Position numbers and translations under genes: made by a program
Assembly: GCA_949285455.1 (NCBI GenBank)
Contig: CASDXP010000005.1
Location: forward strand, 2,756 to 66,755
Length of the DNA stretch: 64,000 bases
Source: an uncultured bacterium
GTDB lineage: Bacteria > Bacillota_I > Bacilli_A > RFN20 > CAG-826
Direction of reading: 5' to 3'
In this document: piece by piece, positions 1-64,000 of the stretch
How the letters are laid out: every line of letters begins with the position of its first letter
How positions within the stretch are numbered: the first letter of the stretch is position 1
Notes under the pieces: generated by a model
What the model saw: only the letters and a program-made list of their open reading frames with translations
Told to the model about the DNA's origin: nothing
Database searches by the model: none

Positions 1-73
1 AGAAGCCTTTTTCTTTTTAAAAAATAAATTTGAAAAAAATGAACAAATAAGCGAAGCAATTATCTCTTTAGCC

Positions 74-835
74 ATGCAAGAAATTTTAGAGATAAAAAAC
101 CACGGGAATTTAATTTTAAAGTTCGATAAAAAAATTTCTCATTCTTCTTTAGAAGAAATAATCGATATTTTAAATGAGGTAAATAGTGGTAAACCCATTC
201 AATATGTATTAGGCCATGCCTCATTTTTAGGCCGTGAATTTTACGTTGACTCGAACGTTTTAATTCCTCGCCCTGAAACGGAAGAATTAGTGGACTTAAT
301 TATTAAAAAATATGCAAAGAATAAAAAGCCTCTTACTTTTGTCGATGTCGGTACTGGTAGTGGTGTTATTGCTATTTCTTTAGCGAAAAATTTAAAACAC
401 GCACGCGTGATCGCTATCGACGATGATGAAAAAACTCTACAAGTAGCGGTGCATAACACTTCGATGTTAGACGCAAATGTAGAATTTTATCTAGGTGATT
501 TATTAAATCCTCTAATGAAAAACGATATTAAAGTTGATGTTATAGTTGCAAATCTTCCCTACATCGAAAAGGAAGAAGATGTCGACCCCGTCGTTATTAA
601 TAACGAACCAAAGCATGCTTATTTAATTAAACCCGGTTACATTTTATATGAAAAACTTTTTCAACAAGTTAAAAAAGTCATGCAAGATGAATTAGATATC
701 TATCTAGAAATTCATCATAATCAAAAAGAAATAATGCATAAACTTTGCTTAGATAATTTAAATGCGACTACAATAGAAATTAAGAAAGATATGTCGGGTC
801 ACGATCGATTCGTCTTCATTCATTTATGCAAGTAG
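74..835 (+). CDS. prmC: Release-factor glutamine N5-methyltransferase (PrmC/HemK family AdoMet methyltransferase)
   Basis: 253-aa ORF. AdoMet motif I VDVGTGSGVIAI. NPPY-type substrate motif present as ANLPY (Pro->Leu variant). Start is near the window edge. 10-nt overlap with the next gene. Confidence 0.7.
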   Translation: MQEILEIKNHGNLILKFDKKISHSSLEEIIDILNEVNSGKPIQYVLGHASFLGREFYVDSNVLIPRPETEELVDLIIKKYAKNKKPLTFVDVGTGSGVIAISLAKNLKHARVIAIDDDEKTLQVAVHNTSMLDANVEFYLGDLLNPLMKNDIKVDVIVANLPYIEKEEDVDPVVINNEPKHAYLIKPGYILYEKLFQQVKKVMQDELDIYLEIHHNQKEIMHKLCLDNLNATTIEIKKDMSGHDRFVFIHLCK

Positions 836-1434
836 AACAATTTTTAAAACTAAAAGAAGCGTTATTTAAGCATCAAGTCATCGCCATTCCCACTGAAACA
901 GTATATGGCTTAGCTATTTTATATGATGATGAAATAGCGTTCGATACTTTAGTTAAAATAAAATTACGTCGCCCAGATAAACCTTTCACCTTGATGTTAG
1001 GCGATGTTAAAGATATTGAAAAGTTTGCTATTTTAAATGATTTAGCTAAAATTTTAATTAAACATTTCTTACCAGGCGAATTAACTTTATTACTGCAAGC
1101 TAGAAATGGCTTACCTTGGCAAGTAACATTAGGTACACCAAAGATTGGTATACGCGTAAGTGGAGATGAAACTTTAAGAAATTTTATTACCTACGTTTCT
1201 AAGCCTTTGCTCGTGCCAAGCGCGAACAAGGCTGATATGCCACCAGCGCTTAATGAAGAAGAAGTGAGACTTTATTTTAATGAAGACGAAGTCCAAGCAA
1301 TCGCTAGTGGAAAAATAGTATCAAAAACTCCTTCGACCATCGTCGATGTGAGTGATAATAAATTGAAAATTATTCGTCTTGGAACAATAAAAGAGACGGA
1401 AATTAAGGAGGTTTTAGCAAAATATGACAACTAA
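826..1434 (+). CDS. L-threonylcarbamoyladenylate synthase, Sua5/YciO/YrdC/YwlC family
   Basis: 202-aa ORF. YrdC-fold signatures (..IPTETVYGLA.., ..KPLLVPSANK..). Sits between prmC and rpiB, as in many Firmicutes/Mollicutes. Confidence 0.7.
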   Translation: MQVEQFLKLKEALFKHQVIAIPTETVYGLAILYDDEIAFDTLVKIKLRRPDKPFTLMLGDVKDIEKFAILNDLAKILIKHFLPGELTLLLQARNGLPWQVTLGTPKIGIRVSGDETLRNFITYVSKPLLVPSANKADMPPALNEEEVRLYFNEDEVQAIASGKIVSKTPSTIVDVSDNKLKIIRLGTIKETEIKEVLAKYDN

Positions 1435-1879
1435 AAAAGTATTTATCGCTTCTGATCACGCTGGTTTTGAAAAGAAAGAAATAGTGAAGAAAGCTCTCAT
1501 CCAAGAAGGCTTTAATATCGTTGATGTTGGAACTTACGATACTTCCTCTTGCGATTATCCTAACTTCGCTATTAAGTGTGCGGAAGAAGTAATTAAAAAT
1601 AAAAGTTTTGGTATCTTAATTTGTTCGAGCGGCGAAGGTATTATGATTGCTGCGAATAAAGTTAAGGGCATAAGAGCAGGCATCGGCTATAACGACGATG
1701 TCGCGGCTTTATTACGCGAACATAACGATGCGAACATGATATCTTTCGGCGCGAGTTTTATGCGCGAAGATGATATCATCCATCGCTCGATCATCTTCCT
1801 TACCACTGATTGTTTGGAAGGAAGACATCGTAGAAGAGTTGATTTAATTGAGACTTACGAAAAAGAACATATGAAATAA
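1424..1879 (+). CDS. rpiB: Ribose-5-phosphate isomerase B (RpiB/LacAB family)
   Basis: 151-aa ORF. N-terminus KVFIASDHAGFEKKE and the ..GIGYNDDVAALLREHNDANMISFGA.. region are typical of RpiB. 11-nt overlap with the upstream gene. Confidence 0.8.
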   Translation: MTTKKVFIASDHAGFEKKEIVKKALIQEGFNIVDVGTYDTSSCDYPNFAIKCAEEVIKNKSFGILICSSGEGIMIAANKVKGIRAGIGYNDDVAALLREHNDANMISFGASFMREDDIIHRSIIFLTTDCLEGRHRRRVDLIETYEKEHMK

Positions 1880-1890
1880 ATTTCACGTAT

Positions 1891-3042
1891 TTGTTATATG
1901 TGGACCGTTTTATTTGCCCCATCTGTGGGAATGATGACGAAACTTACTTTTTTAAACGTGGTGAAGTAATTTATTGCCGTCGTTGCATCTCTTTTCAAGG
2001 AGAATTAGCCTCACCTGATGCTTTTAATGTCGAAGAAGATGATGTTAGTCTAACTTACGCACTAAGTGCGGAACAAAAAGAGATTTCTTCACGATTTTTA
2101 AATTCGTTCAAAGCTCATAAAAACACTTTGATTCATGCCGTGTGTGGAGCGGGTAAAACAGAAATTGTTTATGAGACTATTTCCTATGCTTTACATAAGC
2201 ATATGCACGTCGGTTTCGCCACGCCTAGAAAAGATGTAGTCATCGAATTATTGCCTCGTTTTCAAGAAGCCTTTAAAAAGGCTAGAATCGTCGCTTTATA
2301 TGGTGGGCACACGAGTGAATTATATGGTGATATAATTTTGCTTACCACTCATCAACTGTTTCGTTATCACAACTACTTTGATTTACTTATTATCGACGAA
2401 GTAGATGCTTTTCCTTTCAAAGGAAATGAAACTTTAGAACACATTGCCTTAAATAGTGTCAAAGGTAATTATTGCTACATGTCTGCGACTCCTGATGAAA
2501 ATTTGATCTCTTCCTTTCAAAATGAGAATTCTACTTTTTTAGAATTATTTGTTAGATTTCATAAAAAAGCTATACCAGTACCCAAATTAGTGTGGGCTGT
2601 AGGAATTATTAAATATATCATTTTAATTTATAAATTAAAAAAATATCAAAAAAATCATTTGCCATGTCTTATCTTTTGCCCGACGATTGGGCTAAGTAAA
2701 AAACTTTATTCTTTTTTGAAGTGGTTTATTCCTCAAGGTACTTCTGTCTCTTCAAAAGATGAAGCAAGGATGCAAAAAGTACAAGATTTTAAAGATGGTA
2801 AATATATGTTTTTATGTACGACTTCTATCTTAGAAAGAGGTGTGACAATAAAAGATTTACAAGTCATCGTCTTCAACGCACATCATCCTTTATATAACAG
2901 ATACGCTTTAGTGCAAATCGCTGGAAGGGTAGGAAGAAAGATGGGGCATGAAAGAGGGGAGGTGATCTTTCTTGGACATAGAATTGATGAAGAAATGGTT
3001 CAAGCCAAAAAAGACATCGAAGCCGCGAACAAACATTTGTAG
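1891..3042 (+). CDS. comFA: ComFA-like DEAD/DEAH-box helicase with N-terminal Cys4 zinc finger (competence-type)
   Basis: 383-aa ORF. N-terminal CPICGN..CRRC zinc ribbon. Walker A CGAGKTE, DEAD-like IIDEVD, helicase C-terminal motif QIAGRVGRK. Confidence 0.6.
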   Translation: MLYVDRFICPICGNDDETYFFKRGEVIYCRRCISFQGELASPDAFNVEEDDVSLTYALSAEQKEISSRFLNSFKAHKNTLIHAVCGAGKTEIVYETISYALHKHMHVGFATPRKDVVIELLPRFQEAFKKARIVALYGGHTSELYGDIILLTTHQLFRYHNYFDLLIIDEVDAFPFKGNETLEHIALNSVKGNYCYMSATPDENLISSFQNENSTFLELFVRFHKKAIPVPKLVWAVGIIKYIILIYKLKKYQKNHLPCLIFCPTIGLSKKLYSFLKWFIPQGTSVSSKDEARMQKVQDFKDGKYMFLCTTSILERGVTIKDLQVIVFNAHHPLYNRYALVQIAGRVGRKMGHERGEVIFLGHRIDEEMVQAKKDIEAANKHL

Positions 3043-3637
3043 ATTGTGTTTAAAACCACTGAAACGTTATGGCTTAGTGATGAATTTAAAAGATGTGCAT
3101 GTGTGCCATCAATGCTACGCTAAATTTAAACCTATTTTTAAACATTTTAAATTTGAAAATTGTCACGCTTTAGCGATTTATGAATACGATGATTTTATTC
3201 GCTCATTAATTTATCAATACAAAACTAATTTAGATATTGCTTTAGGGCCAATATTTTTAGAGCGTTACCTCCATTTAAAATATTTTTATTTAGGTTACAA
3301 AGTCGCTTTAGCCCCATCGCATGTTTCGCACGATTTAGAAAGAGGCTTTCGCCCCGTAGAAGAAATGTTTAAAGCGCTAGGGCTGCCTCTAATTGATCCT
3401 TTTGAAAAGACGAGCCCAATTAAGCAAGTTGAATTGAACGTCGAAGAAAGAAAAAAAGTTAGTAAGCATATTAAATTAAAAAAAGATATCAATTTGAAAA
3501 ATCAAAAAATTTTGCTTGTCGATGATATTATGACGACCGGTTCCACTTTGAAAGCGATGGTGGAAATTTTAAAGGAAGAAAAAGTGAAAAAAATCAAAAT
3601 TTTAGTTGTAGCAAAAACTATGTTGAATGAAAAATAG
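2987..3637 (+). CDS. comFC: ComFC/ComF-family phosphoribosyltransferase-domain protein
   Basis: ORF 2972..3637. N-terminal CRLC..CHQC zinc finger. C-terminal PRTase motif ILLVDDIMTTGSTL. Start codon ambiguous (M at 2972 or 2987). Overlaps the comFA 3' end. Confidence 0.65.
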   Translation: MKKWFKPKKTSKPRTNICRLCLKPLKRYGLVMNLKDVHVCHQCYAKFKPIFKHFKFENCHALAIYEYDDFIRSLIYQYKTNLDIALGPIFLERYLHLKYFYLGYKVALAPSHVSHDLERGFRPVEEMFKALGLPLIDPFEKTSPIKQVELNVEERKKVSKHIKLKKDINLKNQKILLVDDIMTTGSTLKAMVEILKEEKVKKIKILVVAKTMLNEK

Positions 3638-3670
3638 GCATTTTGAGAACAGAACTTAACTTTTTTAATT

Positions 3671-3722
3671 TGAACTCGTGAAAATTTGTCGATATTTGAA
3701 AAATGAACTAGTGAAATTTTGT
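3671..3722. repeat. Imperfect 19-bp direct repeat TGAACTCGTGAAAATTTGT / TGAACTAGTGAAATTTTGT upstream of the DUF4143 ATPase gene
   Basis: Copies at 3671..3689 and 3704..3722 (16/19 identical), 44-95 nt upstream of the 3766 start. Confidence 0.45.
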
Positions 3723-3765
3723 AAGATTTTCTTTAAAAAATATGAAAATTAGATAAAATGGAGGT

Positions 3766-5124
3766 GTGAAAAAAATCGTGTTTCCAAGAAAAATTTACGC
3801 TAAGTTGAAGGAGTGGAAAGAAACTTCTAAGGGAAGAAGCGCTCTTTTGATTGAAGGGGCGAGGCGAGTTGGAAAAACATTCGTTGCCACAACTTTTGCT
3901 AAAAATGAATTTTATGAATATGCTCTTATCGACTTTTCTATTGTAGATGATAAATTTAAAAACATTTTTAACGATTTGTCTCATATTGAAAACTTCTTCA
4001 GAGATTTATTTTTAGCCTTAGATCGTAAGCCTTTGAAAAAGGGAAGTTTAATAATATTTGATGAAGTGCAATTTTGCCCAAAAGCTAGGCAGGCTATTAA
4101 GGCTCTCGTCGCGGATGCAAGATATTATTACATCGAAACTGGTTCACTAGTGTCCATCAAAGAAAACACTAGAGATATTTTGCTACCTTCTGAAGAAGAA
4201 GCGATACAAATGCATCCGCTTGATTATGAAGAATTTTTATTGGCAATTGATCAGACTTACGAATTAGAGATATTGAAGGAAGCATATAAAAATCACCAGC
4301 AAATTTCTAATAATTTACATCAAAAATTTATGAAAAATTATCGTTTATATCTTTCCGTCGGAGGGATGCCGCAAGCGGTATTAGCCTATCTTACCAGCAA
4401 GGATTTTTTCCTCGTCGAACGTATCAAATCAAATATCTTAAAACTTTACGAAGATGATTTAAAAAAGATTGATCAAACTTATGGGACTTTTTGTTATAGC
4501 ATCTATTCTCAAATTCCTACAATGCTAACAAAACATTCTTTCAAATTCAAAAATTGTTCAGTTTCATCACGAGTAGATTCCTATGTTTTTAAAAATAGTA
4601 TGAATAAATTAATTGAATCAAAAATTGTCATTCCAGTTTATCGTTGTTTAGATCCGCAAGGCGGTTTTCTACTTAGCAAGGATGATTCGAATTTTAAATT
4701 ATATTTGCTCGATGTAGGTTTATTTACTTCTTTAATTTACGCAAAGGGGCATAACAACCAAGATAGTATCTATCAAAAATTAATTTTAGACGATACGCAC
4801 TTAAATCTAGGAATGCTATATGAAAACGCTATCGCACAAACTCTCGTGGCTAATAATTTCATTCCTTATTACTATCTTTGGATCGATTTAAATGGCAACA
4901 ACACCCCGCATTATTACGAGTTAGATTTCCTTGTTCAAAAGGGTTATAAAATTGTTCCCATTGAAGTAAAATCAAGTCGTAGTTTTGCGATAAAATCTTT
5001 AGATTTATTTGAGAAAAAATATTCTAAAAATATCTTTCATCGTTACTGTATTTCGCCCAAACCAATTAAATATGAAAGTAGTTTAACTTACTTGCCTTTC
5101 TATTTAAGTTTTTGTTTAGAATGA
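3766..5124 (+). CDS. AAA+ ATPase with C-terminal DUF4143 / PD-(D/E)xK-like nuclease-fold domain
   Basis: 452-aa ORF. P-loop GARRVGKT, Walker B IIFDEVQ. C-terminal ELDFLV..IEVKSS is a D..ExK motif. GTG start sits very close to a GGAGG, so the exact start is uncertain. Paralogous to 50168..51463. Confidence 0.65.
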   Translation: MKKIVFPRKIYAKLKEWKETSKGRSALLIEGARRVGKTFVATTFAKNEFYEYALIDFSIVDDKFKNIFNDLSHIENFFRDLFLALDRKPLKKGSLIIFDEVQFCPKARQAIKALVADARYYYIETGSLVSIKENTRDILLPSEEEAIQMHPLDYEEFLLAIDQTYELEILKEAYKNHQQISNNLHQKFMKNYRLYLSVGGMPQAVLAYLTSKDFFLVERIKSNILKLYEDDLKKIDQTYGTFCYSIYSQIPTMLTKHSFKFKNCSVSSRVDSYVFKNSMNKLIESKIVIPVYRCLDPQGGFLLSKDDSNFKLYLLDVGLFTSLIYAKGHNNQDSIYQKLILDDTHLNLGMLYENAIAQTLVANNFIPYYYLWIDLNGNNTPHYYELDFLVQKGYKIVPIEVKSSRSFAIKSLDLFEKKYSKNIFHRYCISPKPIKYESSLTYLPFYLSFCLE

Positions 5125-5179
5125 TAAGATTTAAGACCTTGTTTTTAACTTTTACGTATTAATTATTTAGGAGGAACAT

Positions 5180-5506
5180 ATGGCTATTACAATCAACATT
5201 TATTACGAAGGTAAAAATAAAAGCGCACATAAGTTTGTCAAAGAAATGTATGCTTTAGGTTTAGTGGATAAGATAAGACGAGAAGAAGGCAATTTAAAAT
5301 ATGCTTATCATTTTTCTTTGGAAAATGATGAAGTCATTCTTCTCATCGATCAATGGTCCGATCAAGAAGCATTAGACAAACATCATCTTTCACCTATTAT
5401 GGAAGAAATTGCTAGATTAAGAGAAAAGTATGATTTAAAGATGAAAGTGGAAAGATACGTCGAGGATATAAGCGACGTTAACGATGAAAAATATATTCGT
5501 AAATGA
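5180..5506 (+). CDS. ABM (antibiotic-biosynthesis-monooxygenase-like) domain protein
   Basis: 108-aa ORF. Size and ferredoxin-like pattern (..LLIDQWSDQEALDKHHLSP..) match the ABM/ActVA-Orf6-like family. Confidence 0.5.
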   Translation: MAITINIYYEGKNKSAHKFVKEMYALGLVDKIRREEGNLKYAYHFSLENDEVILLIDQWSDQEALDKHHLSPIMEEIARLREKYDLKMKVERYVEDISDVNDEKYIRK

Positions 5507-5610
5507 ACCAGTTTACTTAAATAAATAGTATTATTAGTTTGTATTTGCTAATATAAATAAACGTAACACAAAATTAATAATAATTTTATAGATGAAAGAA
5601 GGTACATCCC

Positions 5611-8013
5611 ATGAGTGCAATTGAACGAATTCTTGGTTTCGATCGTAGGCGTATCAAACGTTATAGCAAGAAAGCTGATAAAGTTTTAGCTTACGAAGAA
5701 ACGATGAAAAATCTTAGCGATGAAGAACTTAAGGCTAAGACTCCTTATTTCAAAGAACAATTGAAAAATGGTAAAACTTTAGAAGATATCAAATACGAAG
5801 CTTTCGCTGTTGCAAGAGAAGCCGCAAGAAGAACATTAGGTCAATTTCCTTACAAAGTACAAGTCATGGGAGCGCTCGTGCTCCACGATGGTGATGTCGC
5901 GGAAATGAAAACTGGTGAAGGTAAAACTTTAACTGCAACGATGACGATTTATTTGAATGCTTTAAATGGCGAAGGGGCGCACGTCGTCACCGTCAACGAA
6001 TATTTAGCGAAACGTGATGCTGAATGGATGGGCCAAATTTATCGTTTCCTAGGCTTAAGCGTCGGCTGTAACTTACGCGAATTAACGCCTTCTGAAAAGA
6101 AGGAAGCTTACTTATGCGATATCACTTACACGACGAATTCAGAAGTTGGCTTCGATTACTTAAGAGATAATATGGTGCAAAACGCTGATAGGCGTGTTTT
6201 AAGAGGGCTAAAGTATGCTGTCATCGACGAAGCTGACTCCATTTTAATCGATGAAAGTAGAACCCCTCTCATCATCTCTGGTGGAGCCAAAGCTGCCCCA
6301 TCGCAATACACGGTCGCTGATCGATTTGTCAAAACTTTGAAAAAAGATAGGGATTTTACCATCGATATTAAATCTAAGACTTGTTCCTTAACTGATGCCG
6401 GTAACGATAAAGCTTGCCGTATGTTCGGAGTAAAAAATATTTACGATCCACAATACTCTGACCTAGTGCATAGAATTCATCAAGCTTTGAAAGCTAACTA
6501 CATCATGCAACGCGATGTTGAATATATGGTGGACGCCGATAATGAAATTCAACTTATCGATCAATTCACTGGTCGTATCCTAAAAGGAAGAGAATATTCT
6601 GATGGTTTACATCAAGCTATTCAAGCGAAAGAAAACGTTCAAATTAAGCAAGAGACGGTGACGATGGCCACTATCACCTATCAAAATTTCTTTAGATTAT
6701 ATAAAAAGTTGTCCGGTATGACTGGTACCGCTAAGACGGAAGAAGAAGAATTCCGTAAGATTTATAATATGCGCGTCGTCCAAATTCCACCTAACCTTCC
6801 AGTTAAACGTATCGACGCGGTCGATTATATGTACGTATCACATGATGCAAAACTTCGTGCTTTGATTAACGAAGTGAAAGAAAGACATGAGAAAGGTCAA
6901 CCAATCCTCATAGGTACAGTCTCGGTCGAATCGAGTGAAGAAGTTTCTAATTTGCTCGATAAGGCTGGTTTAAAACATGAGGTGTTAAATGCGAAAAATC
7001 ACGCAAGAGAAGCAGAAATTATTTCCCATGCTGGAGAAAAAGGCGCTATTACTCTTGCGACGAATATGGCAGGACGTGGTACTGACATTAAAATCGATGA
7101 CGAAGTTAAGAAATTAGGAGGCTTATGTGTCTTCGGTACAGAAAGACATGAATCGAGACGTATCGATAACCAGTTAAGAGGTCGAAGTGGACGTCAAGGT
7201 GATCCTGGTTTCTCTAGATTCTACACATCTTTAGATGACCAATTAATTGTTCGTTTCGGCGATGCCTTTTCAGAAAGATTACGTTCAGTCTTCAAAGGTA
7301 ATGAAGACGAACCGCTCGAAAGTAAGATGATGACTTCTATCACTACTTCCGCTCAAAAGCGTATCGAAGGACAAAACTTTGATATTCGTAAGAATTTACT
7401 CGATTACGATGACGTTTTAAGTAAACAAAGACAAGCAATTTACGATATTCGTGATCGTATCTTACTTGGTGGTAGCATCCAAGAAACACTACGTGAATTT
7501 TTCACTAATACTGGTCTATTCTTAGCAAAAAAATCTTTGATGCCTGATAATCCTCACCTCGTCTCCGGTGAATTACTTAAAAAGCAATGTGAACCGCGCT
7601 TCCTTCCTGACGGTAGCATCAAACCACAATTTTATGATGAAGCGCCTATTGAAGAAGTGGGGCAAGATTTAGGCGAAGCCTTATACGCTCGTTACCTTAA
7701 GCGTAAGGATGAATGGCCGAAGGAAATTGCTGATAAAGTAGAAAGAGAAATCGCTTTAATTTGTATCGATCGTAACTGGACGAAACATATCGATACGATG
7801 GCAAGACTACGTGACTCGATCGGTTTAAGAAGTTACGGCGGTACGAACCCATTACAAGCTTACGTCAACGAAGGTTATGACCATTACCGAGAAATGCTTG
7901 AAACCGCTTCGACGGATACAGTTTTAAATTTACTTAATGCCAAAATTAATTTAGAACCAAAACCGGAAGAAAAGAAAGAAGAAGAAAAATCTTCTAGTGA
8001 AGATAAGAAATAG
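5611..8013 (+). CDS. secA: Preprotein translocase ATPase SecA
   Basis: 800-aa ORF. Canonical SecA N-terminus MSAIERILG. Walker A KTGEGKTL. DEAD-like VIDEADSILIDE. Lys/Glu-rich C-terminal tail. Confidence 0.95.
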   Translation: MSAIERILGFDRRRIKRYSKKADKVLAYEETMKNLSDEELKAKTPYFKEQLKNGKTLEDIKYEAFAVAREAARRTLGQFPYKVQVMGALVLHDGDVAEMKTGEGKTLTATMTIYLNALNGEGAHVVTVNEYLAKRDAEWMGQIYRFLGLSVGCNLRELTPSEKKEAYLCDITYTTNSEVGFDYLRDNMVQNADRRVLRGLKYAVIDEADSILIDESRTPLIISGGAKAAPSQYTVADRFVKTLKKDRDFTIDIKSKTCSLTDAGNDKACRMFGVKNIYDPQYSDLVHRIHQALKANYIMQRDVEYMVDADNEIQLIDQFTGRILKGREYSDGLHQAIQAKENVQIKQETVTMATITYQNFFRLYKKLSGMTGTAKTEEEEFRKIYNMRVVQIPPNLPVKRIDAVDYMYVSHDAKLRALINEVKERHEKGQPILIGTVSVESSEEVSNLLDKAGLKHEVLNAKNHAREAEIISHAGEKGAITLATNMAGRGTDIKIDDEVKKLGGLCVFGTERHESRRIDNQLRGRSGRQGDPGFSRFYTSLDDQLIVRFGDAFSERLRSVFKGNEDEPLESKMMTSITTSAQKRIEGQNFDIRKNLLDYDDVLSKQRQAIYDIRDRILLGGSIQETLREFFTNTGLFLAKKSLMPDNPHLVSGELLKKQCEPRFLPDGSIKPQFYDEAPIEEVGQDLGEALYARYLKRKDEWPKEIADKVEREIALICIDRNWTKHIDTMARLRDSIGLRSYGGTNPLQAYVNEGYDHYREMLETASTDTVLNLLNAKINLEPKPEEKKEEEKSSSEDKK

Positions 8014-8016
8014 TTT

Positions 8017-9127
8017 ATGACAGATTTAAATACGATTAAGACATCATTAAGCGAAGACAAAACTATCATCCAAAAGTTAGGTGATTCACTTTGACCTGCC
8101 TAAATTAGAAGCACAAATTGAAGCATTAAATAAACAAGTGAATGACGATCATTTTTGGGATGACCGAAATGTGGCAGTGAAAGTCATCGATGAATTGAAT
8201 GAACTAAAAGATATCGTCGAAAACTATCATCAACTAATTGGGGATAGCGAGACGTTGAGCGATCTTTTATCATTAGTGGATGAAAATGATTTGTCTTTGA
8301 TGAATGAAATAGAAAAAGAATGGAAGAAATTTAAGAAAAATTATGATGAATTTCGTCTTAATATTTTATTTCAAGGTGAATATGATCATTTAAACGCTAT
8401 ATGTGAAATTCATCCTGGGGCCGGGGGAACTGAGTCACAGGATTGGGCGGATATGCTCTATCGTATGTATACAAGATATGCTGAAAAGCATCATTTTAAA
8501 GTCTCAATTTTAAATTATGAAGATGGGGATGAAGCTGGTATCAAATCAGTAACTTTCCGCGTGGAAGGTAAAAATGCCTACGGCTTATTAAAATGTGAAA
8601 AAGGGGTGCATCGTCTCGTAAGAATTTCTCCTTTTGATGCAAATAAAAGAAGACATACTTCTTTTGCTTCTTTTACTGCGACTCCAGAATTTAAAGGCGA
8701 CATCGATGTTAAAATCGATGAAAAAGATTTACGCATCGATACTTATCGTAGTGGTGGAGCGGGCGGTCAAAACGTCAATAAAGTAGAGACAGCTGTGCGT
8801 ATCACGCACTTACCGACTGGTATCGTTACCCAATGTCAAATTGAACGCAGCCAACTAGCGAATAAGGAATACGCGATGCGTATGCTCAAAGCTAAACTTT
8901 ACGAACGCGAACTAGAAATTAAGAAAAAGAATTTAAATGATATAATTGGAGATAAGAAAAATATCGAATGGGGAAGCCAGATTAGATCTTACGTCTTCTG
9001 TCCTTATACCTTAGTGAAAGATAATCGCACTGGTCATGAAGAAAGCGATGTCTACAAAGTGATGGATGGTGAGATTGATGGCTTTATTACCGCTATGTTA
9101 GAAAAGGAGGTAAAAGATCATGCTTAA
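8017..9127 (+). CDS. prfB: Peptide chain release factor 2, expressed via programmed +1 frameshift at CTT TGA C (8089..8095)
   Basis: Frame-0 ORF ATG 8017..TGA 8092 encodes [25 protein letters not shown]. The +1 frame continues DLPKLEAQ.. to 9127. It contains GGQ ([11 protein letters not shown]) and SPF (RISPFDANK) motifs. AGGTGA SD-like element lies just upstream of the slippery CUU. Confidence 0.85.
8089..8095 (+). other. Programmed +1 ribosomal frameshift site CTTTGAC of prfB
   Basis: Exact CUU UGA C heptamer in frame with the upstream 25-codon ORF, preceded by an internal SD-like AGGTGA. This is the classic RF2 autoregulatory site. Confidence 0.85.
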
Positions 9128-10109
9128 AAAGTATTTTGCTAACGCAAAAGCAGACATCTTAGATTTACTTCCTCGTTCTAAAAGAGATGCGAAAAGATTT
9201 ATCTTTCATATTTTACTTATTATCCTTGGTAGTTTTTTATTAGCGTTTGGAACGGTCATATTTTTAGAACCACTAAACATCGTCGCAGGTGGTTTAAGCG
9301 GTATTGCCATCATCTTCGCTCATTTCTTTGGTGAAGGTTGGTTCGACACGATTATTTTAATTGCTCAGTGGGTCTTATTTTTTATCGGTCTTATTTTCTT
9401 AGGTGTCAAATTTTCTTTCAATACCCTAGTGGCCACGATCGTTTATCCTTTAGCTTTGATGCTTTTTTATCGCGTACCGTGGTTCGATGAAAATCTCATC
9501 AGTCAAATCGTACCTGATCCTGCTTTAGCCGATACCGGCACGATTATTTTATGCGGTCTATTTGGTGGAGTTTTCGTCGGAGCAGGATGCGCTTTAACTT
9601 TCTTAGGCAATGGTACGACTGGCGGGGTCGACATTCTTGCCTTCATCGCAAGAAAATATTTACGTATTCGTCAATCTATCGCTTCTTTTGTTATCGATGC
9701 GACAATTATTATTTTTGGGATGTTTCTTATTCCTAACAACCTTGTTCAAGGCCTCGTCGGTGTCATTTCAGCCTTCGTCACGGCTTTGATGATCGAAATT
9801 ATCTATATTAAAGTGATGCACACTTCTTTAATTGCAGAAATTATTTCAACAGAATGGGAAGCGATTAATCGCTTCTTACAAGATGAAGTGGGCAGAGGTA
9901 CGACTATCGTCATCATCAAAGGCGGTTATAAGCAAGTTGAACATACGATGATTAAAGTCGTCTTTTCAAGACGTGAATACGCCCAAATTAAAGAAGGTAT
10001 CGCTCGTATTGATCCTTTTGCTTTCGTCACTTACACATCATCTGAAGCAGTTTATGGTGAAGGTTTTCAAGACCATTCTAAACGTAAAAAAGATAAAAGG
10101 AAAAAATAA
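9120..10109 (+). CDS. YitT-family membrane protein (DUF161 transmembrane region + C-terminal DUF2179)
   Basis: 329-aa ORF with multiple hydrophobic helices and a soluble C-terminal domain (..[16 protein letters not shown]..). 8-nt overlap with prfB. Confidence 0.7.
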
Positions 10110-10111
10110 AG

Positions 10112-12085
10112 ATGAACGAAGAACATCTTTTTCAAATTGTTTCTTCCTATAAGCCGACCGGCGATCAGCCTACCGCCATCGCTTCTTTAGTGAAAGGAAT
10201 TAGGGAAGGAAAACGCCTTCAAGTGCTTTTAGGTGCGACTGGCACTGGCAAAACTTTTAGCGTCGCAAATGTCATTGAAAGAGTGCAAAAACCAACTATA
10301 GTGTTGGTTCACAATAAAACCCTAGCGGGACAACTTTACGCGGAATTTAAGGAGCTTTTTCCTCATAACCGCGTCGAATATTTCGTTTCTAACTTCGATT
10401 TTTATCAACCTGAAGCTTACCTTCCTAAAACGGACACACACATCGATAAAAATGCTGTGATGAATGAAGAAATTGAAATGCTTAGAACGAGTGCAATTAA
10501 TTCTTTATTAGAAAGAAAAGATACGATTATTGTTGCAAGTGTGGCTTCTATTTATGGTTTAACTGATCCACAAGAATATCGTGACTTAGTGTTCTCAATT
10601 CGGGTTGGAGAGACGCTCGATCGCAAAAATGTTTTTAAGATGCTTGTGGATGCACAATACGTAAGGAACAATATGGAACTAAAGCCTGGAAGTTTTAGAG
10701 TAAGAGGAGACATCATCGAAATTATGCCTCCTAATAGTGATGAACTCATCGTTAGAATCGATACATTCGGCGATGAAGTGGAATCTATTCATAGCGTCGA
10801 TTCCCTCACCGGTGTCGTCAAAGAAAAACTCAACGCTTACTTTGTCTTTCCAGCTTATGAACACGCTTCGACGAGAGCGAGAATTAATAAAGCTTTAAAA
10901 GGTATCGAAGAAGAATTAGAAGAAAGATTGAAATTCTTTGAAAAAGAAAATAAACCATTAGAAAAAGAAAGATTGGAACTTAGAACGAGGCAAGATATCG
11001 AATCTTTAAGAGAATTTGGGATGTGCCCAGGTATCGAAAATTATTCACGTCATATCGATGGAAGAAAAGAAGGGGAAAGACCTTTTTGTCTATTAGATTA
11101 CTTTCCGAAAGATTTCTTATTAGTCATCGATGAATCGCACGTCACCTTGCCGCAAGTACGCGGTATGTACAATGGCGATAGATCAAGAAAATTAACGCTT
11201 GTGGAATATGGTTTTAGATTACCTAGCGCTTTAGATAATCGCCCTCTTTCATTCGAGGAATTTGAATCCTTAATGCCTTTAACTATCTGTACTTCCGCCA
11301 CCCCGGGCGATTACGAATTAGAAAAATCAAATGAAGAAGTCATCGAACAAATTATTCGACCGACAGGTTTGCTTGATCCACAAATCATAGTTAGACCAAG
11401 TTTAGGACAAATTGATGATTTGATATATGAAATTAAAAAGCGTATCGAAGTAGGGGAAAGAGTCATCGTCTGTACTCTTACAATTCGTATGGCTGAAGAT
11501 TTATCAAAATATTTAAAAGATCGAGAAATTAAAACAGTATATCTACATAACGAAACGAAAACATTGGAGCGAAGTCAAATTATTTACGAAGTAAGAAAAG
11601 GTAAATATGACGTCTTAGTGGGCATCAATTTATTAAGAGAAGGTCTAGATATACCAGAAGTTTCTTTAATCGCTATTTTAGATGCTGATAAAGAAGGCTT
11701 TTTAAGATCGACAAGGTCACTTATTCAAATTGTTGGTAGAGCTGCAAGAAATGAACATGGAACGGTCATTATGTATGCGGGTAACATGACTAAGAGCATG
11801 AATGAAACGATCGAAGAAACGAACCGAAGAAGAAACATTCAAATGCGTTACAATGACGAGAATGGTATTATTCCTCAAACAATTAAAAAAGAAATATACG
11901 CTCCAATTCATTACTATGAAAAAGATGAAGAAGATGTCGTTAAGAGACGCGCGAAGATGACTAAATCTGAATTAGATAAAGAAATTAAACGTTTAGAAAA
12001 AGCGATGCGTGAAGCTGCAAAAAATTACGATTTTGAAAAAGCTATCGAAATACGCGACATCTTATTTGAATTAAAAAGCCAATAA
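10112..12085 (+). CDS. uvrB: Excinuclease ABC subunit B
   Basis: 657-aa ORF. Walker [10 protein letters not shown]. Helicase motifs. C-terminal UvrB/UvrC-interaction motif ..[13 protein letters not shown].. Confidence 0.95.
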
Positions 12086-12211
12086 TAAAATTAATTACAA
12101 TTTTTTAACACATTGTAAAGATAATAAACAAAATTTAGTCAAAAATTTATTTATTTCATAATTTAATTGTTTTATTATTTTGTTAGTGTTTGGATAAAGG
12201 AGTTAAATATT

Positions 12212-13240
12212 ATGCCAAAACTTATGATTGTTGGTGGGACTGGTTTACTTGGCCATCACACCGCCTTAGAAGCTTTAAAACAAGGTTTTGAAGTCTCTTC
12301 ATTATCTATTGACGATGCGGACGTCGATGAAGAATTTAAAAAGAAAGTCGATATTCATATCCTCGATGTTTTCAAAGCTTCGCAAGAAGAAATTGCGAAA
12401 GCATTGAAAGGTTACGATTACATGATTTATTCGGTGGGACCGGATGATCGCGTAACCCCTAAAGCACCTGCTGATAAATTTTTCCACCAGCACTTAGTGG
12501 AAGACGCAGCGAAAGTTTTTAGAGCAGCAAGAGATGCGGGTGTGAAGAAATCTGTTTTATACAATTCTTATTTTGCTTACTTTGATCGCGAGATGCCTGA
12601 ACTTAAATTATATGAACGTCATCCATATGTTCGCGCACGAGTTGATCAAGCGAAGAAGGTGAATGAAGAAAAAGGTAAAATGGAAGTAGTAGTGCTTGAA
12701 CTTCCTTACATCTTCGGCACAGTTTATGGTCGTTCACCCCTTTGGAGAGATGTTTTCTTAGATCGTTTCATCAAAGGTAAGAGCATGCTTTTCTTCCCTA
12801 AAGGAAAAACGACGATGACAACTGTTAAACACATTGGTGAATCTGGTGTCGGTGCAGTCTTATACGGCAAGGATGGTATGCGTTATCCTATCGGCGATGA
12901 AAATAAAGATTATCACTACATGCTCAATACGATGTTAGATGAACTTTATAAAGGTACAGGTAAAAAACCACATAAAGTTCATAATGCACCGAGATGTTTT
13001 ATCGTCATGGGCGGAAAAGCGATCATGAAAGCTGAACTTAAAAAAGGTTTAGAACCAGGATTAAATTTTGGTTACATCATGAAAGATATTATGACTCGTG
13101 ATGTCGTCGTTCCAGAAGCGGTGTTAGATAAAGTTGCAAATGAACTTCATCTTACCCGTGGGGGACTAGATGAAGCTATTAGAGAAACCGCAAGAGCATG
13201 TTATCCTAATGGTTCATTCTTTGAAAAACCTAAAAAATAA
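12212..13240 (+). CDS. NAD(P)-binding Rossmann-fold oxidoreductase (NmrA/epimerase-like)
   Basis: N-terminal MIVGGTGLLGHH dinucleotide-binding motif. ATG at 12212 lies 9 nt after AAGGAG and is preferred over the longer ORF start at 12167. Confidence 0.55.
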   Translation: MPKLMIVGGTGLLGHHTALEALKQGFEVSSLSIDDADVDEEFKKKVDIHILDVFKASQEEIAKALKGYDYMIYSVGPDDRVTPKAPADKFFHQHLVEDAAKVFRAARDAGVKKSVLYNSYFAYFDREMPELKLYERHPYVRARVDQAKKVNEEKGKMEVVVLELPYIFGTVYGRSPLWRDVFLDRFIKGKSMLFFPKGKTTMTTVKHIGESGVGAVLYGKDGMRYPIGDENKDYHYMLNTMLDELYKGTGKKPHKVHNAPRCFIVMGGKAIMKAELKKGLEPGLNFGYIMKDIMTRDVVVPEAVLDKVANELHLTRGGLDEAIRETARACYPNGSFFEKPKK

Positions 13241-13260
13241 TTGATTGGGAATTTGAACCT

Positions 13261-14193
13261 ATGCCTAAATGTTTACTTTACGTCTTTTCAGGAACCGGAA
13301 ATACCTATTTAGCGGCTTCCTTTCTTAAAGACGAATTAGAAAAATTACATTACGAAGTTGATATCAAAAAAATGGAAGGTGATATTACTTCGCTTGACGT
13401 CAATGCTTACGATGTCGTAGGCATAGGTTTTCCAATCTATGGATTCAATCCTCCACAAGTCGTGCCAAAGTTTGTTAAAAAGATTGAAACGCCAAAAGAA
13501 AAGAAAAAATTATTTTTCTTTCGTACATCAGGTGAACCATTCATGTGGAATGATGTCGCCGCAAGAAGACTAGCAAAACGTTTAAGAAAAAGAAATTTTG
13601 AACTTATTTTAGATAAGCATTTTCTCATGCCTTATAACATTATGTTTAGGTATAAAGATGCTTTAGCGAAGCAACTTTATTTATATTTAAAATCACTTTG
13701 CAAGTTATTAGCGATGCAAATTCAAAATGAAGAAAATGAAGGTACGAATTACGCTTGGTATAAAAGACCATTATCGTTCGTCGCAAGACTAGTCTACGTC
13801 GTTCCTTACGTCAATAAAGCTTTTTACGTCCACGTGAATAAAAAGAAATGTAACAATTGTAATTTATGCATCAATTCTTGTCCTACGAACGCTATTTATC
13901 GTAATAAGAAAGGCAAGATTAAATTTAATACAAAATGCACCGTTTGCATGCGTTGTTCCATGTTTTGCCCGCAAGATGCCGTGCGTTTTGGCATGTTATC
14001 GCATTGGAGAGTTAACGGAGCCTACAATTTTAAGAAGTTAGAAAAAGATGAAAATATCAACCCGAATTTCATCAATAAAAACACGAAAGGATACTTCAAA
14101 TTATTTAAAAAGTATTTTAAAGAACAAAATGCCCTCCTACGAGAGCATCAAATTCCTTTACCGATCGAATTTAAAGAAGACGAAGTCTTATGA
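13261..14193 (+). CDS. Flavodoxin-like / 2x[4Fe-4S] ferredoxin fusion (EFR1-family ferredoxin)
   Basis: N-terminus LLYVFSGTGNTYLAA is flavodoxin-like. Two CxxCxxCxxxCP clusters (CNNCNLCINSCP, CTVCMRCSMFCP). Confidence 0.6.
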   Translation: MPKCLLYVFSGTGNTYLAASFLKDELEKLHYEVDIKKMEGDITSLDVNAYDVVGIGFPIYGFNPPQVVPKFVKKIETPKEKKKLFFFRTSGEPFMWNDVAARRLAKRLRKRNFELILDKHFLMPYNIMFRYKDALAKQLYLYLKSLCKLLAMQIQNEENEGTNYAWYKRPLSFVARLVYVVPYVNKAFYVHVNKKKCNNCNLCINSCPTNAIYRNKKGKIKFNTKCTVCMRCSMFCPQDAVRFGMLSHWRVNGAYNFKKLEKDENINPNFINKNTKGYFKLFKKYFKEQNALLREHQIPLPIEFKEDEVL

Positions 14194-14664
14194 TCTTAAG
14201 TATTGTTCTTTACGTTTTTCTTCTTTAATTGAAGAAAACATCAATGATGCTGCGGAAGCATCAAATAATTCCATAATACCGATAAGAGCAGGCGTCTTAG
14301 GGACGCTTTTTTCTTTTTCCCAGTTGAAGACACTTTGATAAGGAATCTTTAGAAGATTCGCAACTTCTTTTTGCGTTAATTTTTTCGATTCTCTTAAATA
14401 CTTAAAGTTTTTAGCAAATAATGTGGGGGAGAAAGTTTGGACTTCTGCGAAATCGTTTTCTTTCTTACTCTCGCAACGTAATAAAGAATCGACGTCAACT
14501 TTTAAAACTTTCGCCATCGGGGCTAGAGAAGATGATGATAAAGAAGATAACCCTTTTTCATATTTAGAGATTGCTTGCACCGTATAATTTAAGGCGTCCG
14601 CGACGTCTTTTTGCGTCAACCCTAATTCTTTTCTTCTAATTTGAATATATTCGTTTAATTTCAT
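14188..14664 (-). CDS. XRE-family transcriptional regulator with two tandem HTH domains
   Basis: 158-aa ORF. Two Cro/C1-type HTH units (..LTQKDVADALNYTVQAISKYEKG.. and ..LTQKEVANLLKIPYQSVFNWEKE..). Divergent from the YccF gene. Confidence 0.65.
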   Translation of the reverse strand: MKLNEYIQIRRKELGLTQKDVADALNYTVQAISKYEKGLSSLSSSSLAPMAKVLKVDVDSLLRCESKKENDFAEVQTFSPTLFAKNFKYLRESKKLTQKEVANLLKIPYQSVFNWEKEKSVPKTPALIGIMELFDASAASLMFSSIKEEKRKEQYLRS

Positions 14665-14870
14665 TTTTGTTTCCTTTATAGATTAATAGTATGCAAAGAA
14701 TAGCATATTTAGTCAAGTTAAAGGCTCTTTGTTCAAGATAACTTATACAACATTGATACTATTTGTTTTTCTTATGAACATAAGCGAGTTAGATTTTTAA
14801 CACTTTAGGTAATTTTGCTAGTAATTATTGAATAGCAAACTATAATGAGTAATAGGAGGTTTAAAACATT

Positions 14871-15236
14871 ATGAAGACGATAGGTAACATCTTATGGTTT
14901 ATCTTTGGTGGAGTCGAAATGGCTATCGCACAATTTCTTGCCGGTGCTTTATTTTGTATCACCATCATCGGTATTCCCATTGGGCTTCAACTTTTTAAGA
15001 TGGCGAAGTTCACTATCTGGCCTTTTGGAAAAACTGTAAACAAAGTAAAACCATCCGGATTAAAAGCTGTTCTTAACATCATTTGGGCAATTTTCTTCGG
15101 TTGGGAAATGGCACTTATTTACTTATTCATCGGCGCTATCTACTGCATTACTATCATCGGTATTCCTTTTGGCCGTCAATGGTTCAAGATGGCACATTTT
15201 ATCCTTTTACCACTAGGCAATGATTTTACTAAATAA
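14871..15236 (+). CDS. YccF-domain inner-membrane protein (two YccF repeats)
   Basis: 121-aa ORF. Duplicated ..ITIIGIP(I/F)G.Q.FKMA.F...P.G. motif characteristic of YccF. Confidence 0.65.
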   Translation: MKTIGNILWFIFGGVEMAIAQFLAGALFCITIIGIPIGLQLFKMAKFTIWPFGKTVNKVKPSGLKAVLNIIWAIFFGWEMALIYLFIGAIYCITIIGIPFGRQWFKMAHFILLPLGNDFTK

Positions 15237-15256
15237 GTAGAATAATGCAATTTTTA

Positions 15257-15286
15257 AAAGAAGGATTTATCCTTCTTTTTTTGTGC
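15257..15286 (+). terminator. Rho-independent terminator (10-bp perfect stem AAAGAAGGAT/ATCCTTCTTT + T-run)
   Basis: Perfect inverted repeat followed by TTTTTT immediately after the YccF gene. Confidence 0.7.
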
Positions 15287-15329
15287 AACAATTTTAAAAT
15301 AATTAGATGTCTATGATATAAATATAAAT

Positions 15330-15833
15330 ATGAAAAAAATTAAAAAAATATTTGCCATTTTATTTTCCTTTATCATTTTTACTCTCACTACTTCTTGTGA
15401 TGTTCCTATTCCTCCAAAAGAAATTACTACCGGCTTCTTTGGTGAAAGAGAATATCACGATTACGATTATTATGCAGAAATTTATTTAATGCACGATAGA
15501 TTTTATTTATTATGTTGGGAATATAATCATACTTGGGAAAGCGCATTAGTCACTGGCGGAATTTCTGGAGTAAGGGCTCACCCTGACGATGCTTATTACT
15601 GTCAAAAATATTATCCTTGTCCATTCCCTATTATGAAGGAAATTTTGAATGAGCGGCTTGAAAGCGGAACGAAACCTCCATTTAATGGCTTTCCAGAAGT
15701 TATTATTACTTCTTATCCTGCAACTAGAGATGAGTTAAATTCAGGGGTTACCTCTAGCGGCAGCGATATCGAATTATACAAAAAAATATACGAATATTTT
15801 GATTTGTATTGGAAGTATGGTAGTTATGAATAA
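15330..15833 (+). CDS. Putative lipoprotein (signal peptide + lipobox LTTSC)
   Basis: 167-aa ORF. N-terminus MKKIKKIFAILFSFIIFTLTTSCD. No recognisable catalytic motif. Confidence 0.45.
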   Translation: MKKIKKIFAILFSFIIFTLTTSCDVPIPPKEITTGFFGEREYHDYDYYAEIYLMHDRFYLLCWEYNHTWESALVTGGISGVRAHPDDAYYCQKYYPCPFPIMKEILNERLESGTKPPFNGFPEVIITSYPATRDELNSGVTSSGSDIELYKKIYEYFDLYWKYGSYE

Positions 15834-15834
15834 T

Positions 15835-16542
15835 ATGAAAAGATTAGTGTTGTTTTTAACTTTATTGCTTCCGCTTGCTGGGTGCGAAAACCAAGATCCG
15901 AATCTAGATTATTTATTTGCTTATTATGATGCAATGGCGCATTTAGGTGATGTTGAAGGTGCGTTAGATTTAGATAATAAACAAAGTTTAGTAAATGTTT
16001 CTTCTATTTACACTTTTTCTGATGGCTCACCTGAAGCGCACATTAGACAAGATTATGATTTAGATAATTATTATTATCATGAACTTACCACACAAGGTGA
16101 TTCGTTCATGGAAGTGTGGTTATATAAGAAAAACGAATTAGACATATTGTTCGTCATAAAGACTGATTACGGTCTTAATCGCTACTTCATTAAAGAATGT
16201 TCTAGTGAAGAAGAATTCAATCAAATGTTTGAAAAATATTCTATTAGATATATTCCCTTGATGCTTAGAGATTACGCTAATTATTCTTATGACAAAATTT
16301 ACGAAGTAAGAGAACTTCTAAACAATGAAACAGGTGTTTCTTTTAATAAAGATACGAAACATATTGGTATCAACTATACGTCTTACTCCTATGATTGGCT
16401 ATTTAATGAATTTGGTTTAATGTCTCAATCTTATAGTTGTGAAGAATATAGTTATGAACAAACATTTACTTTTGAAACTTTTGAACAAGTAGAAGCGGAT
16501 TATTCTAATTGTACTGATATAGGAGGGGTATTCTATGATTAA
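15835..16542 (+). CDS. Putative lipoprotein (lipobox LPLAGC)
   Basis: ORF track starts at 15799. ATG at 15835 (MKRLVLFLTLLLPLAGC) follows directly after the upstream stop and gives a canonical lipoprotein signal. Asp/Tyr-rich. Confidence 0.45.
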   Translation: MKRLVLFLTLLLPLAGCENQDPNLDYLFAYYDAMAHLGDVEGALDLDNKQSLVNVSSIYTFSDGSPEAHIRQDYDLDNYYYHELTTQGDSFMEVWLYKKNELDILFVIKTDYGLNRYFIKECSSEEEFNQMFEKYSIRYIPLMLRDYANYSYDKIYEVRELLNNETGVSFNKDTKHIGINYTSYSYDWLFNEFGLMSQSYSCEEYSYEQTFTFETFEQVEADYSNCTDIGGVFYD

Positions 16543-18172
16543 ATTAAAATTTTTATTATGCCCCATCATTTTGCTTAGCCTCATCGGCTGTTCAAATGAA
16601 GATGTGATGAATTTACCTTCTAATATCATAATAGATGAAGGGCAATCGACGATGTACTTAGAAATTGGCGATGCACAAAGATTGAAATGCTATAACGGAG
16701 AAAAAACGATAGACGATATTTCTTGGCATTCATCAAATTATAATGTTGTAAGCGTCGATATTTTTGGTAATATCGAAGCTTTGCATAAAGGAAAAGCCAC
16801 CATTACAGCTTCTACAGAAGGAAGAGATGAACATAATAATAAAACGACACTGGAAACAAAATTACAGATAGTTGTCAATCCATCTTATAATGACATTTTA
16901 GATGAACTCACTAACGACTTAGCGTTTTCCGCAGTTGTAAGAAAAAAAGGTAACAATGCTTCTTACGATGAACGATATTACATTGATACTTACTACTACA
17001 ATCGCGATTATAAGCAATATCATAGACAAGTTTCAAGAGTAAGTTTTTACACTTTATTACGAGACGGAATTTCTTCTTTGAACTATGTTTTTCTCGACGA
17101 ATTTTCTTCTTTCTTCGCAGATGAAAATGGCTATGCAATTACTAATTATTTAGATAGCAATAACGTCTTACATAATGATGTTATTTTAGATGAATTAGGA
17201 AACCCTATCATCTTTGATGAGGTGGCCATCTCACCATTTAAATATCTTAGTTCTGCTAATTTGTATTTTGCTGACGATTATACATTGAAGCTACTAGATT
17301 CAAACGAAAATAAAGTTAATTTTTTCAATGCCATTTATAATTGCAATATTGCTCTTGTTTCAGACATTGTTATTACCTACGATGATTTAGGCTTTCTTGA
17401 TACTTTATATTGTAATGGTGTGACGCTTGATTTGGCTGAATTTGAAATGTTAGGTACATTTACTTCTAGGCACCAGACAGGGGCTCCACGTAGGATTAGT
17501 GAGCCGGTTGAAGAAGAACTTGTCGCATTTTCTGAAGATCAAGAAATAGCGGTTCCAGCCATGTTAGAAGCTTTAAGAAATAAAAATTACACTATTGACA
17601 TCGAAGTGATAGGAGAAGGTGGAGACATCAATCATCAAATGAAAGTTACGCCTGATGGCATTGAAATATTAAAAAATCTTAGCATAGCGGGTAATCCAGA
17701 AACGATTGAAACTTACGCTCAAATAGATGATTTAGGTTTGATGCCAGTAGAAGTCGTTAATGAAAACAATGTCACTTATCTACAAGGTTTAAGCAATGAA
17801 AGTATTGCAAGTGACATCTACACTCTTAATCCAGTTGATTTTAATTCAAATTTATTTTTCTATCGTTATTCAGCCTATACGACAGAAGGTGGCCTTTATG
17901 GTGGTTTAGATAAGGCGAGTGGTCGCTTATTAGGTTTAGATCCACTTTATCCATTCTTCGATGAAGAAAGTAAGATTATCGATATTAATAAAGTTGCTTT
18001 TAATATTAGATTAAATTACGACTATGAGATGGAATATTTTCAATTATTCTACGCGAGTGGGGATGAATATGGTCTTAGTTCGACCGCTAGAAACGTCGGT
18101 TTAAAAATATATAATATTGGAACGACTTCTTTCTCATATAATGGTGCAACTTTTGTCCCTTTTAGTGAATGA
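16535..18172 (+). CDS. Surface lipoprotein with Big_2 (bacterial Ig-like) domain; paralog of 39661..42237
   Basis: 545-aa ORF. Lipobox LIGCSN. Big_2 signature ..ISWHSSNYNVVSVDIFGNIEALHKGKATITAST.. C-terminal region shares NPVDF..NLF, LLGLDP and ITNIGTT motifs with the 858-aa lipoprotein at 39661. Confidence 0.55.
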   Translation: MIKLKFLLCPIILLSLIGCSNEDVMNLPSNIIIDEGQSTMYLEIGDAQRLKCYNGEKTIDDISWHSSNYNVVSVDIFGNIEALHKGKATITASTEGRDEHNNKTTLETKLQIVVNPSYNDILDELTNDLAFSAVVRKKGNNASYDERYYIDTYYYNRDYKQYHRQVSRVSFYTLLRDGISSLNYVFLDEFSSFFADENGYAITNYLDSNNVLHNDVILDELGNPIIFDEVAISPFKYLSSANLYFADDYTLKLLDSNENKVNFFNAIYNCNIALVSDIVITYDDLGFLDTLYCNGVTLDLAEFEMLGTFTSRHQTGAPRRISEPVEEELVAFSEDQEIAVPAMLEALRNKNYTIDIEVIGEGGDINHQMKVTPDGIEILKNLSIAGNPETIETYAQIDDLGLMPVEVVNENNVTYLQGLSNESIASDIYTLNPVDFNSNLFFYRYSAYTTEGGLYGGLDKASGRLLGLDPLYPFFDEESKIIDINKVAFNIRLNYDYEMEYFQLFYASGDEYGLSSTARNVGLKIYNIGTTSFSYNGATFVPFSE

Positions 18173-18221
18173 TTGATTATTAATCTTTGTTTCTTAAATA
18201 ACTTATCACTATAATAGTGAT

Positions 18222-18926
18222 ATGGCTATCGCAGGTGTTTCTAATTTATCGCTCGTGGATTATGATGGTTATCTAACTTATACCATCTTCTTTAGTGGTT
18301 GTAATTTTCTTTGCCCTTTTTGCCATAATTCAATTATCGTCACAAGTGTAATAAAAGAAGATGAAATGTCTTTTGAAACGATTGTCAAAGATTTAAAAAC
18401 ACGCGTGAACAAGATAGATGCAGTCTGCTTTAGCGGTGGTGAACCTACCTTAGAGCCAAGACTTAAAGAATTTATTAAGCAAGTAAAAGAACTTGGCTTT
18501 TTAATTAAATTAGATACAAACGGGACAAGACCTGAAGTAGTGAAAGATTTATTAGATGATCATCTATTAGATTATATAGCGATGGATATTAAATCATCAT
18601 TAGATGATAAATATAATTTAGCAATTGGTAAAACCTTCGATTTAACACCAATAAAAAAGACAATTAATTTATTAAAAAATAGTTCTATCGATTTTGAATT
18701 TAGAACAACTTTAGTAAATGAATTACATGATGAAAAAACACTTATTCATATGATCGAATATTTAAAACCTTTTCCTAAATTAGTGTTTCAACATTTTGAA
18801 GATAGGGGTAGAAATATAAAAAATGGGCTCCACTCATTTCCTTATGACGAAGTAAAGAAAATTATTGATAGATACCCAAATTTAAATATTGAAACAAGAG
18901 GTTATGACTCGAGTGAGTCAAGATAA
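18222..18926 (+). CDS. nrdG: Anaerobic ribonucleoside-triphosphate reductase activating protein (radical SAM)
   Basis: 234-aa ORF. Radical-SAM cluster motif SGCNFLCPFCHN. Convergent with trxB and adjacent to nrdD. 25-nt 3' overlap with trxB. Confidence 0.75.
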   Translation: MAIAGVSNLSLVDYDGYLTYTIFFSGCNFLCPFCHNSIIVTSVIKEDEMSFETIVKDLKTRVNKIDAVCFSGGEPTLEPRLKEFIKQVKELGFLIKLDTNGTRPEVVKDLLDDHLLDYIAMDIKSSLDDKYNLAIGKTFDLTPIKKTINLLKNSSIDFEFRTTLVNELHDEKTLIHMIEYLKPFPKLVFQHFEDRGRNIKNGLHSFPYDEVKKIIDRYPNLNIETRGYDSSESR

Positions 18927-19819
18927 TCTAAACAATAGAAAGCTGCGATTGAACCATCGCTAGTAGCGGTGGTGACTTGTCTAATTTCTTTGACGCGCGT
19001 ATCACCAATAGCGAAGATACCGGGGACGTTAGTCATCATTCTTTCATTAGTGATAATGAAACCTTTTTCATTTAAATTAACTAAGTTTTTAAAAGCTTCG
19101 TTATGTGGAACTTGTCCGACCGCAATAAATATACCTTTCGCTTTAAAAGAACGTAATTCATGTGTTTTAGTATTTTCAAAGATAGCTTCATTAAAATCAG
19201 GCTCACCTTTTAGCTCTTTTAAATTGTAATTATAAAATACTTCGATGTTTTCTTTCGCTTTCATCCTTTTAATTAACGATAAGTCAGCGAACAATTTATC
19301 GAAGAGGGCCACTAAGTAAACTTTTTTAGAAGTAAGGGCTAACATATTAGCGTATTGTAAAGCTGTATTCGCGTCACCGACGACGATGACATCTTCATCA
19401 GCAAAGAACGCTCCATCACATGTCGCACAATATGATAAACCATGTCCGACATAATCATCTTCTTTTGCCACGCCAATCTTACGATGGCTTACTCCGTTTG
19501 CAATGATGACCGCTTTAGCGTGATGTTTACTTGTATCAGTGGTAACTTCAAAACCATCTTTCGTCTCTTCGATCGATAAAACATTTTCTAATTCAAATTC
19601 TGCTCCTAAGTCCATCACTTGCGTGAAAAAATTATCGATAAATTCTAGGCCAGAAATTTCTTTGATACCAGGAAGATTTTCGACGCGTGGCGATTTAGCG
19701 ATTTGCCCACCTAAAGATTCTTTTTCTAAGATGAGCACGCTCTTATCGTTACGTAATAAATTTAAAGCAGCGCTTAAGCCAGCTGGGCCAGCACCTATGA
19801 CGACGACATCTACATTCAT
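18902..19819 (-). CDS. trxB: Thioredoxin-disulfide reductase
   Basis: 305-aa ORF. FAD motif VVVIGAGPAGLSAA. Redox-active CATCDGAFF. NADPH site. Start lies 5 nt downstream of the nrdD stop. Confidence 0.85.
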   Translation of the reverse strand: MNVDVVVIGAGPAGLSAALNLLRNDKSVLILEKESLGGQIAKSPRVENLPGIKEISGLEFIDNFFTQVMDLGAEFELENVLSIEETKDGFEVTTDTSKHHAKAVIIANGVSHRKIGVAKEDDYVGHGLSYCATCDGAFFADEDVIVVGDANTALQYANMLALTSKKVYLVALFDKLFADLSLIKRMKAKENIEVFYNYNLKELKGEPDFNEAIFENTKTHELRSFKAKGIFIAVGQVPHNEAFKNLVNLNEKGFIITNERMMTNVPGIFAIGDTRVKEIRQVTTATSDGSIAAFYCLDYLDSLES

Positions 19820-19824
19820 AAACG

Positions 19825-22224
19825 TTAATTTTTCATCGAATCGATGTAGCCTTTGATATTGGAGGCGTTTTGATAATAGACGTAGCCATCTCCTTCTTTG
19901 CTTGGAACAAGTAAGGTTGGAGCTTGTTTAATATTATAAGATAATGTTTTTTCTTTTTCTTCTTCCGCGTCGATAGTGACGTAAGGAATATGATTCTTAT
20001 CTAACATCATTTTGACGATTTTACAATTTGGACAAGATTTCGTCGTAAAGAGCAGTAATGATTTATTTGTGTTCTTGTCATTAGTGACGACGTAATGCTC
20101 ATTTTCTTGATGACAATCTGTCGCGCGGTTCAATTCGATGTTTGAAATGCTCGCGGGGCTTACGAGGTAAGTCTTACGATCTTTAAATTCTTGTGCCTTG
20201 CCATCGTTCCAATTTTGTACAGGTCGATAATAACCAGTGATACGAGAATAAACTTCAGTCTTTTCGTGGCAGTGTGGACATTCATAGACTTCGCCTTTGA
20301 TGTAACCATGTTCCTTACATACTGAATAAGTAGGAGAAATAGTGTAATAAGGAAGTTTATAATTGTAAGCAATTTTTCTCACTAAGTTTTTCGTCGCTTG
20401 CCAAGAAGGCATCTTTTCGCCTAGGAAAGTATGGAAAACGGTTCCTGAGGTATAAAGTGGTTGAAGTTTATCTTGAATATCTAAAGCTTTAAAAATGTCA
20501 TCAGTGAAGCCGACTGGTAAGTGACTTGAATTCGTATAATATGGAGTCTTATTATCATCTGAAGCAGTGATGATGTCTGGATATAGTTTCTTATCGTGCT
20601 TAGCTAGACGATAGGCAGTCGATTCTGCCGGAGTAGCTTCAAGATTATATAAATCACCATATTGTTCTTGATAATCTTTAAGTTTTTCACGCATAAAATT
20701 AAGGGTTTTTACCGCGAAATCTTGTGCTTCTTCATGCGTTAAGTCACATCTTAACCATCTAGCGTTCAAACACGCTTCATTCATTCCTACCAAACCGATA
20801 GTGGAGAAGTGGTTATTAAAAGTACCGAGGTAACGTTTGGTGTAAGGATATAATCCAGCATTTAATAAACGAGTGATCGTATCTCTTTTAATTTTTAATG
20901 ATCTTGCACTTAAATTCATTAACTTAGTTAAACGATCATAGAAATCATTTTCATCCGTGGCAAGATAAGCAATACGCGGTAAGTTGATTGTGACGACACC
21001 AACTGAACCAGTCGATTCACCGCTTCCAAAGAAGCCGCCTGATTTTCTTCTTAATTCTCTTAAATCGAGTCTAAGACGGCAACACATCGAACGAACATCG
21101 CTTGGTTCCATATCAGAATTAATATAGTTTGAGAAATATGGGGTGCCATATTTCGCAGTCATCTCAAATAATAACTTATTATTTTCCGTATCAGACCAAT
21201 CGAAGTCGCGAGTAATAGAATATGTTGGGATCGGATATTGGAAACCACGACCATTTGCGTCACCTTCAATCATAATTTCGATGAAAGCACGGTTGACCAT
21301 ATCCATTTCTTTTTTACAATCACCATAGGTGAAATCGCATTCTTTACCACCTACGATCGCAGGCATATTTTTCATGTCGTTAGGAACGACCCAATCTAAT
21401 GTAATGTTAGAAAATGGTGCTTGCGTACCCCAACGTGATGGAGTGTTCACGCCGTAGACGAAAGATTGAATGCATTGTTTAACTTCTTTATAAGTTAAAT
21501 TATCTTTTTTAGCAAAAGGAGCAAGATAAGTATCAAAGCTTGAGAAGGCTTGCGCGCCTGCCCATTCATTTTGCATAATACCTAAAAAGTTGACCATTTG
21601 GTTACATAAAGTCGAAAGGTGAGATGCAGGGCTAGAAGTAATTTTACCAGGTACGCCGCCTAAACCTTCTTGAATAAGTTGCTTTAATGACCAACCAGCG
21701 CAGTAACCTGAAAGCATCGACAAGTCGTGGATATGGATGGCCCCGCTACGATGAGCTTGTTCAATTTCAGAATCATAAATTTCTGAAAGCCAATAATTCG
21801 CAGTCATCGCTCCAGAGTTAGAAAGAATAAGACCACCGACGGAATAAGTGACAGTGGAATTTTCTTTGACGCGCCAGTCATTGATTTTTAAATAATCATT
21901 AACCGTTTGAGCGTAATCTAATTCCGTCTTCTTAATTTGTCTTAAAGATTCATGTCTTTTACGATAGATAATATAAGATTTAGCAATATCGATATAGCCA
22001 CCTTGAATTAAAGCAATTTCGACTGCGTCTTGAATATCTTCGACATCGATGATGTCATCTTTAATTTTATTGTTGAACACCGCAGTTGTGTTAAGAGCTA
22101 ATAAACTAATAATATTATCATCATAATATTTGTTCTCTGCTTTAAACGCTCTTTCAATAGCGTTTTTAATCTTATTTAAGTCAAATTCTACAATCGATTC
22201 ATCTCTTTTTCTTACTTTGATCAT
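19825..22224 (-). CDS. nrdD: Anaerobic (class III) ribonucleoside-triphosphate reductase with N-terminal ATP-cone and C-terminal glutaredoxin/NrdH-like CxxC domain
   Basis: 799-aa ORF. ATP-cone (MIKVRKRDESIVEFDLNKI..). Glycine-radical motif RITGYYRP with CPHC zinc ribbon. A ~120-aa extension carries TKSCPNCKIVKMML, a thioredoxin-fold CPxC motif. Confidence 0.9.
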   Translation of the reverse strand: MIKVRKRDESIVEFDLNKIKNAIERAFKAENKYYDDNIISLLALNTTAVFNNKIKDDIIDVEDIQDAVEIALIQGGYIDIAKSYIIYRKRHESLRQIKKTELDYAQTVNDYLKINDWRVKENSTVTYSVGGLILSNSGAMTANYWLSEIYDSEIEQAHRSGAIHIHDLSMLSGYCAGWSLKQLIQEGLGGVPGKITSSPASHLSTLCNQMVNFLGIMQNEWAGAQAFSSFDTYLAPFAKKDNLTYKEVKQCIQSFVYGVNTPSRWGTQAPFSNITLDWVVPNDMKNMPAIVGGKECDFTYGDCKKEMDMVNRAFIEIMIEGDANGRGFQYPIPTYSITRDFDWSDTENNKLLFEMTAKYGTPYFSNYINSDMEPSDVRSMCCRLRLDLRELRRKSGGFFGSGESTGSVGVVTINLPRIAYLATDENDFYDRLTKLMNLSARSLKIKRDTITRLLNAGLYPYTKRYLGTFNNHFSTIGLVGMNEACLNARWLRCDLTHEEAQDFAVKTLNFMREKLKDYQEQYGDLYNLEATPAESTAYRLAKHDKKLYPDIITASDDNKTPYYTNSSHLPVGFTDDIFKALDIQDKLQPLYTSGTVFHTFLGEKMPSWQATKNLVRKIAYNYKLPYYTISPTYSVCKEHGYIKGEVYECPHCHEKTEVYSRITGYYRPVQNWNDGKAQEFKDRKTYLVSPASISNIELNRATDCHQENEHYVVTNDKNTNKSLLLFTTKSCPNCKIVKMMLDKNHIPYVTIDAEEEKEKTLSYNIKQAPTLLVPSKEGDGYVYYQNASNIKGYIDSMKN

Positions 22225-22391
22225 AATGCCTCCTCAGGTGATAAAAAAAGAACGCTTACTTCTATAAAAGAAGTTAACTTTTTGCAAGACATATTTTATA
22301 TAAATATATAGTTATATTAGAAGTGTTTTGCTCAAATTTTTTTGACTTTTACAAAACCATATTATTTAAGTAGAAAATTAGTAGTTTCAAT

Positions 22392-22829
22392 TTATTCTAC
22401 TTCGTAAAATTTTACTTGAATTTGTTTACTTTCTAGCGTGACGATAGCGTAACTTCCTAAACTTCCATCTCTTGGATAATCTAATGAACCAGGATTGATG
22501 AAGTGAATACCATCATGGACACGGTAATCCTTCTTGTGCGTATGGCCAGAAATAACGATCTTAATATTTTTATCGTAAAGATCATTCAATGAATATTGTA
22601 AGATGTGACGCATTATTAAACTACCAAAAGGCGTAGGGTGCACGTACTCTTTTTGCATTTCAAATAAATAATCTCTATTACCTTTGACAGTAATGAAAGG
22701 AAATAGCTCGTCTGGTGAAAGTTCGCTATCACCAGCGTGCAAATATAAATCCATCTTCGGATGTTTTATTAAGAGCTTTTTTAAATTATCAATTTCACCA
22801 TGCGTATCGCTTACTACTAAGATTTTCAT
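22392..22829 (-). CDS. YfcE/MJ0936-family metallophosphoesterase
   Basis: 145-aa ORF. MKILVVSDTHGE..GD..GNRD..GHTH motifs of calcineurin-like phosphoesterases. Confidence 0.7.
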   Translation of the reverse strand: MKILVVSDTHGEIDNLKKLLIKHPKMDLYLHAGDSELSPDELFPFITVKGNRDYLFEMQKEYVHPTPFGSLIMRHILQYSLNDLYDKNIKIVISGHTHKKDYRVHDGIHFINPGSLDYPRDGSLGSYAIVTLESKQIQVKFYEVE

Positions 22830-22938
22830 ACTTATATCTTACATAAATCACACAATTTTTAAAATCAAAGATTTTATTTGACACATAAAATTAAATAATT
22901 AAAAATTTTAAATTATAAATAATTTATATAAAATATTT

Positions 22939-22965
22939 TTAGCACTCTATGTTGACAAGTGCTAA
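22939..22965 (+). promoter_or_regulatory. CIRCE (HrcA operator) inverted repeat TTAGCACTC-N9-AAGTGCTAA overlapping the clpB -35
   Basis: Matches consensus TTAGCACTC-N9-GAGTGCTAA with one mismatch. Lies 43 nt upstream of the clpB start. Confidence 0.75.
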
Positions 22966-22980
22966 ATAGATATTTATAAT
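22952..22980 (+). promoter_or_regulatory. Consensus sigma-A promoter of clpB (TTGACA-17 nt-TATAAT)
   Basis: Perfect -35 TTGACA (22952..22957), 17-nt spacer, perfect -10 TATAAT (22975..22980). AGGAGGTGA SD at 22997..23005. Confidence 0.75.
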
Positions 22981-23007
22981 GATGTCACTGAATAATAGGA
23001 GGTGATA

Positions 23008-25122
23008 ATGATGGAACAACCAATTGATTATTCAAAAGATGAAAAAGTTTTAGAAAAATTTGGACGTAATATTACTGAGCAAGTAAAACTTGGTAAAGTT
23101 GATCCTGTCATCGGTCGAAATGACGAAATAAGAAAAATCATCGAAATTTTAGCAAGAAAGACGAAAAATAATGTCATTCTCATCGGTGAACCTGGTGTCG
23201 GTAAAACTGCTATTTTAGAAGGGCTTGCTGAACGTATCGTCAAAAACGATGTGCCTGATTCATTAAAAGATAAAGAAATATTTGAACTTGATATGGGCGC
23301 GCTTGTCGCAGGGGCAAAATATCGTGGTGAATTCGAAGAGAGACTAAAAGCTGTTTTAAATAAAATTAAAGCAAGCGAAGGAAAGATTATTCTTTTCATC
23401 GATGAAATTCATCTCATCGTCGGTGCAGGTCGTACGGATGGAGCATTAGATGCTTCTAATATGCTTAAACCTATGCTTGCGAGAGGCGAAATTGATTGCA
23501 TTGGTGCGACAACTTTAAATGAATATCGTGAATACATTGAAAAAGATCGTGCTTTGGAAAGAAGATTTCAACCAGTCTTAATTAATGAACCAACTGTAGA
23601 AGATACAATTTCTATTTTACGTGGTTTAAAAGAACGATTCGAATCATATCATGGCGTCACTATTATGGATAACGCTCTCGTGGCGGCGGCGACTTTATCA
23701 AATCGTTACATCACTAATAGATTTTTGCCTGATAAAGCTATCGACTTAGTGGATGAAGCATGCGCCTCTATCAAAGTGGAAATTGAATCGATGCCAACGG
23801 AACTTGATGAAACTTTAAGACGTATTCGTCGTCTTGAAATTGAAAAAGCAGCGTTAAGTAAAGAAAATGATGAATCTTCGAAGAAACGCCTTATTGCTCT
23901 AAGTGAAGAACTTGATAAAGAAAATAAAATTAAACAAGAACTTGAATCACGTTGGGTAAATGAAAAGAAAGACATCGAAGAAGCTAAGAACATTAAAAAA
24001 GACATTGAACAGGCTCGTTTTAACTTAGATAAGTACTTACAAAAAGGTGATTACGTTAAGGCGAGTGAAATTCAATATGAAAAAATTCCTAATTTAGAAA
24101 AAAGATTAAAAGAATTAGAAGCAAAAGACGATAGTCATAAACGCTTACTTTCCGAAGTAGTGGATGAAGAAGAAATTGCTCGTATCGTTTCTAAGATGAC
24201 TAACATCCCAGTTTCTAGAATCGCTAAAGGGGATAAAGAAAAAGTTTTAGACTTGCCTAACATCTTAAAAAGAAGAGTGAAAGGGCAAGATGAAGCTATT
24301 AAGCTTGTAAGCGATGCGATCATTAGACAAAGAGCGGGTATCAAAGATCAAAATAAGCCTATTGGTTCATTCCTTTTCTTAGGACCAACTGGTGTTGGCA
24401 AGACTGAAGTGGCAAGAACATTAGCGGAAGCGCTTTTCGATAGCGAACATCATATCATTCGTATCGATATGAGCGAATATATGGAAAAGTTTAGCGTCTC
24501 GCGTCTTATCGGCGCGCCTCCAGGCTATGTCGGTTATGAAGAAGGTGGCCAATTAACGGAAAAAGTCCGTAGAAATCCATATAGTATCGTTTTATTTGAT
24601 GAAATTGAAAAAGCTCATCCTGAAGTATTTAATCTCTTACTTCAAGTTTTAGATGAAGGAAGACTTACTGATTCGCAAGGAAGAGTTGTCGATTTTAAAA
24701 ATACTGTCATCATCATGACTTCTAACTTAGGAAGTGAATATTTGCTCCACGGTGAACAAGAAAAAGTTGAACAACTATTGCATCGAACATTTAGACCTGA
24801 ATTCTTAAATAGAATAGATGAAATTGTTTACTTCCATCCTTTAAATAAAGAAGTGCAACTTCAAGTCGTAAGTAAGATGCTCGATGACTTAGTGAGAAGA
24901 CTTAATGAAATCTATTATTCGTTTAGTTTTACAGCAGAAGCGAAGAAGAAAATTCTTGACGATGCTTATTCTCCTGAATTTGGAGCAAGGCCTTTAAAAC
25001 GTTACATTCAAAATGAAGTTGAAACGATGTTAGCGAAGAAAATTATGGCTAATGAAGTGGACACTAAACACGCTTACGTCGTCGATGTGAAAGATGATCA
25101 ATTCGTCGTTTTAACAAAATAA
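23008..25122 (+). CDS. clpB: ClpB-type AAA+ disaggregase chaperone lacking the N-terminal domain (Mollicutes-type short ClpB)
   Basis: About 704 aa. Two AAA modules (GEPGVGKT and GPTGVGKT Walker A). Coiled-coil middle domain. Begins at the ..[19 protein letters not shown].. region, i.e. no N-domain. ATG 23008 preferred over GTG 23002. Confidence 0.9.
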
Positions 25123-25137
25123 TTTTTCTAAATATTG

Positions 25138-25175
25138 ATAAGATGCTTTCATCTAAGAAGGCATCTTTTTTCATT
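25138..25175 (+). terminator. Rho-independent terminator after clpB
   Basis: AAGATGC...GCATCTT stem followed by TTTTT. Confidence 0.6.
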
Positions 25176-25235
25176 AAAAAATATATTTATTTTCTCCAAT
25201 AAATCCAATATAATTGTATTATCAGGAGCAAAAAG

Positions 25236-25829
25236 ATGATTGTTACAGTTAATATTTTAAAAAATAAATATCAAAATTATCGAAATGTATTAGATAAGAT
25301 TAAAAGAGAAGTAGATAATGGCACTTTAATACGCATTAAAAATGGCTTATATGAAACCGATAGAAATGTTGAACCATATTACCTTGCTTCTTCTATCGTT
25401 TCTCGTTCTTATCTAAGTTTTGAATGGGCTTTATCTATCTATGGTCTTATCCCTGAAAGAGTCTATACATTTACTTCAGCTTCTTATAACCTAAGAAAAA
25501 ATAAAACGTATGTTAATTACTTCGGCTGTTTTGAATTTTATGATGTACCTAAAAATATTTTTTATGAAGGAGTGAATTCTTATCTAGAAAAAGGTTACAT
25601 TTACAAAATTGCTACAAAAGAGAAAGCTATTTGTGATTGTTTGGCTAAGTGGCCAGTTGTCCATTCTATTAAACAACTTAAAATTTTATTGTTCGAAGAT
25701 AAAAGAATTTATGAAAACGAATTTAATAAATGTGATTTTAAAGCAATGTCGAACCTTGCAAGTTTGTATCATAAGACAAATTTAAAACTTTTAGTTGAAT
25801 TAATAAATAAGGAGTATTTATATGCCTAA
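25236..25829 (+). CDS. abiEi: AbiEi-family antitoxin/transcriptional regulator (type IV TA/abortive infection)
   Basis: 197-aa ORF. 8-nt overlap with the downstream nucleotidyltransferase gene. Sequence pattern ..IKNGLYET..YLSFEWALSIYGL.. is shared with the second copy at 57070. Confidence 0.65.
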   Translation: MIVTVNILKNKYQNYRNVLDKIKREVDNGTLIRIKNGLYETDRNVEPYYLASSIVSRSYLSFEWALSIYGLIPERVYTFTSASYNLRKNKTYVNYFGCFEFYDVPKNIFYEGVNSYLEKGYIYKIATKEKAICDCLAKWPVVHSIKQLKILLFEDKRIYENEFNKCDFKAMSNLASLYHKTNLKLLVELINKEYLYA

Positions 25830-26688
25830 CACACTTGAATTAATGCTTGCAAAATACGATTTAAAATCTCAATTAGACAAAGAAAACGCTATTAAGGAAA
25901 TAATGCAAGAAATTGCTTTAGCAGGCTTAGCAAACACTAATTTTTTCACTAAAGCGGCATTTTATGGAGGAACTTGTCTTCGCATTTTCTACGGTTTAGA
26001 TCGATTTAGCGAAGATTTAGATTTTGCACTTTTAAATAAAGATGAAAATTTCGATTTATCAAATTATTTCGAACCATTAAAAAATGAATTTAACATGTAT
26101 GGTATTAATCTAGATATTGAATATATAACGAAGAAAAATAGTGATGTGGAAAGTGCTTTTATTAGTGCGAATACGGCGACTCTTATGCTTCATTTTTATC
26201 ACGATAATAGCGAAGTAAAAAGTATCATCCATAATCAAAAAATTAAAATTAAATTTGAAATAGATATGAATAATCCACCTGGTGGTAAAGTAGAATTTAG
26301 ATATCAAACTCTACCGGAACCTTACGAAATTCAAATATTCGATGAATCTAGTTTATTTGCAGGAAAGATACATGCTATTTTATGTCGTAATTATCTTCAT
26401 CGTGTGAAAGGGCGCGATTATTTTGATTATCTATTTTTTATTTCTAGTGGCACGAAATTTAATCTTAAATATTTAGAAAATAAACTAAAAAATACTGGCG
26501 GGATAATCGATTCAAAAGAAGCGTTAACTTTAGATAAAGTGAAAGAACTTCTTTACGCCAAGTTTAGCCATGTCGATTATCCTTTAATGGTTGAAGATGT
26601 GTCTAAATTTATTCCTAATAAAGAACAATTGAAAACTTATAAAAAAGAATTATTTTTATCTACCTTAAATAAATTGGAATGCACGTAA
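25822..26688 (+). CDS. abiEii: AbiEii-family nucleotidyltransferase toxin (DUF1814)
   Basis: 288-aa ORF. Nucleotidyltransferase motif GGTCLRIFYGLDRFSEDLDF (GS/GG..DxD). Translationally coupled to abiEi. Confidence 0.7.
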   Translation: MPNTLELMLAKYDLKSQLDKENAIKEIMQEIALAGLANTNFFTKAAFYGGTCLRIFYGLDRFSEDLDFALLNKDENFDLSNYFEPLKNEFNMYGINLDIEYITKKNSDVESAFISANTATLMLHFYHDNSEVKSIIHNQKIKIKFEIDMNNPPGGKVEFRYQTLPEPYEIQIFDESSLFAGKIHAILCRNYLHRVKGRDYFDYLFFISSGTKFNLKYLENKLKNTGGIIDSKEALTLDKVKELLYAKFSHVDYPLMVEDVSKFIPNKEQLKTYKKELFLSTLNKLECT

Positions 26689-26741
26689 TTTTTCATTATT
26701 TCTTTATTGTTAAATAAAGTGTGATTATTTATCATAAAAAT

Positions 26742-27836
26742 ATGAAAAGGAAATTACTTCTACTCACAGCATTAATATTGCCGTTAGCAAGTTGCGATTT
26801 CTTTAAGCAATTTTTGCCTGACCCACCTTCACCTCCTAATCCCCCAGTGGAAGGTGATCAATTAAATATAATCGCCCTTGAGATGAAAGGAAGATATGGC
26901 GATAGTCTCATCATTAAATATAACGATTACGACATCTTAGTGGATGCTGGAACGGAAAGCGATGAAGATACAGTACAAGAGGCTTTAGTAAAATATGTGA
27001 CAGATAAAACAATCGATTTATTAATTCTCACTCATCTTCATAGTGACCACATCGGGGCGATGCAAGATGTAAGCTTTTTTAAATCGATTGGAATGAATGT
27101 TAAAACTTTCATCGATCCTGATACTTTACCAACTTCTAAAACGGCAGAAAATTATGTTGATATGCGCGAAGCTTTCGTTAGCGAGGGCAGCGATTACATT
27201 TCGTATTATGATTTAATTAATATTACAGAATATAAAAGAAAGATTTATTTGAGCGAAGAAGATAATATTTATCTAGAGTTCTTTGATACAGGCGCGGTAG
27301 CGAAACCAAAAGAAGAAGTAAGTGATTTAAATTCTTCGAGCATCGCTTGTGTTTTAAATTATTCTAATAGTAAAGTTTTCATGGCTGGTGATTTACCATC
27401 TAGCGAAGAAGAAGCTTTAATAAATAGTATGGATGCTTCGCAAAGAAATTATTTTAAAGAAGAAAATCAAGTGTTATATAAGACGTGTCATCACGGAAGT
27501 ATTACTTCCAATGGCGATGAACTTTTAACATATGTTAAACCAGATACCATTTTTTCTATGTCTGGTATTTTATCAAGCAATCAAGAAAACGCACCTTTAG
27601 AAGACCAACATCCTTACATAGCCGCTATTAACCGTATGGCTAAATATTCTAAAGATATTTATTGGACTTCCATTAACGGAACGACAGTTTTTTCTTCTAA
27701 AGGCGATATATTTACTAAAACATTCGCTGGCCGCACGGTGGATTATTACCTCGATGGTAAGATAGTAAGTAGAGAAGAAGAAAAAGATATTACTTTTTTA
27801 AATAGTGCTTGGTATAAACAATTAAGTCAGACATAA
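26742..27836 (+). CDS. Metallo-beta-lactamase-fold hydrolase lipoprotein (ComEC C-terminal-domain-like)
   Basis: Lipobox LPLASC. HxHxDH motif LTHLHSDHIG. ATG 26742 preferred (MKRKLLLLTALILPLASC). Confidence 0.55.
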   Translation: MKRKLLLLTALILPLASCDFFKQFLPDPPSPPNPPVEGDQLNIIALEMKGRYGDSLIIKYNDYDILVDAGTESDEDTVQEALVKYVTDKTIDLLILTHLHSDHIGAMQDVSFFKSIGMNVKTFIDPDTLPTSKTAENYVDMREAFVSEGSDYISYYDLINITEYKRKIYLSEEDNIYLEFFDTGAVAKPKEEVSDLNSSSIACVLNYSNSKVFMAGDLPSSEEEALINSMDASQRNYFKEENQVLYKTCHHGSITSNGDELLTYVKPDTIFSMSGILSSNQENAPLEDQHPYIAAINRMAKYSKDIYWTSINGTTVFSSKGDIFTKTFAGRTVDYYLDGKIVSREEEKDITFLNSAWYKQLSQT

Positions 27837-28066
27837 ATAAGACTTATAGTCTCAAAGTTGTTTTCATAGCTATTGCTTATTACTTTTTTATTTGCTTAGA
27901 TATATTTTATATCCGCATGTGAGCCTTATATTCGTAAATTAATAATTAAAAATACACATCATTTTTAATAATATTTTCTTTAAATTTGTGAAAAACTCAC
28001 AAAAACAAAAATAATATATGTAAAAATAAGGAATATTTTTCTATAATATATTAGGAGGTAAAAAAT

Positions 28067-29248
28067 ATGTTATTACAATTTTCAACGGTGAATTTTAAAT
28101 CATTTAAAAACGAAGTAACTTTAAATTTGGTAGCTAACAATTTTAAAGAACACGAAGAACGCATTATTTATTTTAATAATGAAAGAGTGCTGCCTCTCGT
28201 CGGTGTTTTTGGTGCGAATGCTTCAGGTAAAAGCAATTTATTAGAAGCTTTTTTCTTCGCTGTCAATTTGATAAGAAATTCTTTATCTTCTCAAACATCA
28301 GAAGAACTTTTTAATATAAAGCCTTTCATGTTTGATGATTCTAAAGATAATTCGCCTTCATCCTTCGATTTTATTTTTGTTAAAGATGGGGTGAAATATG
28401 AATATGGTTTTGCTATTGATAAGAAGTGTGTTATTGAAGAATATTTATATGTATATAAAAGCCAAAAACCATCTTTAGTTTTTGAAAGAAAAAATGTCAA
28501 TGAATATCATTTTAGAGATTATGCTCGTCACGAATTATCGCCGATTGTGTCAAGAACTCTGCCTAATAAATTGTTTTTATCGGTCGCCGCAAATTTCAAC
28601 GCCAAACTTGTCAAAGCTTGTTTTGATTGGTTTAAGAACGATATCAATTTCTATTTTGAACAAGCGATTGAGGAAAAGGCAATTCTAGATGCTATTAAAG
28701 ATGAAAAGATGAATAAATTTATCGCTGATTTTTTAAATCACGCTGATATCAATATATCAAATATTAAATGGCAAATTGCTAAAATAAATAATCAACAAAA
28801 GATTAATTTTAAGACCATGCATCTCATCAGAGCTAATGGGGAATTAAAAGAGTTTTCCTTAGATATAAAAGATGAATCACACGGCACACAAAAATTGCTT
28901 TCATACGCGCCTTTGTTTTATAAAGCGCTAAACTTTGGCGGAGTGGTCGTCATCGATGAGATAGATAATGCTATCCACGTTGAGCTCATGAAATACATCA
29001 TCTCGTTATTTAACGACCCGTTAATAAACAAAACCTCTGCCCAACTTATTTTCAACGCTCAAAATGCCCTCTTGTTAGATTTAGATATTATGCGTCGTGA
29101 TCAAATTTGTTTTGTCGAAAAAAACTTCCTTACTGGTGTTTCTTCTCTTTATTCGCTCGATGAATTTAAGGTGCGCCTGGATGATAAAGTACTAAAAAAA
29201 TATCTAGAAGGAAGATATGGAGCATTACCGAACATCATTTATGAATGA
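28067..29248 (+). CDS. AAA_15/AAA_21-type ATPase (AbiLi/RloA-like abortive-infection ATPase)
   Basis: 393-aa ORF. Walker A GANASGKSNLLEA. Walker B VVIDEIDNAIH. ABC/SMC-like architecture. Stop overlaps the downstream start (ATGAATGA). Confidence 0.6.
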   Translation: MLLQFSTVNFKSFKNEVTLNLVANNFKEHEERIIYFNNERVLPLVGVFGANASGKSNLLEAFFFAVNLIRNSLSSQTSEELFNIKPFMFDDSKDNSPSSFDFIFVKDGVKYEYGFAIDKKCVIEEYLYVYKSQKPSLVFERKNVNEYHFRDYARHELSPIVSRTLPNKLFLSVAANFNAKLVKACFDWFKNDINFYFEQAIEEKAILDAIKDEKMNKFIADFLNHADINISNIKWQIAKINNQQKINFKTMHLIRANGELKEFSLDIKDESHGTQKLLSYAPLFYKALNFGGVVVIDEIDNAIHVELMKYIISLFNDPLINKTSAQLIFNAQNALLLDLDIMRRDQICFVEKNFLTGVSSLYSLDEFKVRLDDKVLKKYLEGRYGALPNIIYE

Positions 29249-29864
29249 AATTATAGTTGGACAAAAGAGGCGAAAATTAAATTCTCGTCTCGATAAAAAA
29301 CTTATCCTCCTAGGTGTAGAAGGAAAAAATAGCACCGAAGCGTCCTATTTTCTTAATTTTAATCGCCTGCAAAATACTTATCGTATCAAAATCGCTAAGG
29401 GGCGAGATACGCATCTATTAAGTATAATAGATGAATTAAATTTGTGCCGTAAAGACACCGATTTTAAAAAAGGAGATTTAATGTATTGTATTTTCGACTT
29501 AGATAATGATCCATATAAAATAAAAGTAGCGGATGAGTTGATAAAAAAATATCGTAAGCAAGACATTATTTTTCTTTATTCTAATCCTTGTTTTGAATTA
29601 TTTTTTCTTTGGCATTTTATTTATTCGACGAAGCCTTATTCAAATAGTCGTAAAGTTATTACTGATTTAAAAAAACACATGCCATATTACGAAAAGAACA
29701 TTAATTGTTTTCACTCATTATTTTCTAAAATTGAAATAGGGATTAGAAACAGTGAAAACATAATGTTTTATCATAGTAGGCATAAACAGTTTGGTATTTA
29801 TTTAAATCCAGTAACTAAAGTTCATGTATTAGTAAAATTATTATTTTCTTTTATACAACGTTAA
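29241..29864 (+). CDS. RloB-like (TOPRIM-like) protein, AbiLii-like partner of the upstream ATPase
   Basis: N-terminal LILLGVEGKNSTEASYF matches the RloB signature (..CEGxKTExxYF). ATG 29241 overlaps the ATPase stop. The ORF track start at 29217 is also possible. Confidence 0.55.
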   Translation: MNEIIVGQKRRKLNSRLDKKLILLGVEGKNSTEASYFLNFNRLQNTYRIKIAKGRDTHLLSIIDELNLCRKDTDFKKGDLMYCIFDLDNDPYKIKVADELIKKYRKQDIIFLYSNPCFELFFLWHFIYSTKPYSNSRKVITDLKKHMPYYEKNINCFHSLFSKIEIGIRNSENIMFYHSRHKQFGIYLNPVTKVHVLVKLLFSFIQR

Positions 29865-30660
29865 TTGGAATAACTTCTAAAGCGAGCATAATCATAAAAC
29901 CAATAATAAAGGCCCATAAGCCAAAATGAATAGCTTTGCCTTTTCTTGCTTCAGGTAAAAGTTCGTCGACTGTAACATAAATCATCGCTCCGCTAGCGAA
30001 GCTAAGTAGCCAAGGAAGAAGTGGCTCTAAATAGAAAGCTAAAAATAAGCTAACGATAGCGAAAATTGGTTCGACTATGCCTGTTAAAGTTGCCATAAGA
30101 AAGGCTTTGACCTTACTCATTCCATTCGCATATAAAGGCACTGAAATTGCAAAAGATTCAGGAATGTTTTGAATAGTGATGCCAATCGCTAGTGAAAGCG
30201 CGGCTAAAGAAGTTTCTAAACTAGGGGTGGCTAAGGCTAATCCGCAAGCAAAACCAACCGCTAAACCTTCCGGTACGTTATGAATTAAAACAGCAAAAAA
30301 TAATTTTGTATGCTTTCCCAATTTGTTCGTTTTAATACCTTCTTCTTCTGAACCTTCATGATGTAAGTGAGGAACAAGTTTATCAATTAAATAAAGTAAA
30401 ATACAACCTATAAAGAAACCAATTAAAACAGGAACGTAAGGGAAAGAAGCATAGGTAGGGGAAGCTTTAGCTTCTTCAATCGAAGGCAAGAGTAAGCCAA
30501 AAATACCTGCCGCTATCATGATGCCGCTTGCAAAGCCTAGAACAAGATTATTAGTTTTATCACTTAAATCCTTTTTAAAAAGAAATACTAAGGCTGAACC
30601 TAATAATGAGCCTAAGAAGATGATAGTAATTGAAATTATTGCATAATGAATCGGTTCCAT
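29851..30660 (-). CDS. ZIP-family divalent-metal (zinc) transporter
   Basis: 269-aa polytopic ORF. His-rich loop HLHHEGSEEEG. Conserved HNxPEG motif (HNVPEGLAVG). Confidence 0.8.
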   Translation of the reverse strand: MEPIHYAIISITIIFLGSLLGSALVFLFKKDLSDKTNNLVLGFASGIMIAAGIFGLLLPSIEEAKASPTYASFPYVPVLIGFFIGCILLYLIDKLVPHLHHEGSEEEGIKTNKLGKHTKLFFAVLIHNVPEGLAVGFACGLALATPSLETSLAALSLAIGITIQNIPESFAISVPLYANGMSKVKAFLMATLTGIVEPIFAIVSLFLAFYLEPLLPWLLSFASGAMIYVTVDELLPEARKGKAIHFGLWAFIIGFMIMLALEVIPINVV

Positions 30661-30741
30661 AGGTTAATTATCATAATAGCGTTAGATATAGCATGCAAGA
30701 AATATGCATGTACGTTAATGTTTTGCTAATTAAAAAAATTG

Positions 30742-31299
30742 CTATAACGTCAAAGTAAAAACAAAAGCAAATATAATTGCGTTAAGCGACGCTAAAATTG
30801 AATAAATTTCGATAGGAATACTTTTAATTTTTTCTTCATTTTGTTCTTTTTCCTCATTTTCTTCTTCATCACTTTCAATCGATTCTAAAGGTTTAGAAAT
30901 AGTTCGCCCTCTTCTTTTAAAATGTTTCATTCTTGTTTGCTGATATAAATATCTTGCTAGCCAAATTATCGTTACCGTAACAAAAAGCAAAACTATAAAA
31001 CTTGGAATATCTAGTGGTTCGTTGATATCAAGATTTAATTTGTAAGTATATTCAACGTAAGCAAAAAGGATGATATCTATGATTAAAATTATGATAGAAA
31101 TGGGAAGCATATAGGTATATTCTCTTTTAGTCATTTTCTTTCTAATTTGATCTTTAGTTAACGCTCCTACTTTATTATCGATATGAAGCCATTTCTTCTT
31201 AAATATTTCTATCAATATAGAGGGATATAAAATCTGAAATAAACTTAATCCTATAATTGCGTATAAATATGAATACATTGATGATTGCCTACCCTTCAA
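30742..31299 (-). CDS. Small polytopic membrane protein, paralog of 31303..31848 (orphan immunity-protein candidate)
   Basis: 185-aa ORF, 3-4 predicted TM helices. N-terminal ~55 aa are closely similar to the neighbouring gene, then diverge. Acidic C-terminal tail. Confidence 0.4.
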   Translation of the reverse strand: MKGRQSSMYSYLYAIIGLSLFQILYPSILIEIFKKKWLHIDNKVGALTKDQIRKKMTKREYTYMLPISIIILIIDIILFAYVEYTYKLNLDINEPLDIPSFIVLLFVTVTIIWLARYLYQQTRMKHFKRRGRTISKPLESIESDEEENEEKEQNEEKIKSIPIEIYSILASLNAIIFAFVFTLTL

Positions 31300-31302
31300 C
31301 GA

Positions 31303-31848
31303 TTAATACAATATTAGAATTGGTATGAGGATGAAACTATTGAACAAAATAATTGAAGTATATAGTGTCATTGCAGCATTTTTGCCTGATTCATTCAAAA
31401 CCCATTTCATTCTTTTCCATCTCTCTCGTGCAGTATGCCGCCCATGGGCTAAATAACCCCCATCGACGGCTTTTATATTTCTTCCAAATATTTTTTTTCT
31501 TGCTTCGTAATAAACGTCAATAATTGCAGAAGCAAGAACAGCAAAGACAAAAAGCAATATTATTATGGAAGCAGCTACTATTAATGGCTTATCCATTGTA
31601 ATTGTGTATTGAAAAGCACAAAAACAATAAATTAGAAGAGTAGCGTTTATTATTAGAATTGGCAAAGAAACTAGAGTTAGAAAAATATGTTCCCTTTTTC
31701 CCATTTTATTTCTTACTTCTCTTTTAGATAAAGTTCCATTTTCATTATCGATATGGAACCATCGTTTTTTAAAAATAGTTATCAACAAAATGGGGAATAA
31801 AATTAGAAATAAACTTAACCCTATAATTGTATATAAATATGGATACAT
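31303..31848 (-). CDS. Small polytopic membrane protein immediately downstream of the RHS toxin gene (cognate immunity-protein candidate)
   Basis: 181-aa ORF beginning 22 nt after the RHS stop on the same strand. Hydrophobic helices. Confidence 0.4.
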   Translation of the reverse strand: MYPYLYTIIGLSLFLILFPILLITIFKKRWFHIDNENGTLSKREVRNKMGKREHIFLTLVSLPILIINATLLIYCFCAFQYTITMDKPLIVAASIIILLFVFAVLASAIIDVYYEARKKIFGRNIKAVDGGYLAHGRHTARERWKRMKWVLNESGKNAAMTLYTSIILFNSFILIPILILY

Positions 31849-31869
31849 TAGATTGCCTACCTGTTTCTA

Positions 31870-34800
31870 TTAATTTTTATTATTTTCTATTATTCCATAC
31901 ATTGATGAATTAAGGAAATCGCTTATTAAATTTTCGAATTTGTCTGAAATTATTTCTAGAAATTTAGGAGTTATAGATGTGCCTAACCTTGCTATTAGCC
32001 TCCCAAATATTTTATCCATTCCATTAGTGAGCTCTCCAAATATGTTAGTACTTATTCCGCTTACAACTCCGTTCATAAAAGAAGTAAAGAGATCCATATC
32101 AGTACCATACGTTAAAAAATCAGTAACTATTGAACCAATAATTTCGCCTGCAAAGGTAGCAACCACATCTACAATAAGCCTGGTGATTTTATAATATATA
32201 TGATTCAAACTAACAGCAGCAAATAATCCGCTTATAAATCCGCTTACAAATGCACCTAAATATTCTTGCCATGATGACCATTTCCATCTAGAAAAATCTA
32301 ATTGGTAATTGATTAGGTTCATTATGATATCTGTGACAAATAATGTAGCGACGCTTATTGCTGCAAATATTATTCCATATAGTAGTGCGGTTAATATCCA
32401 AATCCTTCCGCTTGAATCAACGTACTTAATAGGATTGTTTCTACAATAGATGTATAAATTTAAACCATTAAGTTGAGTTTTAGTTTCATCTAAGATTGAT
32501 AATTCATCACGTGAAATAAATCTAGCGAAGAAGGGACTATAATATCTTGCATTTAGATAATATAAATTAGATTCAGCGTCATAATAATAACTACGATATC
32601 TAAATGGGTTAATATTACCTATATTTTCTGAAGTGTGATTAATAACCTCGTGATTACCAAAAGCATCATATTCATAACTTGCAACTAGAGTTAAATCATC
32701 TTGCTTATAAATGTTTATAATGTCACCAAAAATATTTTTCTCATAAATGTAACTAGTGCCATTATGAGTAAAACCTATTAACGATTTATTCAAGTAATGG
32801 TATTCAATATCTTTCGAACTAGATTTTTCTCTTAAAATAAGATTATTTGATAAATAATATGTTGTTTTTTCACCATTTATTGTTTTTGAAGTTCTAATAC
32901 CGTTTAAATTATAAGTGTAACTAACATTATCAAAATTAATTAAATGCGATTCATTATTCCAAACGAAGGTATGATTATCATATGAAGTAAGTCTTCCTAA
33001 GGCATCGAAAGTTACATCTTTATCATTGACTCTTCTTAAGATATCTTTATTTGATGAAACGTTATAATAGAAGTTATCTACATGCGTGGAATCTAATAAT
33101 ATTTCATCTTCGTGAGTGTAATCATAAGTTGTTCTATTAACTAAATTACCATTTGCATCATAACTATACGTTATCGTTTTATTTAGTTCTTTATTATCTT
33201 CTCTAATTAAACGATCAACTTTATCGTATTTATAATAAGTATTACCAATATCACTTTTTACTTTGGTGACGTTAAGAAGTTTATCGTAATCGTAAGAATA
33301 ACGATGATAAACATTACTTCCAATAATATTTTCTAGCAATTTAATATTTGTAAGAGTCTTTTTGTCAGTGGTGAAATAATTTAAATTCTGTCTTAATAAA
33401 ACATTAGAATTAGTGTCCTTTATTTCGTTATATGTAAGACGACCAAAAACATCAGATTTTAAATTCGCTAAATAGTTAGATGAAGTGATAGAAGTTAATC
33501 TTAAGGTTTTACTATCATAAGAATAACTAGAAGATATAGTCTTATCGCCTAGATTGATACTTTCACTATCCAAACAATTTTTATTAGCGAAAGAATAAGT
33601 GTGAATAACATTAAGTTCATCGTAAGCATCAATTTCTTTAGTTAATCTATCGTAATCATCGTAAGTATATGAAATCGATTCTTCACCTTTTTCAATTTTT
33701 ATCAATCTTTTCTTATCATCATAAGTATAGTTAATAGTGGAATTATCGCTTCTCGTCGATTTTATTAAATTACTATCTTTATCATAAATTGAAGAAATCG
33801 TGTAGTTTAACGGACTAATCGTAGTGACTATCTTTTCCCCGTTAGTGACTAAATCGTCGCTGTAATTGCTAGTGTAGGCAAATGAATATAAAGACGATTC
33901 TCCAATTTTTATGTGGGTTTTACGGTGCTTATAATCATAAGAATAAGTATAAATTATTCCATCTTGCTCCATGGAAGTTAATAAATCCGATGTATAGTTA
34001 AATTTGATTGGATTAATTAAACCATCATCGTTATAAGAAAGATCCACTAGTTTTTGTGAATAGATATCGTAGCCTAATGATAATGTAGAATTATTTGGCC
34101 CGATGATAGTAGTAGGATATCTTGAATTAGAAAGATAATTAATCTGATAATCATCCTCATTTGTGAGTCTTCCTAATTCATCATAAACACTAGTTTTTTC
34201 TTGTTTTAAAGAAGGGGAATCTAAATTATATTGATAAGTTTTGTTCTTAAAACCTAATTCATCATAATTTATTTCTTTAACGTTATTTAAATTATCTATC
34301 GTACGAATTAATCGATTGTAATTATCGTAATCGTATTTCTTTTGAGCTGTAACACCGTAGATATCGTTAGAGACTTCCCTTACCAGATTTGAGTTTCTAT
34401 ATTCGTAATCTATTACGTTAGATGGGCTTAATTTTCTTAGTAAATGTAAGTCGTCATCATAAATATTAATTTCACCAATGACTTCATAAATTTTCACTTC
34501 TAAGTTAGTAAAGAAAGAAGAAGGAATTTCTAAATCAGAAGTAATTTTGATCGTTACCTTACTAACTAAATTATTGAAGAAAACCGGAATAGCTATTTGA
34601 GGGGTGATTCTATCGTAATGAATAGTGTAACTCGCTAGGTCGCCGGTCGCTATTATTTCAATCGATAATTCATTTTCATTATTGATATCAAAATTTGTTA
34701 TATTTGAAAAATCTATGATCGTGGCGGCAAGCAAATATTTTTTTGCAAAATCAATTTCACTTTTTAAAATTTGTAAAGTAAAACTACCATTTGAATAACT

Positions 34801-37800
34801 AACGTTTGTGTAGTTTTTAGTTGCAAGTAAATTTCTTTCTTCATAGCTTACATCGAATACGATATTTCTTTCGTTATAACTTTTATAAGAGGAAGAAGAA
34901 GTGAGCAAATCTAAATCTATGTTTTTTCGATAGATGATGTCACCGTTTTTATTGACGTAAACTGTCGTTTTATTATTGTTTATATTATCTTCAGCGGTAA
35001 TTTCAAAATTGTTCGCATTGACTCCCACATCTTCGATACTAGAATTGTCTACAATTTTATTTGTGATAAGGCCATCTTCAATACGAAGAGTTTTATTCGT
35101 GATATTGTATCCTTTAAATTTCATTTCGCTCCAAATGAAATTAATCTTTTCAGAGTTTGAATTCTCGACGGAGGTAAGATTTTTATAAGTATCGTAGGTA
35201 AATGTTAGTTTTTCCTCGTTTCCTTTATAGCCTTTAAAAATAATTTCATCTTGACCATCGCCTAATGTAAGAAGTCTAGTCATCTTAAATTTAGTTTCGA
35301 TTAGATTAGGATCGATGATGGAAGATAGAAGACCATTTTCATCGTAATTGATAGTAATTGTTTGCACAGATGAAGCAATTTCTACAAGGTTATCGTCGAT
35401 GTATTTAAGAGTTATTTCGTTTTCATTTAAATCGGAAATATAAATTAATCTTCCATAGTAATCAAATCCAAAGATTAAACCCTCTTCGCTTAAAAGGAAA
35501 TCTTGTGCATTATCTTTTTGCGCTAAGACTTCATTAGCCTTCAAAGTTCTATAATAATCGATATCTTTTTTATATCGATCGATTCTTTCTAATATGTCTT
35601 TGATAGAAAGTTTAATCGATTCAATTTGATGATTGTAACTTACGCTTGTGGAATTGAATGAATTAATTTGTGAGGCAGTTATTTGTTCTTCATTATTTAT
35701 CAGTTCACTAAAAACAGAATTCATCGTTTCCATTTGATTAGCGGTTTCTTCTTCCATTTGTTTTAAAGATAATAAGTATTGTTGAGCTTGTTTTGTTAAA
35801 TCTTTTAAAGTCGATTCATATTGTTCAATGGTACTTTCGATAGAAACTATATTTTCATTTTCATAGTAATCAGGTTTAATGTAAGTTTCATCGATATTTT
35901 TTGCATAATAATGATTTAACTCTAACTCGTTCGTAGCAATAGAATAAGCTTCCTTATTGTTAGTATTTAATTTGTAATAATATTTTGGTATGAGCGCAAA
36001 GTATTGTTCTTCTTTTATAGCGATAGAACAATTAATTAAGATAGGATTAACTTTTGTATTAGAGGATTTTAAATAATAACTGCCATTCTTATATTCGACT
36101 TCATTAGGAAAGTAGACAGCATATTGTAAAATTGCCTCATTCTGAGCATAAGTAACATCATTGAAATACATTGATAATAAAGAACGAACTTCGCTTTCAT
36201 CGTCAATTCTCGCCTTTGCTTGACCAATAAAACTAGTAATTTTAATTTGTCCGTTTTCATCTACTACCTTATCAATTGTTTCTAGCGGATCATCGTAAGT
36301 GAAGTGGTGGGTTAGTTTGACTTCTTTTTTCGAAGCCATATTTAAACTGTTCGCAGAGGAAATATAAGTAAGCCCATTAGAACTTATGACTTCGTAAGTT
36401 ACTTCGTGGACGTTACCGTGTCCATCTTTAAATTTATATTTTTGATCGCTATCTAGATAGACACTTTTATTGCTCACTAGATGATAAGAGCCGTCATTAT
36501 TTAAGTAGTACCATTTTTCGTAGAATGTATGAATATTTCCATTTCCATCAATGTAATGAATTTCATTTTGTAGTGCATCGATGTTATTTTGCTTACTTTT
36601 AATTAATCGAGAAGATAAGTTAAAAGCCCAACCTTTTGGAAGCCCCTTAATTTTATCTGCTGCTCTAAATAAATTTCTCGAATCATAATAAAAATTAAGA
36701 TTTACGCTCAATGCGTTAGAAGCGATGCTCGTCAGTGGAATTTCATAATGCAAATTACTTGTATATAAATTAGCCCTAAATGAAGAATTGTGACTAAAAT
36801 TATGCGAGATAATTACATTATTTTTATCATCACCAATACTTTGATATTTTGAAGTTATATTGGGGGTATTCTCACTATCGAAGCTAGTTTCATTAGTGAT
36901 AGCGATAAAAGGATTATTTTCTTTATTGTCAGCGACATATTCTAACGTTAATGTAATTGGTTCAATCGTTACATTTTCTTCTTTACGCTTAACGTCATCG
37001 TTAACGAAAGACGAAATATCGATTCGTAATAAATTATGAGAAGAATTGATAGGAACATTAGCGATGATAGTTTCACCATAAGACACTTTTATGTAATCGA
37101 GATCACTCACATTATCGCTAGCGTCAAATTTGATGTTAATAAACGATAAAAAATGTTCATTGCCTCTATCTTTTAATAATGAGGTAATTTCATCCATGTT
37201 GAGATTAATTTTTGTTAAGTTATTAACGCTATCTATGTAACCGCATATAGTTTTACCAGGATAGACATAATTATCGTTCGAATCTTTTATTTCTATAAGC
37301 GAAACATAGTTATATCTAAAATAAAGTTTAAGATTGACGCTTTGATTGGTGCTTAGATAAGCACTATTTGCTGTAATTATGATAGTTTTAGAAGATGTAA
37401 GATTATTAACTACTTGCACGTCAAAATCTTCACACGATATTTCCCCATCATTAGTCTCTAAATATGGTTCTAATATAAATCCATTATCAGTTCCAAAGAA
37501 ATTAACTTTTTTATCATCAACCTCCATTAATAGCGATGTAACAAAGCCAAGTGAGACTACACTATCACCAGTTTTTAAAGGTATTGTTAACAAGCACCCA
37601 TCGTTCGTAGATATAAGTGTATAGGCGGGACCAGGAATTGTGCCGCTTGTAGTTATTGTAGTTGGTCCATTGAAATAAACTATGGGAGATGGTCTGCTAG
37701 CAGTAGCAGAACTATTAACTCCATAAATTTGTTTATATATAGAGCACGTTAATGAAACAGAATCTTTATTTAAACTAAATGAAAAAGAATTATGTATAGT

Positions 37801-38106
37801 AGAACCATCACTAGCGATATAGGGAGTAGATATTTTTACATTTTTATTCAATGCTGAAATTGTTCGACTTTGTCCAGATAAGTTTTTGGCTAGAAGAAAA
37901 CTATTTTGAATAGGGACAACACTATTAGAAATATTAATAAAAGAAACTGGATGAGTGTATAATTTTATGTCAAGTTCATTAATTTCTTTAGAATAAATAC
38001 TAGATAATGAAAGTTTTAAGTCCTTATTTTTGTAATCGCCCATATAAGGAATATTCGCGTGATTCTTTTTTAAAAAGATGTCTTTAAAATTAAATTTATT
38101 TTGCAT
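31870..38106 (-). CDS. RHS/YD-repeat polymorphic toxin (2078 aa) with hydrophobic C-terminal extension
   Basis: Very long ORF. Many YD repeats (YTYDDKKRL, YTYDDYDRLTKE, YDANGNLVNRTTYDY). Terminal core ends in the ..NNPIKYVDSSGR.. motif, followed by a 177-aa hydrophobic tail. No N-terminal signal peptide seen. Confidence 0.85.
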   Translation of the reverse strand: MQNKFNFKDIFLKKNHANIPYMGDYKNKDLKLSLSSIYSKEINELDIKLYTHPVSFINISNSVVPIQNSFLLAKNLSGQSRTISALNKNVKISTPYIASDGSTIHNSFSFSLNKDSVSLTCSIYKQIYGVNSSATASRPSPIVYFNGPTTITTSGTIPGPAYTLISTNDGCLLTIPLKTGDSVVSLGFVTSLLMEVDDKKVNFFGTDNGFILEPYLETNDGEISCEDFDVQVVNNLTSSKTIIITANSAYLSTNQSVNLKLYFRYNYVSLIEIKDSNDNYVYPGKTICGYIDSVNNLTKINLNMDEITSLLKDRGNEHFLSFINIKFDASDNVSDLDYIKVSYGETIIANVPINSSHNLLRIDISSFVNDDVKRKEENVTIEPITLTLEYVADNKENNPFIAITNETSFDSENTPNITSKYQSIGDDKNNVIISHNFSHNSSFRANLYTSNLHYEIPLTSIASNALSVNLNFYYDSRNLFRAADKIKGLPKGWAFNLSSRLIKSKQNNIDALQNEIHYIDGNGNIHTFYEKWYYLNNDGSYHLVSNKSVYLDSDQKYKFKDGHGNVHEVTYEVISSNGLTYISSANSLNMASKKEVKLTHHFTYDDPLETIDKVVDENGQIKITSFIGQAKARIDDESEVRSLLSMYFNDVTYAQNEAILQYAVYFPNEVEYKNGSYYLKSSNTKVNPILINCSIAIKEEQYFALIPKYYYKLNTNNKEAYSIATNELELNHYYAKNIDETYIKPDYYENENIVSIESTIEQYESTLKDLTKQAQQYLLSLKQMEEETANQMETMNSVFSELINNEEQITASQINSFNSTSVSYNHQIESIKLSIKDILERIDRYKKDIDYYRTLKANEVLAQKDNAQDFLLSEEGLIFGFDYYGRLIYISDLNENEITLKYIDDNLVEIASSVQTITINYDENGLLSSIIDPNLIETKFKMTRLLTLGDGQDEIIFKGYKGNEEKLTFTYDTYKNLTSVENSNSEKINFIWSEMKFKGYNITNKTLRIEDGLITNKIVDNSSIEDVGVNANNFEITAEDNINNNKTTVYVNKNGDIIYRKNIDLDLLTSSSSYKSYNERNIVFDVSYEERNLLATKNYTNVSYSNGSFTLQILKSEIDFAKKYLLAATIIDFSNITNFDINNENELSIEIIATGDLASYTIHYDRITPQIAIPVFFNNLVSKVTIKITSDLEIPSSFFTNLEVKIYEVIGEINIYDDDLHLLRKLSPSNVIDYEYRNSNLVREVSNDIYGVTAQKKYDYDNYNRLIRTIDNLNNVKEINYDELGFKNKTYQYNLDSPSLKQEKTSVYDELGRLTNEDDYQINYLSNSRYPTTIIGPNNSTLSLGYDIYSQKLVDLSYNDDGLINPIKFNYTSDLLTSMEQDGIIYTYSYDYKHRKTHIKIGESSLYSFAYTSNYSDDLVTNGEKIVTTISPLNYTISSIYDKDSNLIKSTRSDNSTINYTYDDKKRLIKIEKGEESISYTYDDYDRLTKEIDAYDELNVIHTYSFANKNCLDSESINLGDKTISSSYSYDSKTLRLTSITSSNYLANLKSDVFGRLTYNEIKDTNSNVLLRQNLNYFTTDKKTLTNIKLLENIIGSNVYHRYSYDYDKLLNVTKVKSDIGNTYYKYDKVDRLIREDNKELNKTITYSYDANGNLVNRTTYDYTHEDEILLDSTHVDNFYYNVSSNKDILRRVNDKDVTFDALGRLTSYDNHTFVWNNESHLINFDNVSYTYNLNGIRTSKTINGEKTTYYLSNNLILREKSSSKDIEYHYLNKSLIGFTHNGTSYIYEKNIFGDIINIYKQDDLTLVASYEYDAFGNHEVINHTSENIGNINPFRYRSYYYDAESNLYYLNARYYSPFFARFISRDELSILDETKTQLNGLNLYIYCRNNPIKYVDSSGRIWILTALLYGIIFAAISVATLFVTDIIMNLINYQLDFSRWKWSSWQEYLGAFVSGFISGLFAAVSLNHIYYKITRLIVDVVATFAGEIIGSIVTDFLTYGTDMDLFTSFMNGVVSGISTNIFGELTNGMDKIFGRLIARLGTSITPKFLEIISDKFENLISDFLNSSMYGIIENNKN

Positions 38107-38259
38107 GTTTCCCCTTTCTTATATGATAAATGATTTTATTGATAAAATGAATGAAAATAGGATTAAGTTAAATGTTTTTAATCATTTATGAAGTAATTAT
38201 TTACTTCTTTAGTTATAATGTAGTTGTTTTAAAAGAAAAGAAAGGTAGAAATAAATAAT

Positions 38260-39456
38260 ATGCATTGCGTAAGAAAAGTTAATGAATCGCTCACGTGGGT
38301 CGGTGCGGATGACCGTAAAATTCATATTTTTGAAGGTGTCTATCCTTTAAAAAGAGGAATGTCTTATAATTCTTACTTACTAAAGGATGAGAAGACGGTT
38401 TTGTTAGACACTGTCGATAAAGCTTGCTTAGAGACTTTTTTAGAAAACGTTAAGTATGCACTAGATGGAAGAAAATTAGATTATATTATCGTCCATCATA
38501 TGGAACCTGATCATTCCGCTACTTTAAAAATTTTATTAGATTATTATCCTGAGGCTACAGTCGTTTGTAACCAAAAGATTTTAAACATGATTTATCAATT
38601 CTTTGGTAGCGATTTAAAACTTCAAACGTTGATCGTTAATGAAGGGGACACTTTAAATGTTGGCGAACATACTTTTCATTTTGTAAACGCTCCAATGGTG
38701 CACTGGCCAGAAGTGATGATGAGTTATGAAAGTAAAGATAAAATTTTATTTTCCGCAGATGCTTTTGGCACTTTTGGTGCTTTAAATGGGGCTTTATTTT
38801 CTGATGAAGTGGAATATGAACATAATTATTTAGATGAAGCGAGAAGATATTACACAAATATTGTTGGAAAATATGGTCCACAAGTGCAAGCGGTCTTAAA
38901 GAAAGCAAGTGCTTTAGACATTAAACTCATTTGCCCATTACATGGTTTCGTCTTTAGAAAAGATTTAGATAAAATTATCGATAAATATTTGAAGTGGAGT
39001 TCTTATACACCAGAAGAAAAAGGTGTTTTATTAGTTTATAGTTCAGTTTATGGTCACACGGAAAATGCCGCGAATATTTTAGCGTGCCAACTGGTGGAAA
39101 AAGGATTGAGAGTCGAAATGTTCGACTTATCTTTAACTGATGTGTCAGAAGTAGTGGCGAATGCTTTTAAATATTCACATATCGTTTTAGCCTCCACAAC
39201 ATACAATATGGGTATATTCTTACTCATGGATAATTTATTACATGATTTAATTGCGCATAATTTACAAAATAGAATTGTTGCTATTATGGAAAATGGTAGT
39301 TGGGCTCCTCAAGCGGGTAAACTTATGAAAGAAGAAGTGATGAAGATGAAAAATATGACCATCTTAGAAAATAGTGTCACGATCAAATCGAGCGTGGATG
39401 AATCTTCTTTAACACAAATTGTTTCTCTTGCGGACGCTATAGCGAAAACTTTTTAA
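38260..39456 (+). CDS. Flavodiiron protein (FprA-type; MBL-like diiron domain + flavodoxin domain)
   Basis: 398-aa ORF. N-terminal HxExDH-type diiron motif (HHMEPDHSA). C-terminal flavodoxin-like domain (LLVYSSVYGHTE). Confidence 0.7.
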   Translation: MHCVRKVNESLTWVGADDRKIHIFEGVYPLKRGMSYNSYLLKDEKTVLLDTVDKACLETFLENVKYALDGRKLDYIIVHHMEPDHSATLKILLDYYPEATVVCNQKILNMIYQFFGSDLKLQTLIVNEGDTLNVGEHTFHFVNAPMVHWPEVMMSYESKDKILFSADAFGTFGALNGALFSDEVEYEHNYLDEARRYYTNIVGKYGPQVQAVLKKASALDIKLICPLHGFVFRKDLDKIIDKYLKWSSYTPEEKGVLLVYSSVYGHTENAANILACQLVEKGLRVEMFDLSLTDVSEVVANAFKYSHIVLASTTYNMGIFLLMDNLLHDLIAHNLQNRIVAIMENGSWAPQAGKLMKEEVMKMKNMTILENSVTIKSSVDESSLTQIVSLADAIAKTF

Positions 39457-39493
39457 TCGAATAAAATAATATTTTTTAATGAAGAGCCTAAAA

Positions 39494-39519
39494 ACGATTT
39501 AGGCTTTTTCTTATATTTT
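39494..39519 (+). terminator. Rho-independent terminator after the flavodiiron gene
   Basis: AGCCTAAA/TTTAGGCT 8-bp stem followed by TTTTT. Confidence 0.65.
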
Positions 39520-39660
39520 AGAAATTCATATTATTAGTATACGTGTATGCATACTGTACACACGCAAAAAACTTGTTAAAAAATTTTTAAAAAAACTATT
39601 GCAATTAAACGCTTAAACGCATATCTTAACGCATATATAGTAATAGAAAGGAGATTACAC

Positions 39661-42237
39661 ATGAATTTAAAGAAATTTGTTCTATTACCTCTAGCTGCTT
39701 TAGTTCTTGCTAGCTGTGGTCCTAATGTCGTTCCTCCCGAAGGCATTTCTGTCGCCGCAGCTGAAACGACTTTAGAGATGGGCGATACGATGACTCTCAC
39801 CGCCACTCTTACGCCTGCAGATGCTGAAGCAGATATCACTTGGTCTTCAAGTGACACCGAAGTTGCCACTGTCGATGCGACAGGTACAGTTACAGCTGTT
39901 GGTTTAGGCGAAGTTGAAATTACGGCGACCGTTGTCAGCGATGACATCATTCTCCGCGATTCCGTTACTTTAGCCGTCAATCCTGATGTGGAAGCAGTGC
40001 TTGCAAGTATCGCAACTGAAATTGCTGTTACTGGTACCGCAAGTCTTGTTGCTCCAGGAGGAAGTCTAGGTTCCTTCGCTTTTGATACTTACCTTAACGT
40101 TAACCAAGGTGAAATGCAATTGTATTGGTCTTCCGAAGGTTCCGTCTATAGCTATTTCGCTGATGAAGAAGGTTATCTTGTCGATTACGTTTTAAATAAT
40201 CATAATGAAGTACAAGTAATTTCTTATACTTCTGGTGGTCAACCAGTCCCCGCTGAAAACTACATCACTTATTCCTTCGGCGCGATCACCGCTTCTGAAG
40301 TGGTAGTTACCACTCCAACCCAATTAGATGTCGCAATTGGTGAAGATCATGGTGCAGTAGATTTAGCAGTCGAATTATCTGGTTACATCTGCGACGTCAC
40401 CGATACTGTTACGATCAATCTTAATAAAGATGGTAGCGTTGCATCTCTTACTGTCGTCGGTCACGGTGTAGCTGAACTTACTGGTGGTTCTACTACCGAT
40501 TACGTTAATACAGTTACCGCAACTGTTACGACCAAAGAAGCCATCGGCGCTCCAAATAAAGCTACACCAATGCCAGAATTAACTGGTGATGATGCCGCTA
40601 TTGTCAATTCATTCCTTACCGGTTTAGAAAATGAAAACTACACATTAGACATCGTCGATACTGGTGAAAGTATTGGTGAAGTTGTCGTCACTGACGACGG
40701 CGTCATTGCCGATGGTACAGTTTTTGCTTTAACGACTGATGGTGTCTATGAAGTTACAGTTGATGAAGAAGCTGGTACGATGACTGCTACTAGCGCAGAA
40801 GCTATTGCTGCTGCAGTTTCAGAACTTCTCAATCCAGTTGATTTCTCACCAAACTTATTTATTCCACAAGGTAATAATGTCTATAAATTAGCTGGTGGTT
40901 TAACTGATAATGTATTACTTGGTCTTGATCCAGCCTTAGTCTTCATTGGTGACTATTATTTAATTCCAAGTATCAATTCAGTTGAAATTACTTTAACCGT
41001 CGAAGGTGCGACCGTTACAGGTGCAACTCTCTCTTATACCTATGATTATTATGGATTAGGTTGGATTATGGGTGATTTAGTCATTACTATCACTAATATT
41101 GGTACGACTGCTTTCCCATATGCTGACTTAGAATTCGTCGAATACGTTCCACCAACTGCTTGGAGTGATGTTACTGGTGACGAAAATTGGTATCAAACTG
41201 CTACTGAAGCTTTAGGCGAAGAAGTTGATAACGTTCCATTCATCGTAGCTGATTGGTATGGTTATGCTGACACTGAAGATTCTGAATTTGGTGTTCAAGC
41301 TTCATTTACTTCTCAAACTGACGCTGTTAATTTAGTTAATTCTTATCTTGCTATTCTTGCGGCTGCTGGTTGGACCGATAGTGGCTTAGTAGATCCTTAT
41401 GGTTCCGTTGCCTACACTAATGGAACGAGCGCAATCTATGTTTCCACAGATGCTTGGTCAAGCGGTTATGACTATATCACCGATATTATCTTCTGGTCCG
41501 TCGATAGCTTAGCACCTGCTGTTACTCAGTGGAGTGATCTTGACGCTGCTTGGGCTGAAGGAATTAACACTACTACCGGTGGCGATATCGATACCGTTCC
41601 ATTCACGGACTTAGGTTGGCAATTAATGAGTGGAAACTACGCTATTGGTGGTGTTACTACAGATGTATATGATGCCTCTTACAATGCTTATTATTTAGAA
41701 TATGCACTCACAGAAGCTGGTTGGACGCAAACTGGATTAATTGATCCAGCAACCGAAAATGAAGTGTGGACATTAGAAGGTAATCCAATTGCTGTATCCG
41801 TTTATCTAGTTACAGTTACTATGACAGATGGTAGCACAGGCTACGCCGTCAAAGTTGATTTCCTTGCTGCTAGCAGTTGTGTTATGCCGCCTGCTGCCAC
41901 TTCTTGGTCTGAATATGATGCTGATTTTGCCGCTTCTATGGAAGCAGCAGGAATTGATGTTGATCTTGTTCCATTCTTAGACGCTGAATGGGCATGCGAT
42001 GCATCTACATCTTCCGCTTACGTCTACACTGATCCAACAACCGCACAAGAAATTTATGACGCTTACGTCGCTCTTTTAGAAGAAGCTGGTTGGACCGCTG
42101 CTGGTGAAGCTGATGAAAGCGGCATCACAACCTTCACTAACCCAGATACAAACGTTACAATTGGTGTTCAATTAGACGTTAGAACTACTTCTGTTGCTTA
42201 CGTTAACTTATACTGGGGCACTAGTGCTGCTGAATAA
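39661..42237 (+). CDS. Large Ala/Thr/Gly/Asp-rich surface lipoprotein: Big_2 domain + shared middle domain + three ~100-aa C-terminal repeats
   Basis: 858-aa ORF. Lipobox LASCG. Big_2 signature ..ITWSSSDTEVATVDATGTVTAVGLGEVEITA.. Three repeats of the pattern W-S-D/E...VPF...Y..LE.AGWT..G. Nucleotide composition is visibly more G+C-rich than its surroundings. Confidence 0.6.
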   Translation: MNLKKFVLLPLAALVLASCGPNVVPPEGISVAAAETTLEMGDTMTLTATLTPADAEADITWSSSDTEVATVDATGTVTAVGLGEVEITATVVSDDIILRDSVTLAVNPDVEAVLASIATEIAVTGTASLVAPGGSLGSFAFDTYLNVNQGEMQLYWSSEGSVYSYFADEEGYLVDYVLNNHNEVQVISYTSGGQPVPAENYITYSFGAITASEVVVTTPTQLDVAIGEDHGAVDLAVELSGYICDVTDTVTINLNKDGSVASLTVVGHGVAELTGGSTTDYVNTVTATVTTKEAIGAPNKATPMPELTGDDAAIVNSFLTGLENENYTLDIVDTGESIGEVVVTDDGVIADGTVFALTTDGVYEVTVDEEAGTMTATSAEAIAAAVSELLNPVDFSPNLFIPQGNNVYKLAGGLTDNVLLGLDPALVFIGDYYLIPSINSVEITLTVEGATVTGATLSYTYDYYGLGWIMGDLVITITNIGTTAFPYADLEFVEYVPPTAWSDVTGDENWYQTATEALGEEVDNVPFIVADWYGYADTEDSEFGVQASFTSQTDAVNLVNSYLAILAAAGWTDSGLVDPYGSVAYTNGTSAIYVSTDAWSSGYDYITDIIFWSVDSLAPAVTQWSDLDAAWAEGINTTTGGDIDTVPFTDLGWQLMSGNYAIGGVTTDVYDASYNAYYLEYALTEAGWTQTGLIDPATENEVWTLEGNPIAVSVYLVTVTMTDGSTGYAVKVDFLAASSCVMPPAATSWSEYDADFAASMEAAGIDVDLVPFLDAEWACDASTSSAYVYTDPTTAQEIYDAYVALLEEAGWTAAGEADESGITTFTNPDTNVTIGVQLDVRTTSVAYVNLYWGTSAAE

Positions 42238-42271
42238 TTAAATATTTATTTCAATAGCAATAAAATTACAA

Positions 42272-42304
42272 GGGTCTTGCTTCCTAAAGCAAGGCTCTTT
42301 TTAA
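42272..42304 (+). terminator. Rho-independent terminator after the 858-aa lipoprotein gene
   Basis: CTTGCTT...AAGCAAG stem followed by CTCTTTTT. Confidence 0.6.
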
Positions 42305-42501
42305 TTGCTTATAACTACTATATTAACCTGGGAAATTCCGGTAAATGTACCTAGAAAATTCCGAATTTTCATAAAATCATGAACGTTTTACATAGTAAAC
42401 AAACTAAGAATATTAACAACAATTATAAAATTTTCTAGTTTACACTAGAGTGAAAAGAATGTAATATATATAGCGTTATCGAAAGAAAGGGATAAAAAGA
42501 T

Positions 42502-42732
42502 ATGGAATGGTATGACATCATCTTCTTAATCGTTGGTATCATCGCTATCATCTTATCGCTCATGCAAGGTGGTAAATCACAAGGTGCCTCTGGTGCGATT
42601 ACCGGTGGTGGTCTCAATATCTTTGTTAAAACGAAAGAAAGAGGTATTGAAAAAGTTATTTCTATTCTCACTTTAATCGTCGATATTGCCTTCATGACAA
42701 TCGCTATTCTTATCAACGCTTACGCTGGTTAA
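42502..42732 (+). CDS. secG: Preprotein translocase subunit SecG
   Basis: 76-aa two-helix protein. Gly-rich loop LMQGGKSQGASGAITGGG is typical of SecG. Confidence 0.65.
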   Translation: MEWYDIIFLIVGIIAIILSLMQGGKSQGASGAITGGGLNIFVKTKERGIEKVISILTLIVDIAFMTIAILINAYAG

Positions 42733-42760
42733 GCAATAGTTTATTAAGAAACAATCTTCT

Positions 42761-42786
42761 AAGTCCTCTCGTAGGACTTTTTTCTT
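42761..42786 (+). terminator. Rho-independent terminator after secG
   Basis: AAGTCCT ctcgt AGGACTT stem followed by TTTTTC. Confidence 0.65.
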
Positions 42787-42838
42787 TTATTTGATAAATG
42801 CTTATCATTAATAATGATATTGCTATATAATGTGATAT

Positions 42839-43648
42839 ATGAATTTAATAAGTGTCAAAGATTATGTCAAATTAAGAAAAGAAGAAATAAAAAAGGAAAT
42901 CATTTCTCTTTTACGTAAGCCAAAACTTGTCATCATTCAAATGAATGATGATGTCGCCTCTAATTCTTACGTTAAAGGGAAACTAAAAGACGCAGAAGAA
43001 TTAGGCATCGATGCATCACTAATAAAATTAGATGAATCTTTAAATGAAGAGCAATTATTAAAGATAATTGATGAAGTTAATAACCATGAAACTGTCGATG
43101 GTTTAATCGTCCAACTCCCGTTACCGAAACATATCTCTGAAAGTAAAATTAAAGAGAGCATTAATCCTAAGAAAGATGTCGATGGCTTTCATCCTCTTTC
43201 TAAATTTAAAGCTTGCACTCCGAAAGGTATCATTTCTTATTTGACTTATCTTGGCTTTAATTTCGTCGGCAAGAATGTCGTCATTATCGGAAGAAGTAAT
43301 ATTGTTGGTCGTCCGCTTGCGAAGCTTCTTTTAGATTTGAGTATGAACGTGACAGTTTTACATTCTAAAACGTCTATAGAAGATCGTAATTTTTATTTAA
43401 AACACGCGGATTTAGTTGTTTTAGCGGTGGGAAAACCTTATTTATTAACGAAAGATGTTCCTTTAAAAAAAGACGCTATTCTCGTAGATGTTGGTATTTC
43501 TAGATTAGATGGTCACTTAGTGGGCGATATCGAACCAAGAGAAGATGTTTTATTACAAACACCAGTTCCTGGAGGAGTGGGATTACTTACACGATTAAGT
43601 TTGATGGAAAATGTATTGGAGGCATATGAAGATGGAATTTCATGTTGA
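42839..43648 (+). CDS. folD: Bifunctional methylenetetrahydrofolate dehydrogenase/methenyl-THF cyclohydrolase
   Basis: 269-aa ORF. FolD motifs (..YVKGKLKDAEELGI.., ..VIIGRSNIVGRPLA.., PVPGGVG). Confidence 0.85.
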   Translation: MNLISVKDYVKLRKEEIKKEIISLLRKPKLVIIQMNDDVASNSYVKGKLKDAEELGIDASLIKLDESLNEEQLLKIIDEVNNHETVDGLIVQLPLPKHISESKIKESINPKKDVDGFHPLSKFKACTPKGIISYLTYLGFNFVGKNVVIIGRSNIVGRPLAKLLLDLSMNVTVLHSKTSIEDRNFYLKHADLVVLAVGKPYLLTKDVPLKKDAILVDVGISRLDGHLVGDIEPREDVLLQTPVPGGVGLLTRLSLMENVLEAYEDGISC

Positions 43649-44216
43649 TCATGTTGAAGTTTATGGCTTAGCTAAAGCCATTAAGGCAAGCGGGAATCCG
43701 ATGCGCACAGAAATTAATAATGGCCCGGTGGATGAAAAAGATTTGGCAAGAGCCATTAAATTAGGTACGACTCCGAAAGGGGAAGGGCATGATAATTTCT
43801 TAAAAGGTATCATCGTCCAATTTGATGTTTATGCACCTCTTTATTGGTGGAAACAAGCCCAAAGATATCATTGGTTAGATTTCATTTCTTCGCAATCGAC
43901 GATGCATTCGCTTTTAAAATTTGATGTTAAATCACAATGTGTATCTGATACGAGTGAAGAAGTATTAAATATCGTTCAAAAGATGATCGATGAATATAAG
44001 AATTTAGAAGATGAAGAACAAAAGAAAGTTCTTTGGCGAAAGATTGTCGCTTCTTTACCTTGTGGCTTTTGTTTAGGGGCTTCTATGACCACAAATTATC
44101 AACAATTAAAAACTATTTATTTTCAAAGAAGATTCCATAAATTAAAAGAATGGCACATCTTCTGCGAGATGATTTTAAATCTTCCTAAATTCAAAGAATT
44201 AGTGATTAAAGAATAA
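43626..44216 (+). CDS. Divergent ThyX-like (flavin-dependent thymidylate-synthase fold) protein, overlapping the folD 3' end
   Basis: About 197 aa. Segment FDVYAPLYWWKQAQRYHWLDFISSQSTMHS parallels the ThyX core [27 protein letters not shown], but RHR is replaced by RYH. GGAGG lies before the ATG. 23-nt overlap with folD. Confidence 0.4.
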   Translation: MKMEFHVDHVEVYGLAKAIKASGNPMRTEINNGPVDEKDLARAIKLGTTPKGEGHDNFLKGIIVQFDVYAPLYWWKQAQRYHWLDFISSQSTMHSLLKFDVKSQCVSDTSEEVLNIVQKMIDEYKNLEDEEQKKVLWRKIVASLPCGFCLGASMTTNYQQLKTIYFQRRFHKLKEWHIFCEMILNLPKFKELVIKE

Positions 44217-44479
44217 TTTTTAATTATTATTACCATCTGGTATTGTTTTATCGTACTTAAGAATTAAATCTTTTAATGTTTCATTAAATAATTCTTTTTT
44301 CATTATTTTTTAGTTGATTACACTAGTTGATAAAATCATTAATAAAATCCAAGATGTTAGTGTGAATAGATTTAGCTATGTTACTGTTCTTGGTGAGCAT
44401 AGGCCAAAGTCCATCGCTAAATCCAAATGGAAGCAAATGACACATTATAATATTAAAAAAAGGGAGCAAATGTAAAACT

Positions 44480-44848
44480 ATGACAGAACAAAAATATATT
44501 AACGGTTATAAGTGTATTATCGCGGCATTAAGTAAGGATGTAGATTACGATAATTATGATTTAGATGATCCTAACATTAAAATTTACGAATTAAATGATC
44601 CTATTAAATTTAAAAAGTACACCAACGCTAAATTTATTGACGAAATTGTGACGCAATGCGATGCTGATTGGTTAGATGATTATGAAGAACAAACTTTATT
44701 TCCTAATGTGTTACCAAAAGCAATTGATATTGTTTCAAAAGCGATAGCGCAAAAGGAAAACGCTGATATTATCGATTACTTATTGAAAACTAGAGAATTG
44801 ATGGAAATTGCTTTAAAAAATGATACCTTTATGGAGTTTTGTTTCTAA
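44480..44848 (+). CDS. Small acidic hypothetical protein
   Basis: 122-aa ORF, Asp/Glu/Tyr-rich, no recognisable motif. Followed by a strong bidirectional terminator. Confidence 0.35.
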   Translation: MTEQKYINGYKCIIAALSKDVDYDNYDLDDPNIKIYELNDPIKFKKYTNAKFIDEIVTQCDADWLDDYEEQTLFPNVLPKAIDIVSKAIAQKENADIIDYLLKTRELMEIALKNDTFMEFCF

Positions 44849-44851
44849 TAA

Positions 44852-44887
44852 AAAATACCCCATCTAATTTAGAGTTTGGGGTATTTT
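44852..44887. terminator. Bidirectional rho-independent terminator (AAAATACCCCA...TGGGGTATTTT)
   Basis: 11-bp stem flanked by an A-run upstream and a T-run downstream. Serves the convergent genes at 44480..44848 (+) and 44916..45479 (-). Confidence 0.7.
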
Positions 44888-44915
44888 ATTGTTCGATTAA
44901 TTAAATGAACTTTAA

Positions 44916-45479
44916 TTATTTTTGTTTTTCTCTCGCTAGTGCGATACTTGAAGTGATGATGAGCATCAAACCCGCAAGGGCGATAGCAGCGCCGACGATC
45001 GTTAATAATATATTAGCGATTTGAGAATTATCAATAATTCCTAAGACGATGAAGGTGATACCTACTGCTAAAGCAAGAGCGAAGATGGAAAAATCGAAGG
45101 CGATGAGAGATGGTCTTAATTTTTCTTTCACATCTTTAATTCCTCTAGCGAGGAAAAATAAAGATAAGGCACATAAGACGGAACCGACGAGTAGAGGTAA
45201 GAAACTTACGACTAATTCAGGCATGAGGAACAATAAGATTGCTACACCCATCAAGGCTCCACCGACGAGAATTGAAGTATCGAATTCAAGACGACGTGCG
45301 AAAAGTGGCATGAGCATGAACAAGGCTGCGTCGAGTAAGATGAAGATGCCGATGACGATACCAATAAATGAATTGAAATTAGGCATCCAGCAGCAAATTG
45401 CTAAGACGAGGCCGAACACTAAAAGAAGTGCACCTTCAATAATTTGTAGCCATTTCCAACGTGTGAAGATTGATTTCAT
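44916..45479 (-). CDS. DUF308/HdeD-like small membrane protein
   Basis: 187-aa ORF with 5-6 hydrophobic helices. N-terminus MKSIFTRWKWLQIIEGALLLVFG is typical of HdeD-family proteins. Confidence 0.5.
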   Translation of the reverse strand: MKSIFTRWKWLQIIEGALLLVFGLVLAICCWMPNFNSFIGIVIGIFILLDAALFMLMPLFARRLEFDTSILVGGALMGVAILLFLMPELVVSFLPLLVGSVLCALSLFFLARGIKDVKEKLRPSLIAFDFSIFALALAVGITFIVLGIIDNSQIANILLTIVGAAIALAGLMLIITSSIALAREKQK

Positions 45480-45575
45480 AGTATGAGCTCCTTTCTTACT
45501 TAATTATGTTGTTAAAACTTTAAAAATGCAAGATTTTGCATTAAGCAAATAATAAATAATGTTATAATAAACTAT

Positions 45576-46478
45576 ATGCTGAAGAAATTTCTTAATTTGA
45601 AACTAAAATCTCTCTACGTTTTAGACCTCATAATCGTCGGCGTTATCGCTATTGCACTTTTGCTTGTCGGAACGTTTTGCGATTTTGATTTTTCTAGTTT
45701 AGTTGCGATGAACGATAATGTGGGGTGGATGACTTTATCATTTATTTTTACTATTCCGCTCTACGTCGCTTTAGCGATCGCTATCGATGCATTGATTATT
45801 ATTTTCTTAGCGAAAAATAAAATTAAACCTTGGTTCTATATTGGTGGGGCAATCATCATCTTTTTAGTAAGTATTGTGTTGATGGTCATGGATTTAGAAG
45901 AATTATTAGAAGGATCACATGCGATCGCTTCCACTAGCGTCATCTATCTTGTATCTATCTTAATTGCTTTGACGTTAGAAGTCGTTTTCTTAGTTTTAGC
46001 CTCATTTATTTTGAAAAATAAAAACATCGATCAACTTTTCCGCATCGCGATGTTTTTAATTATTTCCATCGCTATTTCCATCGCCTTAACGTTACTTATT
46101 AAATACGTATGGGGAAGACCTCGATATAACGATATTTTAAATGATGGTGTCGCGTTCCAAGATTGGTTTAAACCTAATTTTGAATATGCCTTCACTTATA
46201 AATCTTTCCCGAGCGGACACGTAACAAAAGCGATGGCTATCTTCCCTTTAGTGTCCACGCTTATCATCTTACATCCAAGATTAAGTAAAGGACTTTACGT
46301 ACGCTTATTAACTTATGGTTCGCTCATCTTCGTCTTATTGCTCGCTTTCATTCGTATCTTAAGCGGAAACCATTTCATCAGCGATATTTCGATGTCTATC
46401 ATCCTTTCTTTAATAACTTACATTATCACAGCTTATTTCACTTACGTCTTTCATTATCAAAAGAAAGTTTCAGATTAG
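45576..46478 (+). CDS. PAP2-family membrane phosphatase
   Basis: All three PAP2 motifs present: KYVWGRPR (KxxxxxxRP), SFPSGH (PSGH), RILSGNHFISD (SRxxxxxHxxxD). Confidence 0.65.
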   Translation: MLKKFLNLKLKSLYVLDLIIVGVIAIALLLVGTFCDFDFSSLVAMNDNVGWMTLSFIFTIPLYVALAIAIDALIIIFLAKNKIKPWFYIGGAIIIFLVSIVLMVMDLEELLEGSHAIASTSVIYLVSILIALTLEVVFLVLASFILKNKNIDQLFRIAMFLIISIAISIALTLLIKYVWGRPRYNDILNDGVAFQDWFKPNFEYAFTYKSFPSGHVTKAMAIFPLVSTLIILHPRLSKGLYVRLLTYGSLIFVLLLAFIRILSGNHFISDISMSIILSLITYIITAYFTYVFHYQKKVSD

Positions 46479-47645
46479 ATGAACATTATTAAATATGTCG
46501 AAAAATGGGGGCAAGTTTCCTTTCATAAAAGGCCGTTAAATGAAGTGGATAGTTTAATTTTATCTTGCTTATCTTATTTTCATTGGGAAGAGCTCGTCCC
46601 GCATATCGACGAAGATAAGCCTGGTTTATTAATTGGTGATATTTTCGCTAATAAGAAAACATTCGAGACGCTTATCGCTGGTTCGATGATGAATCCTAAA
46701 AAAGACCAAAAACTCTTGTTAGCCTTGATGCATTCGCCAAGATTTTCTCACCTAAAACTTAATTATTATCAATCGATTTTTAATAAAGATAATAATGAAC
46801 AATTCGCCGCTATTACTTTCGTTTACGAAGATTTCTTCCTCATCGCTTTTAGAGGAACAGATCAAACATTAACGGGTTGGAAAGAAGATTTTGAAATGGC
46901 GATATTAAATGAAGTGCCTGCGCAGGCGGATGCTTTAAATTATGTTCGCAAAGTTGCTTCTAAAGAAAAATTGCAAGAGATGAAATTTTATATGTCCGGC
47001 CATTCTAAAGGTGGGAATTTAGTCATGTATGCGGCGACGAAGATGGATTTAGATTTAAAAGAAAGATTAATCATGGCTAGGTCGCACGATGGTCCAGGCT
47101 TCAAAGATTACGATGCGCATATCGATAATTTAATTCCTATCATCAATAAGACTTCTTCAACTGTACCTTATTCTTCTTTAATTGGAACTTTATTAGGTTT
47201 TAGAAGAGATTCAAAAATTGTCGATGCAAAATCTTATTTTATTTTGCAACATATTCCTTACACATGGAAAATTAATAGAAAAACAGGAGATTTTGTCTAT
47301 TTAACTTATCGATCTAAAACGTCTTATAAAGCTGAAATATCGATGACCCGTTTCATCCATTCTTTAAGCGAGGAAGAAAAGAAGAAATTTATCGACATTG
47401 TTTTTTACGTTTTGGATAATGAAAACAATTCTTTAAGCGCAATATTAAAAAAGCCATTTAGAAGTGCGATTAATATGCGTAAGCACTATAAAAAATTAAG
47501 CGAGGAAGAAAGACAATTTGTCAAATTTGTCTTGAAGCGTTTAAGAATGTATTGGAAAGAAGCATTCTTAGATAAATTAACTTATAAGAAAAAACCGATA
47601 GATAAAGCATATCGTGATTTCGTCATTTTCGATGAATGGAATTAA
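46479..47645 (+). CDS. DUF2974/Mbeg1-like alpha/beta-hydrolase (lipase-like) protein
   Basis: 388-aa ORF. GHSxG nucleophile elbow (MSGHSKGG). Confidence 0.5.
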   Translation: MNIIKYVEKWGQVSFHKRPLNEVDSLILSCLSYFHWEELVPHIDEDKPGLLIGDIFANKKTFETLIAGSMMNPKKDQKLLLALMHSPRFSHLKLNYYQSIFNKDNNEQFAAITFVYEDFFLIAFRGTDQTLTGWKEDFEMAILNEVPAQADALNYVRKVASKEKLQEMKFYMSGHSKGGNLVMYAATKMDLDLKERLIMARSHDGPGFKDYDAHIDNLIPIINKTSSTVPYSSLIGTLLGFRRDSKIVDAKSYFILQHIPYTWKINRKTGDFVYLTYRSKTSYKAEISMTRFIHSLSEEEKKKFIDIVFYVLDNENNSLSAILKKPFRSAINMRKHYKKLSEEERQFVKFVLKRLRMYWKEAFLDKLTYKKKPIDKAYRDFVIFDEWN

Positions 47646-47714
47646 ATAATTGCTATAATATAAGTTGGTTTTAAAATTATTCACTATATTTCTGAAAGGA
47701 GTTAAGAAAAAAAT

Positions 47715-48461
47715 ATGATGAAATTAGTGCTCATCCGCCATGGCGAAAGCTTATGGAACAAAGAAAATTTATTTACAGGTTGGACCGATGTCGACCTATC
47801 GCCAACCGGAGTGGAAGAAGCTAAAGGAGCGGGTCGTCTTTTAAAACAATTAGGCTACGATTTTGATATTTGTTACACCTCCTATTTAAAAAGAGCGATT
47901 CACACCTTAAATCACGTCTTAGATGAATTAGATAGGGATTGGCTTCCGGTCGTCAAAAACTGGCGATTAAATGAAAAACATTACGGAGCGTTACAAGGCT
48001 TAAATAAAGCTGAAACAGCGACAAAATATGGCGAAGCTCAAGTGAAGCTTTGGCGACGTTCTTTCGACGTTTGTCCACCGGCTTTAGAAGAAGATGATCC
48101 TCGCTCTCCTTACGTCGCGGATATGTATCGTAACGAAGATAAGAAAGATTTGCCTTTAACTGAATCTTTAAAAGAAACTATTACTAGAACAGTACCATAT
48201 TTTAATGAAGTGATTAAAAAGGATATGGAAAAAGGCAAGAGAGTTTTAATCGTTGCACATGGAAATTCATTGAGATCGCTCGTCAAATATTTTGATAAAT
48301 TAAGCGATGCAGAAATAATCGATGTCAACATTCCTACTGGCGTTCCTCTCGTCTACGAATTCGATGATAAATTTAACGTCACTAAAAAATATTATCTTGG
48401 TGATCAAGAAGAACTAGCGAAGAAGATGAATGCTGTTAAAAATCAAGGAAAAGCTAAATGA
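47715..48461 (+). CDS. gpmA: 2,3-bisphosphoglycerate-dependent phosphoglycerate mutase
   Basis: 248-aa ORF. N-terminal [10 protein letters not shown] catalytic His motif. Conserved dPGM core. Confidence 0.9.
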
Positions 48462-49930
48462 TGAAAAAAGTTCCCCCTCTCGTTTTATTTGCAACTTTAT
48501 TAACGAGCGTTTCTAGTTGCGGGCCAAGCCCCTTACCAGATCCAGATGTTCCACCTGAAGGGAAAGCTTACATCGACATCTTACAAATTAATGATTTCCA
48601 TGGCAAGATGGTTCGAGATGAAGAATCTAAAGATCCAGGAATTGCCCGCATTTCACGTTATATTAAAGCAAGGAAGGCGAGAAACCCTGATGGTTTAGTG
48701 CTCCTAAGTGGGGGCGATATGTGGCAAGGTTCAAGTGCCTCTAATTCGAATAAAGGCAAACTTGTCAATGAATGGATGAACCTCATGGAATTTGACGCTA
48801 TGACGCTTGGCAACCATGAATTCGATTGGGGCATCGATAATATTAAAGCTATAAAAGAAGAGGCAAATTTTCCTTTCTTAGGGGCAAATATTATCGATTA
48901 TGAAACGAAAGAAAGACTCGATTTTGTCGAACCTTACACTATCATCGAAAGACTCGGTTTTAAAATTGGTGTCATCGGCATCATCGGCGAGGACCAATGG
49001 GAAGATATTTATTCTCAATATGTCGTCGATTTAGAATTTGCGACACCTGTTAGTTACGTTCAAGAACTTTCTTCAACTTTAAAAGAAGAGAAAGATTGTG
49101 ACATCGTCGTCTTAAGCATGCATGAAGGGCACGGCACATCTTATATCAACCAATACGTGAATATGGTCGATGTCATTCTATGCGCGCATGACCATGAAAC
49201 TTATCTTTCGAATGAAAAAGGTGTTTACGTCATCAATTGTGGGGTGGATGGACATCATATGTCCGCGATTCGTTTCGAAGTTGATTTAGCGAGTAAAGAA
49301 TTTAATGTCATCGAAGATGAAACGATGTATACACCAGATGATTATCTATATGAATATGACGCAGATCCTGATGTCGATGCATGGTTTAAAGAAAGATATG
49401 ATACTTCGATTGACAAAGAAGTGATTGGAAGGCTAGAAGATGGCGAATTGAGTGATACTGGTGCTTCTGATTTAAGTGTCTTAGCCATCTATGACCACGT
49501 CAAAAATGATTTAGGTTACGATGTCGTTTACGCTTTCGATACACGCGCACAGAGAGGTACGATTTATGAAGGTGATATCACTTATGAAAGACTTTATAAA
49601 GTCATGCCTTTCGATAACGATATCGTCATCTTATCTTTAACTGGTAGCCAAATAAATTCTTTGAAGAGCGGGAATGCATTCTATCGCCCAGAAAAGATAA
49701 CTTTTGAAAGTGATAAAACTTATCTCGTCGCTTCTTCCAATTTCATCGCTTATCGGATGTCAGAAAATAGAAATTATACTGGTATTCCTAATTTTGATCC
49801 TGCGACGCAAGTAGTGGAATATTTAGAAGGAACTTATCCACGTGAGCTAGTTAAATCTTATTTAAAAGAACACGGAAGCGTTTCGAAAAAAGATTTCTCT
49901 AATTTTCACTTCAGTGATTTCTATCTTTGA
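48458..49930 (+). CDS. Bifunctional metallophosphatase/5'-nucleotidase-family lipoprotein
   Basis: 490-aa ORF. Lipobox VSSCG. Calcineurin-like motifs (DFHG, GGDMWQG, GNHEFD). C-terminal 5'-nucleotidase substrate-binding domain. Confidence 0.7.
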
Positions 49931-49956
49931 TCCTTTATCTTTAAAAAAATAATTTT

Positions 49957-49985
49957 AAGTCTCACTTAACAAAGTGGGACTTTTT
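49957..49985 (+). terminator. Rho-independent terminator after the 5'-nucleotidase gene
   Basis: AAGTCTCAC...GTGGGACTT stem with one G-U pair, followed by TTTTT. Confidence 0.6.
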
Positions 49986-50030
49986 CTTAAAATTAAAAAT
50001 TTGCTACTTTAACTTAGGAAGCGAAATATC

Positions 50031-50036
50031 TATAAT
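50031..50036 (+). promoter_or_regulatory. Candidate -10 element (TATAAT) for tRNA-His
   Basis: Perfect TATAAT ends 10 nt before the tRNA 5' end. No convincing -35 element. Confidence 0.35.
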
Positions 50037-50046
50037 ATTATTCACT

Positions 50047-50124
50047 GGCGAATGTGGTGAAGTGGTTAACACAACCGGCTGTGAACCGGTCATTTCGCGG
50101 GTTCAACTCCCGTCGTTCGCCCCA
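50047..50124 (+). tRNA. tRNA-His (anticodon GTG) with encoded G-1 and 3' CCA
   Basis: Cloverleaf folded by hand. 8-bp acceptor stem GGCGAATG/CGTTCGCC (G-1:C73, one G-U). Anticodon stem CCGG/CCGG with loop CTGTGAA. T-arm GCGGG-TTCAACT-CCCGT. CCA at 50122..50124. Confidence 0.8.
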
Positions 50125-50135
50125 AATAGTATATT

Positions 50136-50159
50136 ATCTAGGCTTTGCCTAGATTTTTA
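50136..50159. terminator. Bidirectional terminator (ATCTAGGC ttt GCCTAGAT + T-run) shared by tRNA-His and the convergent ATPase gene
   Basis: 8-bp perfect stem. T-run on the plus strand and A-run upstream (T-run for the minus strand). Confidence 0.65.
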
Positions 50160-50167
50160 TTAAAATT

Positions 50168-51463
50168 TTAGATACAAAACGCTGCGTAAAGAGGAATTGT
50201 TTTATTATCATCTTCAAAGGCAAAATTTTTACTCGATAGTTTGATAGCGTAAGCGGGCTTATAAGCATCCATATAAACTTTTAATCTTTTAGCTTTGCTA
50301 TTATCAGCGGATTTGACTTCGATGGGAATAAGTTTACCTTCACGTTGAATGATAAAATCTATTTCCGCTCCACGGTCGGATTCCCAATAGTAGGTGTTAT
50401 ATCCGTTGATGGAAAGTTGGACGTTAGCGTAGTTTTCAGCCATACCTCCTTTGAAGTCATTTAATTCCGGAGTCATATAAAAAATATCGTCAGGAGTTAA
50501 ATCTTTCTTCGCGGAAAGTAAACCTAAATCCGATACGTAAATCTTGAAGGCATCGATGTCACGATAATTTTCTAAAGGTTTTTTAATTTGTTCGACTTTA
50601 TAAACTTTCGATACGATACCAGTTAAACTAAGCCATTCGATAGCGTTTTCAAGCTCGGAAGCTCGACCGCCTTTTTTGACTAACTTATATTGAAAACGAG
50701 TATTTTTCTTAGAGAGTTGGACCGTAATGTTATCGTAGACGAGTCTAGTTTTTTTAATTTCATTTAAGTTGTTATATTTGCTCATATCATCAAGATAACT
50801 TGTAAGGATATTATCTTGCGTATGGCGTACAAGAATATAGTCTTTCGTCTCCACGAATTGTCTGACGCACTCTGGCATTCCACCTACGATGAGATATTGG
50901 CGGTAGAGTTCCATCGCCTTATTGTGAAGAGCGGAAGGCATAGGTGAATTAGTGTTAAAATACTTTTTAATTTGCGTTACAAGATCATCTTCTTTCATCG
51001 CGATCATAAATTCTTCCATGTCCATAGGATACATAGTTTTCATATCGACTTTACCGACGGGAAAAGAAAATTTTGAACGATTGACCGCCACACCCAAAAG
51101 ACTTCCAGCGACGATAATGTGATAATCAGGGGCCTCTTCGCAAAAATATTTTAATGAGGTCAAAGCTCTTTCACAAAGTTGTATCTCATCGAACACGATG
51201 AGCGTTTTTTCTTTGACGATCGTTTGCCCGGCAATATGAGATAAAATCGGTATCAAATATGTAGGGCTAATATTTTCTTCAAAAGTTTCATTTAGCTTGG
51301 GATTAGTTTCAAAATTAAAGTAGGCGACATTTTCATAATGGCTACGCCCAAACTCTAAAATAGAGTAGGTTTTACCTACTTGCCTCGCTCCTTGTAAAAT
51401 GAGAGGCTTACGATATTTGCTTTCTTTCCACGCTTCTAAAAAGTCGATGATTTTTCTATACAT
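50168..51463 (-). CDS. AAA+ ATPase with C-terminal DUF4143/PD-(D/E)xK-like domain (paralog of 3766..5124)
   Basis: 431-aa ORF. P-loop GARQVGKT, Walker B IVFDEIQ. C-terminal EIDFII..IEVKSA is a D..ExK motif. Confidence 0.65.
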   Translation of the reverse strand: MYRKIIDFLEAWKESKYRKPLILQGARQVGKTYSILEFGRSHYENVAYFNFETNPKLNETFEENISPTYLIPILSHIAGQTIVKEKTLIVFDEIQLCERALTSLKYFCEEAPDYHIIVAGSLLGVAVNRSKFSFPVGKVDMKTMYPMDMEEFMIAMKEDDLVTQIKKYFNTNSPMPSALHNKAMELYRQYLIVGGMPECVRQFVETKDYILVRHTQDNILTSYLDDMSKYNNLNEIKKTRLVYDNITVQLSKKNTRFQYKLVKKGGRASELENAIEWLSLTGIVSKVYKVEQIKKPLENYRDIDAFKIYVSDLGLLSAKKDLTPDDIFYMTPELNDFKGGMAENYANVQLSINGYNTYYWESDRGAEIDFIIQREGKLIPIEVKSADNSKAKRLKVYMDAYKPAYAIKLSSKNFAFEDDNKTIPLYAAFCI

Positions 51464-51826
51464 AATCTAGTTTCCTCGAATGTAATATAAAACATATTCG
51501 TGTAGAAATCAATGTTTTTTATTTCAGTTTTTACATTAAAATGCACGAATATTTTTAAAAATTATACATTATTTGACACGAATATTACATGGAATAATTA
51601 CTACACTTATAATTAAGTGTGTTAATCATAGTATTGTGTTTGTGTGATGATTTGAATAATCTTTTCAAAGTGCGTGAAGAAAATATAATGAGTTTATGAT
51701 CAAGAAAATTGATGTTGGTACTTTATAAAAACGATATCGATAAGTATTCTCATTATTAAAAATTAGTAAAGTTTAATCATTTATTTTTTAAAATATTATA
51801 TATTATAGTTAAATTAGATATGTAAA

Positions 51827-51894
51827 AGTTTTAGGAATGAAATCCAAAAACTTGTAAAAAAGAAGAAGTTTTAGGAATGTAATCCAAAAACTTG
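51827..51894. repeat. Two tandem 28-bp copies (40-bp period) of an imperfect palindrome AGTTTTAGGAATG[A/T]AATCCAAAAACTTG
   Basis: Copies at 51827..51854 and 51867..51894 differ at one position. Each has 10-bp arms AGTTTTAGGA/TCCAAAAACT with one mismatch. Lies 47-114 nt upstream of the ATPase gene at 51941, in the divergent intergenic region. Confidence 0.6.
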
Positions 51895-51940
51895 AAAAAA
51901 TAATTTATTTGATTATATTATTTATTAGGAGGGCAAAAGT

Positions 51941-53149
51941 GTGAAAATTGAGCGAAAAGATTATTTAGAAAAATTAATTGCACTTAAAGATAAGCATCTT
52001 ATCAAAATCATCACTGGCGTGCGTCGATGCGGTAAGTCGACATTGTTTGAAATTTATCAAGATTATCTTCTCACCCATGGCGTTTTAGAAGATCAAATCA
52101 TCAGCATCAATTTTGAAGATTACGATTACGAAGCTTTGAAGGAGCCTAAAAAACTATATGATTACATCAAAGATAGACTGATTGATGATAAGAAAATGTA
52201 CATATTTTTAGATGAAATTCAAAATGTGAAAGATTTTCATAAAGTCGTCGATAGTTTGTTCATTAATAAGAATGTTGATCTCTACATTACTGGCTCGAAT
52301 GCTTACTTGCTTTCGTCTGAGATTGCTACTTTAATTTCTGGGCGTTACATCGAAATAAAAATGTTACCTCTTTCATTTAAAGAATATGTTTCTAGTAGCG
52401 GTAGTGAAATTGATTTAGCAAATAAATATCGAAAATACATTGAATTTAGTTCTTTTCCTTACGTTTTAGAATTAGATGAAAATAAGGATATTATTAAAGA
52501 TTATTTAGAAGGCTTATTAAATACAATTGTTTTAAAAGATGTCGTTCAGAGAAATAAAATATCGAACATTTTACTATTCAAAAGTGTTTTACGTTTTATC
52601 TTTGATAATATTGGTTCTCAATTATCTAGTAAAAAGATTGCGGATACGTTAACCTCAAGCGGAAGAAAAGTGGATTCTAAGACGGTTGAAAAATATCTTC
52701 AAGCGTTGATGGAGTGTTACGTAATTTATCAAGCGAGTCGCTACAACATCAAAGGAAAAGAATACTTAAAAACACTAGATAAATATTATGTTGTGGATAT
52801 TGGCTTAAGATATTCTTTATTAGGCACGAGTTTTCGCGATAGCGGACATATATTAGAAAATGTCGTTTATTTAGAACTATTAAGAAGGGGACAAGAAGTT
52901 TATATTGGTAAAATTAACGATTTAGAAGTCGATTTTGTTGCGATGTCTAAAAACAACATGACTTACATCCAAGTAGCGGCTTCTATCAAAGATGAAAAAA
53001 CGTTAGAAAGAGAACTTATCCCATTAGAAAAAATTGATGATTCATATCCTAAATATATTTTGACGTTAGATGATGCGCCAGAGGCTAATTATAAAGGAAT
53101 TAAGATCGTCAATGCTTTGGATTGGTTACTAGGTAAAGTTTGGCCTTAA
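51941..53149 (+). CDS. AAA+ ATPase (AAA_14-like) with C-terminal DUF4143/PD-(D/E)xK-like domain, distinct subfamily
   Basis: 402-aa ORF. GTG start 7 nt after AGGAGGG. P-loop GVRRCGKST, Walker B IFLDEIQ. C-terminal DLEVDFV...IQVAAS. Confidence 0.65.
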   Translation: MKIERKDYLEKLIALKDKHLIKIITGVRRCGKSTLFEIYQDYLLTHGVLEDQIISINFEDYDYEALKEPKKLYDYIKDRLIDDKKMYIFLDEIQNVKDFHKVVDSLFINKNVDLYITGSNAYLLSSEIATLISGRYIEIKMLPLSFKEYVSSSGSEIDLANKYRKYIEFSSFPYVLELDENKDIIKDYLEGLLNTIVLKDVVQRNKISNILLFKSVLRFIFDNIGSQLSSKKIADTLTSSGRKVDSKTVEKYLQALMECYVIYQASRYNIKGKEYLKTLDKYYVVDIGLRYSLLGTSFRDSGHILENVVYLELLRRGQEVYIGKINDLEVDFVAMSKNNMTYIQVAASIKDEKTLERELIPLEKIDDSYPKYILTLDDAPEANYKGIKIVNALDWLLGKVWP

Positions 53150-53247
53150 TTAAGTCAAAAATATTATTAAAAAATTTATGAATTAAAATTCTAATTAAGG
53201 AAAATGGCAGCGATTTTACTTTTTGTTATACTTATAAAATGAAACAT

Positions 53248-53541
53248 TTATGCCTTTAAACACCCTATTGGGACAACTTTTATTCCATCTTCTCTTGTAT
53301 ATGCTATTTCTCCACCAGTGATGATCATGAGCAAATCTGGTTCTTTGATATTTTTGTTCTCGTTTTTTGCATTTGAAATTAGCTCTTTTAACTTTAAAAG
53401 ATGCTTTGCGCTTTCTTCAATTTGTTTATTACCTAATTTAAACTCAATCAAGGCGTAGCAGCCAACAATCAAAACTGCGCCAACACTATCTAGCATTTCT
53501 TCTAATATATTGTCTAAATATCTAGGGAAATATTGTTCCAT
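53248..53541 (-). CDS. Small PD-(D/E)xK-like protein (possible nuclease-domain remnant)
   Basis: 97-aa ORF. ..D-x13-IEFK.. (D..ExK-like) motif resembling the C-terminal domain of the neighbouring DUF4143 ATPases. No upstream ATPase part. Confidence 0.3.
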   Translation of the reverse strand: MEQYFPRYLDNILEEMLDSVGAVLIVGCYALIEFKLGNKQIEESAKHLLKLKELISNAKNENKNIKEPDLLMIITGGEIAYTREDGIKVVPIGCLKA

Positions 53542-53595
53542 TTTAAAAAATCACCCAACAAATTAACAACAAATTGATAATGAAAAGTTAACACA

Positions 53596-53657
53596 AATGT
53601 AGTTTTTTTCTGTAATTCAATGTAGTTTTTTTCTGTAATTCAATGTATATTTTTTCC
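53596..53657. repeat. Tandem direct repeat AATGTAGTTTTTTTCTGTAATTC x2 plus a partial third copy
   Basis: Perfect 23-bp units at 53596..53618 and 53619..53641, then a degenerate AATGTATATTTTTTCC. Lies upstream of the minus-strand ORF at 53541. Confidence 0.55.
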
Positions 53658-53756
53658 CATTTTAAGATTTTATTTAAAAATTTAGAAATATATCTATGAG
53701 TTTAAATATAATGTCTTGTTTGTAAGTTAAATCGCGTTTTATTTATAAGTAATTAA

Positions 53757-55169
53757 CTAAATATCTTTAATTAAATTCTTATTTTTCCAATTTCCTTTTT
53801 TCCAACGAATATAGAATGCGAGTGCGCGAATACATTCATCTAGACACGCACCGATGAAGGCACCATATATGCCTAGATTACAAACGATAGAAAGTAAAGC
53901 GCTTAACCCAACTGTAAAAAGCCAAGAAGTGGAAACGCTCATGATGACAGGAAAAGCAATGTCACCTGCAGTTTCTAAGCCTTTAACGTACACTAGATTT
54001 GTCGCTCTTCCTTGCTCTAATAAAACATTTATCGATAAACATATAAGTGCAGCGATACCGCAATATATCAAGCTCATTCCCTCGGTATTAATTGTTGGGT
54101 TATCGATAGCGGGAGCCATAATGGAAGTGAAGACAGGATAAGCGATAGCGAGAACAATTAAAGATAAGAAAAAAGAAATGAGACGCGACATACGTCCGAC
54201 ATCATAAACGATCTTATTTGCCGCTTCCTTATTATTTTCTCCAAGTAATGTTCCTTCTATGACTTGCATTGCAAGTCCTACTCCTTGTGCAAATAGATAA
54301 ATAATAGAAGTAAAAGTCATGATGTAAGTGCGAAGATTTTGATCGAGAACACTACAAGAATAATTAATGATGATCATCAAAACGAATTGAGAAAGATTAT
54401 AAGATAAAGTTTCTCCGGCGGTAGGAAGACCAATTTTTAATTGCCTTTTTAAAAGTAAAGAAGGGAAGGGCTTAAGTTCTTTTAAAGATATTTTGGTTTT
54501 AACTTTCACTTTAAAAAATATGTAAGAAATAATAAGCGATAAAAAGCGTGAGATAAAAGTAGCTAGACCTACCCCAATGATTTTTCCATCTAAATCTAAG
54601 TTTGGTATACCCCACAAGACAATTGCGACGATGATAATATTGATGACACCCATAAATATGGAAATAAGAGTTGGTTCAATCATTCTTTTATTCGCTCTTA
54701 AAAAATTAGAAAAAGCTTGATTTAAGGAATAAAAAATAAGTGATGGAGCGCTCACATATAAATATAACTTCGCATAAGGAATAATATTTATATCCACCTG
54801 CATCCAATCGAAAATAAATGGAGCAATAGCGATTAAAATAATAGCCACTAAAATGCCTAATATTAAGTTTAAGAAAATGGTTAACGGATAGATTTTTTTA
54901 ATGCCACTTTCATTATGTGCACCGCGAAGTTGAGCGATAAGAATAAGTGACGATGTAGCGAGGACGCTAAAAGAGACGATAAAAATATTTGATATTTGAT
55001 TCACTTGACCAATTGCGTTCGTGCCTTCAGGAAAAGAAGCGAACATGAATTGGTTAATATAACCAATGCCAACGGTTAAAATTAACTCGACGATGATAGG
55101 CAAGGCGAGTTTTAAGACATTTTTATTTTCTTTAAATAATTTGATGTAGTGAAAGCCATGCGTCTTCAT
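53757..55169 (-). CDS. MATE-family multidrug/oligosaccharidyl-lipid efflux transporter
   Basis: 470-aa ORF with 12 predicted TM helices in a two-lobe MATE-like arrangement. Confidence 0.75.
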   Translation of the reverse strand: MKTHGFHYIKLFKENKNVLKLALPIIVELILTVGIGYINQFMFASFPEGTNAIGQVNQISNIFIVSFSVLATSSLILIAQLRGAHNESGIKKIYPLTIFLNLILGILVAIILIAIAPFIFDWMQVDINIIPYAKLYLYVSAPSLIFYSLNQAFSNFLRANKRMIEPTLISIFMGVINIIIVAIVLWGIPNLDLDGKIIGVGLATFISRFLSLIISYIFFKVKVKTKISLKELKPFPSLLLKRQLKIGLPTAGETLSYNLSQFVLMIIINYSCSVLDQNLRTYIMTFTSIIYLFAQGVGLAMQVIEGTLLGENNKEAANKIVYDVGRMSRLISFFLSLIVLAIAYPVFTSIMAPAIDNPTINTEGMSLIYCGIAALICLSINVLLEQGRATNLVYVKGLETAGDIAFPVIMSVSTSWLFTVGLSALLSIVCNLGIYGAFIGACLDECIRALAFYIRWKKGNWKNKNLIKDI

Positions 55170-55414
55170 AGAATAAAGATTTTAGCAACATATTTTATAT
55201 TAGCAATAGCAAATATAAGAAAAAGTGAAAAAATATAATTGATAAATTCATCTATAACACGTTTTACAAAAAAGAAAAATTTAACCGCAAAAATATTTAA
55301 AAATAAAAGTTTTGCGATTTAACTAAAAATTAAAGTCCTTAAGATTAAATCATTTTCTTTTGCATAAATAAAAGATTAAGTTATATGTTCTAATTGTTGA
55401 AAGGAAGAAAAAAT

Positions 55415-56107
55415 ATGATTGAACGTGCTTTTGTTACTTGTCACATGTATGTTCCAATGGATGACAAAATTGAAACGGAAATCAAAGATTATCCTGATTG
55501 TGAAGTCGCTGGTGAAATTTATGATCAAATTACTTTTTCATCATCGAAGGCGTGGGGATGTGGAATAGCTACTTTTCAATATCTAAGTGACGAAGTAGCG
55601 TCTTTAGAAAGCTATGAACCTTACGCAGGTGAATTAAAAGATCACTTCATCAAAGATGAAATCTATTGTTTTGCTTTCGATAGATTAGGTAAATTATTTT
55701 TTAAAGATACTTATAATGATTACGCTAATAAGAAGTCACGTTTCGTTTCCGTTTTGACGCATAATGTCGATCGGCGTTTCATCACTTATTTAAATAAGAA
55801 AGGTATTTCATATATTTTTGCTGGTGAAAAAGATTTGGACTTACCCTTATTTTTAAAGAAAATCTACGATTTAGGAATAAAGCATTTTTATCTTTGCGGT
55901 GGGGCTCAAATAAATGCATTATTTATGGAACAAGATTTAATTGATGAAATTTCTTTAATAATCGCACCTGGAGTGCAAGGCGGAAGAAAAGAAGTGACGT
56001 TCGTAGGAACGGAGGACGTGTCTAAATTTCCTAAATACTTTAAAATAAAAGAAGTTAAAGTTTTAGATGGTGATACAGTTCATCTCATTTACGAAAGGAA
56101 GGATTAA
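55415..56107 (+). CDS. RibD C-terminal domain / dihydrofolate-reductase-like family protein
   Basis: ATG 55415 after AAAGGAAG. Rossmann-like ..HFYLCGGAQINALFMEQDLIDEISLIIAPGVQGG.. pattern of the RibD_C/DHFR-like family. Confidence 0.55.
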   Translation: MIERAFVTCHMYVPMDDKIETEIKDYPDCEVAGEIYDQITFSSSKAWGCGIATFQYLSDEVASLESYEPYAGELKDHFIKDEIYCFAFDRLGKLFFKDTYNDYANKKSRFVSVLTHNVDRRFITYLNKKGISYIFAGEKDLDLPLFLKKIYDLGIKHFYLCGGAQINALFMEQDLIDEISLIIAPGVQGGRKEVTFVGTEDVSKFPKYFKIKEVKVLDGDTVHLIYERKD

Positions 56108-56110
56108 CTT

Positions 56111-56575
56111 ATGAAAATTCTTATCACTTACGTCTCTTTTTCTGGCGTTACAAAAAAAGTTGCTTTACGTTTAAAAGAAATGTTAGGGGCGGATGAAGAA
56201 GAAATTGTTCCAAGCAAGGCTTATATTTTAGAAGATTTAAACTGGAACGATAAATATTCTCGCTCATCCATGGAGATGAACGATGAAAAATCTCGCCCTA
56301 GTTTTAAACCGTTAACATTAGACCCCTTAGCCTATGATGTTATCTTCATCGGCTATCCTATTTGGTGGTACGTCGAACCACGTCTCATCGATACATTTTT
56401 AGACTATTACGATTTAAAAAATAAAATAATTGTTCCTTTTGCCACAAGCGGGAGCAGTGGGATTGCTGGAAGTCTTACCCACCTGCGTAATTTATATCCA
56501 TCTTTAAATATCAAAGAAGGATTATTACTTAACGATTACATCGATGAAAATAAAATTAGAGCTTTGATGTCATGA
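56111..56575 (+). CDS. Flavodoxin-like protein
   Basis: 154-aa ORF. N-terminus MKILITYVSFSGVTKKVA is a flavodoxin FMN-binding loop. Confidence 0.55.
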   Translation: MKILITYVSFSGVTKKVALRLKEMLGADEEEIVPSKAYILEDLNWNDKYSRSSMEMNDEKSRPSFKPLTLDPLAYDVIFIGYPIWWYVEPRLIDTFLDYYDLKNKIIVPFATSGSSGIAGSLTHLRNLYPSLNIKEGLLLNDYIDENKIRALMS

Positions 56576-57000
56576 AAAAAATATTTGCTTTTGCCTTACT
56601 AAGCACTTTTGCTTTGATGAGTTGTTATAATGCGAATTTAAAAGAAGAAATGGTCATAGAAATTGCTGGTGAAAGAAGAACCTTAACCTTAGAAAATAAT
56701 GATAGCGTTAATGCATTAATTTCTTTAATATCCACGAACGACGGAAAATTAAGCCTCACTTTTAGCGATTATGGGGGCTTTGAAAAACTTACTAATCTTA
56801 ATACAACTCTTCCTTCAAATGACGTTAAAGTCGTCACTGAACCTGGCGACATCGTCTTATATCAAAGTTCACATTTAGTCATCTTCTATGGCTCTAATAG
56901 TTGGTCGTATACACGCATAGGAAAAATTGATGATACTTCGGACTTATCTTCATTTTTAAAAGAAGGGGAAGAAGTAAATATCGATTTTCTTTGCGTTTAG
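56572..57000 (+). CDS. Cyclophilin-like-fold lipoprotein (DUF-type, commonly paired with flavodoxin genes)
   Basis: 142-aa ORF. Lipobox LMSCY. ..IEIAGERRTLTLENNDSVNALISL..GDIVLYQSSHLVIFYGSNSWSYTRIGKID.. matches the cyclophilin-like family. 4-nt overlap with the flavodoxin gene. Confidence 0.5.
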   Translation: MKKIFAFALLSTFALMSCYNANLKEEMVIEIAGERRTLTLENNDSVNALISLISTNDGKLSLTFSDYGGFEKLTNLNTTLPSNDVKVVTEPGDIVLYQSSHLVIFYGSNSWSYTRIGKIDDTSDLSSFLKEGEEVNIDFLCV

Positions 57001-57069
57001 ATTTCAAGAAGAGAATTTATCGATATTTGTACTAAAAAATAAATTTAACTTGCCATATTTGAACAGTTA

Positions 57070-57819
57070 TTGTTTAATTTAGGTATGAAAGTCTTACCAA
57101 TTTTATTTTCATATGATGATATAAAAGATAAATATCCAAACGTTAATGGTTTCTATTCGTTTTTGAAGCGTTCGATAAAAAAAGGCACTATCAAGCAAGT
57201 TAAAAAAGGACTTTATGCTTTAATAGATCCATCTACTGGAAACATATATGCGACGAAGTTTCAAGTCGCTAGTGCTCTTTTTGATGATTCTTATTTTTCA
57301 TATCATGAAGCTTTGGAGTATTATGGCTTAGCATCGCAATCATTTATTTCACAATTTATTTATCTAAGTAAAAATCACGCAAACGATTTTGAATTTGAAG
57401 ACGTTATTTACCATTCAAAAATAAGTCGATGCAATTTAGAAATTGAAGATCATATGAAGGAAAATGCTATAAGAGTAGTGTCTTTAGAACGTGCGATAGT
57501 GGATTCAATCGACAATTTTCATTTAAGTGGTGGGCTAGAAGAAGTGGAACTTGCGTTAGATAGTTGTCCTAAACTTGATACTCGAAGAGTGATGTCACTT
57601 CTAAAATTTTATGATAAAATTTTCCTATATCAAAAAGTAGGCTATCTATTCGAAAAACATTTTGGTGACGCTATCCCGCGATCATTCTACGAAGAATGTT
57701 CATCTAAAATAGGCACTAAAAAAGTGTATTTAGAGTGTGCGCCTGGAAAATCAAAATTTATATCCAAATGGAATTTATTTATTGAAGACAAAGGAGAAAC
57801 ACCTAATGAATTATTCTAA
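57070..57819 (+). CDS. AbiEi-like antitoxin (second copy)
   Basis: 249-aa ORF. ..VKKGLYALID..YFSYHEALEYYGL.. parallels the AbiEi at 25236. Overlaps the downstream nucleotidyltransferase pseudogene by 14 nt. Confidence 0.55.
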   Translation: MFNLGMKVLPILFSYDDIKDKYPNVNGFYSFLKRSIKKGTIKQVKKGLYALIDPSTGNIYATKFQVASALFDDSYFSYHEALEYYGLASQSFISQFIYLSKNHANDFEFEDVIYHSKISRCNLEIEDHMKENAIRVVSLERAIVDSIDNFHLSGGLEEVELALDSCPKLDTRRVMSLLKFYDKIFLYQKVGYLFEKHFGDAIPRSFYEECSSKIGTKKVYLECAPGKSKFISKWNLFIEDKGETPNELF

Positions 57820-58747
57820 AATTTACGTAAGTGAAATTTCAAAGAGAACAGGATTCATTGCAAGTAACGTCGAAAAAGCGATCCGACTCCTCGACGTTCT
57901 AGATTTTATTTTTAATAAAAGTAGTTTTTGCGATGCTCTCACCCTCAAGGGAGGCACGGCAATTAATCTCATATACACTAATTTAAAGCGTCTTTCTGTG
58001 GATATTGATTTGGATTACCATCGTTATTTAGAGAAAGAAAAAGTCGAAAAAGATAGACAACTTATCATTGGAGAACTTGATGAGTATATGAAAAAAGAAG
58101 GCTATTTTGCTAAGTCTGTTAGAGATAGCGCAATTTCATCATCTAGAATTTAGGCGTACTTAAACACCTTTGGAAACAATGACAATATAAAAGTGGAAAT
58201 TAATTTTATTAATCGAATTAGCCTTTATCCTACTATTACAACCATCGTTAATTATTTTAATAAAGAAGTGCGCGTTAATGTATTAAGAAAAGAAGAATTG
58301 TACGGAATGAAAATTGCCGCTTTGATTGATAGAAGTAAGCCAAGAGATTTATTTGATATTGCTTATCTAATCGATAATTTAAAAGATGTAGACATGTGTA
58401 TTCTTGCAAAAGCAGCTATTTTTTATCTCTCGCTAGACGGCATTTATACTATCGACAATTCAATTTGTGATGGAATCAAAAGCATAACTTATCAAGCGGT
58501 AAAAAAAGAATTATTGCCGGTATTAAAAAAAGGTGAAAGATTCGATGTTGTTATTGTTAAGGAAAAAGTTATAAAAAATGTTTGTTCCCTATTAACTAAG
58601 AATCAAGACAACTTATCTTATTTAAAAGAATTTTCCGAAGGAAATTTTAACCCATACATATTATTTGATAGTAAGCTGCTAATAGAGCAACAAAACATCC
58701 CATGGCTCAATGGAAAATTTCAAATATTAAATAATTATCCAAATTAG
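57806..58747 (+). pseudogene. AbiEii-like nucleotidyltransferase interrupted by an in-frame TAG (58151..58153)
   Basis: ATG 57806 after AAGGAGA. N-terminal part carries the nucleotidyltransferase motif LKGGTAINLIY..RLSVDIDLDY. ORFs 57737..58153 and 58193..58747 are in the same frame, separated only by one TAG codon. Confidence 0.5.
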
Positions 58748-58835
58748 TATTAGATTAAAAAAATACTCATTTTAAACTTAGGGGAAAAGTTCCCTAACTT
58801 TTAAATAATAAATTATTTATAGATGAAATTTCATT

Positions 58836-58866
58836 AAAAATAGGAGCGGTTAACTCCTATTTTTTA
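58836..58866. terminator. Bidirectional terminator AATAGGAG cggttaa CTCCTATT flanked by A- and T-runs
   Basis: Perfect 8-bp stem. Serves the convergent AbiE remnant (+) and Mrp gene (-). Confidence 0.65.
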
Positions 58867-58884
58867 AATTCTTAGTGTTATAAG

Positions 58885-59712
58885 TTAATTAACTTCTTTC
58901 TTAATAAGTTCGACAAGTTCATCAAAATAATGATCTTGTACTAGTTCAATTTTACCTTCATCGCACAGCTTAGCGATATCTTGTTCAATTGGTAAAGTAA
59001 CTAATACTTTCGCTTCGACCTTATCTTTTAATTCTTTAGAAGCGCTGGGGAAAAGATAAATCTTCTCTTTACAGTGTGGGCAAATCGCGTAACTCATATT
59101 CTCGACGATACTTAAGATGGGAATGTTCATCTCTTTTGCCATGTTGATGGCTTTCATGACGATCATCGAGACGAGGTCTTGAGGGGTGGTGACGACAATT
59201 ATTCCATCTAATGGGATAGATTGATAAATTGTTAAAGGAACATCTCCTGTGCCTGGAGGTAAATCGATCAATAAGACATCTAGTTCATCCCAGACGACAT
59301 CTTCGTAAAATTGTTTAACTACACCTCCGATGATAGGGCCTCTCCAAATGAGAGGGGTTTCTTCGTCATCCAATAAGTTATTAATAGATATAACTTTAAT
59401 TTCTAAGTTAGTTAAAACAGGTAAAATTAATTTTTCATTTAAAGCAGAAGCCTTTTCTTTTAAACCGAACATCTTAGGGATAGAAGGACCGGTAACATCT
59501 GCGTCTAAAATACCTACTTTTAGACCTGATTTCGCTAAAGAGGTGGTGAGGTGAGAAGTGACCATCGATTTACCAACCCCGCCTTTACCAGACATCACAG
59601 CATATATTTTCTTAATGTGACTTAATTCATTCAGATGTGCGTGGAAATCAACTTCTCTTTCACTACAATTTTCGACGTTACAACCAGCACATTGATGATT
59701 ACAATCGCTCAT
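58885..59712 (-). CDS. Mrp/ApbC-family Fe-S cluster carrier ATPase
   Basis: 275-aa ORF. Deviant Walker A SGKGGVGKS. Conserved CxxC (CPHC). N-terminal Cys-rich segment. Confidence 0.8.
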   Translation of the reverse strand: MSDCNHQCAGCNVENCSEREVDFHAHLNELSHIKKIYAVMSGKGGVGKSMVTSHLTTSLAKSGLKVGILDADVTGPSIPKMFGLKEKASALNEKLILPVLTNLEIKVISINNLLDDEETPLIWRGPIIGGVVKQFYEDVVWDELDVLLIDLPPGTGDVPLTIYQSIPLDGIIVVTTPQDLVSMIVMKAINMAKEMNIPILSIVENMSYAICPHCKEKIYLFPSASKELKDKVEAKVLVTLPIEQDIAKLCDEGKIELVQDHYFDELVELIKKEVN

Positions 59713-59833
59713 ATATATTTTTCTCCTTTTCTAGTCATTAAAATTATACGCTTAAATGTTTAAAAATTTAACGAAATGCTCATATTTACTAATTTATTAG
59801 GATTTGATATCTTGAAAGTGTGAGGTGCTAAAT

Positions 59834-60406
59834 ATGAAAAATAAGTTAAAAACTTTCGTCTTTTTACCTATCATTCTTTTGACGCTTTCTTCCTGTGGAG
59901 AAAGTAAGCCTTCAATTTTTGTCGCCTCCACTGGTTTACGTGCGGTTTTAGAAACGGTGGAAGAACTTTCTTTTAGCGTAAGAGTCTACTTTGGCCGTAC
60001 GGATGACTTTGTAAAATTTTATCAAGAAAATTATGAATTTAATGAAATTCCTAAAGACGGAATATATGTCATCGAAAGAGCAATTTATGATAATTACAAT
60101 ACTTTGATGGATAGACTTATTACCCCGATTGAAGATTTCGTTTCTAACGACGATTATTTCATGGATTATTACTATCATGAGGAAAACGATATAGTGGGTC
60201 ATTATGTTTTCGATCATTATTATCTAGACGTTATCGACCTTAGTAATATTCATTGTAATGAAGGTCACATAAATTATTTATTAAAATACGTTCGCGCGAG
60301 CGATTATACTGAATATGATAGGAGTTATTTATTAGGTGGAACTTATCAAGATGGTGATATGAGTTTTGATATCGAAGAATCAATCTTGGAAGTTTCTTTA
60401 ACGTAA
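59834..60406 (+). CDS. Putative lipoprotein (lipobox LSSCG)
   Basis: ATG 59834 after TGAGGTG. MKNKLKTFVFLPIILLTLSSCG signal. Asp/Tyr-rich, no catalytic motif. Confidence 0.45.
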   Translation: MKNKLKTFVFLPIILLTLSSCGESKPSIFVASTGLRAVLETVEELSFSVRVYFGRTDDFVKFYQENYEFNEIPKDGIYVIERAIYDNYNTLMDRLITPIEDFVSNDDYFMDYYYHEENDIVGHYVFDHYYLDVIDLSNIHCNEGHINYLLKYVRASDYTEYDRSYLLGGTYQDGDMSFDIEESILEVSLT

Positions 60407-60558
60407 AGTTATTTAATAATAAATATTAATAGACATATTTTTTTATCTTTGTTCACTAATTCAGTTAGTTTTCTTTTAAACATATAAAATTGCATTTGAC
60501 AATTGCATTATCTTTCATTATCTTATTAGTCAATATTAAAGAAAGGAGGAATACACTC

Positions 60559-62481
60559 ATGTCGAAAACAAAATTAATGTTACTCCCTCTCGCCGCTCTC
60601 GCGTTAGGCGCTTGTGCTCCTGAAACTCCAACTGATTGGACGGAAGAAGATAAAGCGACGATGGTCGAAGTGCTAGGGGAAGGACATTATTTACCCTTCA
60701 TGCATATTCCCGGTTACAATTTAAGCGTCGAAGGCGATCACCTCATCTTATTAGCGAAAGGCACGCAAGAAACGTTAGATTCTTACGCAGTTGTCTTAGA
60801 AGATGCTGGTTACACCTTAGAAGGTGAAAATTACGTCTTACCAATCGAAGAAACTGATACGGCCTTAAATGATATTGTCGTCGCTCTCAGTTTAGAAAAT
60901 GAAATCTTCGAAATTGACGCAAGTGTGGATCCAACTCCTAAATTCGCTTGGACGGCAGAAGATCTAGAAGCGATGGAACTCACTCTTCCTGGTATCGTCT
61001 TACCTGGCATTCAAGAATTTGCAGGTTACGATTATATAGCAGGCGCTTACCAAGATGAAACATCTCCAACTGGTGGTATGTTCCAATTCGTCATCTACTT
61101 AGATCATAATGCGGAAGGCGCTGCCACTGCGCAACAACTTAACAGTTTATATCAAACTGCATTACTTGAAGCATTCCCTGGCGAATTAGAACTTGGCACA
61201 CAATATACGAACGGTAATGAATATCTTTCTCATTACACTTCTACATCTGCTGCTTATACTTCGATGAATTGGACTGTGACGAGTTTCTATCGAAATAACA
61301 CGATGGGCGATGAAACTTATTTCTGTATCCAAGCTGGTGTCACCCAATTCTTACCTTGGGAAGATCCAGACGCGGAAGGTGCAACTGATAACATCGAAGA
61401 AATTAAAGCCTTAAATGAAGATGGCACAGCTGTCCTCGAAGGTGAAGAAGTCGTCATCCGTGGTACTGTTGCTTCCATCAGTGGAAGAAACTTCGTCTTA
61501 AAAGGAAGAAACGATCTTGATACGTCCTTCAACGACGGTATCTTAATTAAAGATCTCGATGCTTCTATCACTATGCCAGAACTTAATACCTTCGTCCGTG
61601 TTACGGCAACTGTTCATACAAGTGAAGGCTTACCATATCTCACCGCAAGTGCAGTTGAACTCATCCAAGAAGATGGACAAAAATTCTATAGTGATTTACT
61701 CTACGTCACCTATAAAGAAGAACTTGTCGACAAAACTTATTATGGTCTTCCAGTGAGTTACATGGGCTACTTCGTCGGCATCGATGCTGGTAGCGTCGTC
61801 GAAGAAGGCGTCGCTGCAACAGTGAGCTTAGCAGCTGATATGACCTACAATGAAGAAACTGGCGAATACTCTTGGGATGAAAGTCAAGTTATGACGCTTT
61901 ATCTCAATCCTGAAAACACTGATGTTAGCGTCCTCATCAATTCACTTAACGTTTACGTCTTAGGTGACGTCGTCACCGTGACGAATGCGATGGTGGATTA
62001 CGATGAAAATGGCGAAGCTAGACTTACCGCTCATGAAGGTACGATCGTTTCACCATATGTCACGCTTGGCACGAAGTGGTCTAAAGATGTCGTCACCTCA
62101 TTATACGATTCTTACGCTGGTTATGGCGAAGGTGCGGCTATGAACCCATTCCCTGCTACGTTACCTGCTAGCATTGCTAATTTGACTGGATTTGAATATC
62201 TCGTCATGGATGGTGCATACATAGATGCCCAATATGGTCAATCTGGCGATCCAAGAGTTATGATTGAAATTCACTCTAATGATATCACCTCTGAAAACGC
62301 TCAAACTTACGTCGATGATTTCGTCGATGCTCTCGAGCTGATTGCTGGTGGTGCAGCATGGATTTATGATAGCGATCGTTATTGGCTCATCGACGCTGAC
62401 GGTCAATCTGTCAATAACATCCAAATGATCGTTGAAGCAGATGCTGGTTATCTCTACGCTCTCTACTTCTTCATGGTCTAA
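60559..62481 (+). CDS. Acidic Ala/Thr/Gly/Glu-rich surface lipoprotein sharing the ~100-aa W..(E/D)D..LPF..AG(W/Y)T repeat module with 39661..42237
   Basis: ATG 60559 after AAAGGAGG. Lipobox LGACAP. Two N-terminal copies of the repeat (TDWTEEDKATM...LPF...LEDAGYTLEG and KFAWTAEDLEAM...LP...). G+C-richer codon usage than neighbouring genes. Confidence 0.55.
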   Translation: MSKTKLMLLPLAALALGACAPETPTDWTEEDKATMVEVLGEGHYLPFMHIPGYNLSVEGDHLILLAKGTQETLDSYAVVLEDAGYTLEGENYVLPIEETDTALNDIVVALSLENEIFEIDASVDPTPKFAWTAEDLEAMELTLPGIVLPGIQEFAGYDYIAGAYQDETSPTGGMFQFVIYLDHNAEGAATAQQLNSLYQTALLEAFPGELELGTQYTNGNEYLSHYTSTSAAYTSMNWTVTSFYRNNTMGDETYFCIQAGVTQFLPWEDPDAEGATDNIEEIKALNEDGTAVLEGEEVVIRGTVASISGRNFVLKGRNDLDTSFNDGILIKDLDASITMPELNTFVRVTATVHTSEGLPYLTASAVELIQEDGQKFYSDLLYVTYKEELVDKTYYGLPVSYMGYFVGIDAGSVVEEGVAATVSLAADMTYNEETGEYSWDESQVMTLYLNPENTDVSVLINSLNVYVLGDVVTVTNAMVDYDENGEARLTAHEGTIVSPYVTLGTKWSKDVVTSLYDSYAGYGEGAAMNPFPATLPASIANLTGFEYLVMDGAYIDAQYGQSGDPRVMIEIHSNDITSENAQTYVDDFVDALELIAGGAAWIYDSDRYWLIDADGQSVNNIQMIVEADAGYLYALYFFMV

Positions 62482-62508
62482 TTGGTAAATTCGATCAATT
62501 TATCTTTG

Positions 62509-62540
62509 AAAGGTATGCCCGCAAGGGTGTACCTTTTTTC
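62509..62540 (+). terminator. Rho-independent terminator with GCAA tetraloop after the lipoprotein gene
   Basis: AAAGGTATGCCC-GCAA-GGGTGTACCTTT stem (with G-U pairs) followed by TTTTC. Confidence 0.55.
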
Positions 62541-62544
62541 TATC

Positions 62545-64000
62545 TTAAAGATAGATTATGTCAATTCTAAGCGAAAATGTCCCAACATTTTTATAAACAT
62601 TAACGTAGAGAATAACGATTATTTTTGAACGCTTCTTGAAAGGAATCATAATTTGGATATCTCCATGGATGATCCATAGGTGGTATCCAATTTTTCTTTT
62701 TATTTTTACATTTGACTCCCTCGTCAAATGTTGAGGATACATCTTTGTTTTTGTTAATTTTCTTTAAGACATATGTTTTGTCAAAGACATTTCCATATAA
62801 TTCACCATTAAATGTTTCTACAACAATACATTTAGTTTTATTACTAGGATAAATTCTTTTGTCATTTTCATCATAAAATGCATAATATTGATTTTTAAAA
62901 GAAATAGAACATCCTTTATCAACAAGCCTTCTAGATACTTTTGATAAATAATAATCGATACTTGATTCTTCTATATCTGCGAATACTGAATTATAACCTT
63001 TATTAGAAAGTGAAAACTCCTTGATGTATTCTGGAATAAAAACATTAATGAGATATTCATTAGCCATTTCAATCGTATTGATATTTTTTAATGTTAATTC
63101 GGCTTTTAAACGATCTTGGAATATACCATTATATCGTTCAATTTGCCCTTTGGATTGAGCAACACTTGTCGTAGTTAACTCTACACCTAAATTCTTACAA
63201 GCAAAGGCAAATTGAGTTAATGTATCATCTTCATCTTTCTTTCTACTTTTTGATTCGTAAGTAAAGACTGTTCTTTTATCGGTAAGGAACTTAGCTGGTA
63301 TTCCATATTTTCTTAATATTTGTTTAAACACATGATAATAACCGTTTAATGTTTCTTGATGATCAAAATAAGCTCCTACAGGCATGCCTGTAGCATTATC
63401 TATAGCAAGATGAAGATGCATAAATAAGTCATCATTCCATCTTTGAGAACATGCATCCATCTGAATTAGTTCACCAAAATATTTCGCCTTTTCTTGCCTA
63501 GGATGCGCATCTTCTAAAGCTAGCAAGTGTTCTACCTTCTTTTCTAAAGTTACTTCATCACACTTACTAGCTTTAGAAGCGAGTATTTCTTCTTTTTTGA
63601 ATTTGCGTCTAGTTTTTCTTTGAAGTTTTGGAGAACGAATCTTTTCTTTGATAAGAAGGTCATAAAGAGTTGAATAAGGGATGACGATGTTCTCTTCTTT
63701 AGCAAGTAGTGTTTTAAAATGTTTGTAATTACAAATTAAATAATTTTCCTTATCTCCTTTGTATTTTGTCATTGCTAAATGTATTATTTTATTTGAGAAG
63801 TCTAGTGGGATTTTATTACTGGGTTTTCGATCTCTATTGCCATGTATAAAAGCCTTCTTGCCTTCTCTTTTATATTTATTTAGCAATCGATTAACCTGCC
63901 TAGTAGATATTCCTAATTTAATAGAACATCGTCTTTTTGATATTTTGCCTTCTGAAGTTAGTTTAATGTTTTCATACTTTTCTTGTTCATTCATCTTAAG
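62545..64000 (-). mobile_element. Insertion sequence (partial; the transposase-start side of the IS, near coordinate 64000, is cut by the window edge)
   Basis: Transposase ORF occupies 62600..63994. It begins right after the lipoprotein terminator. Inverted repeats could not be defined because one end lies outside the window. Confidence 0.4.
62600..63994 (-). CDS. DDE transposase, rve/integrase-core superfamily (IS481/ISNCY-IS1202-like) with N-terminal HTH
   Basis: 464-aa ORF. N-terminal HTH (..CSIKLGISTRQVNRLLNKY..). DDE triad context ..QMDAC.., ..FLTDKRTVF.., ..QSKGQIERYNGIFQDRL.. typical of rve-family transposases. Confidence 0.7.
   Translation of the reverse strand: MNEQEKYENIKLTSEGKISKRRCSIKLGISTRQVNRLLNKYKREGKKAFIHGNRDRKPSNKIPLDFSNKIIHLAMTKYKGDKENYLICNYKHFKTLLAKEENIVIPYSTLYDLLIKEKIRSPKLQRKTRRKFKKEEILASKASKCDEVTLEKKVEHLLALEDAHPRQEKAKYFGELIQMDACSQRWNDDLFMHLHLAIDNATGMPVGAYFDHQETLNGYYHVFKQILRKYGIPAKFLTDKRTVFTYESKSRKKDEDDTLTQFAFACKNLGVELTTTSVAQSKGQIERYNGIFQDRLKAELTLKNINTIEMANEYLINVFIPEYIKEFSLSNKGYNSVFADIEESSIDYYLSKVSRRLVDKGCSISFKNQYYAFYDENDKRIYPSNKTKCIVVETFNGELYGNVFDKTYVLKKINKNKDVSSTFDEGVKCKNKKKNWIPPMDHPWRYPNYDSFQEAFKNNRYSLR

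Follow-up and report, generated by a model that had tools for sequence, protein, structure and literature searches.

A class III ribonucleotide reductase with a fused glutaredoxin-like domain and a linked thioredoxin-reductase-family flavoprotein: a candidate thiol-relay module for anaerobic dNTP synthesis

Introduction

Several described systems offer precedents for the reduction of a ribonucleotide reductase (RNR) by a protein dithiol. Among class III RNRs these include the thioredoxin-dependent NrdDs: in the account of Wei et al. (2014) cited in PMC4493059, the NrdD2 type is defined by a double-cysteine finger loop combined with an active-site glutamate, and absence of the finger-loop methionine is the mark of the "thioredoxin-only" subclades (PMC9669993). 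In Methanosarcina barkeri, according to Wei et al. (2015) as cited in PMC5704485 and PMC9176816, an NrdD3 works with an NrdH-like glutaredoxin and a ferredoxin:disulfide reductase. The precedent for a fused redoxin comes from Facklamia ignava, whose RNR-fused glutaredoxin was experimentally shown to act as RNR reductant (Rozman Grinberg et al. 2018, PMC6187632). Table S1 of the same paper holds one Glutaredoxin:NrdD protein, from Lachnospiraceae bacterium TWA4 and of subclass NrdDd; the fusion to NrdD is already listed once in the literature, in that 2018 table only, and was never characterised. As for the reductases, pyridine-nucleotide-independent thioredoxin reductases (TrxRs) are on record (PMC8154056, PMC12796991), and the GxGxxA and HRRxxxR motifs are used for calling the NAD(P)H-dependent TrxB (PMC10880999).

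Here we describe a locus that combines elements of these systems. The window, by which we mean the whole stretch of DNA analysed, comprises 64,000 nt (contig CASDXP010000005.1 of GCA_949285455.1, positions 2,756-66,755, forward strand), with the locus at 18,222-22,224. The DNA comes from an anaerobe that carries O2-defence genes, one of which codes for a flavodiiron protein (38260-39456), and that appears to belong to a small-genome gut Bacilli lineage. We propose, with a probability of roughly 0.6, that the three genes of the locus form a self-sufficient thiol-relay unit serving anaerobic dNTP synthesis.

Gene organization and conservation

The locus codes for an NrdD, an oxygen-sensitive enzyme, with a C-terminal glutaredoxin (Grx)-like domain, a TrxB-like flavoprotein and the activase NrdG (Table 1). 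A GAGGAGG ribosome-binding site precedes nrdD, whose TAA stop (19825-19827) is parted from the trxB ATG by the 5 nt CGTTT (19820-19824), while nrdG runs convergently and shares 25 nt with trxB (18902-18926). The ORF coordinates thus bear out both the spacing and the overlap reported in an earlier note on this DNA. NrdG scores 196.2 bits against TIGR02495 (NrdG2; cut-off 131.15) and also matches the Pfam Radical_SAM family; hence, as expected of a class III RNR, a cognate activase is encoded nearby (18222-18926).

An identical layout in a 94%-identical relative excludes a frameshift or assembly artefact, and the latter is further excluded by the recurrence of the fusion. The survey of related genomes that the earlier note had suggested recovered it in no fewer than 80 genomes at species level, for the most part MAGs of gut Bacilli and Clostridia (80/80 of the best species-level loci retained), and in 1,369 protein clusters that combine NRDD with a Grx C-terminus; it is also present in 18 of the 68 50%-identity NrdD representatives where the glycyl-radical motif was located. 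The coupling to trxB is likewise real and conserved: among the 75 loci with enough sequence, the fused nrdD is followed directly, on its own strand and after a median of ~6 nt, by a trxB-like gene in 65, and 10 lack such a neighbour. The position of nrdG varies (convergent-downstream in 22 loci, same-strand upstream in 29) while trxB stays put. Apart from nrdD, trxB and nrdG, no gene family of the neighbourhood is conserved, whereas the linkage to nrdD is kept across distant Firmicutes classes. Two natural counter-examples are consistent with the relay model: in one protein (P0280) the C-terminal domain is still homologous (E 8e-10) but has lost its CxxC, and no trxB lies downstream, and at another locus (L044) the place where trxB would be is taken by an MGCR-type, i.e. 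formate-type, NrdD with no Glu at the E529 position.

Table 1. Coordinates of the three genes and of their domains and motifs in the window
Feature	Coordinates	Strand	Basis
nrdD-grx, class III RNR catalytic subunit, 799 aa; ATP-cone, NrdD core, linker, Grx-like domain	19825..22224	-	ORF; Pfam/NCBIfam
ATP-cone, allosteric on/off domain, residues 2-92	21949..22221	-	Pfam PF03477, 71.2 bits
C175, "bottom-face" active-site Cys	21700..21702	-	aligns with T. maritima C125; kept in 63/63 fused homologues
Finger loop M380-C381-C382-R383, double-cysteine type	21076..21087	-	aligns with T. maritima SCCR 328-331
E529, putative proton-donor Glu of thiol-dependent NrdDs	20638..20640	-	aligns with T. maritima E495
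Glycyl-radical motif RITGYYRP, residues 661-668, G664	20221..20244	-	invariant in 63/63 and 32/32 homologues
Flexible linker, residues ~687-720, ~34 aa	20065..20166	-	pLDDT 47-56, no secondary structure
Glutaredoxin/NrdH-like thioredoxin-fold domain, residues 721-799	19828..20064	-	Pfam, AlphaFold2, Foldseek, PDB matches
Redox motif C731-P-N-C734	20023..20034	-	homologue alignments
trxB-like low-molecular-weight thioredoxin-reductase-family flavoprotein, 305 aa, "type A"	18902..19819	-	ORF; Pfam/PDB/NCBIfam
Redox-active C131-A-T-C134	19418..19429	-	aligns with CAVC of canonical TrxRs
G148-D-A-N-T-A153 at NAD(P)H GxGxxA (GGGDSA) position	19361..19378	-	alignment
A171-L-F-D-K-L-F-A-D179 at HRRxxxR (2'-phosphate-binding) position	19283..19309	-	alignment
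nrdG, radical-SAM activase of NrdD, 234 aa	18222..18926	+	TIGR02495, Radical_SAM

The NrdD active site and the role of formate

The NrdD core has the features of a class III catalytic subunit, namely the NRDD barrel (PF13597, residues 121-686, 644.8 bits, E 1.6e-193), the RxxGY-type motif and a Zn-binding Cys/His cluster (C636/H639/C649/C652), and it matches NCBIfam PRK08270 with 1135 bits over residues 1-687 (cut-off 548). Judged from the alignment, its active site is an NrdD2-like, thiol-competent set: the MCCR loop supplies a third active-site cysteine (C381-C382 align with T. maritima C329-C330), C175 lies at the bottom-face position and a glutamate, E529, occupies the position of T. maritima E495. 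Thus, the check for a thiol-type cysteine pair proposed in the earlier note found C175 and C381 beside the radical cysteine C382, along with E529. These residues are conserved in 62-63 of the 63 full-length fused homologues; the double Cys is kept in all of them, with the loop reading MCCR in 62 and ICCR in one, as is the NLEATPAES stretch that contains E529. The mark of the thioredoxin-only enzymes is absent, the loop being MCCR and not SCCR, and the window NrdD therefore falls in the larger, biochemically unassigned group that combines Met, the double Cys and Glu.

In E. coli-type enzymes the finger-loop Met serves formate-dependent chemistry. The retention of Met380 makes formate use possible, and the earlier note's view that electrons are delivered by thiols rather than by formate goes further than an MCCR loop allows. 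One could accordingly envisage formate as the catalytic reductant, acting via Met380 and C175 thiosulfuranyl chemistry, with the Grx-like domain and the TrxB-like enzyme serving in repair, protection or back-up, either by keeping the active-site and Zn-site cysteines reduced after oxidative insult or by stepping in when formate is scarce. Met380 is indeed kept in 62/63 fused NrdDs, Burnim et al. 2022 (PMC9669993) regard Met-containing double-Cys enzymes as seemingly equipped for either formate or thioredoxin, with MCCR enzymes holding parts for both routes and the Met-containing state looking ancestral, and the anaerobic host has O2-defence genes, such as that for the flavodiiron protein at 38260-39456. 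Yet E529 and C381 are equally invariant in the fused NrdDs, and such residues (the Glu and the extra Cys) are those that formate-independent reduction requires according to the N. bacilliformis work as cited in PMC9669993. Moreover, a covalent 1:1 fusion, with translational coupling to a reductase, is what one would expect of a stoichiometric catalytic partner, as in the F. ignava Grx-NrdB (PMC6187632), and the neighbourhood survey saw neither a pyruvate formate-lyase gene nor any other gene related to formate in the module. We hence consider formate as the catalytic reductant unlikely, though it is the most serious competitor of the thiol relay.

The C-terminal glutaredoxin-like domain

The fused CxxC domain noted earlier past the glycine-radical motif is real, but the extension that follows RITGYYRP measures 131 residues, not ~120. 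Its linker ranges from 1 to 51 aa among homologues and is not conserved in sequence. The domain beyond it carries TKSCPNCK (residues 728-735) and passes the Pfam Glutaredoxin model only marginally (PF00462, residues 724-758, 23.3 bits; gathering score 22.9), with a weak Thioredoxin match at residues 717-782. This borderline score is backed by the independent agreement of AlphaFold2, Foldseek and homologue conservation. AlphaFold2 models residues ~721-799 with pLDDT 91-97 in a beta-alpha-beta-alpha-beta-beta-alpha topology with the CxxC at the N-terminal end of the first helix; Foldseek retrieves thioredoxin-fold proteins only (Trx, Grx and NrdH, probability 1.0); and the sequence matches in the PDB are Grx 2klx, the Trx-like 3zij and NrdH 1r7h. 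Across 32 aligned homologues neither the C, P and C of the redox motif nor the cis-Pro motif A768-P769-T770 varies, and every one of the 63 full-length fused NrdDs examined has CPNC. The thioredoxin fold suspected in the earlier note was thus recovered, whereas its expected alignment with Grx/NrdH profiles held for PF00462 and failed for the NCBIfam cut-offs: the domain scores 16.7 bits against NrdH (TIGR02194, cut-off 85.75), lacking C(V/M)QC and WSGFRP, and 27.1 against 88.55 bits for the best Grx-like NCBIfam match, YruB (TIGR02196), over its N-terminal 35 residues only. By these profiles it belongs to no curated Grx-like subfamily. Glutathione-dependent glutaredoxins bind GSH through CPYC, TVP and GGxdD residues. 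The domain has CPNC, APT and NASNIKGYI, with no GG-x-D motif, and on this reading of its sequence we rejected it as a member of that class.

The linked flavoprotein and its electron donor

The TrxB-like protein matches Pfam Pyr_redox_2 (E 8.8e-43) and shows the FAD-binding GxGxxG (G9-A-G-P-A-G14, intact) and a redox CxxC in the pyridine-nucleotide domain that are typical of NADPH-dependent TrxRs, with CxxCDG kept in 67/67 nrdD-linked homologues. In the alignment neither GxGxxA nor HRRxxxR is present: GDANTA and ALFDKLF stand at the positions of the canonical GGGDSA and HRRDxLR, a swap that removes all three 2'-phosphate-binding Arg and the second Gly of the dinucleotide loop, leaving a TrxR fold without NAD(P)H motifs. 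Such replaced motifs ("type A") are found in 41/67 nrdD-linked homologues and throughout the 120 closest database homologues (GD[AG]N[ST]A in 120/120, LFD/LFN in 119/120). In a neighbour-joining tree all type A proteins group together in one clade, apart from the housekeeping TrxRs; the tree's 15 "type B" sequences are two PDB reference reductases and the 13 of the 67 nrdD-linked homologues, mostly from Oscillospiraceae-type Clostridia, in which the canonical GGGxSA...HRRxxFR is intact.

The earlier note envisaged an ordinary NADPH-dependent thioredoxin reductase, with electrons passing from NADPH via TrxB and the Grx domain to NrdD. The overall sequence is nearest to NADPH-dependent bacterial TrxRs (closest PDB relatives at E ~1e-60, the best 4e-60, ~45% identity), and for the species of the 13 homologues with intact motifs this route is probably right. 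However, the protein in the window stays below the cut-off of the thioredoxin-reductase equivalog TIGR01292 (307.4 versus 343.45 bits), its relatives are named only "FAD-dependent oxidoreductase" by NCBI, and both motifs have been replaced by a different, strongly conserved sequence within one clade, which makes NADPH an unlikely donor; we therefore regard the ordinary NADPH-dependent enzyme as improbable here. Ferredoxin, flavodoxin or NADH, the last by way of an altered site, are possible donors. No ferredoxin, flavodoxin or rubredoxin gene was found conserved beside the module in the neighbourhood survey. [quoted passage not shown]

A proposed thiol relay

Building on the observed gene content, motifs, fold and conservation, we propose the following reaction steps and direction of electron flow for the thiol relay. 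NrdG would place the glycyl radical on G664, upon which the finger-loop C382 would start nucleotide reduction; the C175/C381 pair would give the two reducing equivalents, with E529 as the proton donor, resulting in an active-site disulfide. This buried disulfide could be re-reduced by the enzyme's own Grx/NrdH-like domain (C731/C734), which may swing on its ~34-residue disordered tether to its own subunit or to the partner in the NrdD dimer. The TrxB-like flavoprotein, translationally coupled to NrdD, would in turn regenerate the oxidised domain via FAD and the C131/C134 dithiol, its electrons probably coming, in the window organism, from a source other than NADPH. That the Grx-like domain and the TrxB-like enzyme are instead the cell's general disulfide-reducing system with many clients, parked in the nrd operon, is very improbable: the 64-kb window has no trxA-type (WCGPC) ORF and the host is apparently of a small-genome lineage, but as the window covers just part of the genome this absence says little, a redoxin tethered to an ~80-kDa enzyme is ill-suited as a diffusible general reductant, and the linkage to nrdD is what distant Firmicutes classes have conserved.

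Thus, the interpretation in the earlier note is partly supported, its domain, active site and trxB linkage standing and its NADPH donor and exclusion of formate not. The three-gene module itself recurs in no fewer than 80 species of gut bacteria and favours thiol-based over formate-only reduction of this anaerobic RNR, even though its reductase in the window lacks the usual NADPH-binding signatures.

Comparison with known systems

The NrdH-redoxin of class Ib RNRs has a small Grx-like fold, is reduced by TrxR and not by glutathione, and is dedicated to its RNR. The window domain resembles it in the fold and, as proposed here, in being reduced by a TrxR-family protein and dedicated to an RNR, but differs in its CPNC in place of C(V/M)QC, the lack of WSGFRP and the low NrdH score. 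With the thioredoxin-dependent NrdD2 of N. bacilliformis and T. maritima, as summarised from Wei et al. 2014 in PMC4493059 and PMC9669993, the window enzyme shares the double-Cys loop, the bottom Cys, the Glu and a reductant proposed to be a protein dithiol. Those enzymes, in the same summaries, have SCCR with no Met and use free thioredoxin with an NADPH-dependent TrxR, whereas the window has MCCR, a C-terminally fused redoxin and an adjacent reductase without NAD(P)H motifs; the core matches the T. maritima NrdD with E 7e-40, at low sequence identity.

The M. barkeri NrdD3, as far as the citing papers describe it, is similar in having a dedicated Grx/NrdH-like redoxin and a reductase that is encoded with nrdD and not NADPH-linked. 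It differs in its QCCR loop, the lack of the Glu, a redoxin that is a separate protein and a reductase of the Fe-S ferredoxin:thioredoxin-reductase type, where the window has a TrxR-family flavoprotein. The F. ignava Grx::ATP-cone::NrdB likewise joins a glutaredoxin-fold domain to an RNR subunit (PMC6187632); however, that enzyme is of class I, and its domain is an N-terminal, GSH-dependent one of the GrxC type on the radical-generating subunit. Finally, like the FFTR/DTR enzymes known from Clostridium and from cyanobacteria (PMC8154056, PMC12796991, PMC10880999), the TrxB-like protein combines the fold of low-molecular-weight TrxRs with FAD and a CxxC and lacks GxGxxA/HRRxxxR; unlike FFTR, it is far nearer to the NADPH-type TrxRs and belongs to its own nrdD-linked clade.

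Organization of the nrdD module

The gene for the class III ribonucleotide reductase (RNR) NrdD is followed on the same strand by one for a flavoprotein of the thioredoxin-reductase family (TrxB-like protein), and both face the gene for the activase NrdG, whose product scores 196 bits against the NCBIfam model TIGR02495 (cut-off 131). These three ORFs match exactly those described in the earlier note: the DNA reads TAA, CGTTT and the trxB ATG, placing the trxB start 5 nt past the nrdD stop, and by both ORF coordinates and DNA the convergent nrdG and trxB share 25 nt at their 3′ ends. A strong ribosome-binding site, GAGGAGG, precedes nrdD; no obvious one precedes trxB, which is consistent with a putative translational coupling of the two genes. 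No NrdR box was found upstream of nrdD at up to 3 mismatches across the whole window, and promoter and terminator scans of 18000-22500 gave no signal exceeding shuffled expectation.

Features of the window, with coordinates, strands and products
Feature	Coordinates	Strand	Product or remarks
nrdD	19825-22224	(-)	799 aa, ORF call
trxB-like gene	18902-19819	(-)	305 aa, ORF call
nrdG	18222-18926	(+)	234 aa, ORF call; NrdG2-type activase (TIGR02495)
Flavodoxin_5 + 2x[4Fe-4S] fusion	13261-14193	(+)	310 aa
Flavodiiron-type O2/NO reductase	38260-39456	(+)	
Flavodoxin_4 flavodoxin	56111-56575	(+)	
RHS-repeat protein	31870-38106	(-)	2078 aa
Membrane-like ORF, first paralogue	31303-31848	(-)	~183 aa
Membrane-like ORF, second paralogue	30742-31299	(-)	~183 aa
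AbiEi-like/AbiEii pair	25236-26688	(+)	type IV toxin-antitoxin (PF08843)
Second AbiE-like set	57070-58747	(+)	apparently split over three overlapping ORFs
AAA_21 ATPase + RloB-like genes	28067-29864	(+)	overlapping
P-loop ATPase-like ORF	3766-5124	(+)	~400-450 aa
P-loop ATPase-like ORF	50168-51463	(-)	~400-450 aa
P-loop ATPase-like ORF	51941-53149	(+)	~400-450 aa
tRNA	50048-50121		only tRNA of the window

The redoxin domain fused to NrdD

Residues 1-687 of NrdD are class III RNR by both Pfam and NCBIfam (PRK08270, 1135 bits), with the Pfam ATP-cone at residues 2-92 and the NRDD match at 121-686 (E 1.6e-193). The glycyl-radical motif RITGYYRP occupies residues 661-668; the extension that the earlier note saw past it is real, and at 131 residues is longer than the ~120 given there. 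Its description as a fused C-terminal Grx/NrdH-like CxxC domain is borne out by several lines of evidence. The Pfam Glutaredoxin profile scores 23.3 bits on residues 724-758, marginally over the gathering score of 22.9, which taken singly is weak evidence; three independent results together make the domain call firm. For the last 149 residues, an AlphaFold2 model based on an alignment of 32 sequences has pLDDT values of 91-97 over residues ~721-799 with the element order beta-alpha-beta-alpha-beta-beta-alpha of a thioredoxin fold, and Foldseek against the PDB retrieves thioredoxin-fold proteins only (thioredoxins, glutaredoxins and NrdH 4fiw) with probability 1.0. The domain's closest matches by sequence among solved proteins are glutaredoxin 2klx, the Trx-like 3zij and NrdH 1r7h. 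The homologues all share the C-P-x-C motif and the A-P-T cis-proline loop unchanged. The linker (residues ~687-720) is predicted to be disordered (pLDDT ~47-56) and is free to vary among homologues in both sequence and length (1-51 aa). The extension scores below every cut-off of the NrdH, YruB and mycoredoxin models of NCBIfam and lacks glutathione-binding motifs; the name that fits it best is Grx/NrdH-like redoxin domain, of a subfamily of its own.

Phyletic spread and gene neighborhoods

A survey of related genomes, which the earlier note had proposed, found the fusion to be recurrent. A search with the last 149 residues matched 1,369 protein clusters. Among the 120 listed, almost every one pairs an NRDD with a Glutaredoxin Pfam match; their sources are metagenomes and MAGs with the annotations Firmicutes, Clostridia, Bacilli and Erysipelotrichaceae. 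With one genome scanned per GTDB species, there were at least 597 matching stretches, and each of the best 80 loci (80/80) encodes the fusion, with matches running from query residue 1 or 2 to ~143-149, i.e., most or all of the Grx-like domain. These come mostly from gut and rumen MAGs of Bacilli, Christensenellaceae, Oscillospiraceae, Lachnospiraceae and Erysipelotrichaceae, and their NrdD cores are 70-76% identical to that of the window. An assembly or frameshift artefact as the cause of the fusion is ruled out by this recurrence in 80 species loci and by a 94%-identical relative. Among unfused NrdDs, even the closest reach no more than ~50-55% identity. Among the top 150 NrdD relatives in a 50%-identity representative library, 68 have a locatable glycyl motif, and 18 of these are extended by at least 90 aa that include a CxxC (CPNC, CPKC, CPWC, CESC and others). 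This library is poorly suited to counting fusions, as the fused family collapses to few clusters and many matches bear inteins. Many of the close relatives P0242-P0390 are 1000-1900 aa long and matched by the query in 2-4 separate stretches, a pattern that indicates frequent intein insertions in NrdD relatives, fused versions included; several of the 18 extended NrdDs contain inteins and the window NrdD none.

Where at least 1 kb of sequence lies downstream of the fused gene (75 loci), a trxB-like gene is the next one on the same strand in 65, separated by -14 to 293 nt (median ~6). The position of nrdG is variable: it is convergent and downstream in 22 loci of the Bacilli type, as in the window, and lies upstream, codirectional with nrdD, in 29 with the Clostridia-type arrangement. 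When all ORFs of at least 60 aa from the 80 loci were clustered by blastp, nrdD, trxB and nrdG were the only gene families recurring near the fusion.

Two loci with other configurations, each of them a single case, fit a functional pairing of the Grx-like domain with TrxB. The first, which surfaced in the search of the representative library, codes for a distant fused NrdD (P0280; locus L085, 491-2839) of 782 aa, 47% identical to the window protein, with a long Asn/Gln-rich linker and a C-terminal domain homologous to the Grx-like domain (BLASTP E 8e-10), in which NRNDENS replaces the CxxC, so that both cysteines are lost; no trxB lies downstream, and the module may here have decayed or been repurposed. 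In the second, a Clostridia MAG (L044), a second NrdD gene at 6633-8906 (+) directly follows the fused one, in the usual position of trxB. Its product is 24% identical and displays a formate-type pattern, VMGCR with no Glu.

Thiol or formate as the reductant of NrdD

HMMER alignment to Thermotoga maritima NrdD (4coi) places C175 of GYCAGW at C125 of that enzyme, M380-C381-C382-R383 at S328-C-C-R331 and E529 of NLEATPAE at E495. Among 63 full-length fused NrdDs of other species, 62-63 conserve C175, the finger-loop MCCR and E529. The NrdD2 subtype of Wei, as PMC4493059 restates it, is defined by a third Cys and a Glu, with Met also seen in some members. In the survey of Burnim et al. 2022 (PMC9669993), MCCR occurs in 83% of double-Cys NrdDs, most of which combine it with Glu and appear to hold the parts for using either formate or thioredoxin; the thioredoxin-only label is given to just the small SCCR+Glu subclades of N. 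bacilliformis and T. maritima. By its residues the window NrdD belongs to the large MCCR+Glu group of either-reductant candidates. Thus, the earlier proposal of a thiol rather than formate stands as far as C175, the double-Cys loop and E529 go, and the Met of MCCR leaves formate as a possible reductant. The databases sometimes label the fused NrdD “(formate)”.

The fusion of a redoxin and the coupled reductase gene constitute Rosetta-stone evidence for the use of protein dithiols by MCCR+Glu NrdDs, and the module offers a ready-made three-protein system for testing this, making the question of the reductant of the commonest double-cysteine NrdDs directly testable.

The TrxB-like reductase and its electron donor

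The best solved relatives of the TrxB-like protein are Gram-positive thioredoxin reductases (TrxRs; E ~4e-60). It retains GAGPAG (9-14) as the FAD motif, CATC (131-134) as the redox site and, C-terminally, the flavin motif GD...RQ. The alignment to solved TrxRs reveals G148-D-A-N-T-A153 in place of the canonical GGGDSA and A171-L-F-D-K-L-F177 in place of HRRDxLR; absence of GxGxxA and HRRxxxR is the published criterion for a non-NADPH TrxB (PMC10880999). The earlier note had NADPH feeding TrxB, a step that finds no support here: both motifs are replaced, and the TIGR01292 score of 307 bits is below the cut-off of 343; NCBI names its relatives only “FAD-dependent oxidoreductase”. That the reductase has given up NADPH is, in our estimate, quite probable. 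As the replacement motif is so strongly conserved, it points to a working protein with a different donor and not to a decaying gene.

Sorting 67 nrdD-linked homologues by motif yielded three types, with two sequences unclassified. Type A, that of the window (GD[AG]N[ST]A...[TA]LFDxxF[AG]D), accounts for 41/67 and for all 120 of the 120 nearest database relatives; type B, with the canonical GGGxSA...HRRxxFR, for 13/67 (15 in the tree, which adds two PDB reference reductases); and type C, GGGNSA...Q(N/D)LPxxTGE, for 12/67, resembling Thermosipho africanus 7jyp, the thirteenth sequence of the tree count. In a rough neighbor-joining tree, drawn without branch support, type A forms a single clade within the nrdD-linked group, with the housekeeping TrxRs outside it. 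Type and taxonomy go together: Bacilli and Christensenellales have GDANTA/LFD, Oscillospiraceae-like MAGs the canonical HRR, and Lachnospiraceae-like MAGs QNLP/QDLP (7jyp-like). This motif distribution suggests that lineages sharing the module may power it from different electron donors.

Analogy with the ferredoxin-dependent flavin thioredoxin reductases (FFTR/DTR; PMC8154056, PMC12796991) makes ferredoxin or flavodoxin the foremost donor candidate, although the window protein is distant in sequence from the characterized FFTRs (E ~1e-31). An actual dependence of this reductase on either carrier is a tentative suggestion, at somewhat less than even odds. The window's only candidates for supplying electrons to NrdG or the TrxB-like protein are the Flavodoxin_5 fusion, the flavodiiron-type reductase and the Flavodoxin_4 flavodoxin, and such low-potential redox proteins mark the host as an anaerobe. 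None of their genes is conserved beside nrdD in the loci of other species, and the Flavodoxin_5-2x[4Fe-4S] protein has no counterpart there. Across the 80 loci no electron-donor gene consistently adjoins the module (ferredoxin, flavodoxin and rubredoxin were sought); ORFs of at least 40 aa with ferredoxin or rubredoxin motifs occur in only 8/80, at inconsistent positions.

A more speculative proposal, which we think possible and not probable, is that type A (GD[AG]N[ST]A...LFDxxF[AG]D) is a new monophyletic clade of pyridine-nucleotide-independent flavin disulfide reductases, which, separately from the FFTRs of clostridia and cyanobacteria, arose from an NTR-like (NADPH-dependent) ancestor and is dedicated to passing low-potential electrons from ferredoxin or flavodoxin via a tethered redoxin to class III RNR. 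If true, many uncultured gut Bacilli and Christensenellales would draw on the ferredoxin pool, and not on NADPH or formate, for dNTP synthesis, and the large MCCR+Glu NrdD group would be shown to be thiol-dependent.

A proposed thiol relay

From the genes, motifs, fold, tether and conserved linkage observed here, we infer an electron path, a mode of action of the domain (in cis or in trans) and a primary donor. NrdG would generate the radical on G664 and C382 would start catalysis; C175 and C381 would supply two electrons and E529 a proton, leaving a C175/C381 disulfide. This would be re-reduced by C731/C734 of the tethered Grx-like domain, which the TrxB-like flavoprotein (FAD, C131/C134) would in turn recycle. 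To this relay together with its donor statement, as one joint claim, we assign a probability of about 0.62. What the earlier note observed is confirmed, and its interpretation is partly supported: the NADPH step finds no support, and formate may still serve. Uncultured gut Firmicutes commonly carry the module, and their DNA precursors may come mainly or solely from class III RNR.

Other loci in the window

The RHS-repeat gene is followed by two paralogous membrane-like ORFs with near-identical N-termini, and the whole (30742-38106) looks like a polymorphic-toxin locus with putative tandem immunity genes. Of the two AbiE-like sets, the second may be degraded. The AAA_21 ATPase and RloB-like genes are a candidate defence or abortive-infection module. 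Three scattered paralogous ORFs have P-loop ATPase-like N-termini (GARRVGKT / GARQVGKT / GVRRCGKS), and the tRNA gene adjoins one of them.

Comparison with known systems

The literature search gave nothing relevant on an nrdD-trxB operon, the RNR-extension survey of PMC9669993 is silent on redoxin extensions in class III, and Table S1 of PMC6187632 lists one Glutaredoxin:NrdD protein, from Lachnospiraceae bacterium TWA4 (subclass NrdDd), with no analysis. Precedents exist for all the elements: in one RNR the reductant is a Grx domain fused to NrdB (PMC6187632); NADPH-independent TrxR-like enzymes are known (PMC8154056, PMC12796991), among whose few lineages the present reductase variant is a candidate new one; and N. 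bacilliformis provides a thioredoxin-dependent NrdD2 and M. barkeri an NrdD3 with a dedicated NrdH-like redoxin and a ferredoxin-linked reductase. The novelty appears to lie in combination and extent: an abundant fusion, in the MCCR+Glu group, with a dedicated and coupled reductase gene that, in the window's lineage, has lost its NAD(P)H motifs.

Follow-up and report, generated by a model that had tools for sequence, protein, structure and literature searches.

Three conflict-gene cassettes around two resident genes in the variable clpB-flavodiiron interval of an uncultured Bacilli lineage

The interval between clpB and a flavodiiron protein (FDP) gene in the 64,000-nt stretch of DNA analysed here (the window), from an uncultured low-GC, gut-type Bacilli bacterium, is likely to be a recombination hotspot for conflict genes rather than a single mobile island. 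We propose that it holds two residents, encoding an MBL-fold lipoprotein and a ZIP transporter, with three self-contained cassettes (AbiE, AbiL and RHS) in the gaps around them, and that these cassettes would have been gained, swapped and lost independently of one another.

Organization of the interval

All gene calls from clpB (23002-25122) to the FDP gene (38260-39456) were reproduced in the order originally predicted: AbiEi/AbiEii, the MBL-fold lipoprotein, AbiLi/AbiLii, ZIP, two paralogous proteins with four predicted transmembrane segments (4-TM) and a 2078-aa RHS protein. The features are as follows.

23002..25122, + strand: clpB, left core anchor; TIGR03346 positions 152-852 of 853, 1096 bits
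25123..26720, + strand: AbiE cassette; abiEi 25236-25829, then abiEii 25822-26688, 8-nt overlap
26742..27836, + strand: MBL-fold lipoprotein, 364 aa, resident; PF00753
27826..29860, + strand: AbiL cassette; promoter region 27837-28066, abiLi 28067-29248, abiLii 29217-29864
29851..30660, - strand: ZIP/ZupT-type metal transporter, resident; PF02535, 117.8 bits
30741..38161, - strand: RHS cassette, present or absent as a whole; imm2, imm1 and rhs with the 55 bp preceding the rhs start
30742..31278, - strand: imm2, distal 4-TM paralogue, 178 aa; four hydrophobic segments
31303..31848, - strand: imm1, 4-TM, directly downstream of the toxin tip; four hydrophobic segments
31873..32406, - strand: RHS C-terminal domain (predicted toxin), residues 1901-2078; three hydrophobic segments
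32407..36774, - strand: RHS/YD-repeat shell, residues about 445-1900; TIGR03696, TIGR01643, PF05593
36775..38106, - strand: RHS N-terminal domain, about 444 aa, without family match
38260..39456, + strand: FDP gene, right core anchor; PF19583 ODP and flavodoxin domain

The N-terminal domain is naturally missing from ClpB, and the ClpB proteins of relatives are all 699-712 aa long; a terminator hairpin follows the gene (25140-25167). The FDP, which matches NF008887 at 7e-77, under the cut-off, is transcribed divergently from rhs, with 38107-38259 between the two genes.

The composition profile sets the block 25236-38106 apart. Its GC content is 29.6% against 33.4% for the whole window, and the stretch of equal length with the lowest GC anywhere in the window coincides with it to within an offset of about 165 bp. 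Island genes differ from other window genes in both GC and GC3 (Mann-Whitney p about 0.001), and by part the cassettes have 26-32% GC and the residents 34-36%. The long AT-rich regions described as flanking the block, 27837-28066 (230 bp, 19.6% GC) and 38107-38259 (153 bp, 19.0% GC), are ordinary for this genome: intergenic regions of the window average 22.8% GC, and four of them measure 477-607 bp. The first, moreover, flanks nothing: it lies within the AbiL cassette and is that cassette's promoter region.

Architectures in related contigs

The comparison set comprised 20 related metagenomic contigs from uncultured organisms, with no complete genomes among them. Seven architectures of the interval, including that of the window, span about 2 to 13 kb, and the relatives that differ in content have 77-90% core nucleotide identity. 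Gene order is clearly not conserved in all relatives, and the predicted variability of the interval was borne out.

Window: AbiE, MBL, AbiL and RHS present
L081-84, L086 (as far as the contig goes) and L097: AbiE, MBL and RHS present, AbiL absent
L088: AbiE and MBL present, AbiL and RHS absent
L098: AbiE absent, MBL pseudogene, AbiL present (other allele), RHS absent
L089: AbiE absent, MBL stump, AbiL present, immunity gene(s) present, contig end
L087: MBL stump fused to RloB stump, then ZIP, then FDP
L100/L101: AbiEi present, AbiEii deleted, remainder like the window

The AbiE, AbiL and RHS cassettes are each present or absent independently of the others. The FDP gene adjoins the interval in L087, L088, L098 and L100. 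ZIP is the sole interval gene that is intact in every relative whose contig extends to it; its nucleotide identity among relatives (75-92%) is that of core genes, its GC content (36.0%) is host-like, and its match to NF003243 ZupT (5e-38) lies under the cut-off. In each relative reached, the MBL gene (33.8% GC, also host-like) either is intact or survives as a remnant, with fragments in L087 and L089 and a split gene in L098. Because ZIP is intact and MBL is kept or leaves a remnant, the interval consists of three independently segregating cassettes around two residents, not of a 13-kb unit gained in one step. The "island" of the original prediction therefore survives as variable cassettes and fails as one unit.

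The MBL reading frame opens with GTG at 26721, the likely start being the Met at 26742. A signal peptide with lipobox (MKRKLLLLTALILPLASC; lipobox LPLASC) and the motif HLHSDH can be read from its sequence. Its C-terminal part resembles the MBL domains of ComEC, Avs1a and LmuA, all under cut-offs. The gene is probably not a defence gene.

A neighbour-joining tree of core genes gave the topology (L087,(L089,(window,((L098,L088),(L097,(L081,L082,L085)))))). The pattern of cassette presence is incongruent with this tree, which rests on 6.9 kb that is itself recombinant (for example, 21822-22421 shares 96-100% identity with L081). Two sister contigs on the tree, L098 and L088, with 95% core identity, differ in both AbiE and AbiL.

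The AbiE and AbiL cassettes

AbiEi matches the PADLOC profile PDLC02230 (E=4.8e-55), while AbiEii matches PF08843 (91.6 bits, cut-off 22.5) and its PADLOC profile (E=1.1e-95), with the NTase motif GGTCLR...SEDLDF readable in its sequence. We predict that abiEi encodes an antitoxin/repressor and abiEii a DUF1814 nucleotidyltransferase toxin. Together they would form a type IV toxin-antitoxin or abortive-infection pair, in which AbiEi would restrain the toxin until phage infection. The mechanism of AbiE has been described (PMC3985639), and AbiEi/AbiEii pairs are known from Lactococcus and Streptococcus agalactiae (PMC3985639, PMC7319586). Like these, the window genes form an overlapping two-gene operon that begins with the antitoxin gene; the toxin is of the DUF1814 nucleotidyltransferase type and has the NTase motif, and PADLOC and Pfam matches are strong. 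Unlike them, AbiEi scores 25.7 bits, far under the NCBIfam equivalog cut-off of 150, and the AbiEii homologues on plasmids share just 35-38% identity. The cassette is missing in L087, L089 and L098, and in L100/L101 AbiEi is present while 628 bp of abiEii are deleted.

AbiLi, an ABC/AAA_21 ATPase, matches PF13304 (102 bits) and PADLOC AbiLi (E=2.5e-85), and its Walker A (GANASGKS) and Walker B (VVVIDEID) motifs are readable; AbiLii, a RloB/TOPRIM protein, matches PF13707 RloB (102.5 bits) and PADLOC AbiLii (4.9e-19). The two genes overlap by 32 nt, and abiLii converges on ZIP, with 14 nt shared between its 3' end and the ZIP stop. AbiL has been grouped with the ABC-ATPase and TOPRIM systems P2 Old, Gabija and PARIS (PMC11464382). 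The abiLi-abiLii pair is OLD/PARIS-like; by analogy, the ATPase would be the sensor, and the nuclease effector would be the RloB/TOPRIM protein. The two-gene overlapping operon, the AAA_21 ATPase with both Walker motifs intact and the RloB/TOPRIM-type second gene are shared with lactococcal AbiL. In contrast to the latter, the PADLOC AbiLii match covers only part of the profile, the nearest plasmid homologues are 33-38% identical, and two alleles share one slot in the clade. In L081-84, L086, L088 and L097, 18 bp stand in place of exactly 27826..29860. The cassette is 100% identical in L100/L101, a divergent allele (67-70% nucleotide identity) occurs in L089 and L098, and a RloB stump remains in L087. 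With alleles this far apart and a stump in the outgroup, the slot looks anciently occupied, and loss rather than gain may dominate there.

The RHS cassette

We predict that rhs-imm1-imm2 is a polymorphic-toxin cassette, which would act in competition between bacteria rather than against phages. L088 lacks exactly 30741..38161, no direct repeats are present at this junction, and ZIP adjoins FDP in L088, L098 and L087.

The RHS N-terminal domain has no signal peptide, PAAR, LXG or VgrG domain, and no export or delivery domain was found in the RHS protein. Homologues of the N-terminal domain occur only in the three orthologue clusters of this clade. Residues 1-200 are hypervariable (57-62% identity to P0122) and the next 400 aa are 86-98% identical; an AF2 model of the domain was unusable (pLDDT 32). 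The shell scores 69.9 bits against the TIGR03696 Rhs_assc_core cut-off of 32.5 and includes the Rhs-associated core (1813-1900), YCRNNPIKYVDSSG as a motif of the cleavage type and, near residues 750-870, a coiled-coil insert. Among Rhs proteins in the PDB it matches 8h8a (1e-15) and, more weakly, 5kis, 8qjd and Tse5 (8cp6).

The C-terminal domain belongs to a rare, unannotated hydrophobic family and is all-helical with a glycine-zipper-like motif. It has no Pfam or PDB match and no sequence similarity to Tse5-CT or any solved structure, and it found only 9 matches in 1.84 billion representative proteins. All 4 of these that are long enough to show their context follow the end of an RHS core; the domain thus recurs at this position in other organisms. 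The conserved motif is D..SN...W..S.WQ.Y.G...GG. Hydropathy, a low-confidence helical AF2 model (pLDDT 51.8) and analogy suggest a membrane toxin: the domain, of about 180 aa, would be enclosed in the YD-repeat shell and set free by autoproteolysis, and would then insert into the target membrane and dissipate the membrane potential.

The tip exists in at least five alleles with 53-76% identity, against 89-100% for the 600 aa next to it. The two immunity candidates are 43% identical to each other, and imm2 has no Pfam, PADLOC or NCBIfam family match. Toxin and imm1 co-vary, with identities of 100/100% to L100, 76/58% to L081 and 53/52% to L097, and no other DNA in the interval diverges as far as imm1 (59% nucleotide identity to L081). 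In contrast, imm2 does not co-vary, being 83% identical between strains whichever toxin allele is present. We take imm1 to encode the cognate immunity protein; imm2 would be an extra, orphan or ancestral immunity paralogue. In L099, which carries a distant tip homologue, the neighbouring immunity gene is unrelated to imm1.

A pore-forming Rhs tip with a membrane immunity protein has a precedent in P. aeruginosa Tse5/Tsi5 (PMC9637101, PMC10684867), and C-terminal displacement of Rhs proteins is known in general (PMC4436062). The window protein shares with Tse5 the YD-repeat shell, the Rhs-associated core and a short, hydrophobic helical tip that does not look enzymatic, and with Tse5/Tsi5 a membrane-protein immunity gene directly downstream. 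As in Rhs displacement, tip alleles are exchanged by recombination within a conserved core, yet here they are diverged versions of one toxin family, not unrelated toxins. Unlike Tse5, the window protein lacks PAAR/VgrG and any other T6SS context, has a lineage-specific N-terminal domain and the coiled-coil insert, and comes with two paralogous immunity genes.

Mosaic identity and origin of the variation

Between lineages, the cassettes have a third-codon identity of 97-98%, far above the 66-85% of core genes. Against L081, clpB and nrdD have 77% and ZIP 75%, versus 97% for abiEi and abiEii and 98% for RHS 33451-37158. At the nucleotide level, AbiE and the greater part of the RHS gene reach 96-100% identity between lineages in which flanking core genes have 88-91%; the AbiE cassette alone is 96-98% identical (94-100% per 300-nt window) to lineages in which clpB has 88-91%. 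Against L100, 26486-33085 is 99-100% identical, 33086-36085 is 82-94% and flanking genes are 86-96%. These steps in identity to L100 and L081 mean that the window rhs joins two parental types: it is a recombinant of an L100-like 3' end (toxin and immunity) and an L081-like 5' part, with a breakpoint at about 33100-33450. Such patterns are positive evidence of horizontal exchange, beyond presence and absence, and uphold the horizontal acquisition originally suggested for the cassettes.

Acquisition is only part of the history of the 13 kb, since deletion is equally visible: in the outgroup L087, where an MBL stump is fused to a RloB stump, in the internally deleted MBL gene of L089, in the 628 bp missing from abiEii in L100/L101 and in P0147, a 98-aa stump of the RHS gene. 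The whole gene set could then be ancestral in the clade, with strain differences arising by lineage-specific deletions and no horizontal exchange, and the AbiL alleles, 30-33% apart in nucleotides, suggest long residence in a region where mobility genes are absent. We nevertheless consider this account improbable. The cassettes are much younger than their flanks, and the measured ten-fold difference in synonymous divergence between them argues against deletion alone. Mosaic blocks reach 99-100% identity in lineages that share 86-90% elsewhere, the presence patterns clash with the core tree (as in L088 and L098), the RHS cassette has clean empty sites in the outgroup and two ingroup lineages, and an AbiE-free clpB-MBL junction is common to the outgroup and L089.

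Acquisition of the 13 kb as one integrated mobile element (a genomic island, degenerate prophage/ICE or transposon) is very unlikely. The low GC content and the clustering of several conflict systems would fit it, L100 shares at least 26486-33085, so that large pieces can move together, and plasmids from many phyla carry members of the AbiE and AbiL families (33-38% identity). However, no integrase, recombinase, transposase or tRNA gene was found, and a search for direct or inverted repeats flanking it, direct ones having been proposed as a check, found none. The three cassettes segregate independently, ZIP and MBL behave like core genes, and no close relatives of AbiEii or AbiLi were found on viral contigs. 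Finally, although all sequences are short-read metagenome assemblies in which co-occurring strains of about 90% identity can be mis-joined, and the L100 contig ends just upstream of abiEi in 95 nt of unmatched sequence, a mosaic produced by chimeric, strain-mixing assembly or binning is scarcely credible. The architectures recur across independent samples and assemblers: the L081 type in five ENA samples and one Logan run, and the L100/L101 type in ENA and Logan runs with identical junctions. L088 represents 4 contigs, and the junctions coincide with gene boundaries, the ORFs on either side being intact.

Discussion

For the recombination hotspot that we favour, the lack of an integrase, tRNA gene or flanking repeat makes homologous recombination of incoming DNA, together with spontaneous deletions, the most likely route of turnover. 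The anchors would be clpB, the MBL gene, ZIP, the RHS core and FDP. Separately, a comFA/comFC-like gene pair lies within the window, its comF match under the curated cut-off; it hints at natural competence.

Defence hotspots flanked by core genes are known, for instance in Pseudomonas aeruginosa (PMC10250203), and the E. coli defence-island repertoire offers a comparison system (PMC10121019). The interval resembles such hotspots in its fixed site between conserved genes, its strain-variable cargo of mostly defence systems, its atypical composition and its lack of mobility genes of its own. It differs in being very small (2-13 kb), with two residents splitting it into three slots, in that an interbacterial RHS toxin cassette, rather than phage defence, makes up half of it, and in belonging to an uncultured Bacilli lineage known from metagenomes only. 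The interval is a clear but ordinary case of an already known type of genome region.

Gene content and composition of the clpB-flavodiiron interval

ORF mapping combined with profile searches recovered every gene of the original prediction, in the same order and at the same coordinates. The interval (25236-38106) and the core genes on either side are as follows.

Genes of the interval and its flanks: window positions, strand and assignment
19825-22224, minus: nrdD (PF13597 NRDD, E=1.6e-193)
22392-22829, minus: small metallophosphoesterase gene (PF12850 Metallophos_2)
23002-25122, plus: clpB, without the N-domain (TIGR03346 match begins at profile position 152)
25236-25829, plus: abiEi (PADLOC PDLC02230, 4.8e-55, full length)
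25822-26688, plus: abiEii (PF08843, 91.6 bits, cut-off 22.5; PADLOC PDLC02293, 1.1e-95)
26742-27836, plus: MBL-fold lipoprotein gene (PF00753; lipobox LPLASC and HLHSDH read from the sequence)
28067-29248, plus: abiLi (AAA_21, PF13304, 102 bits, cut-off 27; PADLOC AbiLi, 2.5e-85; Walker A and B intact)
29217-29864, plus: abiLii (RloB, PF13707, 102.5 bits, cut-off 31.5; PADLOC AbiLii, 4.9e-19, partial profile)
29851-30660, minus: ZIP transporter gene (PF02535, 117.8 bits)
30742-31278, minus: imm2, ORF with four predicted TM segments, 43% identity to imm1
31303-31848, minus: imm1, ORF with four predicted TM segments, 43% identity to imm2
31870-38106, minus: rhs, RHS protein of 2078 aa (TIGR03696, 69.9 bits, cut-off 32.5; YD repeats; PDB Rhs proteins down to 1e-15)
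38260-39456, plus: flavodiiron gene, FDP (PF19583 ODP and flavodoxin domains)

The composition profile also sets the block apart. Its GC content is 29.6%, against 33.4% for the whole window, and the lowest-GC stretch of its size in the window is the block itself, offset by ~165 bp. Within it, the MBL (33.8%) and ZIP (36.0%) genes are host-like, and the remaining genes lie at 26-32%. The long AT-rich intergenic regions proposed as flanks did not hold up, as both spacers are ordinary for the genome and the first is internal. A promoter/terminator scan returned 68 promoter-like sites against 80 expected and was informative only for the clpB terminator.

ClpB itself lacks the ~150-aa N-domain, and only 172 bp separate its gene from the divergent upstream gene. 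Its relatives down to 75% identity are all 699-712 aa long, so the short form is a trait of the lineage rather than a truncation. At its C-terminus, NrdD is extended by a glutaredoxin/thioredoxin-like segment (residues ~717-782).

Conserved flanks enclose variable content

We compared the surroundings of ClpB orthologues, and of one RHS orthologue, in independent metagenome assemblies. ClpB protein relatives form a tight metagenomic group at 90-100% identity; one of them (P0001), 100% identical to the window protein, is 703 aa long versus 706, probably through another start call. The nearest relatives with a name, at 77-79% identity, carry the labels 'MAG: Bacilli bacterium' or 'Erysipelotrichaceae bacterium'; genera at this distance show no synteny with the window at all and were set aside. 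In the species-representative genome collection, the closest ClpB among the matches listed has 69% identity. A ZIP scan of metagenome contigs gave two loci, both unrelated. The informative set is therefore a clade at 77-90% nucleotide identity over the 6.9-kb nrdG-clpB core block.

The flanks, nrdD-clpB on one side and FDP to the Big_2 gene on the other, are kept in every relative whose core identity is 77% or higher. Between them the content takes seven forms, the window included, and a uniform gene order was not seen.

Forms of the interval in the clade (L081-L101 are related metagenomic contigs)
Window: AbiE, MBL, AbiL, ZIP and RHS cassette all present
L081-L084 and L097 (L086 as far as the contig reaches): AbiE, MBL, ZIP and RHS present; AbiL absent
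L088: AbiE, MBL and ZIP present; AbiL and RHS absent, ZIP abuts FDP
L098: AbiE absent; MBL a split pseudogene; AbiL present (419/204-aa allele, 67-70% nucleotide identity to the window); ZIP present; RHS absent
L089: AbiE absent; MBL internally deleted; AbiL present (divergent allele as in L098); ZIP present; immunity gene(s) present, contig ends
L087 (outgroup): AbiE absent; MBL 5' stump fused to a RloB stump; AbiL a stump only; ZIP present; RHS absent, FDP after ZIP
L100/L101: abiEi intact, abiEii minus 628 bp; MBL, AbiL (window allele), ZIP and RHS present

The AbiL cassette has sharp edges (27826-29860), and AbiL-less strains carry 18 bp in its place; the RHS cassette, rhs with imm1 and imm2, spans 30741-38161. 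AbiE-free strains have another clpB-MBL junction in common, with the MBL lipoprotein gene directly after the clpB terminator. ZIP is the sole gene of the interval that is intact wherever a contig reaches. As a defence/competition hotspot flanked by core genes, the region is of a known kind, in a new organism. Like the core-gene-flanked defence hotspots described previously (PMC10250203, PMC10121019), it combines constant core flanks with variable cargo.

Cassettes are exchanged and lost independently

The distribution of the cassettes is incongruent with the core tree, (L087,(L089,(window,((L098,L088),(L097,(L081,L082,L085)))))). The sisters L098 and L088 are unlike for AbiE as well as for AbiL, and RHS turns up in scattered positions on the tree. 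Sequence identity showed a matching mosaic. Between the window and L081-L084, core genes are 86-91% identical, abiEi and abiEii 97-98%, and the RHS region 33451-37158 96-100%. At third codon positions, identity is 66-85% in core genes (clpB 77%, nrdD 77%, ZIP 75%), against 97% in abiEi, 97% in abiEii and 98% in the 5' and middle part of rhs. This contrast indicates that the common ancestor of the cassettes is far younger than that of their flanks.

The comparison with L100 gave a complementary pattern. Here 26486-33085 is 99-100% identical (MBL, AbiL, ZIP, both immunity genes and the 3' end of rhs), and RHS region 33086-36085 is at 82-94%, with flanking genes at 86-96%. The two patterns together identify the window rhs gene as a recombinant, in which an L100-like toxin-immunity end is joined to an L081-like 5' part, with the crossover near 33100-33450.

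Deletions are likewise documented, by the stumps in L087 and L089, by the abiEii loss in L100 and by P0147, a protein of 98 aa. P0147 joins the ~15 N-terminal residues of the RHS protein to the ~60 C-terminal ones, showing near-total loss of the 6.2-kb rhs gene in some strains through internal deletion. In L100 (21619-22221) and L101 (13315-13917), corresponding to window 25858-26485, 628 bp of abiEii are gone and abiEi is whole. This is toxin-first decay of a toxin-antitoxin pair, in the strain nearest the window across the island.

The seven forms, the tree incongruence and the mosaic identity with young cassettes bear out the original prediction of horizontally acquired, variable content. 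Its picture of a single ~13-kb island stands for the variability and fails for the unit, which resolves into three cassettes, each exchanged independently, around two residents (the MBL and ZIP genes). Half of the cargo belongs to bacterial competition rather than phage defence.

Probable recombination route

An integrative genomic island or mobile element is unlikely, since integrase, att target and flanking direct repeats are all missing. The window ORFs include no integrase, recombinase or transposase, and no tRNA/att target lies at the block, the window's only tRNA being at 50048. The flanks had been singled out as a place to look for direct repeats; searches there, and for direct or inverted repeats bounding the cassettes, returned only AT-rich chance matches, and the empty-site junctions carry no direct repeats. 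Close relatives of AbiEii or AbiLi are absent from viral contigs. These absences of mobility genes, bounding repeats and viral-contig relatives point to homologous recombination in conserved neighbours, together with deletion. Turnover would then be anchored in the neighbouring core genes and proceed without a mobile-element backbone.

At 1891-3637, a DEAD/ResIII helicase gene is followed by an overlapping gene for a phosphoribosyltransferase-domain protein (TIGR00201 comF, 67 bits, below the cut-off), an arrangement resembling the comFA/comFC competence operon. This pair hints at natural competence, and DNA uptake as the recombination route of the hotspot would fit with it.

AbiE, AbiL and the MBL lipoprotein

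AbiEii is a DUF1814/AbiEii nucleotidyltransferase in which the active-site motif GGTCLR...SEDLDF can be read. AbiEi matched the PADLOC profile over its full length, and NCBIfam NF047376 at only 25.7 bits (cut-off 150). The abiEi gene lies directly upstream of abiEii in a bicistronic arrangement with an 8-nt overlap (25822-25829). A short palindrome, ATTTATT-N6-AATAAAT, was noted upstream of abiEi by eye only. As in the AbiE system of PMC3985639, the antitoxin gene precedes and overlaps that of the toxin, a DUF1814 nucleotidyltransferase. Judged by sequence, the putative abiEi-abiEii pair matches a type IV toxin-antitoxin/abortive-infection architecture.

AbiLi is an AAA_21/ABC-type ATPase (Walker A GANASGKS, Walker B VVVIDEID) and AbiLii is RloB-like; their genes overlap by 32 nt and form one operon. 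The group of ABC-ATPase plus TOPRIM systems holds AbiL, Old, Gabija and PARIS (PMC11464382), and by its profile matches the predicted AbiL of the window belongs to this defence group. Plasmids from a wide range of phyla carry members of the AbiE and AbiL families, at 33-38% identity.

For the resident MBL lipoprotein, the probable role is that of a hydrolase or nuclease outside the cell, not of a defence effector. A three-gene system of AbiE and MBL was considered, since MBL is intact only alongside AbiE, and judged unlikely. MBL is a secreted lipoprotein whose gene, in AbiE-free relatives, has a promoter region to itself, and the stretch of high identity around AbiE stops within the 5' part of the MBL gene, so that co-transfer accounts for the correlation. 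It does not fit a cytoplasmic AVAST or Lamassu effector: the Avs1a and LmuA profiles match it only in part and well under the cut-off (59 bits versus 420), it has a lipoprotein signal, and a STAND or SMC partner gene is absent.

Neighbouring loci

Further variation lies outside the block. Just upstream of the hotspot, a second variable region (14871-18172) encodes YccF, two orphan ORFs and a 545-aa Big_2 protein; L087 and L097 are without it, and there an HTH regulator gene abuts the radical-SAM gene. At nrdD, the stretch 21822-22421 is 96-100% identical to L081 and the rest of the gene ~90%, a further recombination tract in core DNA. To the right of FDP, an 858-aa Big_2 surface protein (39661-42237) has orthologues at 70-75% identity over ~64% of its length, against ~90% for its neighbours, and L100 carries an additional 437-aa Big_2 gene between FDP and its counterpart. 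This is a fast-evolving surface-protein locus. Directly past the Big_2 gene, L087 and L100 have an AAA_14/DUF4143-family gene and then secG, where the window has a 601-bp gap (42238-42838). The window encodes three AAA_14/DUF4143 ATPases (3766-5124, 50168-51463 and 51941-53149), which match the PADLOC candidate defence family PDC-S01 at E=1e-93 to 1e-174. Two of them adjoin the sole tRNA gene (tRNA-His, 50048-50124), a neighbourhood that may be a second accessory spot.

The RHS protein, its tip and its immunity genes

The RHS protein consists, in order, of a ~444-aa N-terminal domain, a long YD region with a coiled-coil insert (TIGR01643, 38.1 bits, cut-off 15.8; PF05593 match), the Rhs-associated core (TIGR03696, residues 1813-1900) and a 178-aa tip (residues 1901-2078). 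Its full-length homologues are confined to three clusters of the clade, at 82-94% identity; all other matches among 5.8 billion protein clusters align over the YD/core part only. The core ends in YCRNNPIKYVDSSG. The PxxxxDPxGL-type motif is present as the variant YCRNNPIKYVDSSGR, with DSSG replacing DPxG; it is invariant in all RHS orthologues, and variable sequence begins directly past it.

Residues 1-880 gave no family matches, including to PAAR, LXG and VgrG, and the N-terminus has no hydrophobic segment or signal peptide. No delivery module (PAAR/VgrG, LXG/WXG or a WapA-like Sec signal) was found, and the annotated parts of the window contain no secretion-system genes. The first 200 aa of the N-terminal domain are hypervariable, its homologues by local phmmer are the three orthologue clusters, and an AlphaFold model covering residues 1-460 (mean pLDDT 32.4) is too low in confidence for a fold search.

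The tip contains three hydrophobic segments. Like imm1, imm2 and the RHS N-terminal domain, it has no Pfam, NCBIfam or PDB family match. Its relatives are rare, with nine matches in 1.84 billion representative proteins; the four of sufficient length all follow the end of an RHS core and share the motif D..SN...W..S.WQ.Y.G..GG. The AlphaFold model of the tip is all-helical, of low confidence (mean pLDDT 51.8) and unfit for a fold search.

The clade carries at least five alleles of the tip, which are 53-76% identical, against 89-100% for the preceding 600 aa. The adjoining imm1 follows the tip (tip/imm1 identity pairs of 100/100, 76/58 and 53/52%), and imm2 stays at 83% whatever the tip allele. 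Co-variation of tip and imm1 beside a constant imm2 is the signature of a polymorphic toxin, with imm1 as cognate immunity gene and imm2 as a second, conserved paralogue. Downstream of a distant homologue of the tip (contig L099) lies a gene unrelated to imm1.

By analogy, the closest functional counterpart of tip and imm1 would be Tse5/Tsi5 of P. aeruginosa, in which an Rhs protein with a non-enzymatic, helical, pore-forming tip is paired with an integral-membrane immunity protein (PMC9637101, PMC10684867). The window RHS likewise combines a predicted hydrophobic helical tip lacking an enzymatic domain with a predicted membrane immunity protein (PMC9637101). The window tip has no sequence relationship to Tse5 and no T6SS context; a tip-family profile searched against all PDB sequences gave a best E of 1.7, and homology to Tse5-CT was not found. 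From this likeness we infer that the tip may act by membrane depolarisation. Our fuller reading is tentative and somewhat more doubtful than probable: the tip would represent a rare family, so far undescribed, of membrane-active toxins carried by RHS proteins, with the conserved D..SN...W..S.WQ.Y.G..GG as a glycine-zipper core, neutralised by a dedicated 4-TM immunity protein and borne on a carrier with a lineage-specific, hypervariable ~444-aa N-domain and no known secretion signal.

Implications

The region leaves current concepts unchanged, and real potential for novelty is limited to the tip family with its immunity partner, and to the orphan N-terminal domain. It offers a clean, small natural case of conflict-gene turnover in an uncultured Bacilli lineage. 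Species-level lineages swap cassettes for phage defence and for toxins, probably via recombination anchored in housekeeping genes, and toxin tips and immunity genes are exchanged through crossovers within the RHS gene. A rare, unannotated tip family with its immunity partner and several natural alleles is usable for cross-immunity tests. If the proposed reading of the RHS protein is true, it would point to a hitherto unknown route of RHS toxin delivery or receptor binding in a reduced, uncultured Bacilli lineage.

Follow-up and report, generated by a model that had tools for sequence, protein, structure and literature searches.

Do the two overlapping genes at positions 28067–29864 of a 64,000-nucleotide stretch of DNA from an uncultured bacterium (the window) make up an anti-phage system, and if so, how might their products stop a phage? 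An initial annotation read them as counterparts of AbiLi and AbiLii, and the standard defense-system models in PADLOC (AbiLi, 2.5e-85; AbiLii, 4.9e-19) agree. Judged by its protein sequences, the pair almost certainly belongs to the AbiL family, and an AbiL-family anti-phage module is probably the best explanation of the locus overall. The system itself is not new: AbiL/RloAB is a known anti-phage family, and the pair is an unexceptional and apparently intact example of it. Pfam, PADLOC and DefenseFinder-type catalogues already include AbiL, and the window copy would be called automatically.

Gene structure and predicted products

The upstream gene, abiLi (ORF1), spans positions 28067–29248 and, like all other features of the pair described below, lies on the + strand. 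A Shine-Dalgarno-like AGGAGGT (28053–28059) is located 7 nt 5′ of its start codon. A promoter scan of the 230-nt spacer 5′ of the gene returned 12 sites versus 12.7 expected from shuffled sequence, so no promoter is claimed. Pfam and PADLOC identify the product as a 393-aa ABC ATPase of the Rad50/SMC/OLD type (AAA_21). Its length and the two Walker motifs given in the initial annotation were all found in ORF1, and further motifs were located using an alignment of 16 AbiLi-family sequences (A1). Walker A (GANASGKS) covers residues 49–56 (28211–28234), with G49, N51, A52, G54 and K55 invariant in the alignment; an ABC signature-like motif (ESHGT) covers residues 270–274 (28874–28888), with E270, S271, G273 and T274 invariant. 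Walker B, the D-loop and the H-loop fall together in VVVIDEIDNAIH (residues 293–304; 28943–28978), within which Walker B proper (VVIDEID) is formed by residues 294–300 (28946–28966) and D297, E298, D300 and H304 are invariant.

The AAA_15/21 assignment proposed for AbiLi held in part: AAA_21 was matched at 8.8e-29, while AAA_15 gave no match. Additional Pfam matches were to AAA_23 and SMC_N, the latter at 27.5 bits, under the cutoff of 40. The sole NCBIfam match was RecF, far below threshold (21.5 bits versus a cutoff of 172), and like SMC_N it falls at the N-terminal P-loop. The PADLOC match is to AbiLi model PDLC02335. The AlphaFold2 (AF2) model of AbiLi (pLDDT 80) finds its best Foldseek matches in the PDB among Rad50/SMC heads (~1e-11) and retron/Septu PtuA (~1e-10); the C-terminal tail (residues 368–393), although invariant, is modeled at low pLDDT. 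Homologues are numerous, with 5521 found among the 8000 candidates scored; the best match in a genome scan was 41% identical.

The second gene, abiLii (ORF2; 29241–29864), encodes a 207-aa RloB-family protein that is a predicted Toprim-type nuclease effector (Pfam RloB, PADLOC AbiLii). An overlapping gene of about this size had been noted, and it is indeed present: the in-frame ATG of abiLii at 29241 and the TGA stop codon of abiLi at 29246–29248 are contained in the 8-nt overlap ATGAATGA (29241–29248). The mechanical ORF list starts abiLii at an alternative ATG at 29217, which yields 215 aa and a 32-nt overlap with abiLi and has a Shine-Dalgarno-like GAAGGAAG immediately 5′ of it. The start at 29241 is favored because the initiator methionine of the orthologue in locus L003 (45% identical to AbiLii) aligns with M9 of the longer window form. 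The two genes overlap whichever start applies, and in related loci an overlap of 1 or 4 nt, or direct abutment, is typical of the ATPase and RloB genes. The overlap is consistent with translational coupling of abiLi and abiLii.

The initial annotation recognized an RloB signature near the N-terminus of this protein, at LILLGVEGKNSTEASYF (residues 20–36 of the 207-aa form). Pfam RloB matches AbiLii over its full length (4.4e-29; profile positions 1–195 of 195), and an assignment of this ORF to an unrelated family, which the initial annotation had allowed for, did not emerge: in Pfam and PADLOC only RloB and AbiLii were matched, and NCBIfam assigned no family. An exhaustive HMMER search collected 2458 family representatives of RloB at E≤1e-3, whereas a word-indexed search, unsuited to so divergent a family, returned a single AbiLii relative. 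In an alignment of 70 RloB sequences (A3), the invariant residues E27, G28, E33, D86, D88, S114, P116, E119, H125 and Y150 are all present in AbiLii. The AF2 model (pLDDT 94.4) has the order b1-a1-b2-a2-b3-a3-b4 and places the invariant, putative Toprim glutamate, Glu27 (in VEG; codon at 29319–29321), directly after strand b1 (residues 20–26), and the invariant DxD, Asp86-Leu-Asp88 (29496–29504), at the end of strand b3 (residues 80–86). The predicted layout fits the Toprim arrangement, and the same placement of the Glu and DxD has been described for RloB (PMC12065111). A second invariant RloB cluster, the SNPCFE...H block (S114, P116, E119, H125; 29580–29617), follows strand b4. Both proteins thus keep intact their predicted catalytic motifs.

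Searches for a solved relative of AbiLii gave little. Neither the single protein nor a profile of the 70 RloB sequences found anything meaningful in PDB sequences, including any Toprim or OLD relationship, and Foldseek of the model against the PDB returned nothing below E=0.01 and only generic Rossmann-like folds; neither sequence searches nor Foldseek detect an RloB-family structure in the PDB. Among viral structures, the sole Foldseek match was a myovirus "RloB-like protein". An hhalign comparison of RloB with the C-terminal profile of P2 Old gave a non-significant probability of 0.8%, although the P2 Old profile (11 sequences, 65–100% identical) is too shallow for a fair comparison.

Conservation and surroundings of the pair

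The pairing extends far beyond the window. An RloB gene lies directly 3′ of the AbiLi-like ATPase gene in 70 of 78 distant loci from many phyla, and AbiLii is the best match of all 70 of these RloB relatives. Pairwise identities among the ATPases and among the RloB proteins are correlated (r=0.81), a value reached in 0 of 999 Mantel permutations; by this measure, AbiLi and AbiLii co-diverge. The 124 neighboring ORFs of the related loci form heterogeneous flanks that share no further conserved gene, which gives no sign of a third component. The abiLi-abiLii pair is a self-contained, autonomous two-gene module.

The pair is chromosomal and lies between core genes. Its neighbors encode ClpB, AbiE, a metallo-beta-lactamase-type (MBL) lipoprotein, a ZIP protein, membrane proteins and an RHS protein; the adjoining ZIP gene is a conserved core gene on the opposite strand, convergent with the pair. 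The AbiE and RHS genes mentioned in the initial annotation were both located: AbiEi at 25236–25829 (PADLOC 4.8e-55), AbiEii at 25822–26688 (PADLOC 1.1e-95) and the RHS protein at 31870–38106 on the − strand (Pfam RHS_repeat, 38.4 bits versus a cutoff of 22). Besides AbiE and RHS, the genes around the pair are housekeeping genes. The host DNA is low in GC (about 30%), the GC content around the pair carries no foreign-DNA signature, and an Rfam scan found one tRNA only, far from the pair.

The upstream MBL lipoprotein was considered as a further part of the system and rejected: it has a lipoprotein signal and is not enriched beside other AbiL pairs. Its match to "Anti-Pycsar Apyc1" was likewise set aside as sub-threshold (24.3 bits versus 50). 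An alternative genetic code in which TGA is read as Trp is unlikely, since table 11 yields unbroken ORFs of 2078, 800 and 706 aa.

Relation to known systems

AbiL, composed of AbiLi and AbiLii, is reportedly a system of the Lactococcus lactis plasmid pND861 (Deng et al. 1999). The window pair resembles it in having two co-directional, overlapping genes, an AAA_21-type ABC ATPase gene followed by that of an RloB-family protein, but it is chromosomal, between core genes of an uncultured low-GC bacterium, rather than on a plasmid. Its membership in AbiL is assigned through the models of that name in PADLOC and Pfam; the window proteins match the first PADLOC AbiLi/AbiLii model pair (PDLC02335/02337) and the second weakly or not at all. 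No Lactococcus record was among the matches listed from a tblastn plasmid search. Campylobacter jejuni RloA/RloB offers a second comparison, in that RloB is of the same Pfam family (PF13707) and paired with an ABC ATPase, and one plasmid homologue of AbiLi is annotated RloA. However, RloA/RloB belong to type I restriction-modification (R-M) loci and the window pair has no flanking hsd genes.

The kinship with OLD-like split systems suggested in the initial annotation is borne out by the literature, which groups AbiL in this way (PMC11464382, PMC13064643, PMC10440598) and places it among the systems combining an ABC ATPase with a Toprim protein (PMC11464382). In PARIS, the ABC ATPase AriA and the DUF4435 Toprim tRNase AriB likewise form a split ABC ATPase sensor and Toprim-type nuclease, and by analogy PARIS serves as the best mechanistic template for AbiL (PMC11464382). 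Unlike AriB, AbiLii has no AriB/DUF4435 match; the AriA match of AbiLi (1.1e-26) coincides with its Pfam AAA_21 match in both residues and profile positions, and the PARIS proteins are considerably larger than AbiLi (393 aa) and AbiLii (207 aa). Published structure predictions (PMC10802264) describe AbiL as structurally distinct from PARIS, so the analogy may not transfer. P2 Old and other class 1 OLD proteins, as well as Gabija GajA, also combine an AAA_15/21 ATPase with a Toprim nuclease, and the VEGKTE motif of P2 Old resembles VEGKNSTE of AbiLii; the AbiLi profile weakly matches the Thermus OLD structure 6p74 (E=0.0068). In OLD and GajA, however, ATPase and nuclease are fused, whereas the window pair consists of two separate ORFs. 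Gabija also needs the GajB helicase, and no UvrD-like helicase adjoins the window pair.

Several other systems join an ABC ATPase to a small Toprim protein, namely MADS (mad3/mad4, DUF4276), HEC-01, PDC-M12 and Menshen with its RloB-type NsnC effectors. AbiLi also matches PDC-M12A (2.3e-17), mad3 (1e-10) and HEC-01A in PADLOC, and some RloB relatives weakly match HEC-01B, mad4, PDC-M12B and DUF4276, but the AbiLi and AbiLii models score far higher and the extra components of these systems are not adjacent to the pair. Septu (PtuA/PtuB) was rejected, with AbiLi matching PtuA models only at E≥1e-4 and being partnered by RloB, not by the HNH protein PtuB.

Possible modes of action and rival explanations

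In lactococci, AbiL has been validated as an Abi system and acts after transcription (PMC13064643), and its mechanism is still described as unsolved (PMC13064643, PMC10802264). Using PARIS and OLD as the analogy, we infer complex formation, a nuclease activity and its substrate, a trigger and a phage-resistance phenotype for the window pair. AbiLi would most likely bind and control AbiLii and act as the infection sensor, and AbiLii, a stand-alone RloB domain of ~200 aa, would be a minimal Toprim-type, metal-dependent nuclease. Upon phage infection, the ATPase would change state and the nuclease would cut nucleic acid; after PARIS AriB and P2 Old, the target may be host or phage RNA or tRNA, or otherwise DNA. 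Cutting would stop phage development late, with an abortive-infection-type outcome. This sketch, in which an ATPase sensor or regulator controls a Toprim nuclease that stops phage growth, seems to us somewhat better than an even bet. With its compact size and high-confidence predicted folds, the window copy is a reasonable candidate for biochemistry.

Sister strains bear on whether AbiLi acts as a brake on the RloB nuclease or as its enabler. A single ~2.46-kb deletion, common to eight of their metagenome contigs, has taken out abiLi. Three of the eight retain abiLii as an intact orphan, and in the other five it is disrupted by either of two independent frameshifts, one of which, found in two contigs, is an A6-to-A7 expansion of the homopolymer run at 29466–29471. 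Where abiLi is retained, abiLii is intact and identical. Taken in order, the intact pair, the loss of abiLi alone and the loss of abiLi combined with either of two independent abiLii frameshifts amount to a small natural experiment. It can be read together with published work in which Fusobacterium nucleatum AbiLii was toxic in Escherichia coli, AbiLi failed to neutralize this toxicity and L. lactis AbiLii was non-toxic (Dy et al. 2014, PMC3985639).

A different division of labor is conceivable, though less likely than not: the RloB nuclease may be harmless alone, with AbiLi as its activator or targeting subunit, unlike the cage scheme of PARIS. The three wild contigs in which abiLi is cleanly deleted while an orphan abiLii persists intact argue for this possibility, as do the failure of AbiLi to act as an antitoxin in that one published test and the lack of any Foldseek-detectable relative of RloB among solved structures. 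If AbiLi is an activator, the frameshifts in the other orphan copies would reflect rapid neutral degeneration of a gene that had lost its use, rather than selection to remove a toxin.

The opposite arrangement, a toxin-antitoxin-style addiction or stabilization module in which AbiLi restrains a toxic AbiLii and the pair has no dedicated anti-phage role, is improbable. NetFlax puts pairs of an AAA ATPase and Toprim_OLD/RloB in a type II toxin-antitoxin network and validated such pairs as toxin and neutralizer (PMC10440598), and the toxicity of F. nucleatum AbiLii and the two independent frameshifts after abiLi loss point in the same direction. The intact orphans, however, indicate that AbiLi can be lost without immediate lethality, and together with the absence of AbiLi antitoxicity they speak against a simple version in which the ATPase is the antitoxin. 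Moreover, L. lactis AbiLii was not toxic, the AbiL prototype shows a phage-resistance phenotype (PMC13064643), and the site of the window pair between chromosomal core genes is not that of a plasmid needing stabilization.

The same frameshifts and deletion could instead mark the pair as a decaying or inactive remnant, which we judge slightly less probable still. AbiLii does depart from two positions conserved at ≥90% in its close subfamily in alignment A3 (D58H and W121F), but the same state occurs in the 45%-identical orthologue and therefore represents an old lineage trait rather than recent damage. Neither ORF of the pair is truncated or lacks an invariant catalytic residue, and both recur at 100% identity in an independent assembly with a 6% difference in the RHS gene.

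There is very little to recommend a role as an R-M accessory that works only with hsd genes, as for RloA/RloB in Campylobacter. The RloB family name derives from Campylobacter type I R-M loci (PMC10440598, PMC10802264), yet no hsd or other R-M genes adjoin the pair, no R-M family was among the top families listed by PADLOC for all 54 window ORFs, and R-M-type domains are rare in related loci (ResIII, 2 among the 124 neighboring ORFs). Finally, a housekeeping ABC protein (a transporter ATPase, the alternative foreseen in the initial annotation, or a RecF/RecN/SMC-like repair factor) beside an unrelated downstream gene is effectively refuted, since the weak SMC_N and RecF similarities and the likeness of the AbiLi model to Rad50/SMC heads reflect a shared ABC head fold only, AbiLi has no ABC_tran match, permease partner or coiled-coil arms, and its downstream partner is conserved and co-evolving.

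An AbiL-type gene pair

Direct reading of the sequence and the ORF list identified two overlapping ORFs on the + strand at 28067–29864. The first, abiLi (28067–29248, +; 393 aa), is preceded by a strong Shine-Dalgarno sequence, AGGAGGT (28053–28059, +). For the second, abiLii, which terminates at 29862–29864 (+), there are two candidate in-frame starts. ATG 29241 yields a 207-aa protein and an 8-nt overlap with abiLi at ATGAATGA, and ATG 29217, with an SD-like GAAGGAAG just upstream, yields 215 aa and a 32-nt overlap. The former is favored because the first methionine of a 45%-identical orthologue aligns to Met9 of the window protein. Because the genes overlap with either start, the choice leaves the interpretation unaffected. 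Short opposite-strand ORFs (62–69 aa) found no support. At 29851–29864, the 3′ ends of abiLii and a convergent ZIP gene overlap by 14 nt (8 nt in a related species), leaving no space for an intergenic terminator between them.

The initial annotation proposed that this pair is an AbiL-like abortive infection candidate, and both the observation and its interpretation were borne out by Pfam and PADLOC searches. AbiLi matched Pfam AAA_21 over the full profile (8.8e-29), Pfam AAA_23 (1.3e-08; 36.1 bits, above the cutoff of 27), and the PADLOC AbiLi model PDLC02335 (2.5e-85). Scores for Pfam SMC_N (27.5 bits, cutoff 40) and NCBIfam RecF (21.5 bits, cutoff 172) fell short. The runner-up PADLOC matches (AriA, PDC-M12A, mad3, HEC-01A, and PtuA) were much weaker than AbiLi, and the AriA match coincided with the AAA_21 match in both residues and profile positions. 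AbiLii was confirmed as RloB-like: RloB was the only Pfam family matched (4.4e-29, profile positions 1–195 of 195), and the PADLOC AbiLii model also matched (4.9e-19). With no unrelated family for the second ORF, no ABC_tran match to AbiLi in the Pfam scan, and no permease partner found near the pair, the two competing possibilities, an unrelated second gene and a housekeeping ABC transporter, were both negative. The pair has every feature of AbiL that can be tested in sequence. On the other hand, it lacks the DUF4435/AriB partner of PARIS and the HNH partner of Septu, and differs from Gabija/OLD in that the ATPase and nuclease are separate genes and there is no helicase. The pair is an uncharacterized example of a known, well-catalogued system, one that a standard defense-finder run would report. 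Its added value is limited to two things: proteins that are compact and well predicted, and a series of natural deletions that bears on whether AbiLi restrains or enables AbiLii.

Scanning genomes with the AbiLi alignment recovered 80 loci, spread over Bacillota, Pseudomonadota, Actinomycetota, Cyanobacteria, Spirochaetes, Planctomycetes, and one archaeon. The next ORF after the ATPase encoded an RloB protein in 70 of the 78 loci with room downstream, and it usually either abutted the stop codon of the ATPase gene or shared 1 or 4 nt with it. Pairwise identity among the ATPases tracked that among their RloB partners (r = 0.81; none of 999 Mantel permutations was as high). No family was common to the immediate neighbors across related loci, and therefore neither a third component nor an obligatory R-M context is indicated. 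AbiLi-like ATPases were found on 184 plasmid records, enterobacterial plasmids of 3.9–5.2 kb among them, and tblastn detected RloB relatives on seven plasmids and three phage records. Very small enterobacterial plasmids (3.7–5.3 kb; E. coli, Salmonella, Enterobacter, and Klebsiella) carry AbiLi-like ATPases (30–31% identical) that take up a large share of their coding capacity.

Conserved motifs and predicted structures

AbiLi contains Walker A (GANASGKS, residues 49–56) and Walker B (VVVIDE followed by IDNAIH, residues 293–304) motifs. In an alignment of 16 sequences 43–56% identical to the window protein, invariant columns included G49, N51, A52, G54, and K55 of Walker A, Q76, the signature residues E270, S271, G273, and T274, D297 and E298 of Walker B, D300, and H304. 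A C-terminal block from R370 to P388 was likewise invariant. A variable loop after residue 241 accounts for the window protein being ~25 aa shorter than most of its relatives. Structural matches to the AF2 model of the protein (pLDDT 80) were Rad50 and SMC heads (~1e-11) and PtuA ATPases from Septu/retron complexes (~1e-10). The invariant tail (368–393) was modeled at low confidence, which would fit a role as an interaction surface.

An exhaustive HMMER search placed 2458 cluster representatives in the AbiLii family at E ≤ 1e-3. The window protein carries every residue invariant in a 70-sequence alignment (E27, G28, E33, Y36, D86, D88, S114, P116, E119, H125, and Y150), and departs at two columns that are at least 90% conserved, D58H and W121F. 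Both changes also occur in the AbiLii orthologue and are therefore lineage traits. Its AF2 model is confident (pLDDT 94.4, pTM 0.88), with the elements b1 (20–26), a1, b2 (47–52), a2, b3 (80–86), a3, and b4 (109–115) in that order, which puts the invariant Glu immediately behind b1 and the DxD where b3 ends. The predicted fold is consistent with a Toprim arrangement. No solved structure appears to exist for any RloB-family protein. Foldseek of the model against the PDB gave no match below E = 0.01, a PDB profile search gave none, and hhalign of the family against the P2 Old profile, which is shallow, gave a probability of 0.8%. None of these searches independently recovered a Toprim relationship, and the fold is therefore rated as no more than consistent with Toprim.

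A conserved site with natural deletions

The window has a GC content of ~30%, with no compositional break at the pair. Gene order runs NrdD, metallophosphoesterase, ClpB, AbiEi/AbiEii, MBL-fold lipoprotein, AbiLi/AbiLii, ZIP, two paralogous membrane proteins, a 2078-aa RHS protein, an FprA-like flavoprotein, and a Big_2 surface protein. The position of the pair beside AbiE and an RHS toxin was thus as initially described, although nothing indicates that the three are functionally linked. In a related species (four contigs, L003–L006), the region corresponding to 19825–42237 keeps the order NrdD, phosphoesterase, ClpB, MBL, AbiLi, AbiLii, ZIP, FprA-like, and Big_2, without AbiE or the RHS block. 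Protein identities to the window are 96% for NrdD, 90% for ClpB, 87% for ZIP, 83% for FprA-like, 70% for the MBL lipoprotein, 54% for AbiLi, and 45% for AbiLii. The shared order and uneven identities thus indicate that the pair has long resided at a conserved site in the chromosome. By this comparison, it diverged, or was exchanged, much faster than its neighbors, and AbiE and RHS are later insertions flanking it. The locus looks like a conserved hotspot with fast-evolving or exchanged defense cargo.

The MBL-fold protein upstream of abiLi (26721–27836, +) carries the lipoprotein signal LPLASC and scores below threshold against Pfam Anti-Pycsar Apyc1 (24.3 bits, cutoff 50). Its gene is also kept beside AbiL in the sister species and is lost together with abiLi in the variant strains. 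No MBL enrichment was seen beside AbiL pairs in other phyla.

Eight sister-strain contigs from eight samples (metagenome/MAG; L101–L108) share one identical junction, GTGTGATTATTTATCA|AAAAAATATCTAGAAGG, reflecting a ~2.46-kb deletion (roughly 26734–29193) between imperfect A-rich microhomologies. It takes out the MBL gene and abiLi, sparing only the final ~55 nt of the latter, so that abiLii directly follows abiEii. L103, L104, and L105 have an intact orphan abiLii. The orphan is frameshifted by an added A in an A6 run (29466–29471) in L101 and L102 and by a 35-bp deletion (29374–29408) in L106, L107, and L108, with only a handful of point differences among the copies. Wherever abiLi is kept, abiLii is intact. 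In this small and entirely metagenomic sample, strains thus survive without abiLi while the abiLii ORF is intact, and loss of the orphan follows quickly; the series fits neutral decay as well as selection against a toxin. An independent, otherwise 97.5%-identical assembly (L001; ERZ16268175 scaffold_272) has both AbiL genes 100% identical to the window, an RHS gene differing by 6%, and a ~0.63-kb deletion (~25858–26485) in the AbiEii toxin gene (25822–26688). Different strains have thus lost different defense modules here.

Candidate mechanism and other loci in the window

The mechanism of AbiL is described as unsolved in reviews up to 2026, and the system as structurally distinct from PARIS. 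In the best-supported scheme, AbiLi would be the sensor and would regulate AbiLii, a small effector predicted to be a Toprim nuclease; activated on infection, the nuclease would block phage development. Prototype AbiL acts after phage transcription (PMC13064643). PARIS AriB and P2 Old are tRNases (PMC11464382; bioRxiv 10.64898/2026.07.10.737580), by analogy with which an RNA or tRNA target is a reasonable guess; the target could also be DNA, as for Gabija GajA. When tested in E. coli, AbiLii of F. nucleatum proved toxic and was not neutralized by AbiLi, and lactococcal AbiLii showed no toxicity (PMC3985639). Other AAA + Toprim_OLD pairs act as toxin/antitoxin systems (PMC10440598).

The RHS/YD-repeat protein belongs to a block at 30742–38106 (− strand), and its gene varies more than any other between near-identical strains (93.8% nucleotide identity; 76 of 1126 aa differ). 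The ~190-aa C-terminus of the protein past the core-end motif is strongly hydrophobic, had no Pfam match above threshold, and is possibly a membrane-inserting toxin tip. The two paralogous ~180-aa multi-pass membrane ORFs that follow it (31303–31848 and 30742–31299, −) could encode immunity proteins. A second AbiE-like locus lies at 57070–58747 (+). Its ORF at 57070–57819 is 25% identical to the first AbiEi (blastp 4.2e-08), and the ORFs at 57737–58153 (138 aa) and 58193–58747 (184 aa) may be a split AbiEii. A PADLOC scan of all window ORFs matched two members each to AbiEi and AbiEii models and counted three members of PDC-S01, a candidate single-gene system, including 3766–5124 (+; 1.3e-93) and 50168–51463 (−; 6.5e-174). 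AAA_14/DUF4143 ATPases occur in the same neighborhood in relatives of the window.
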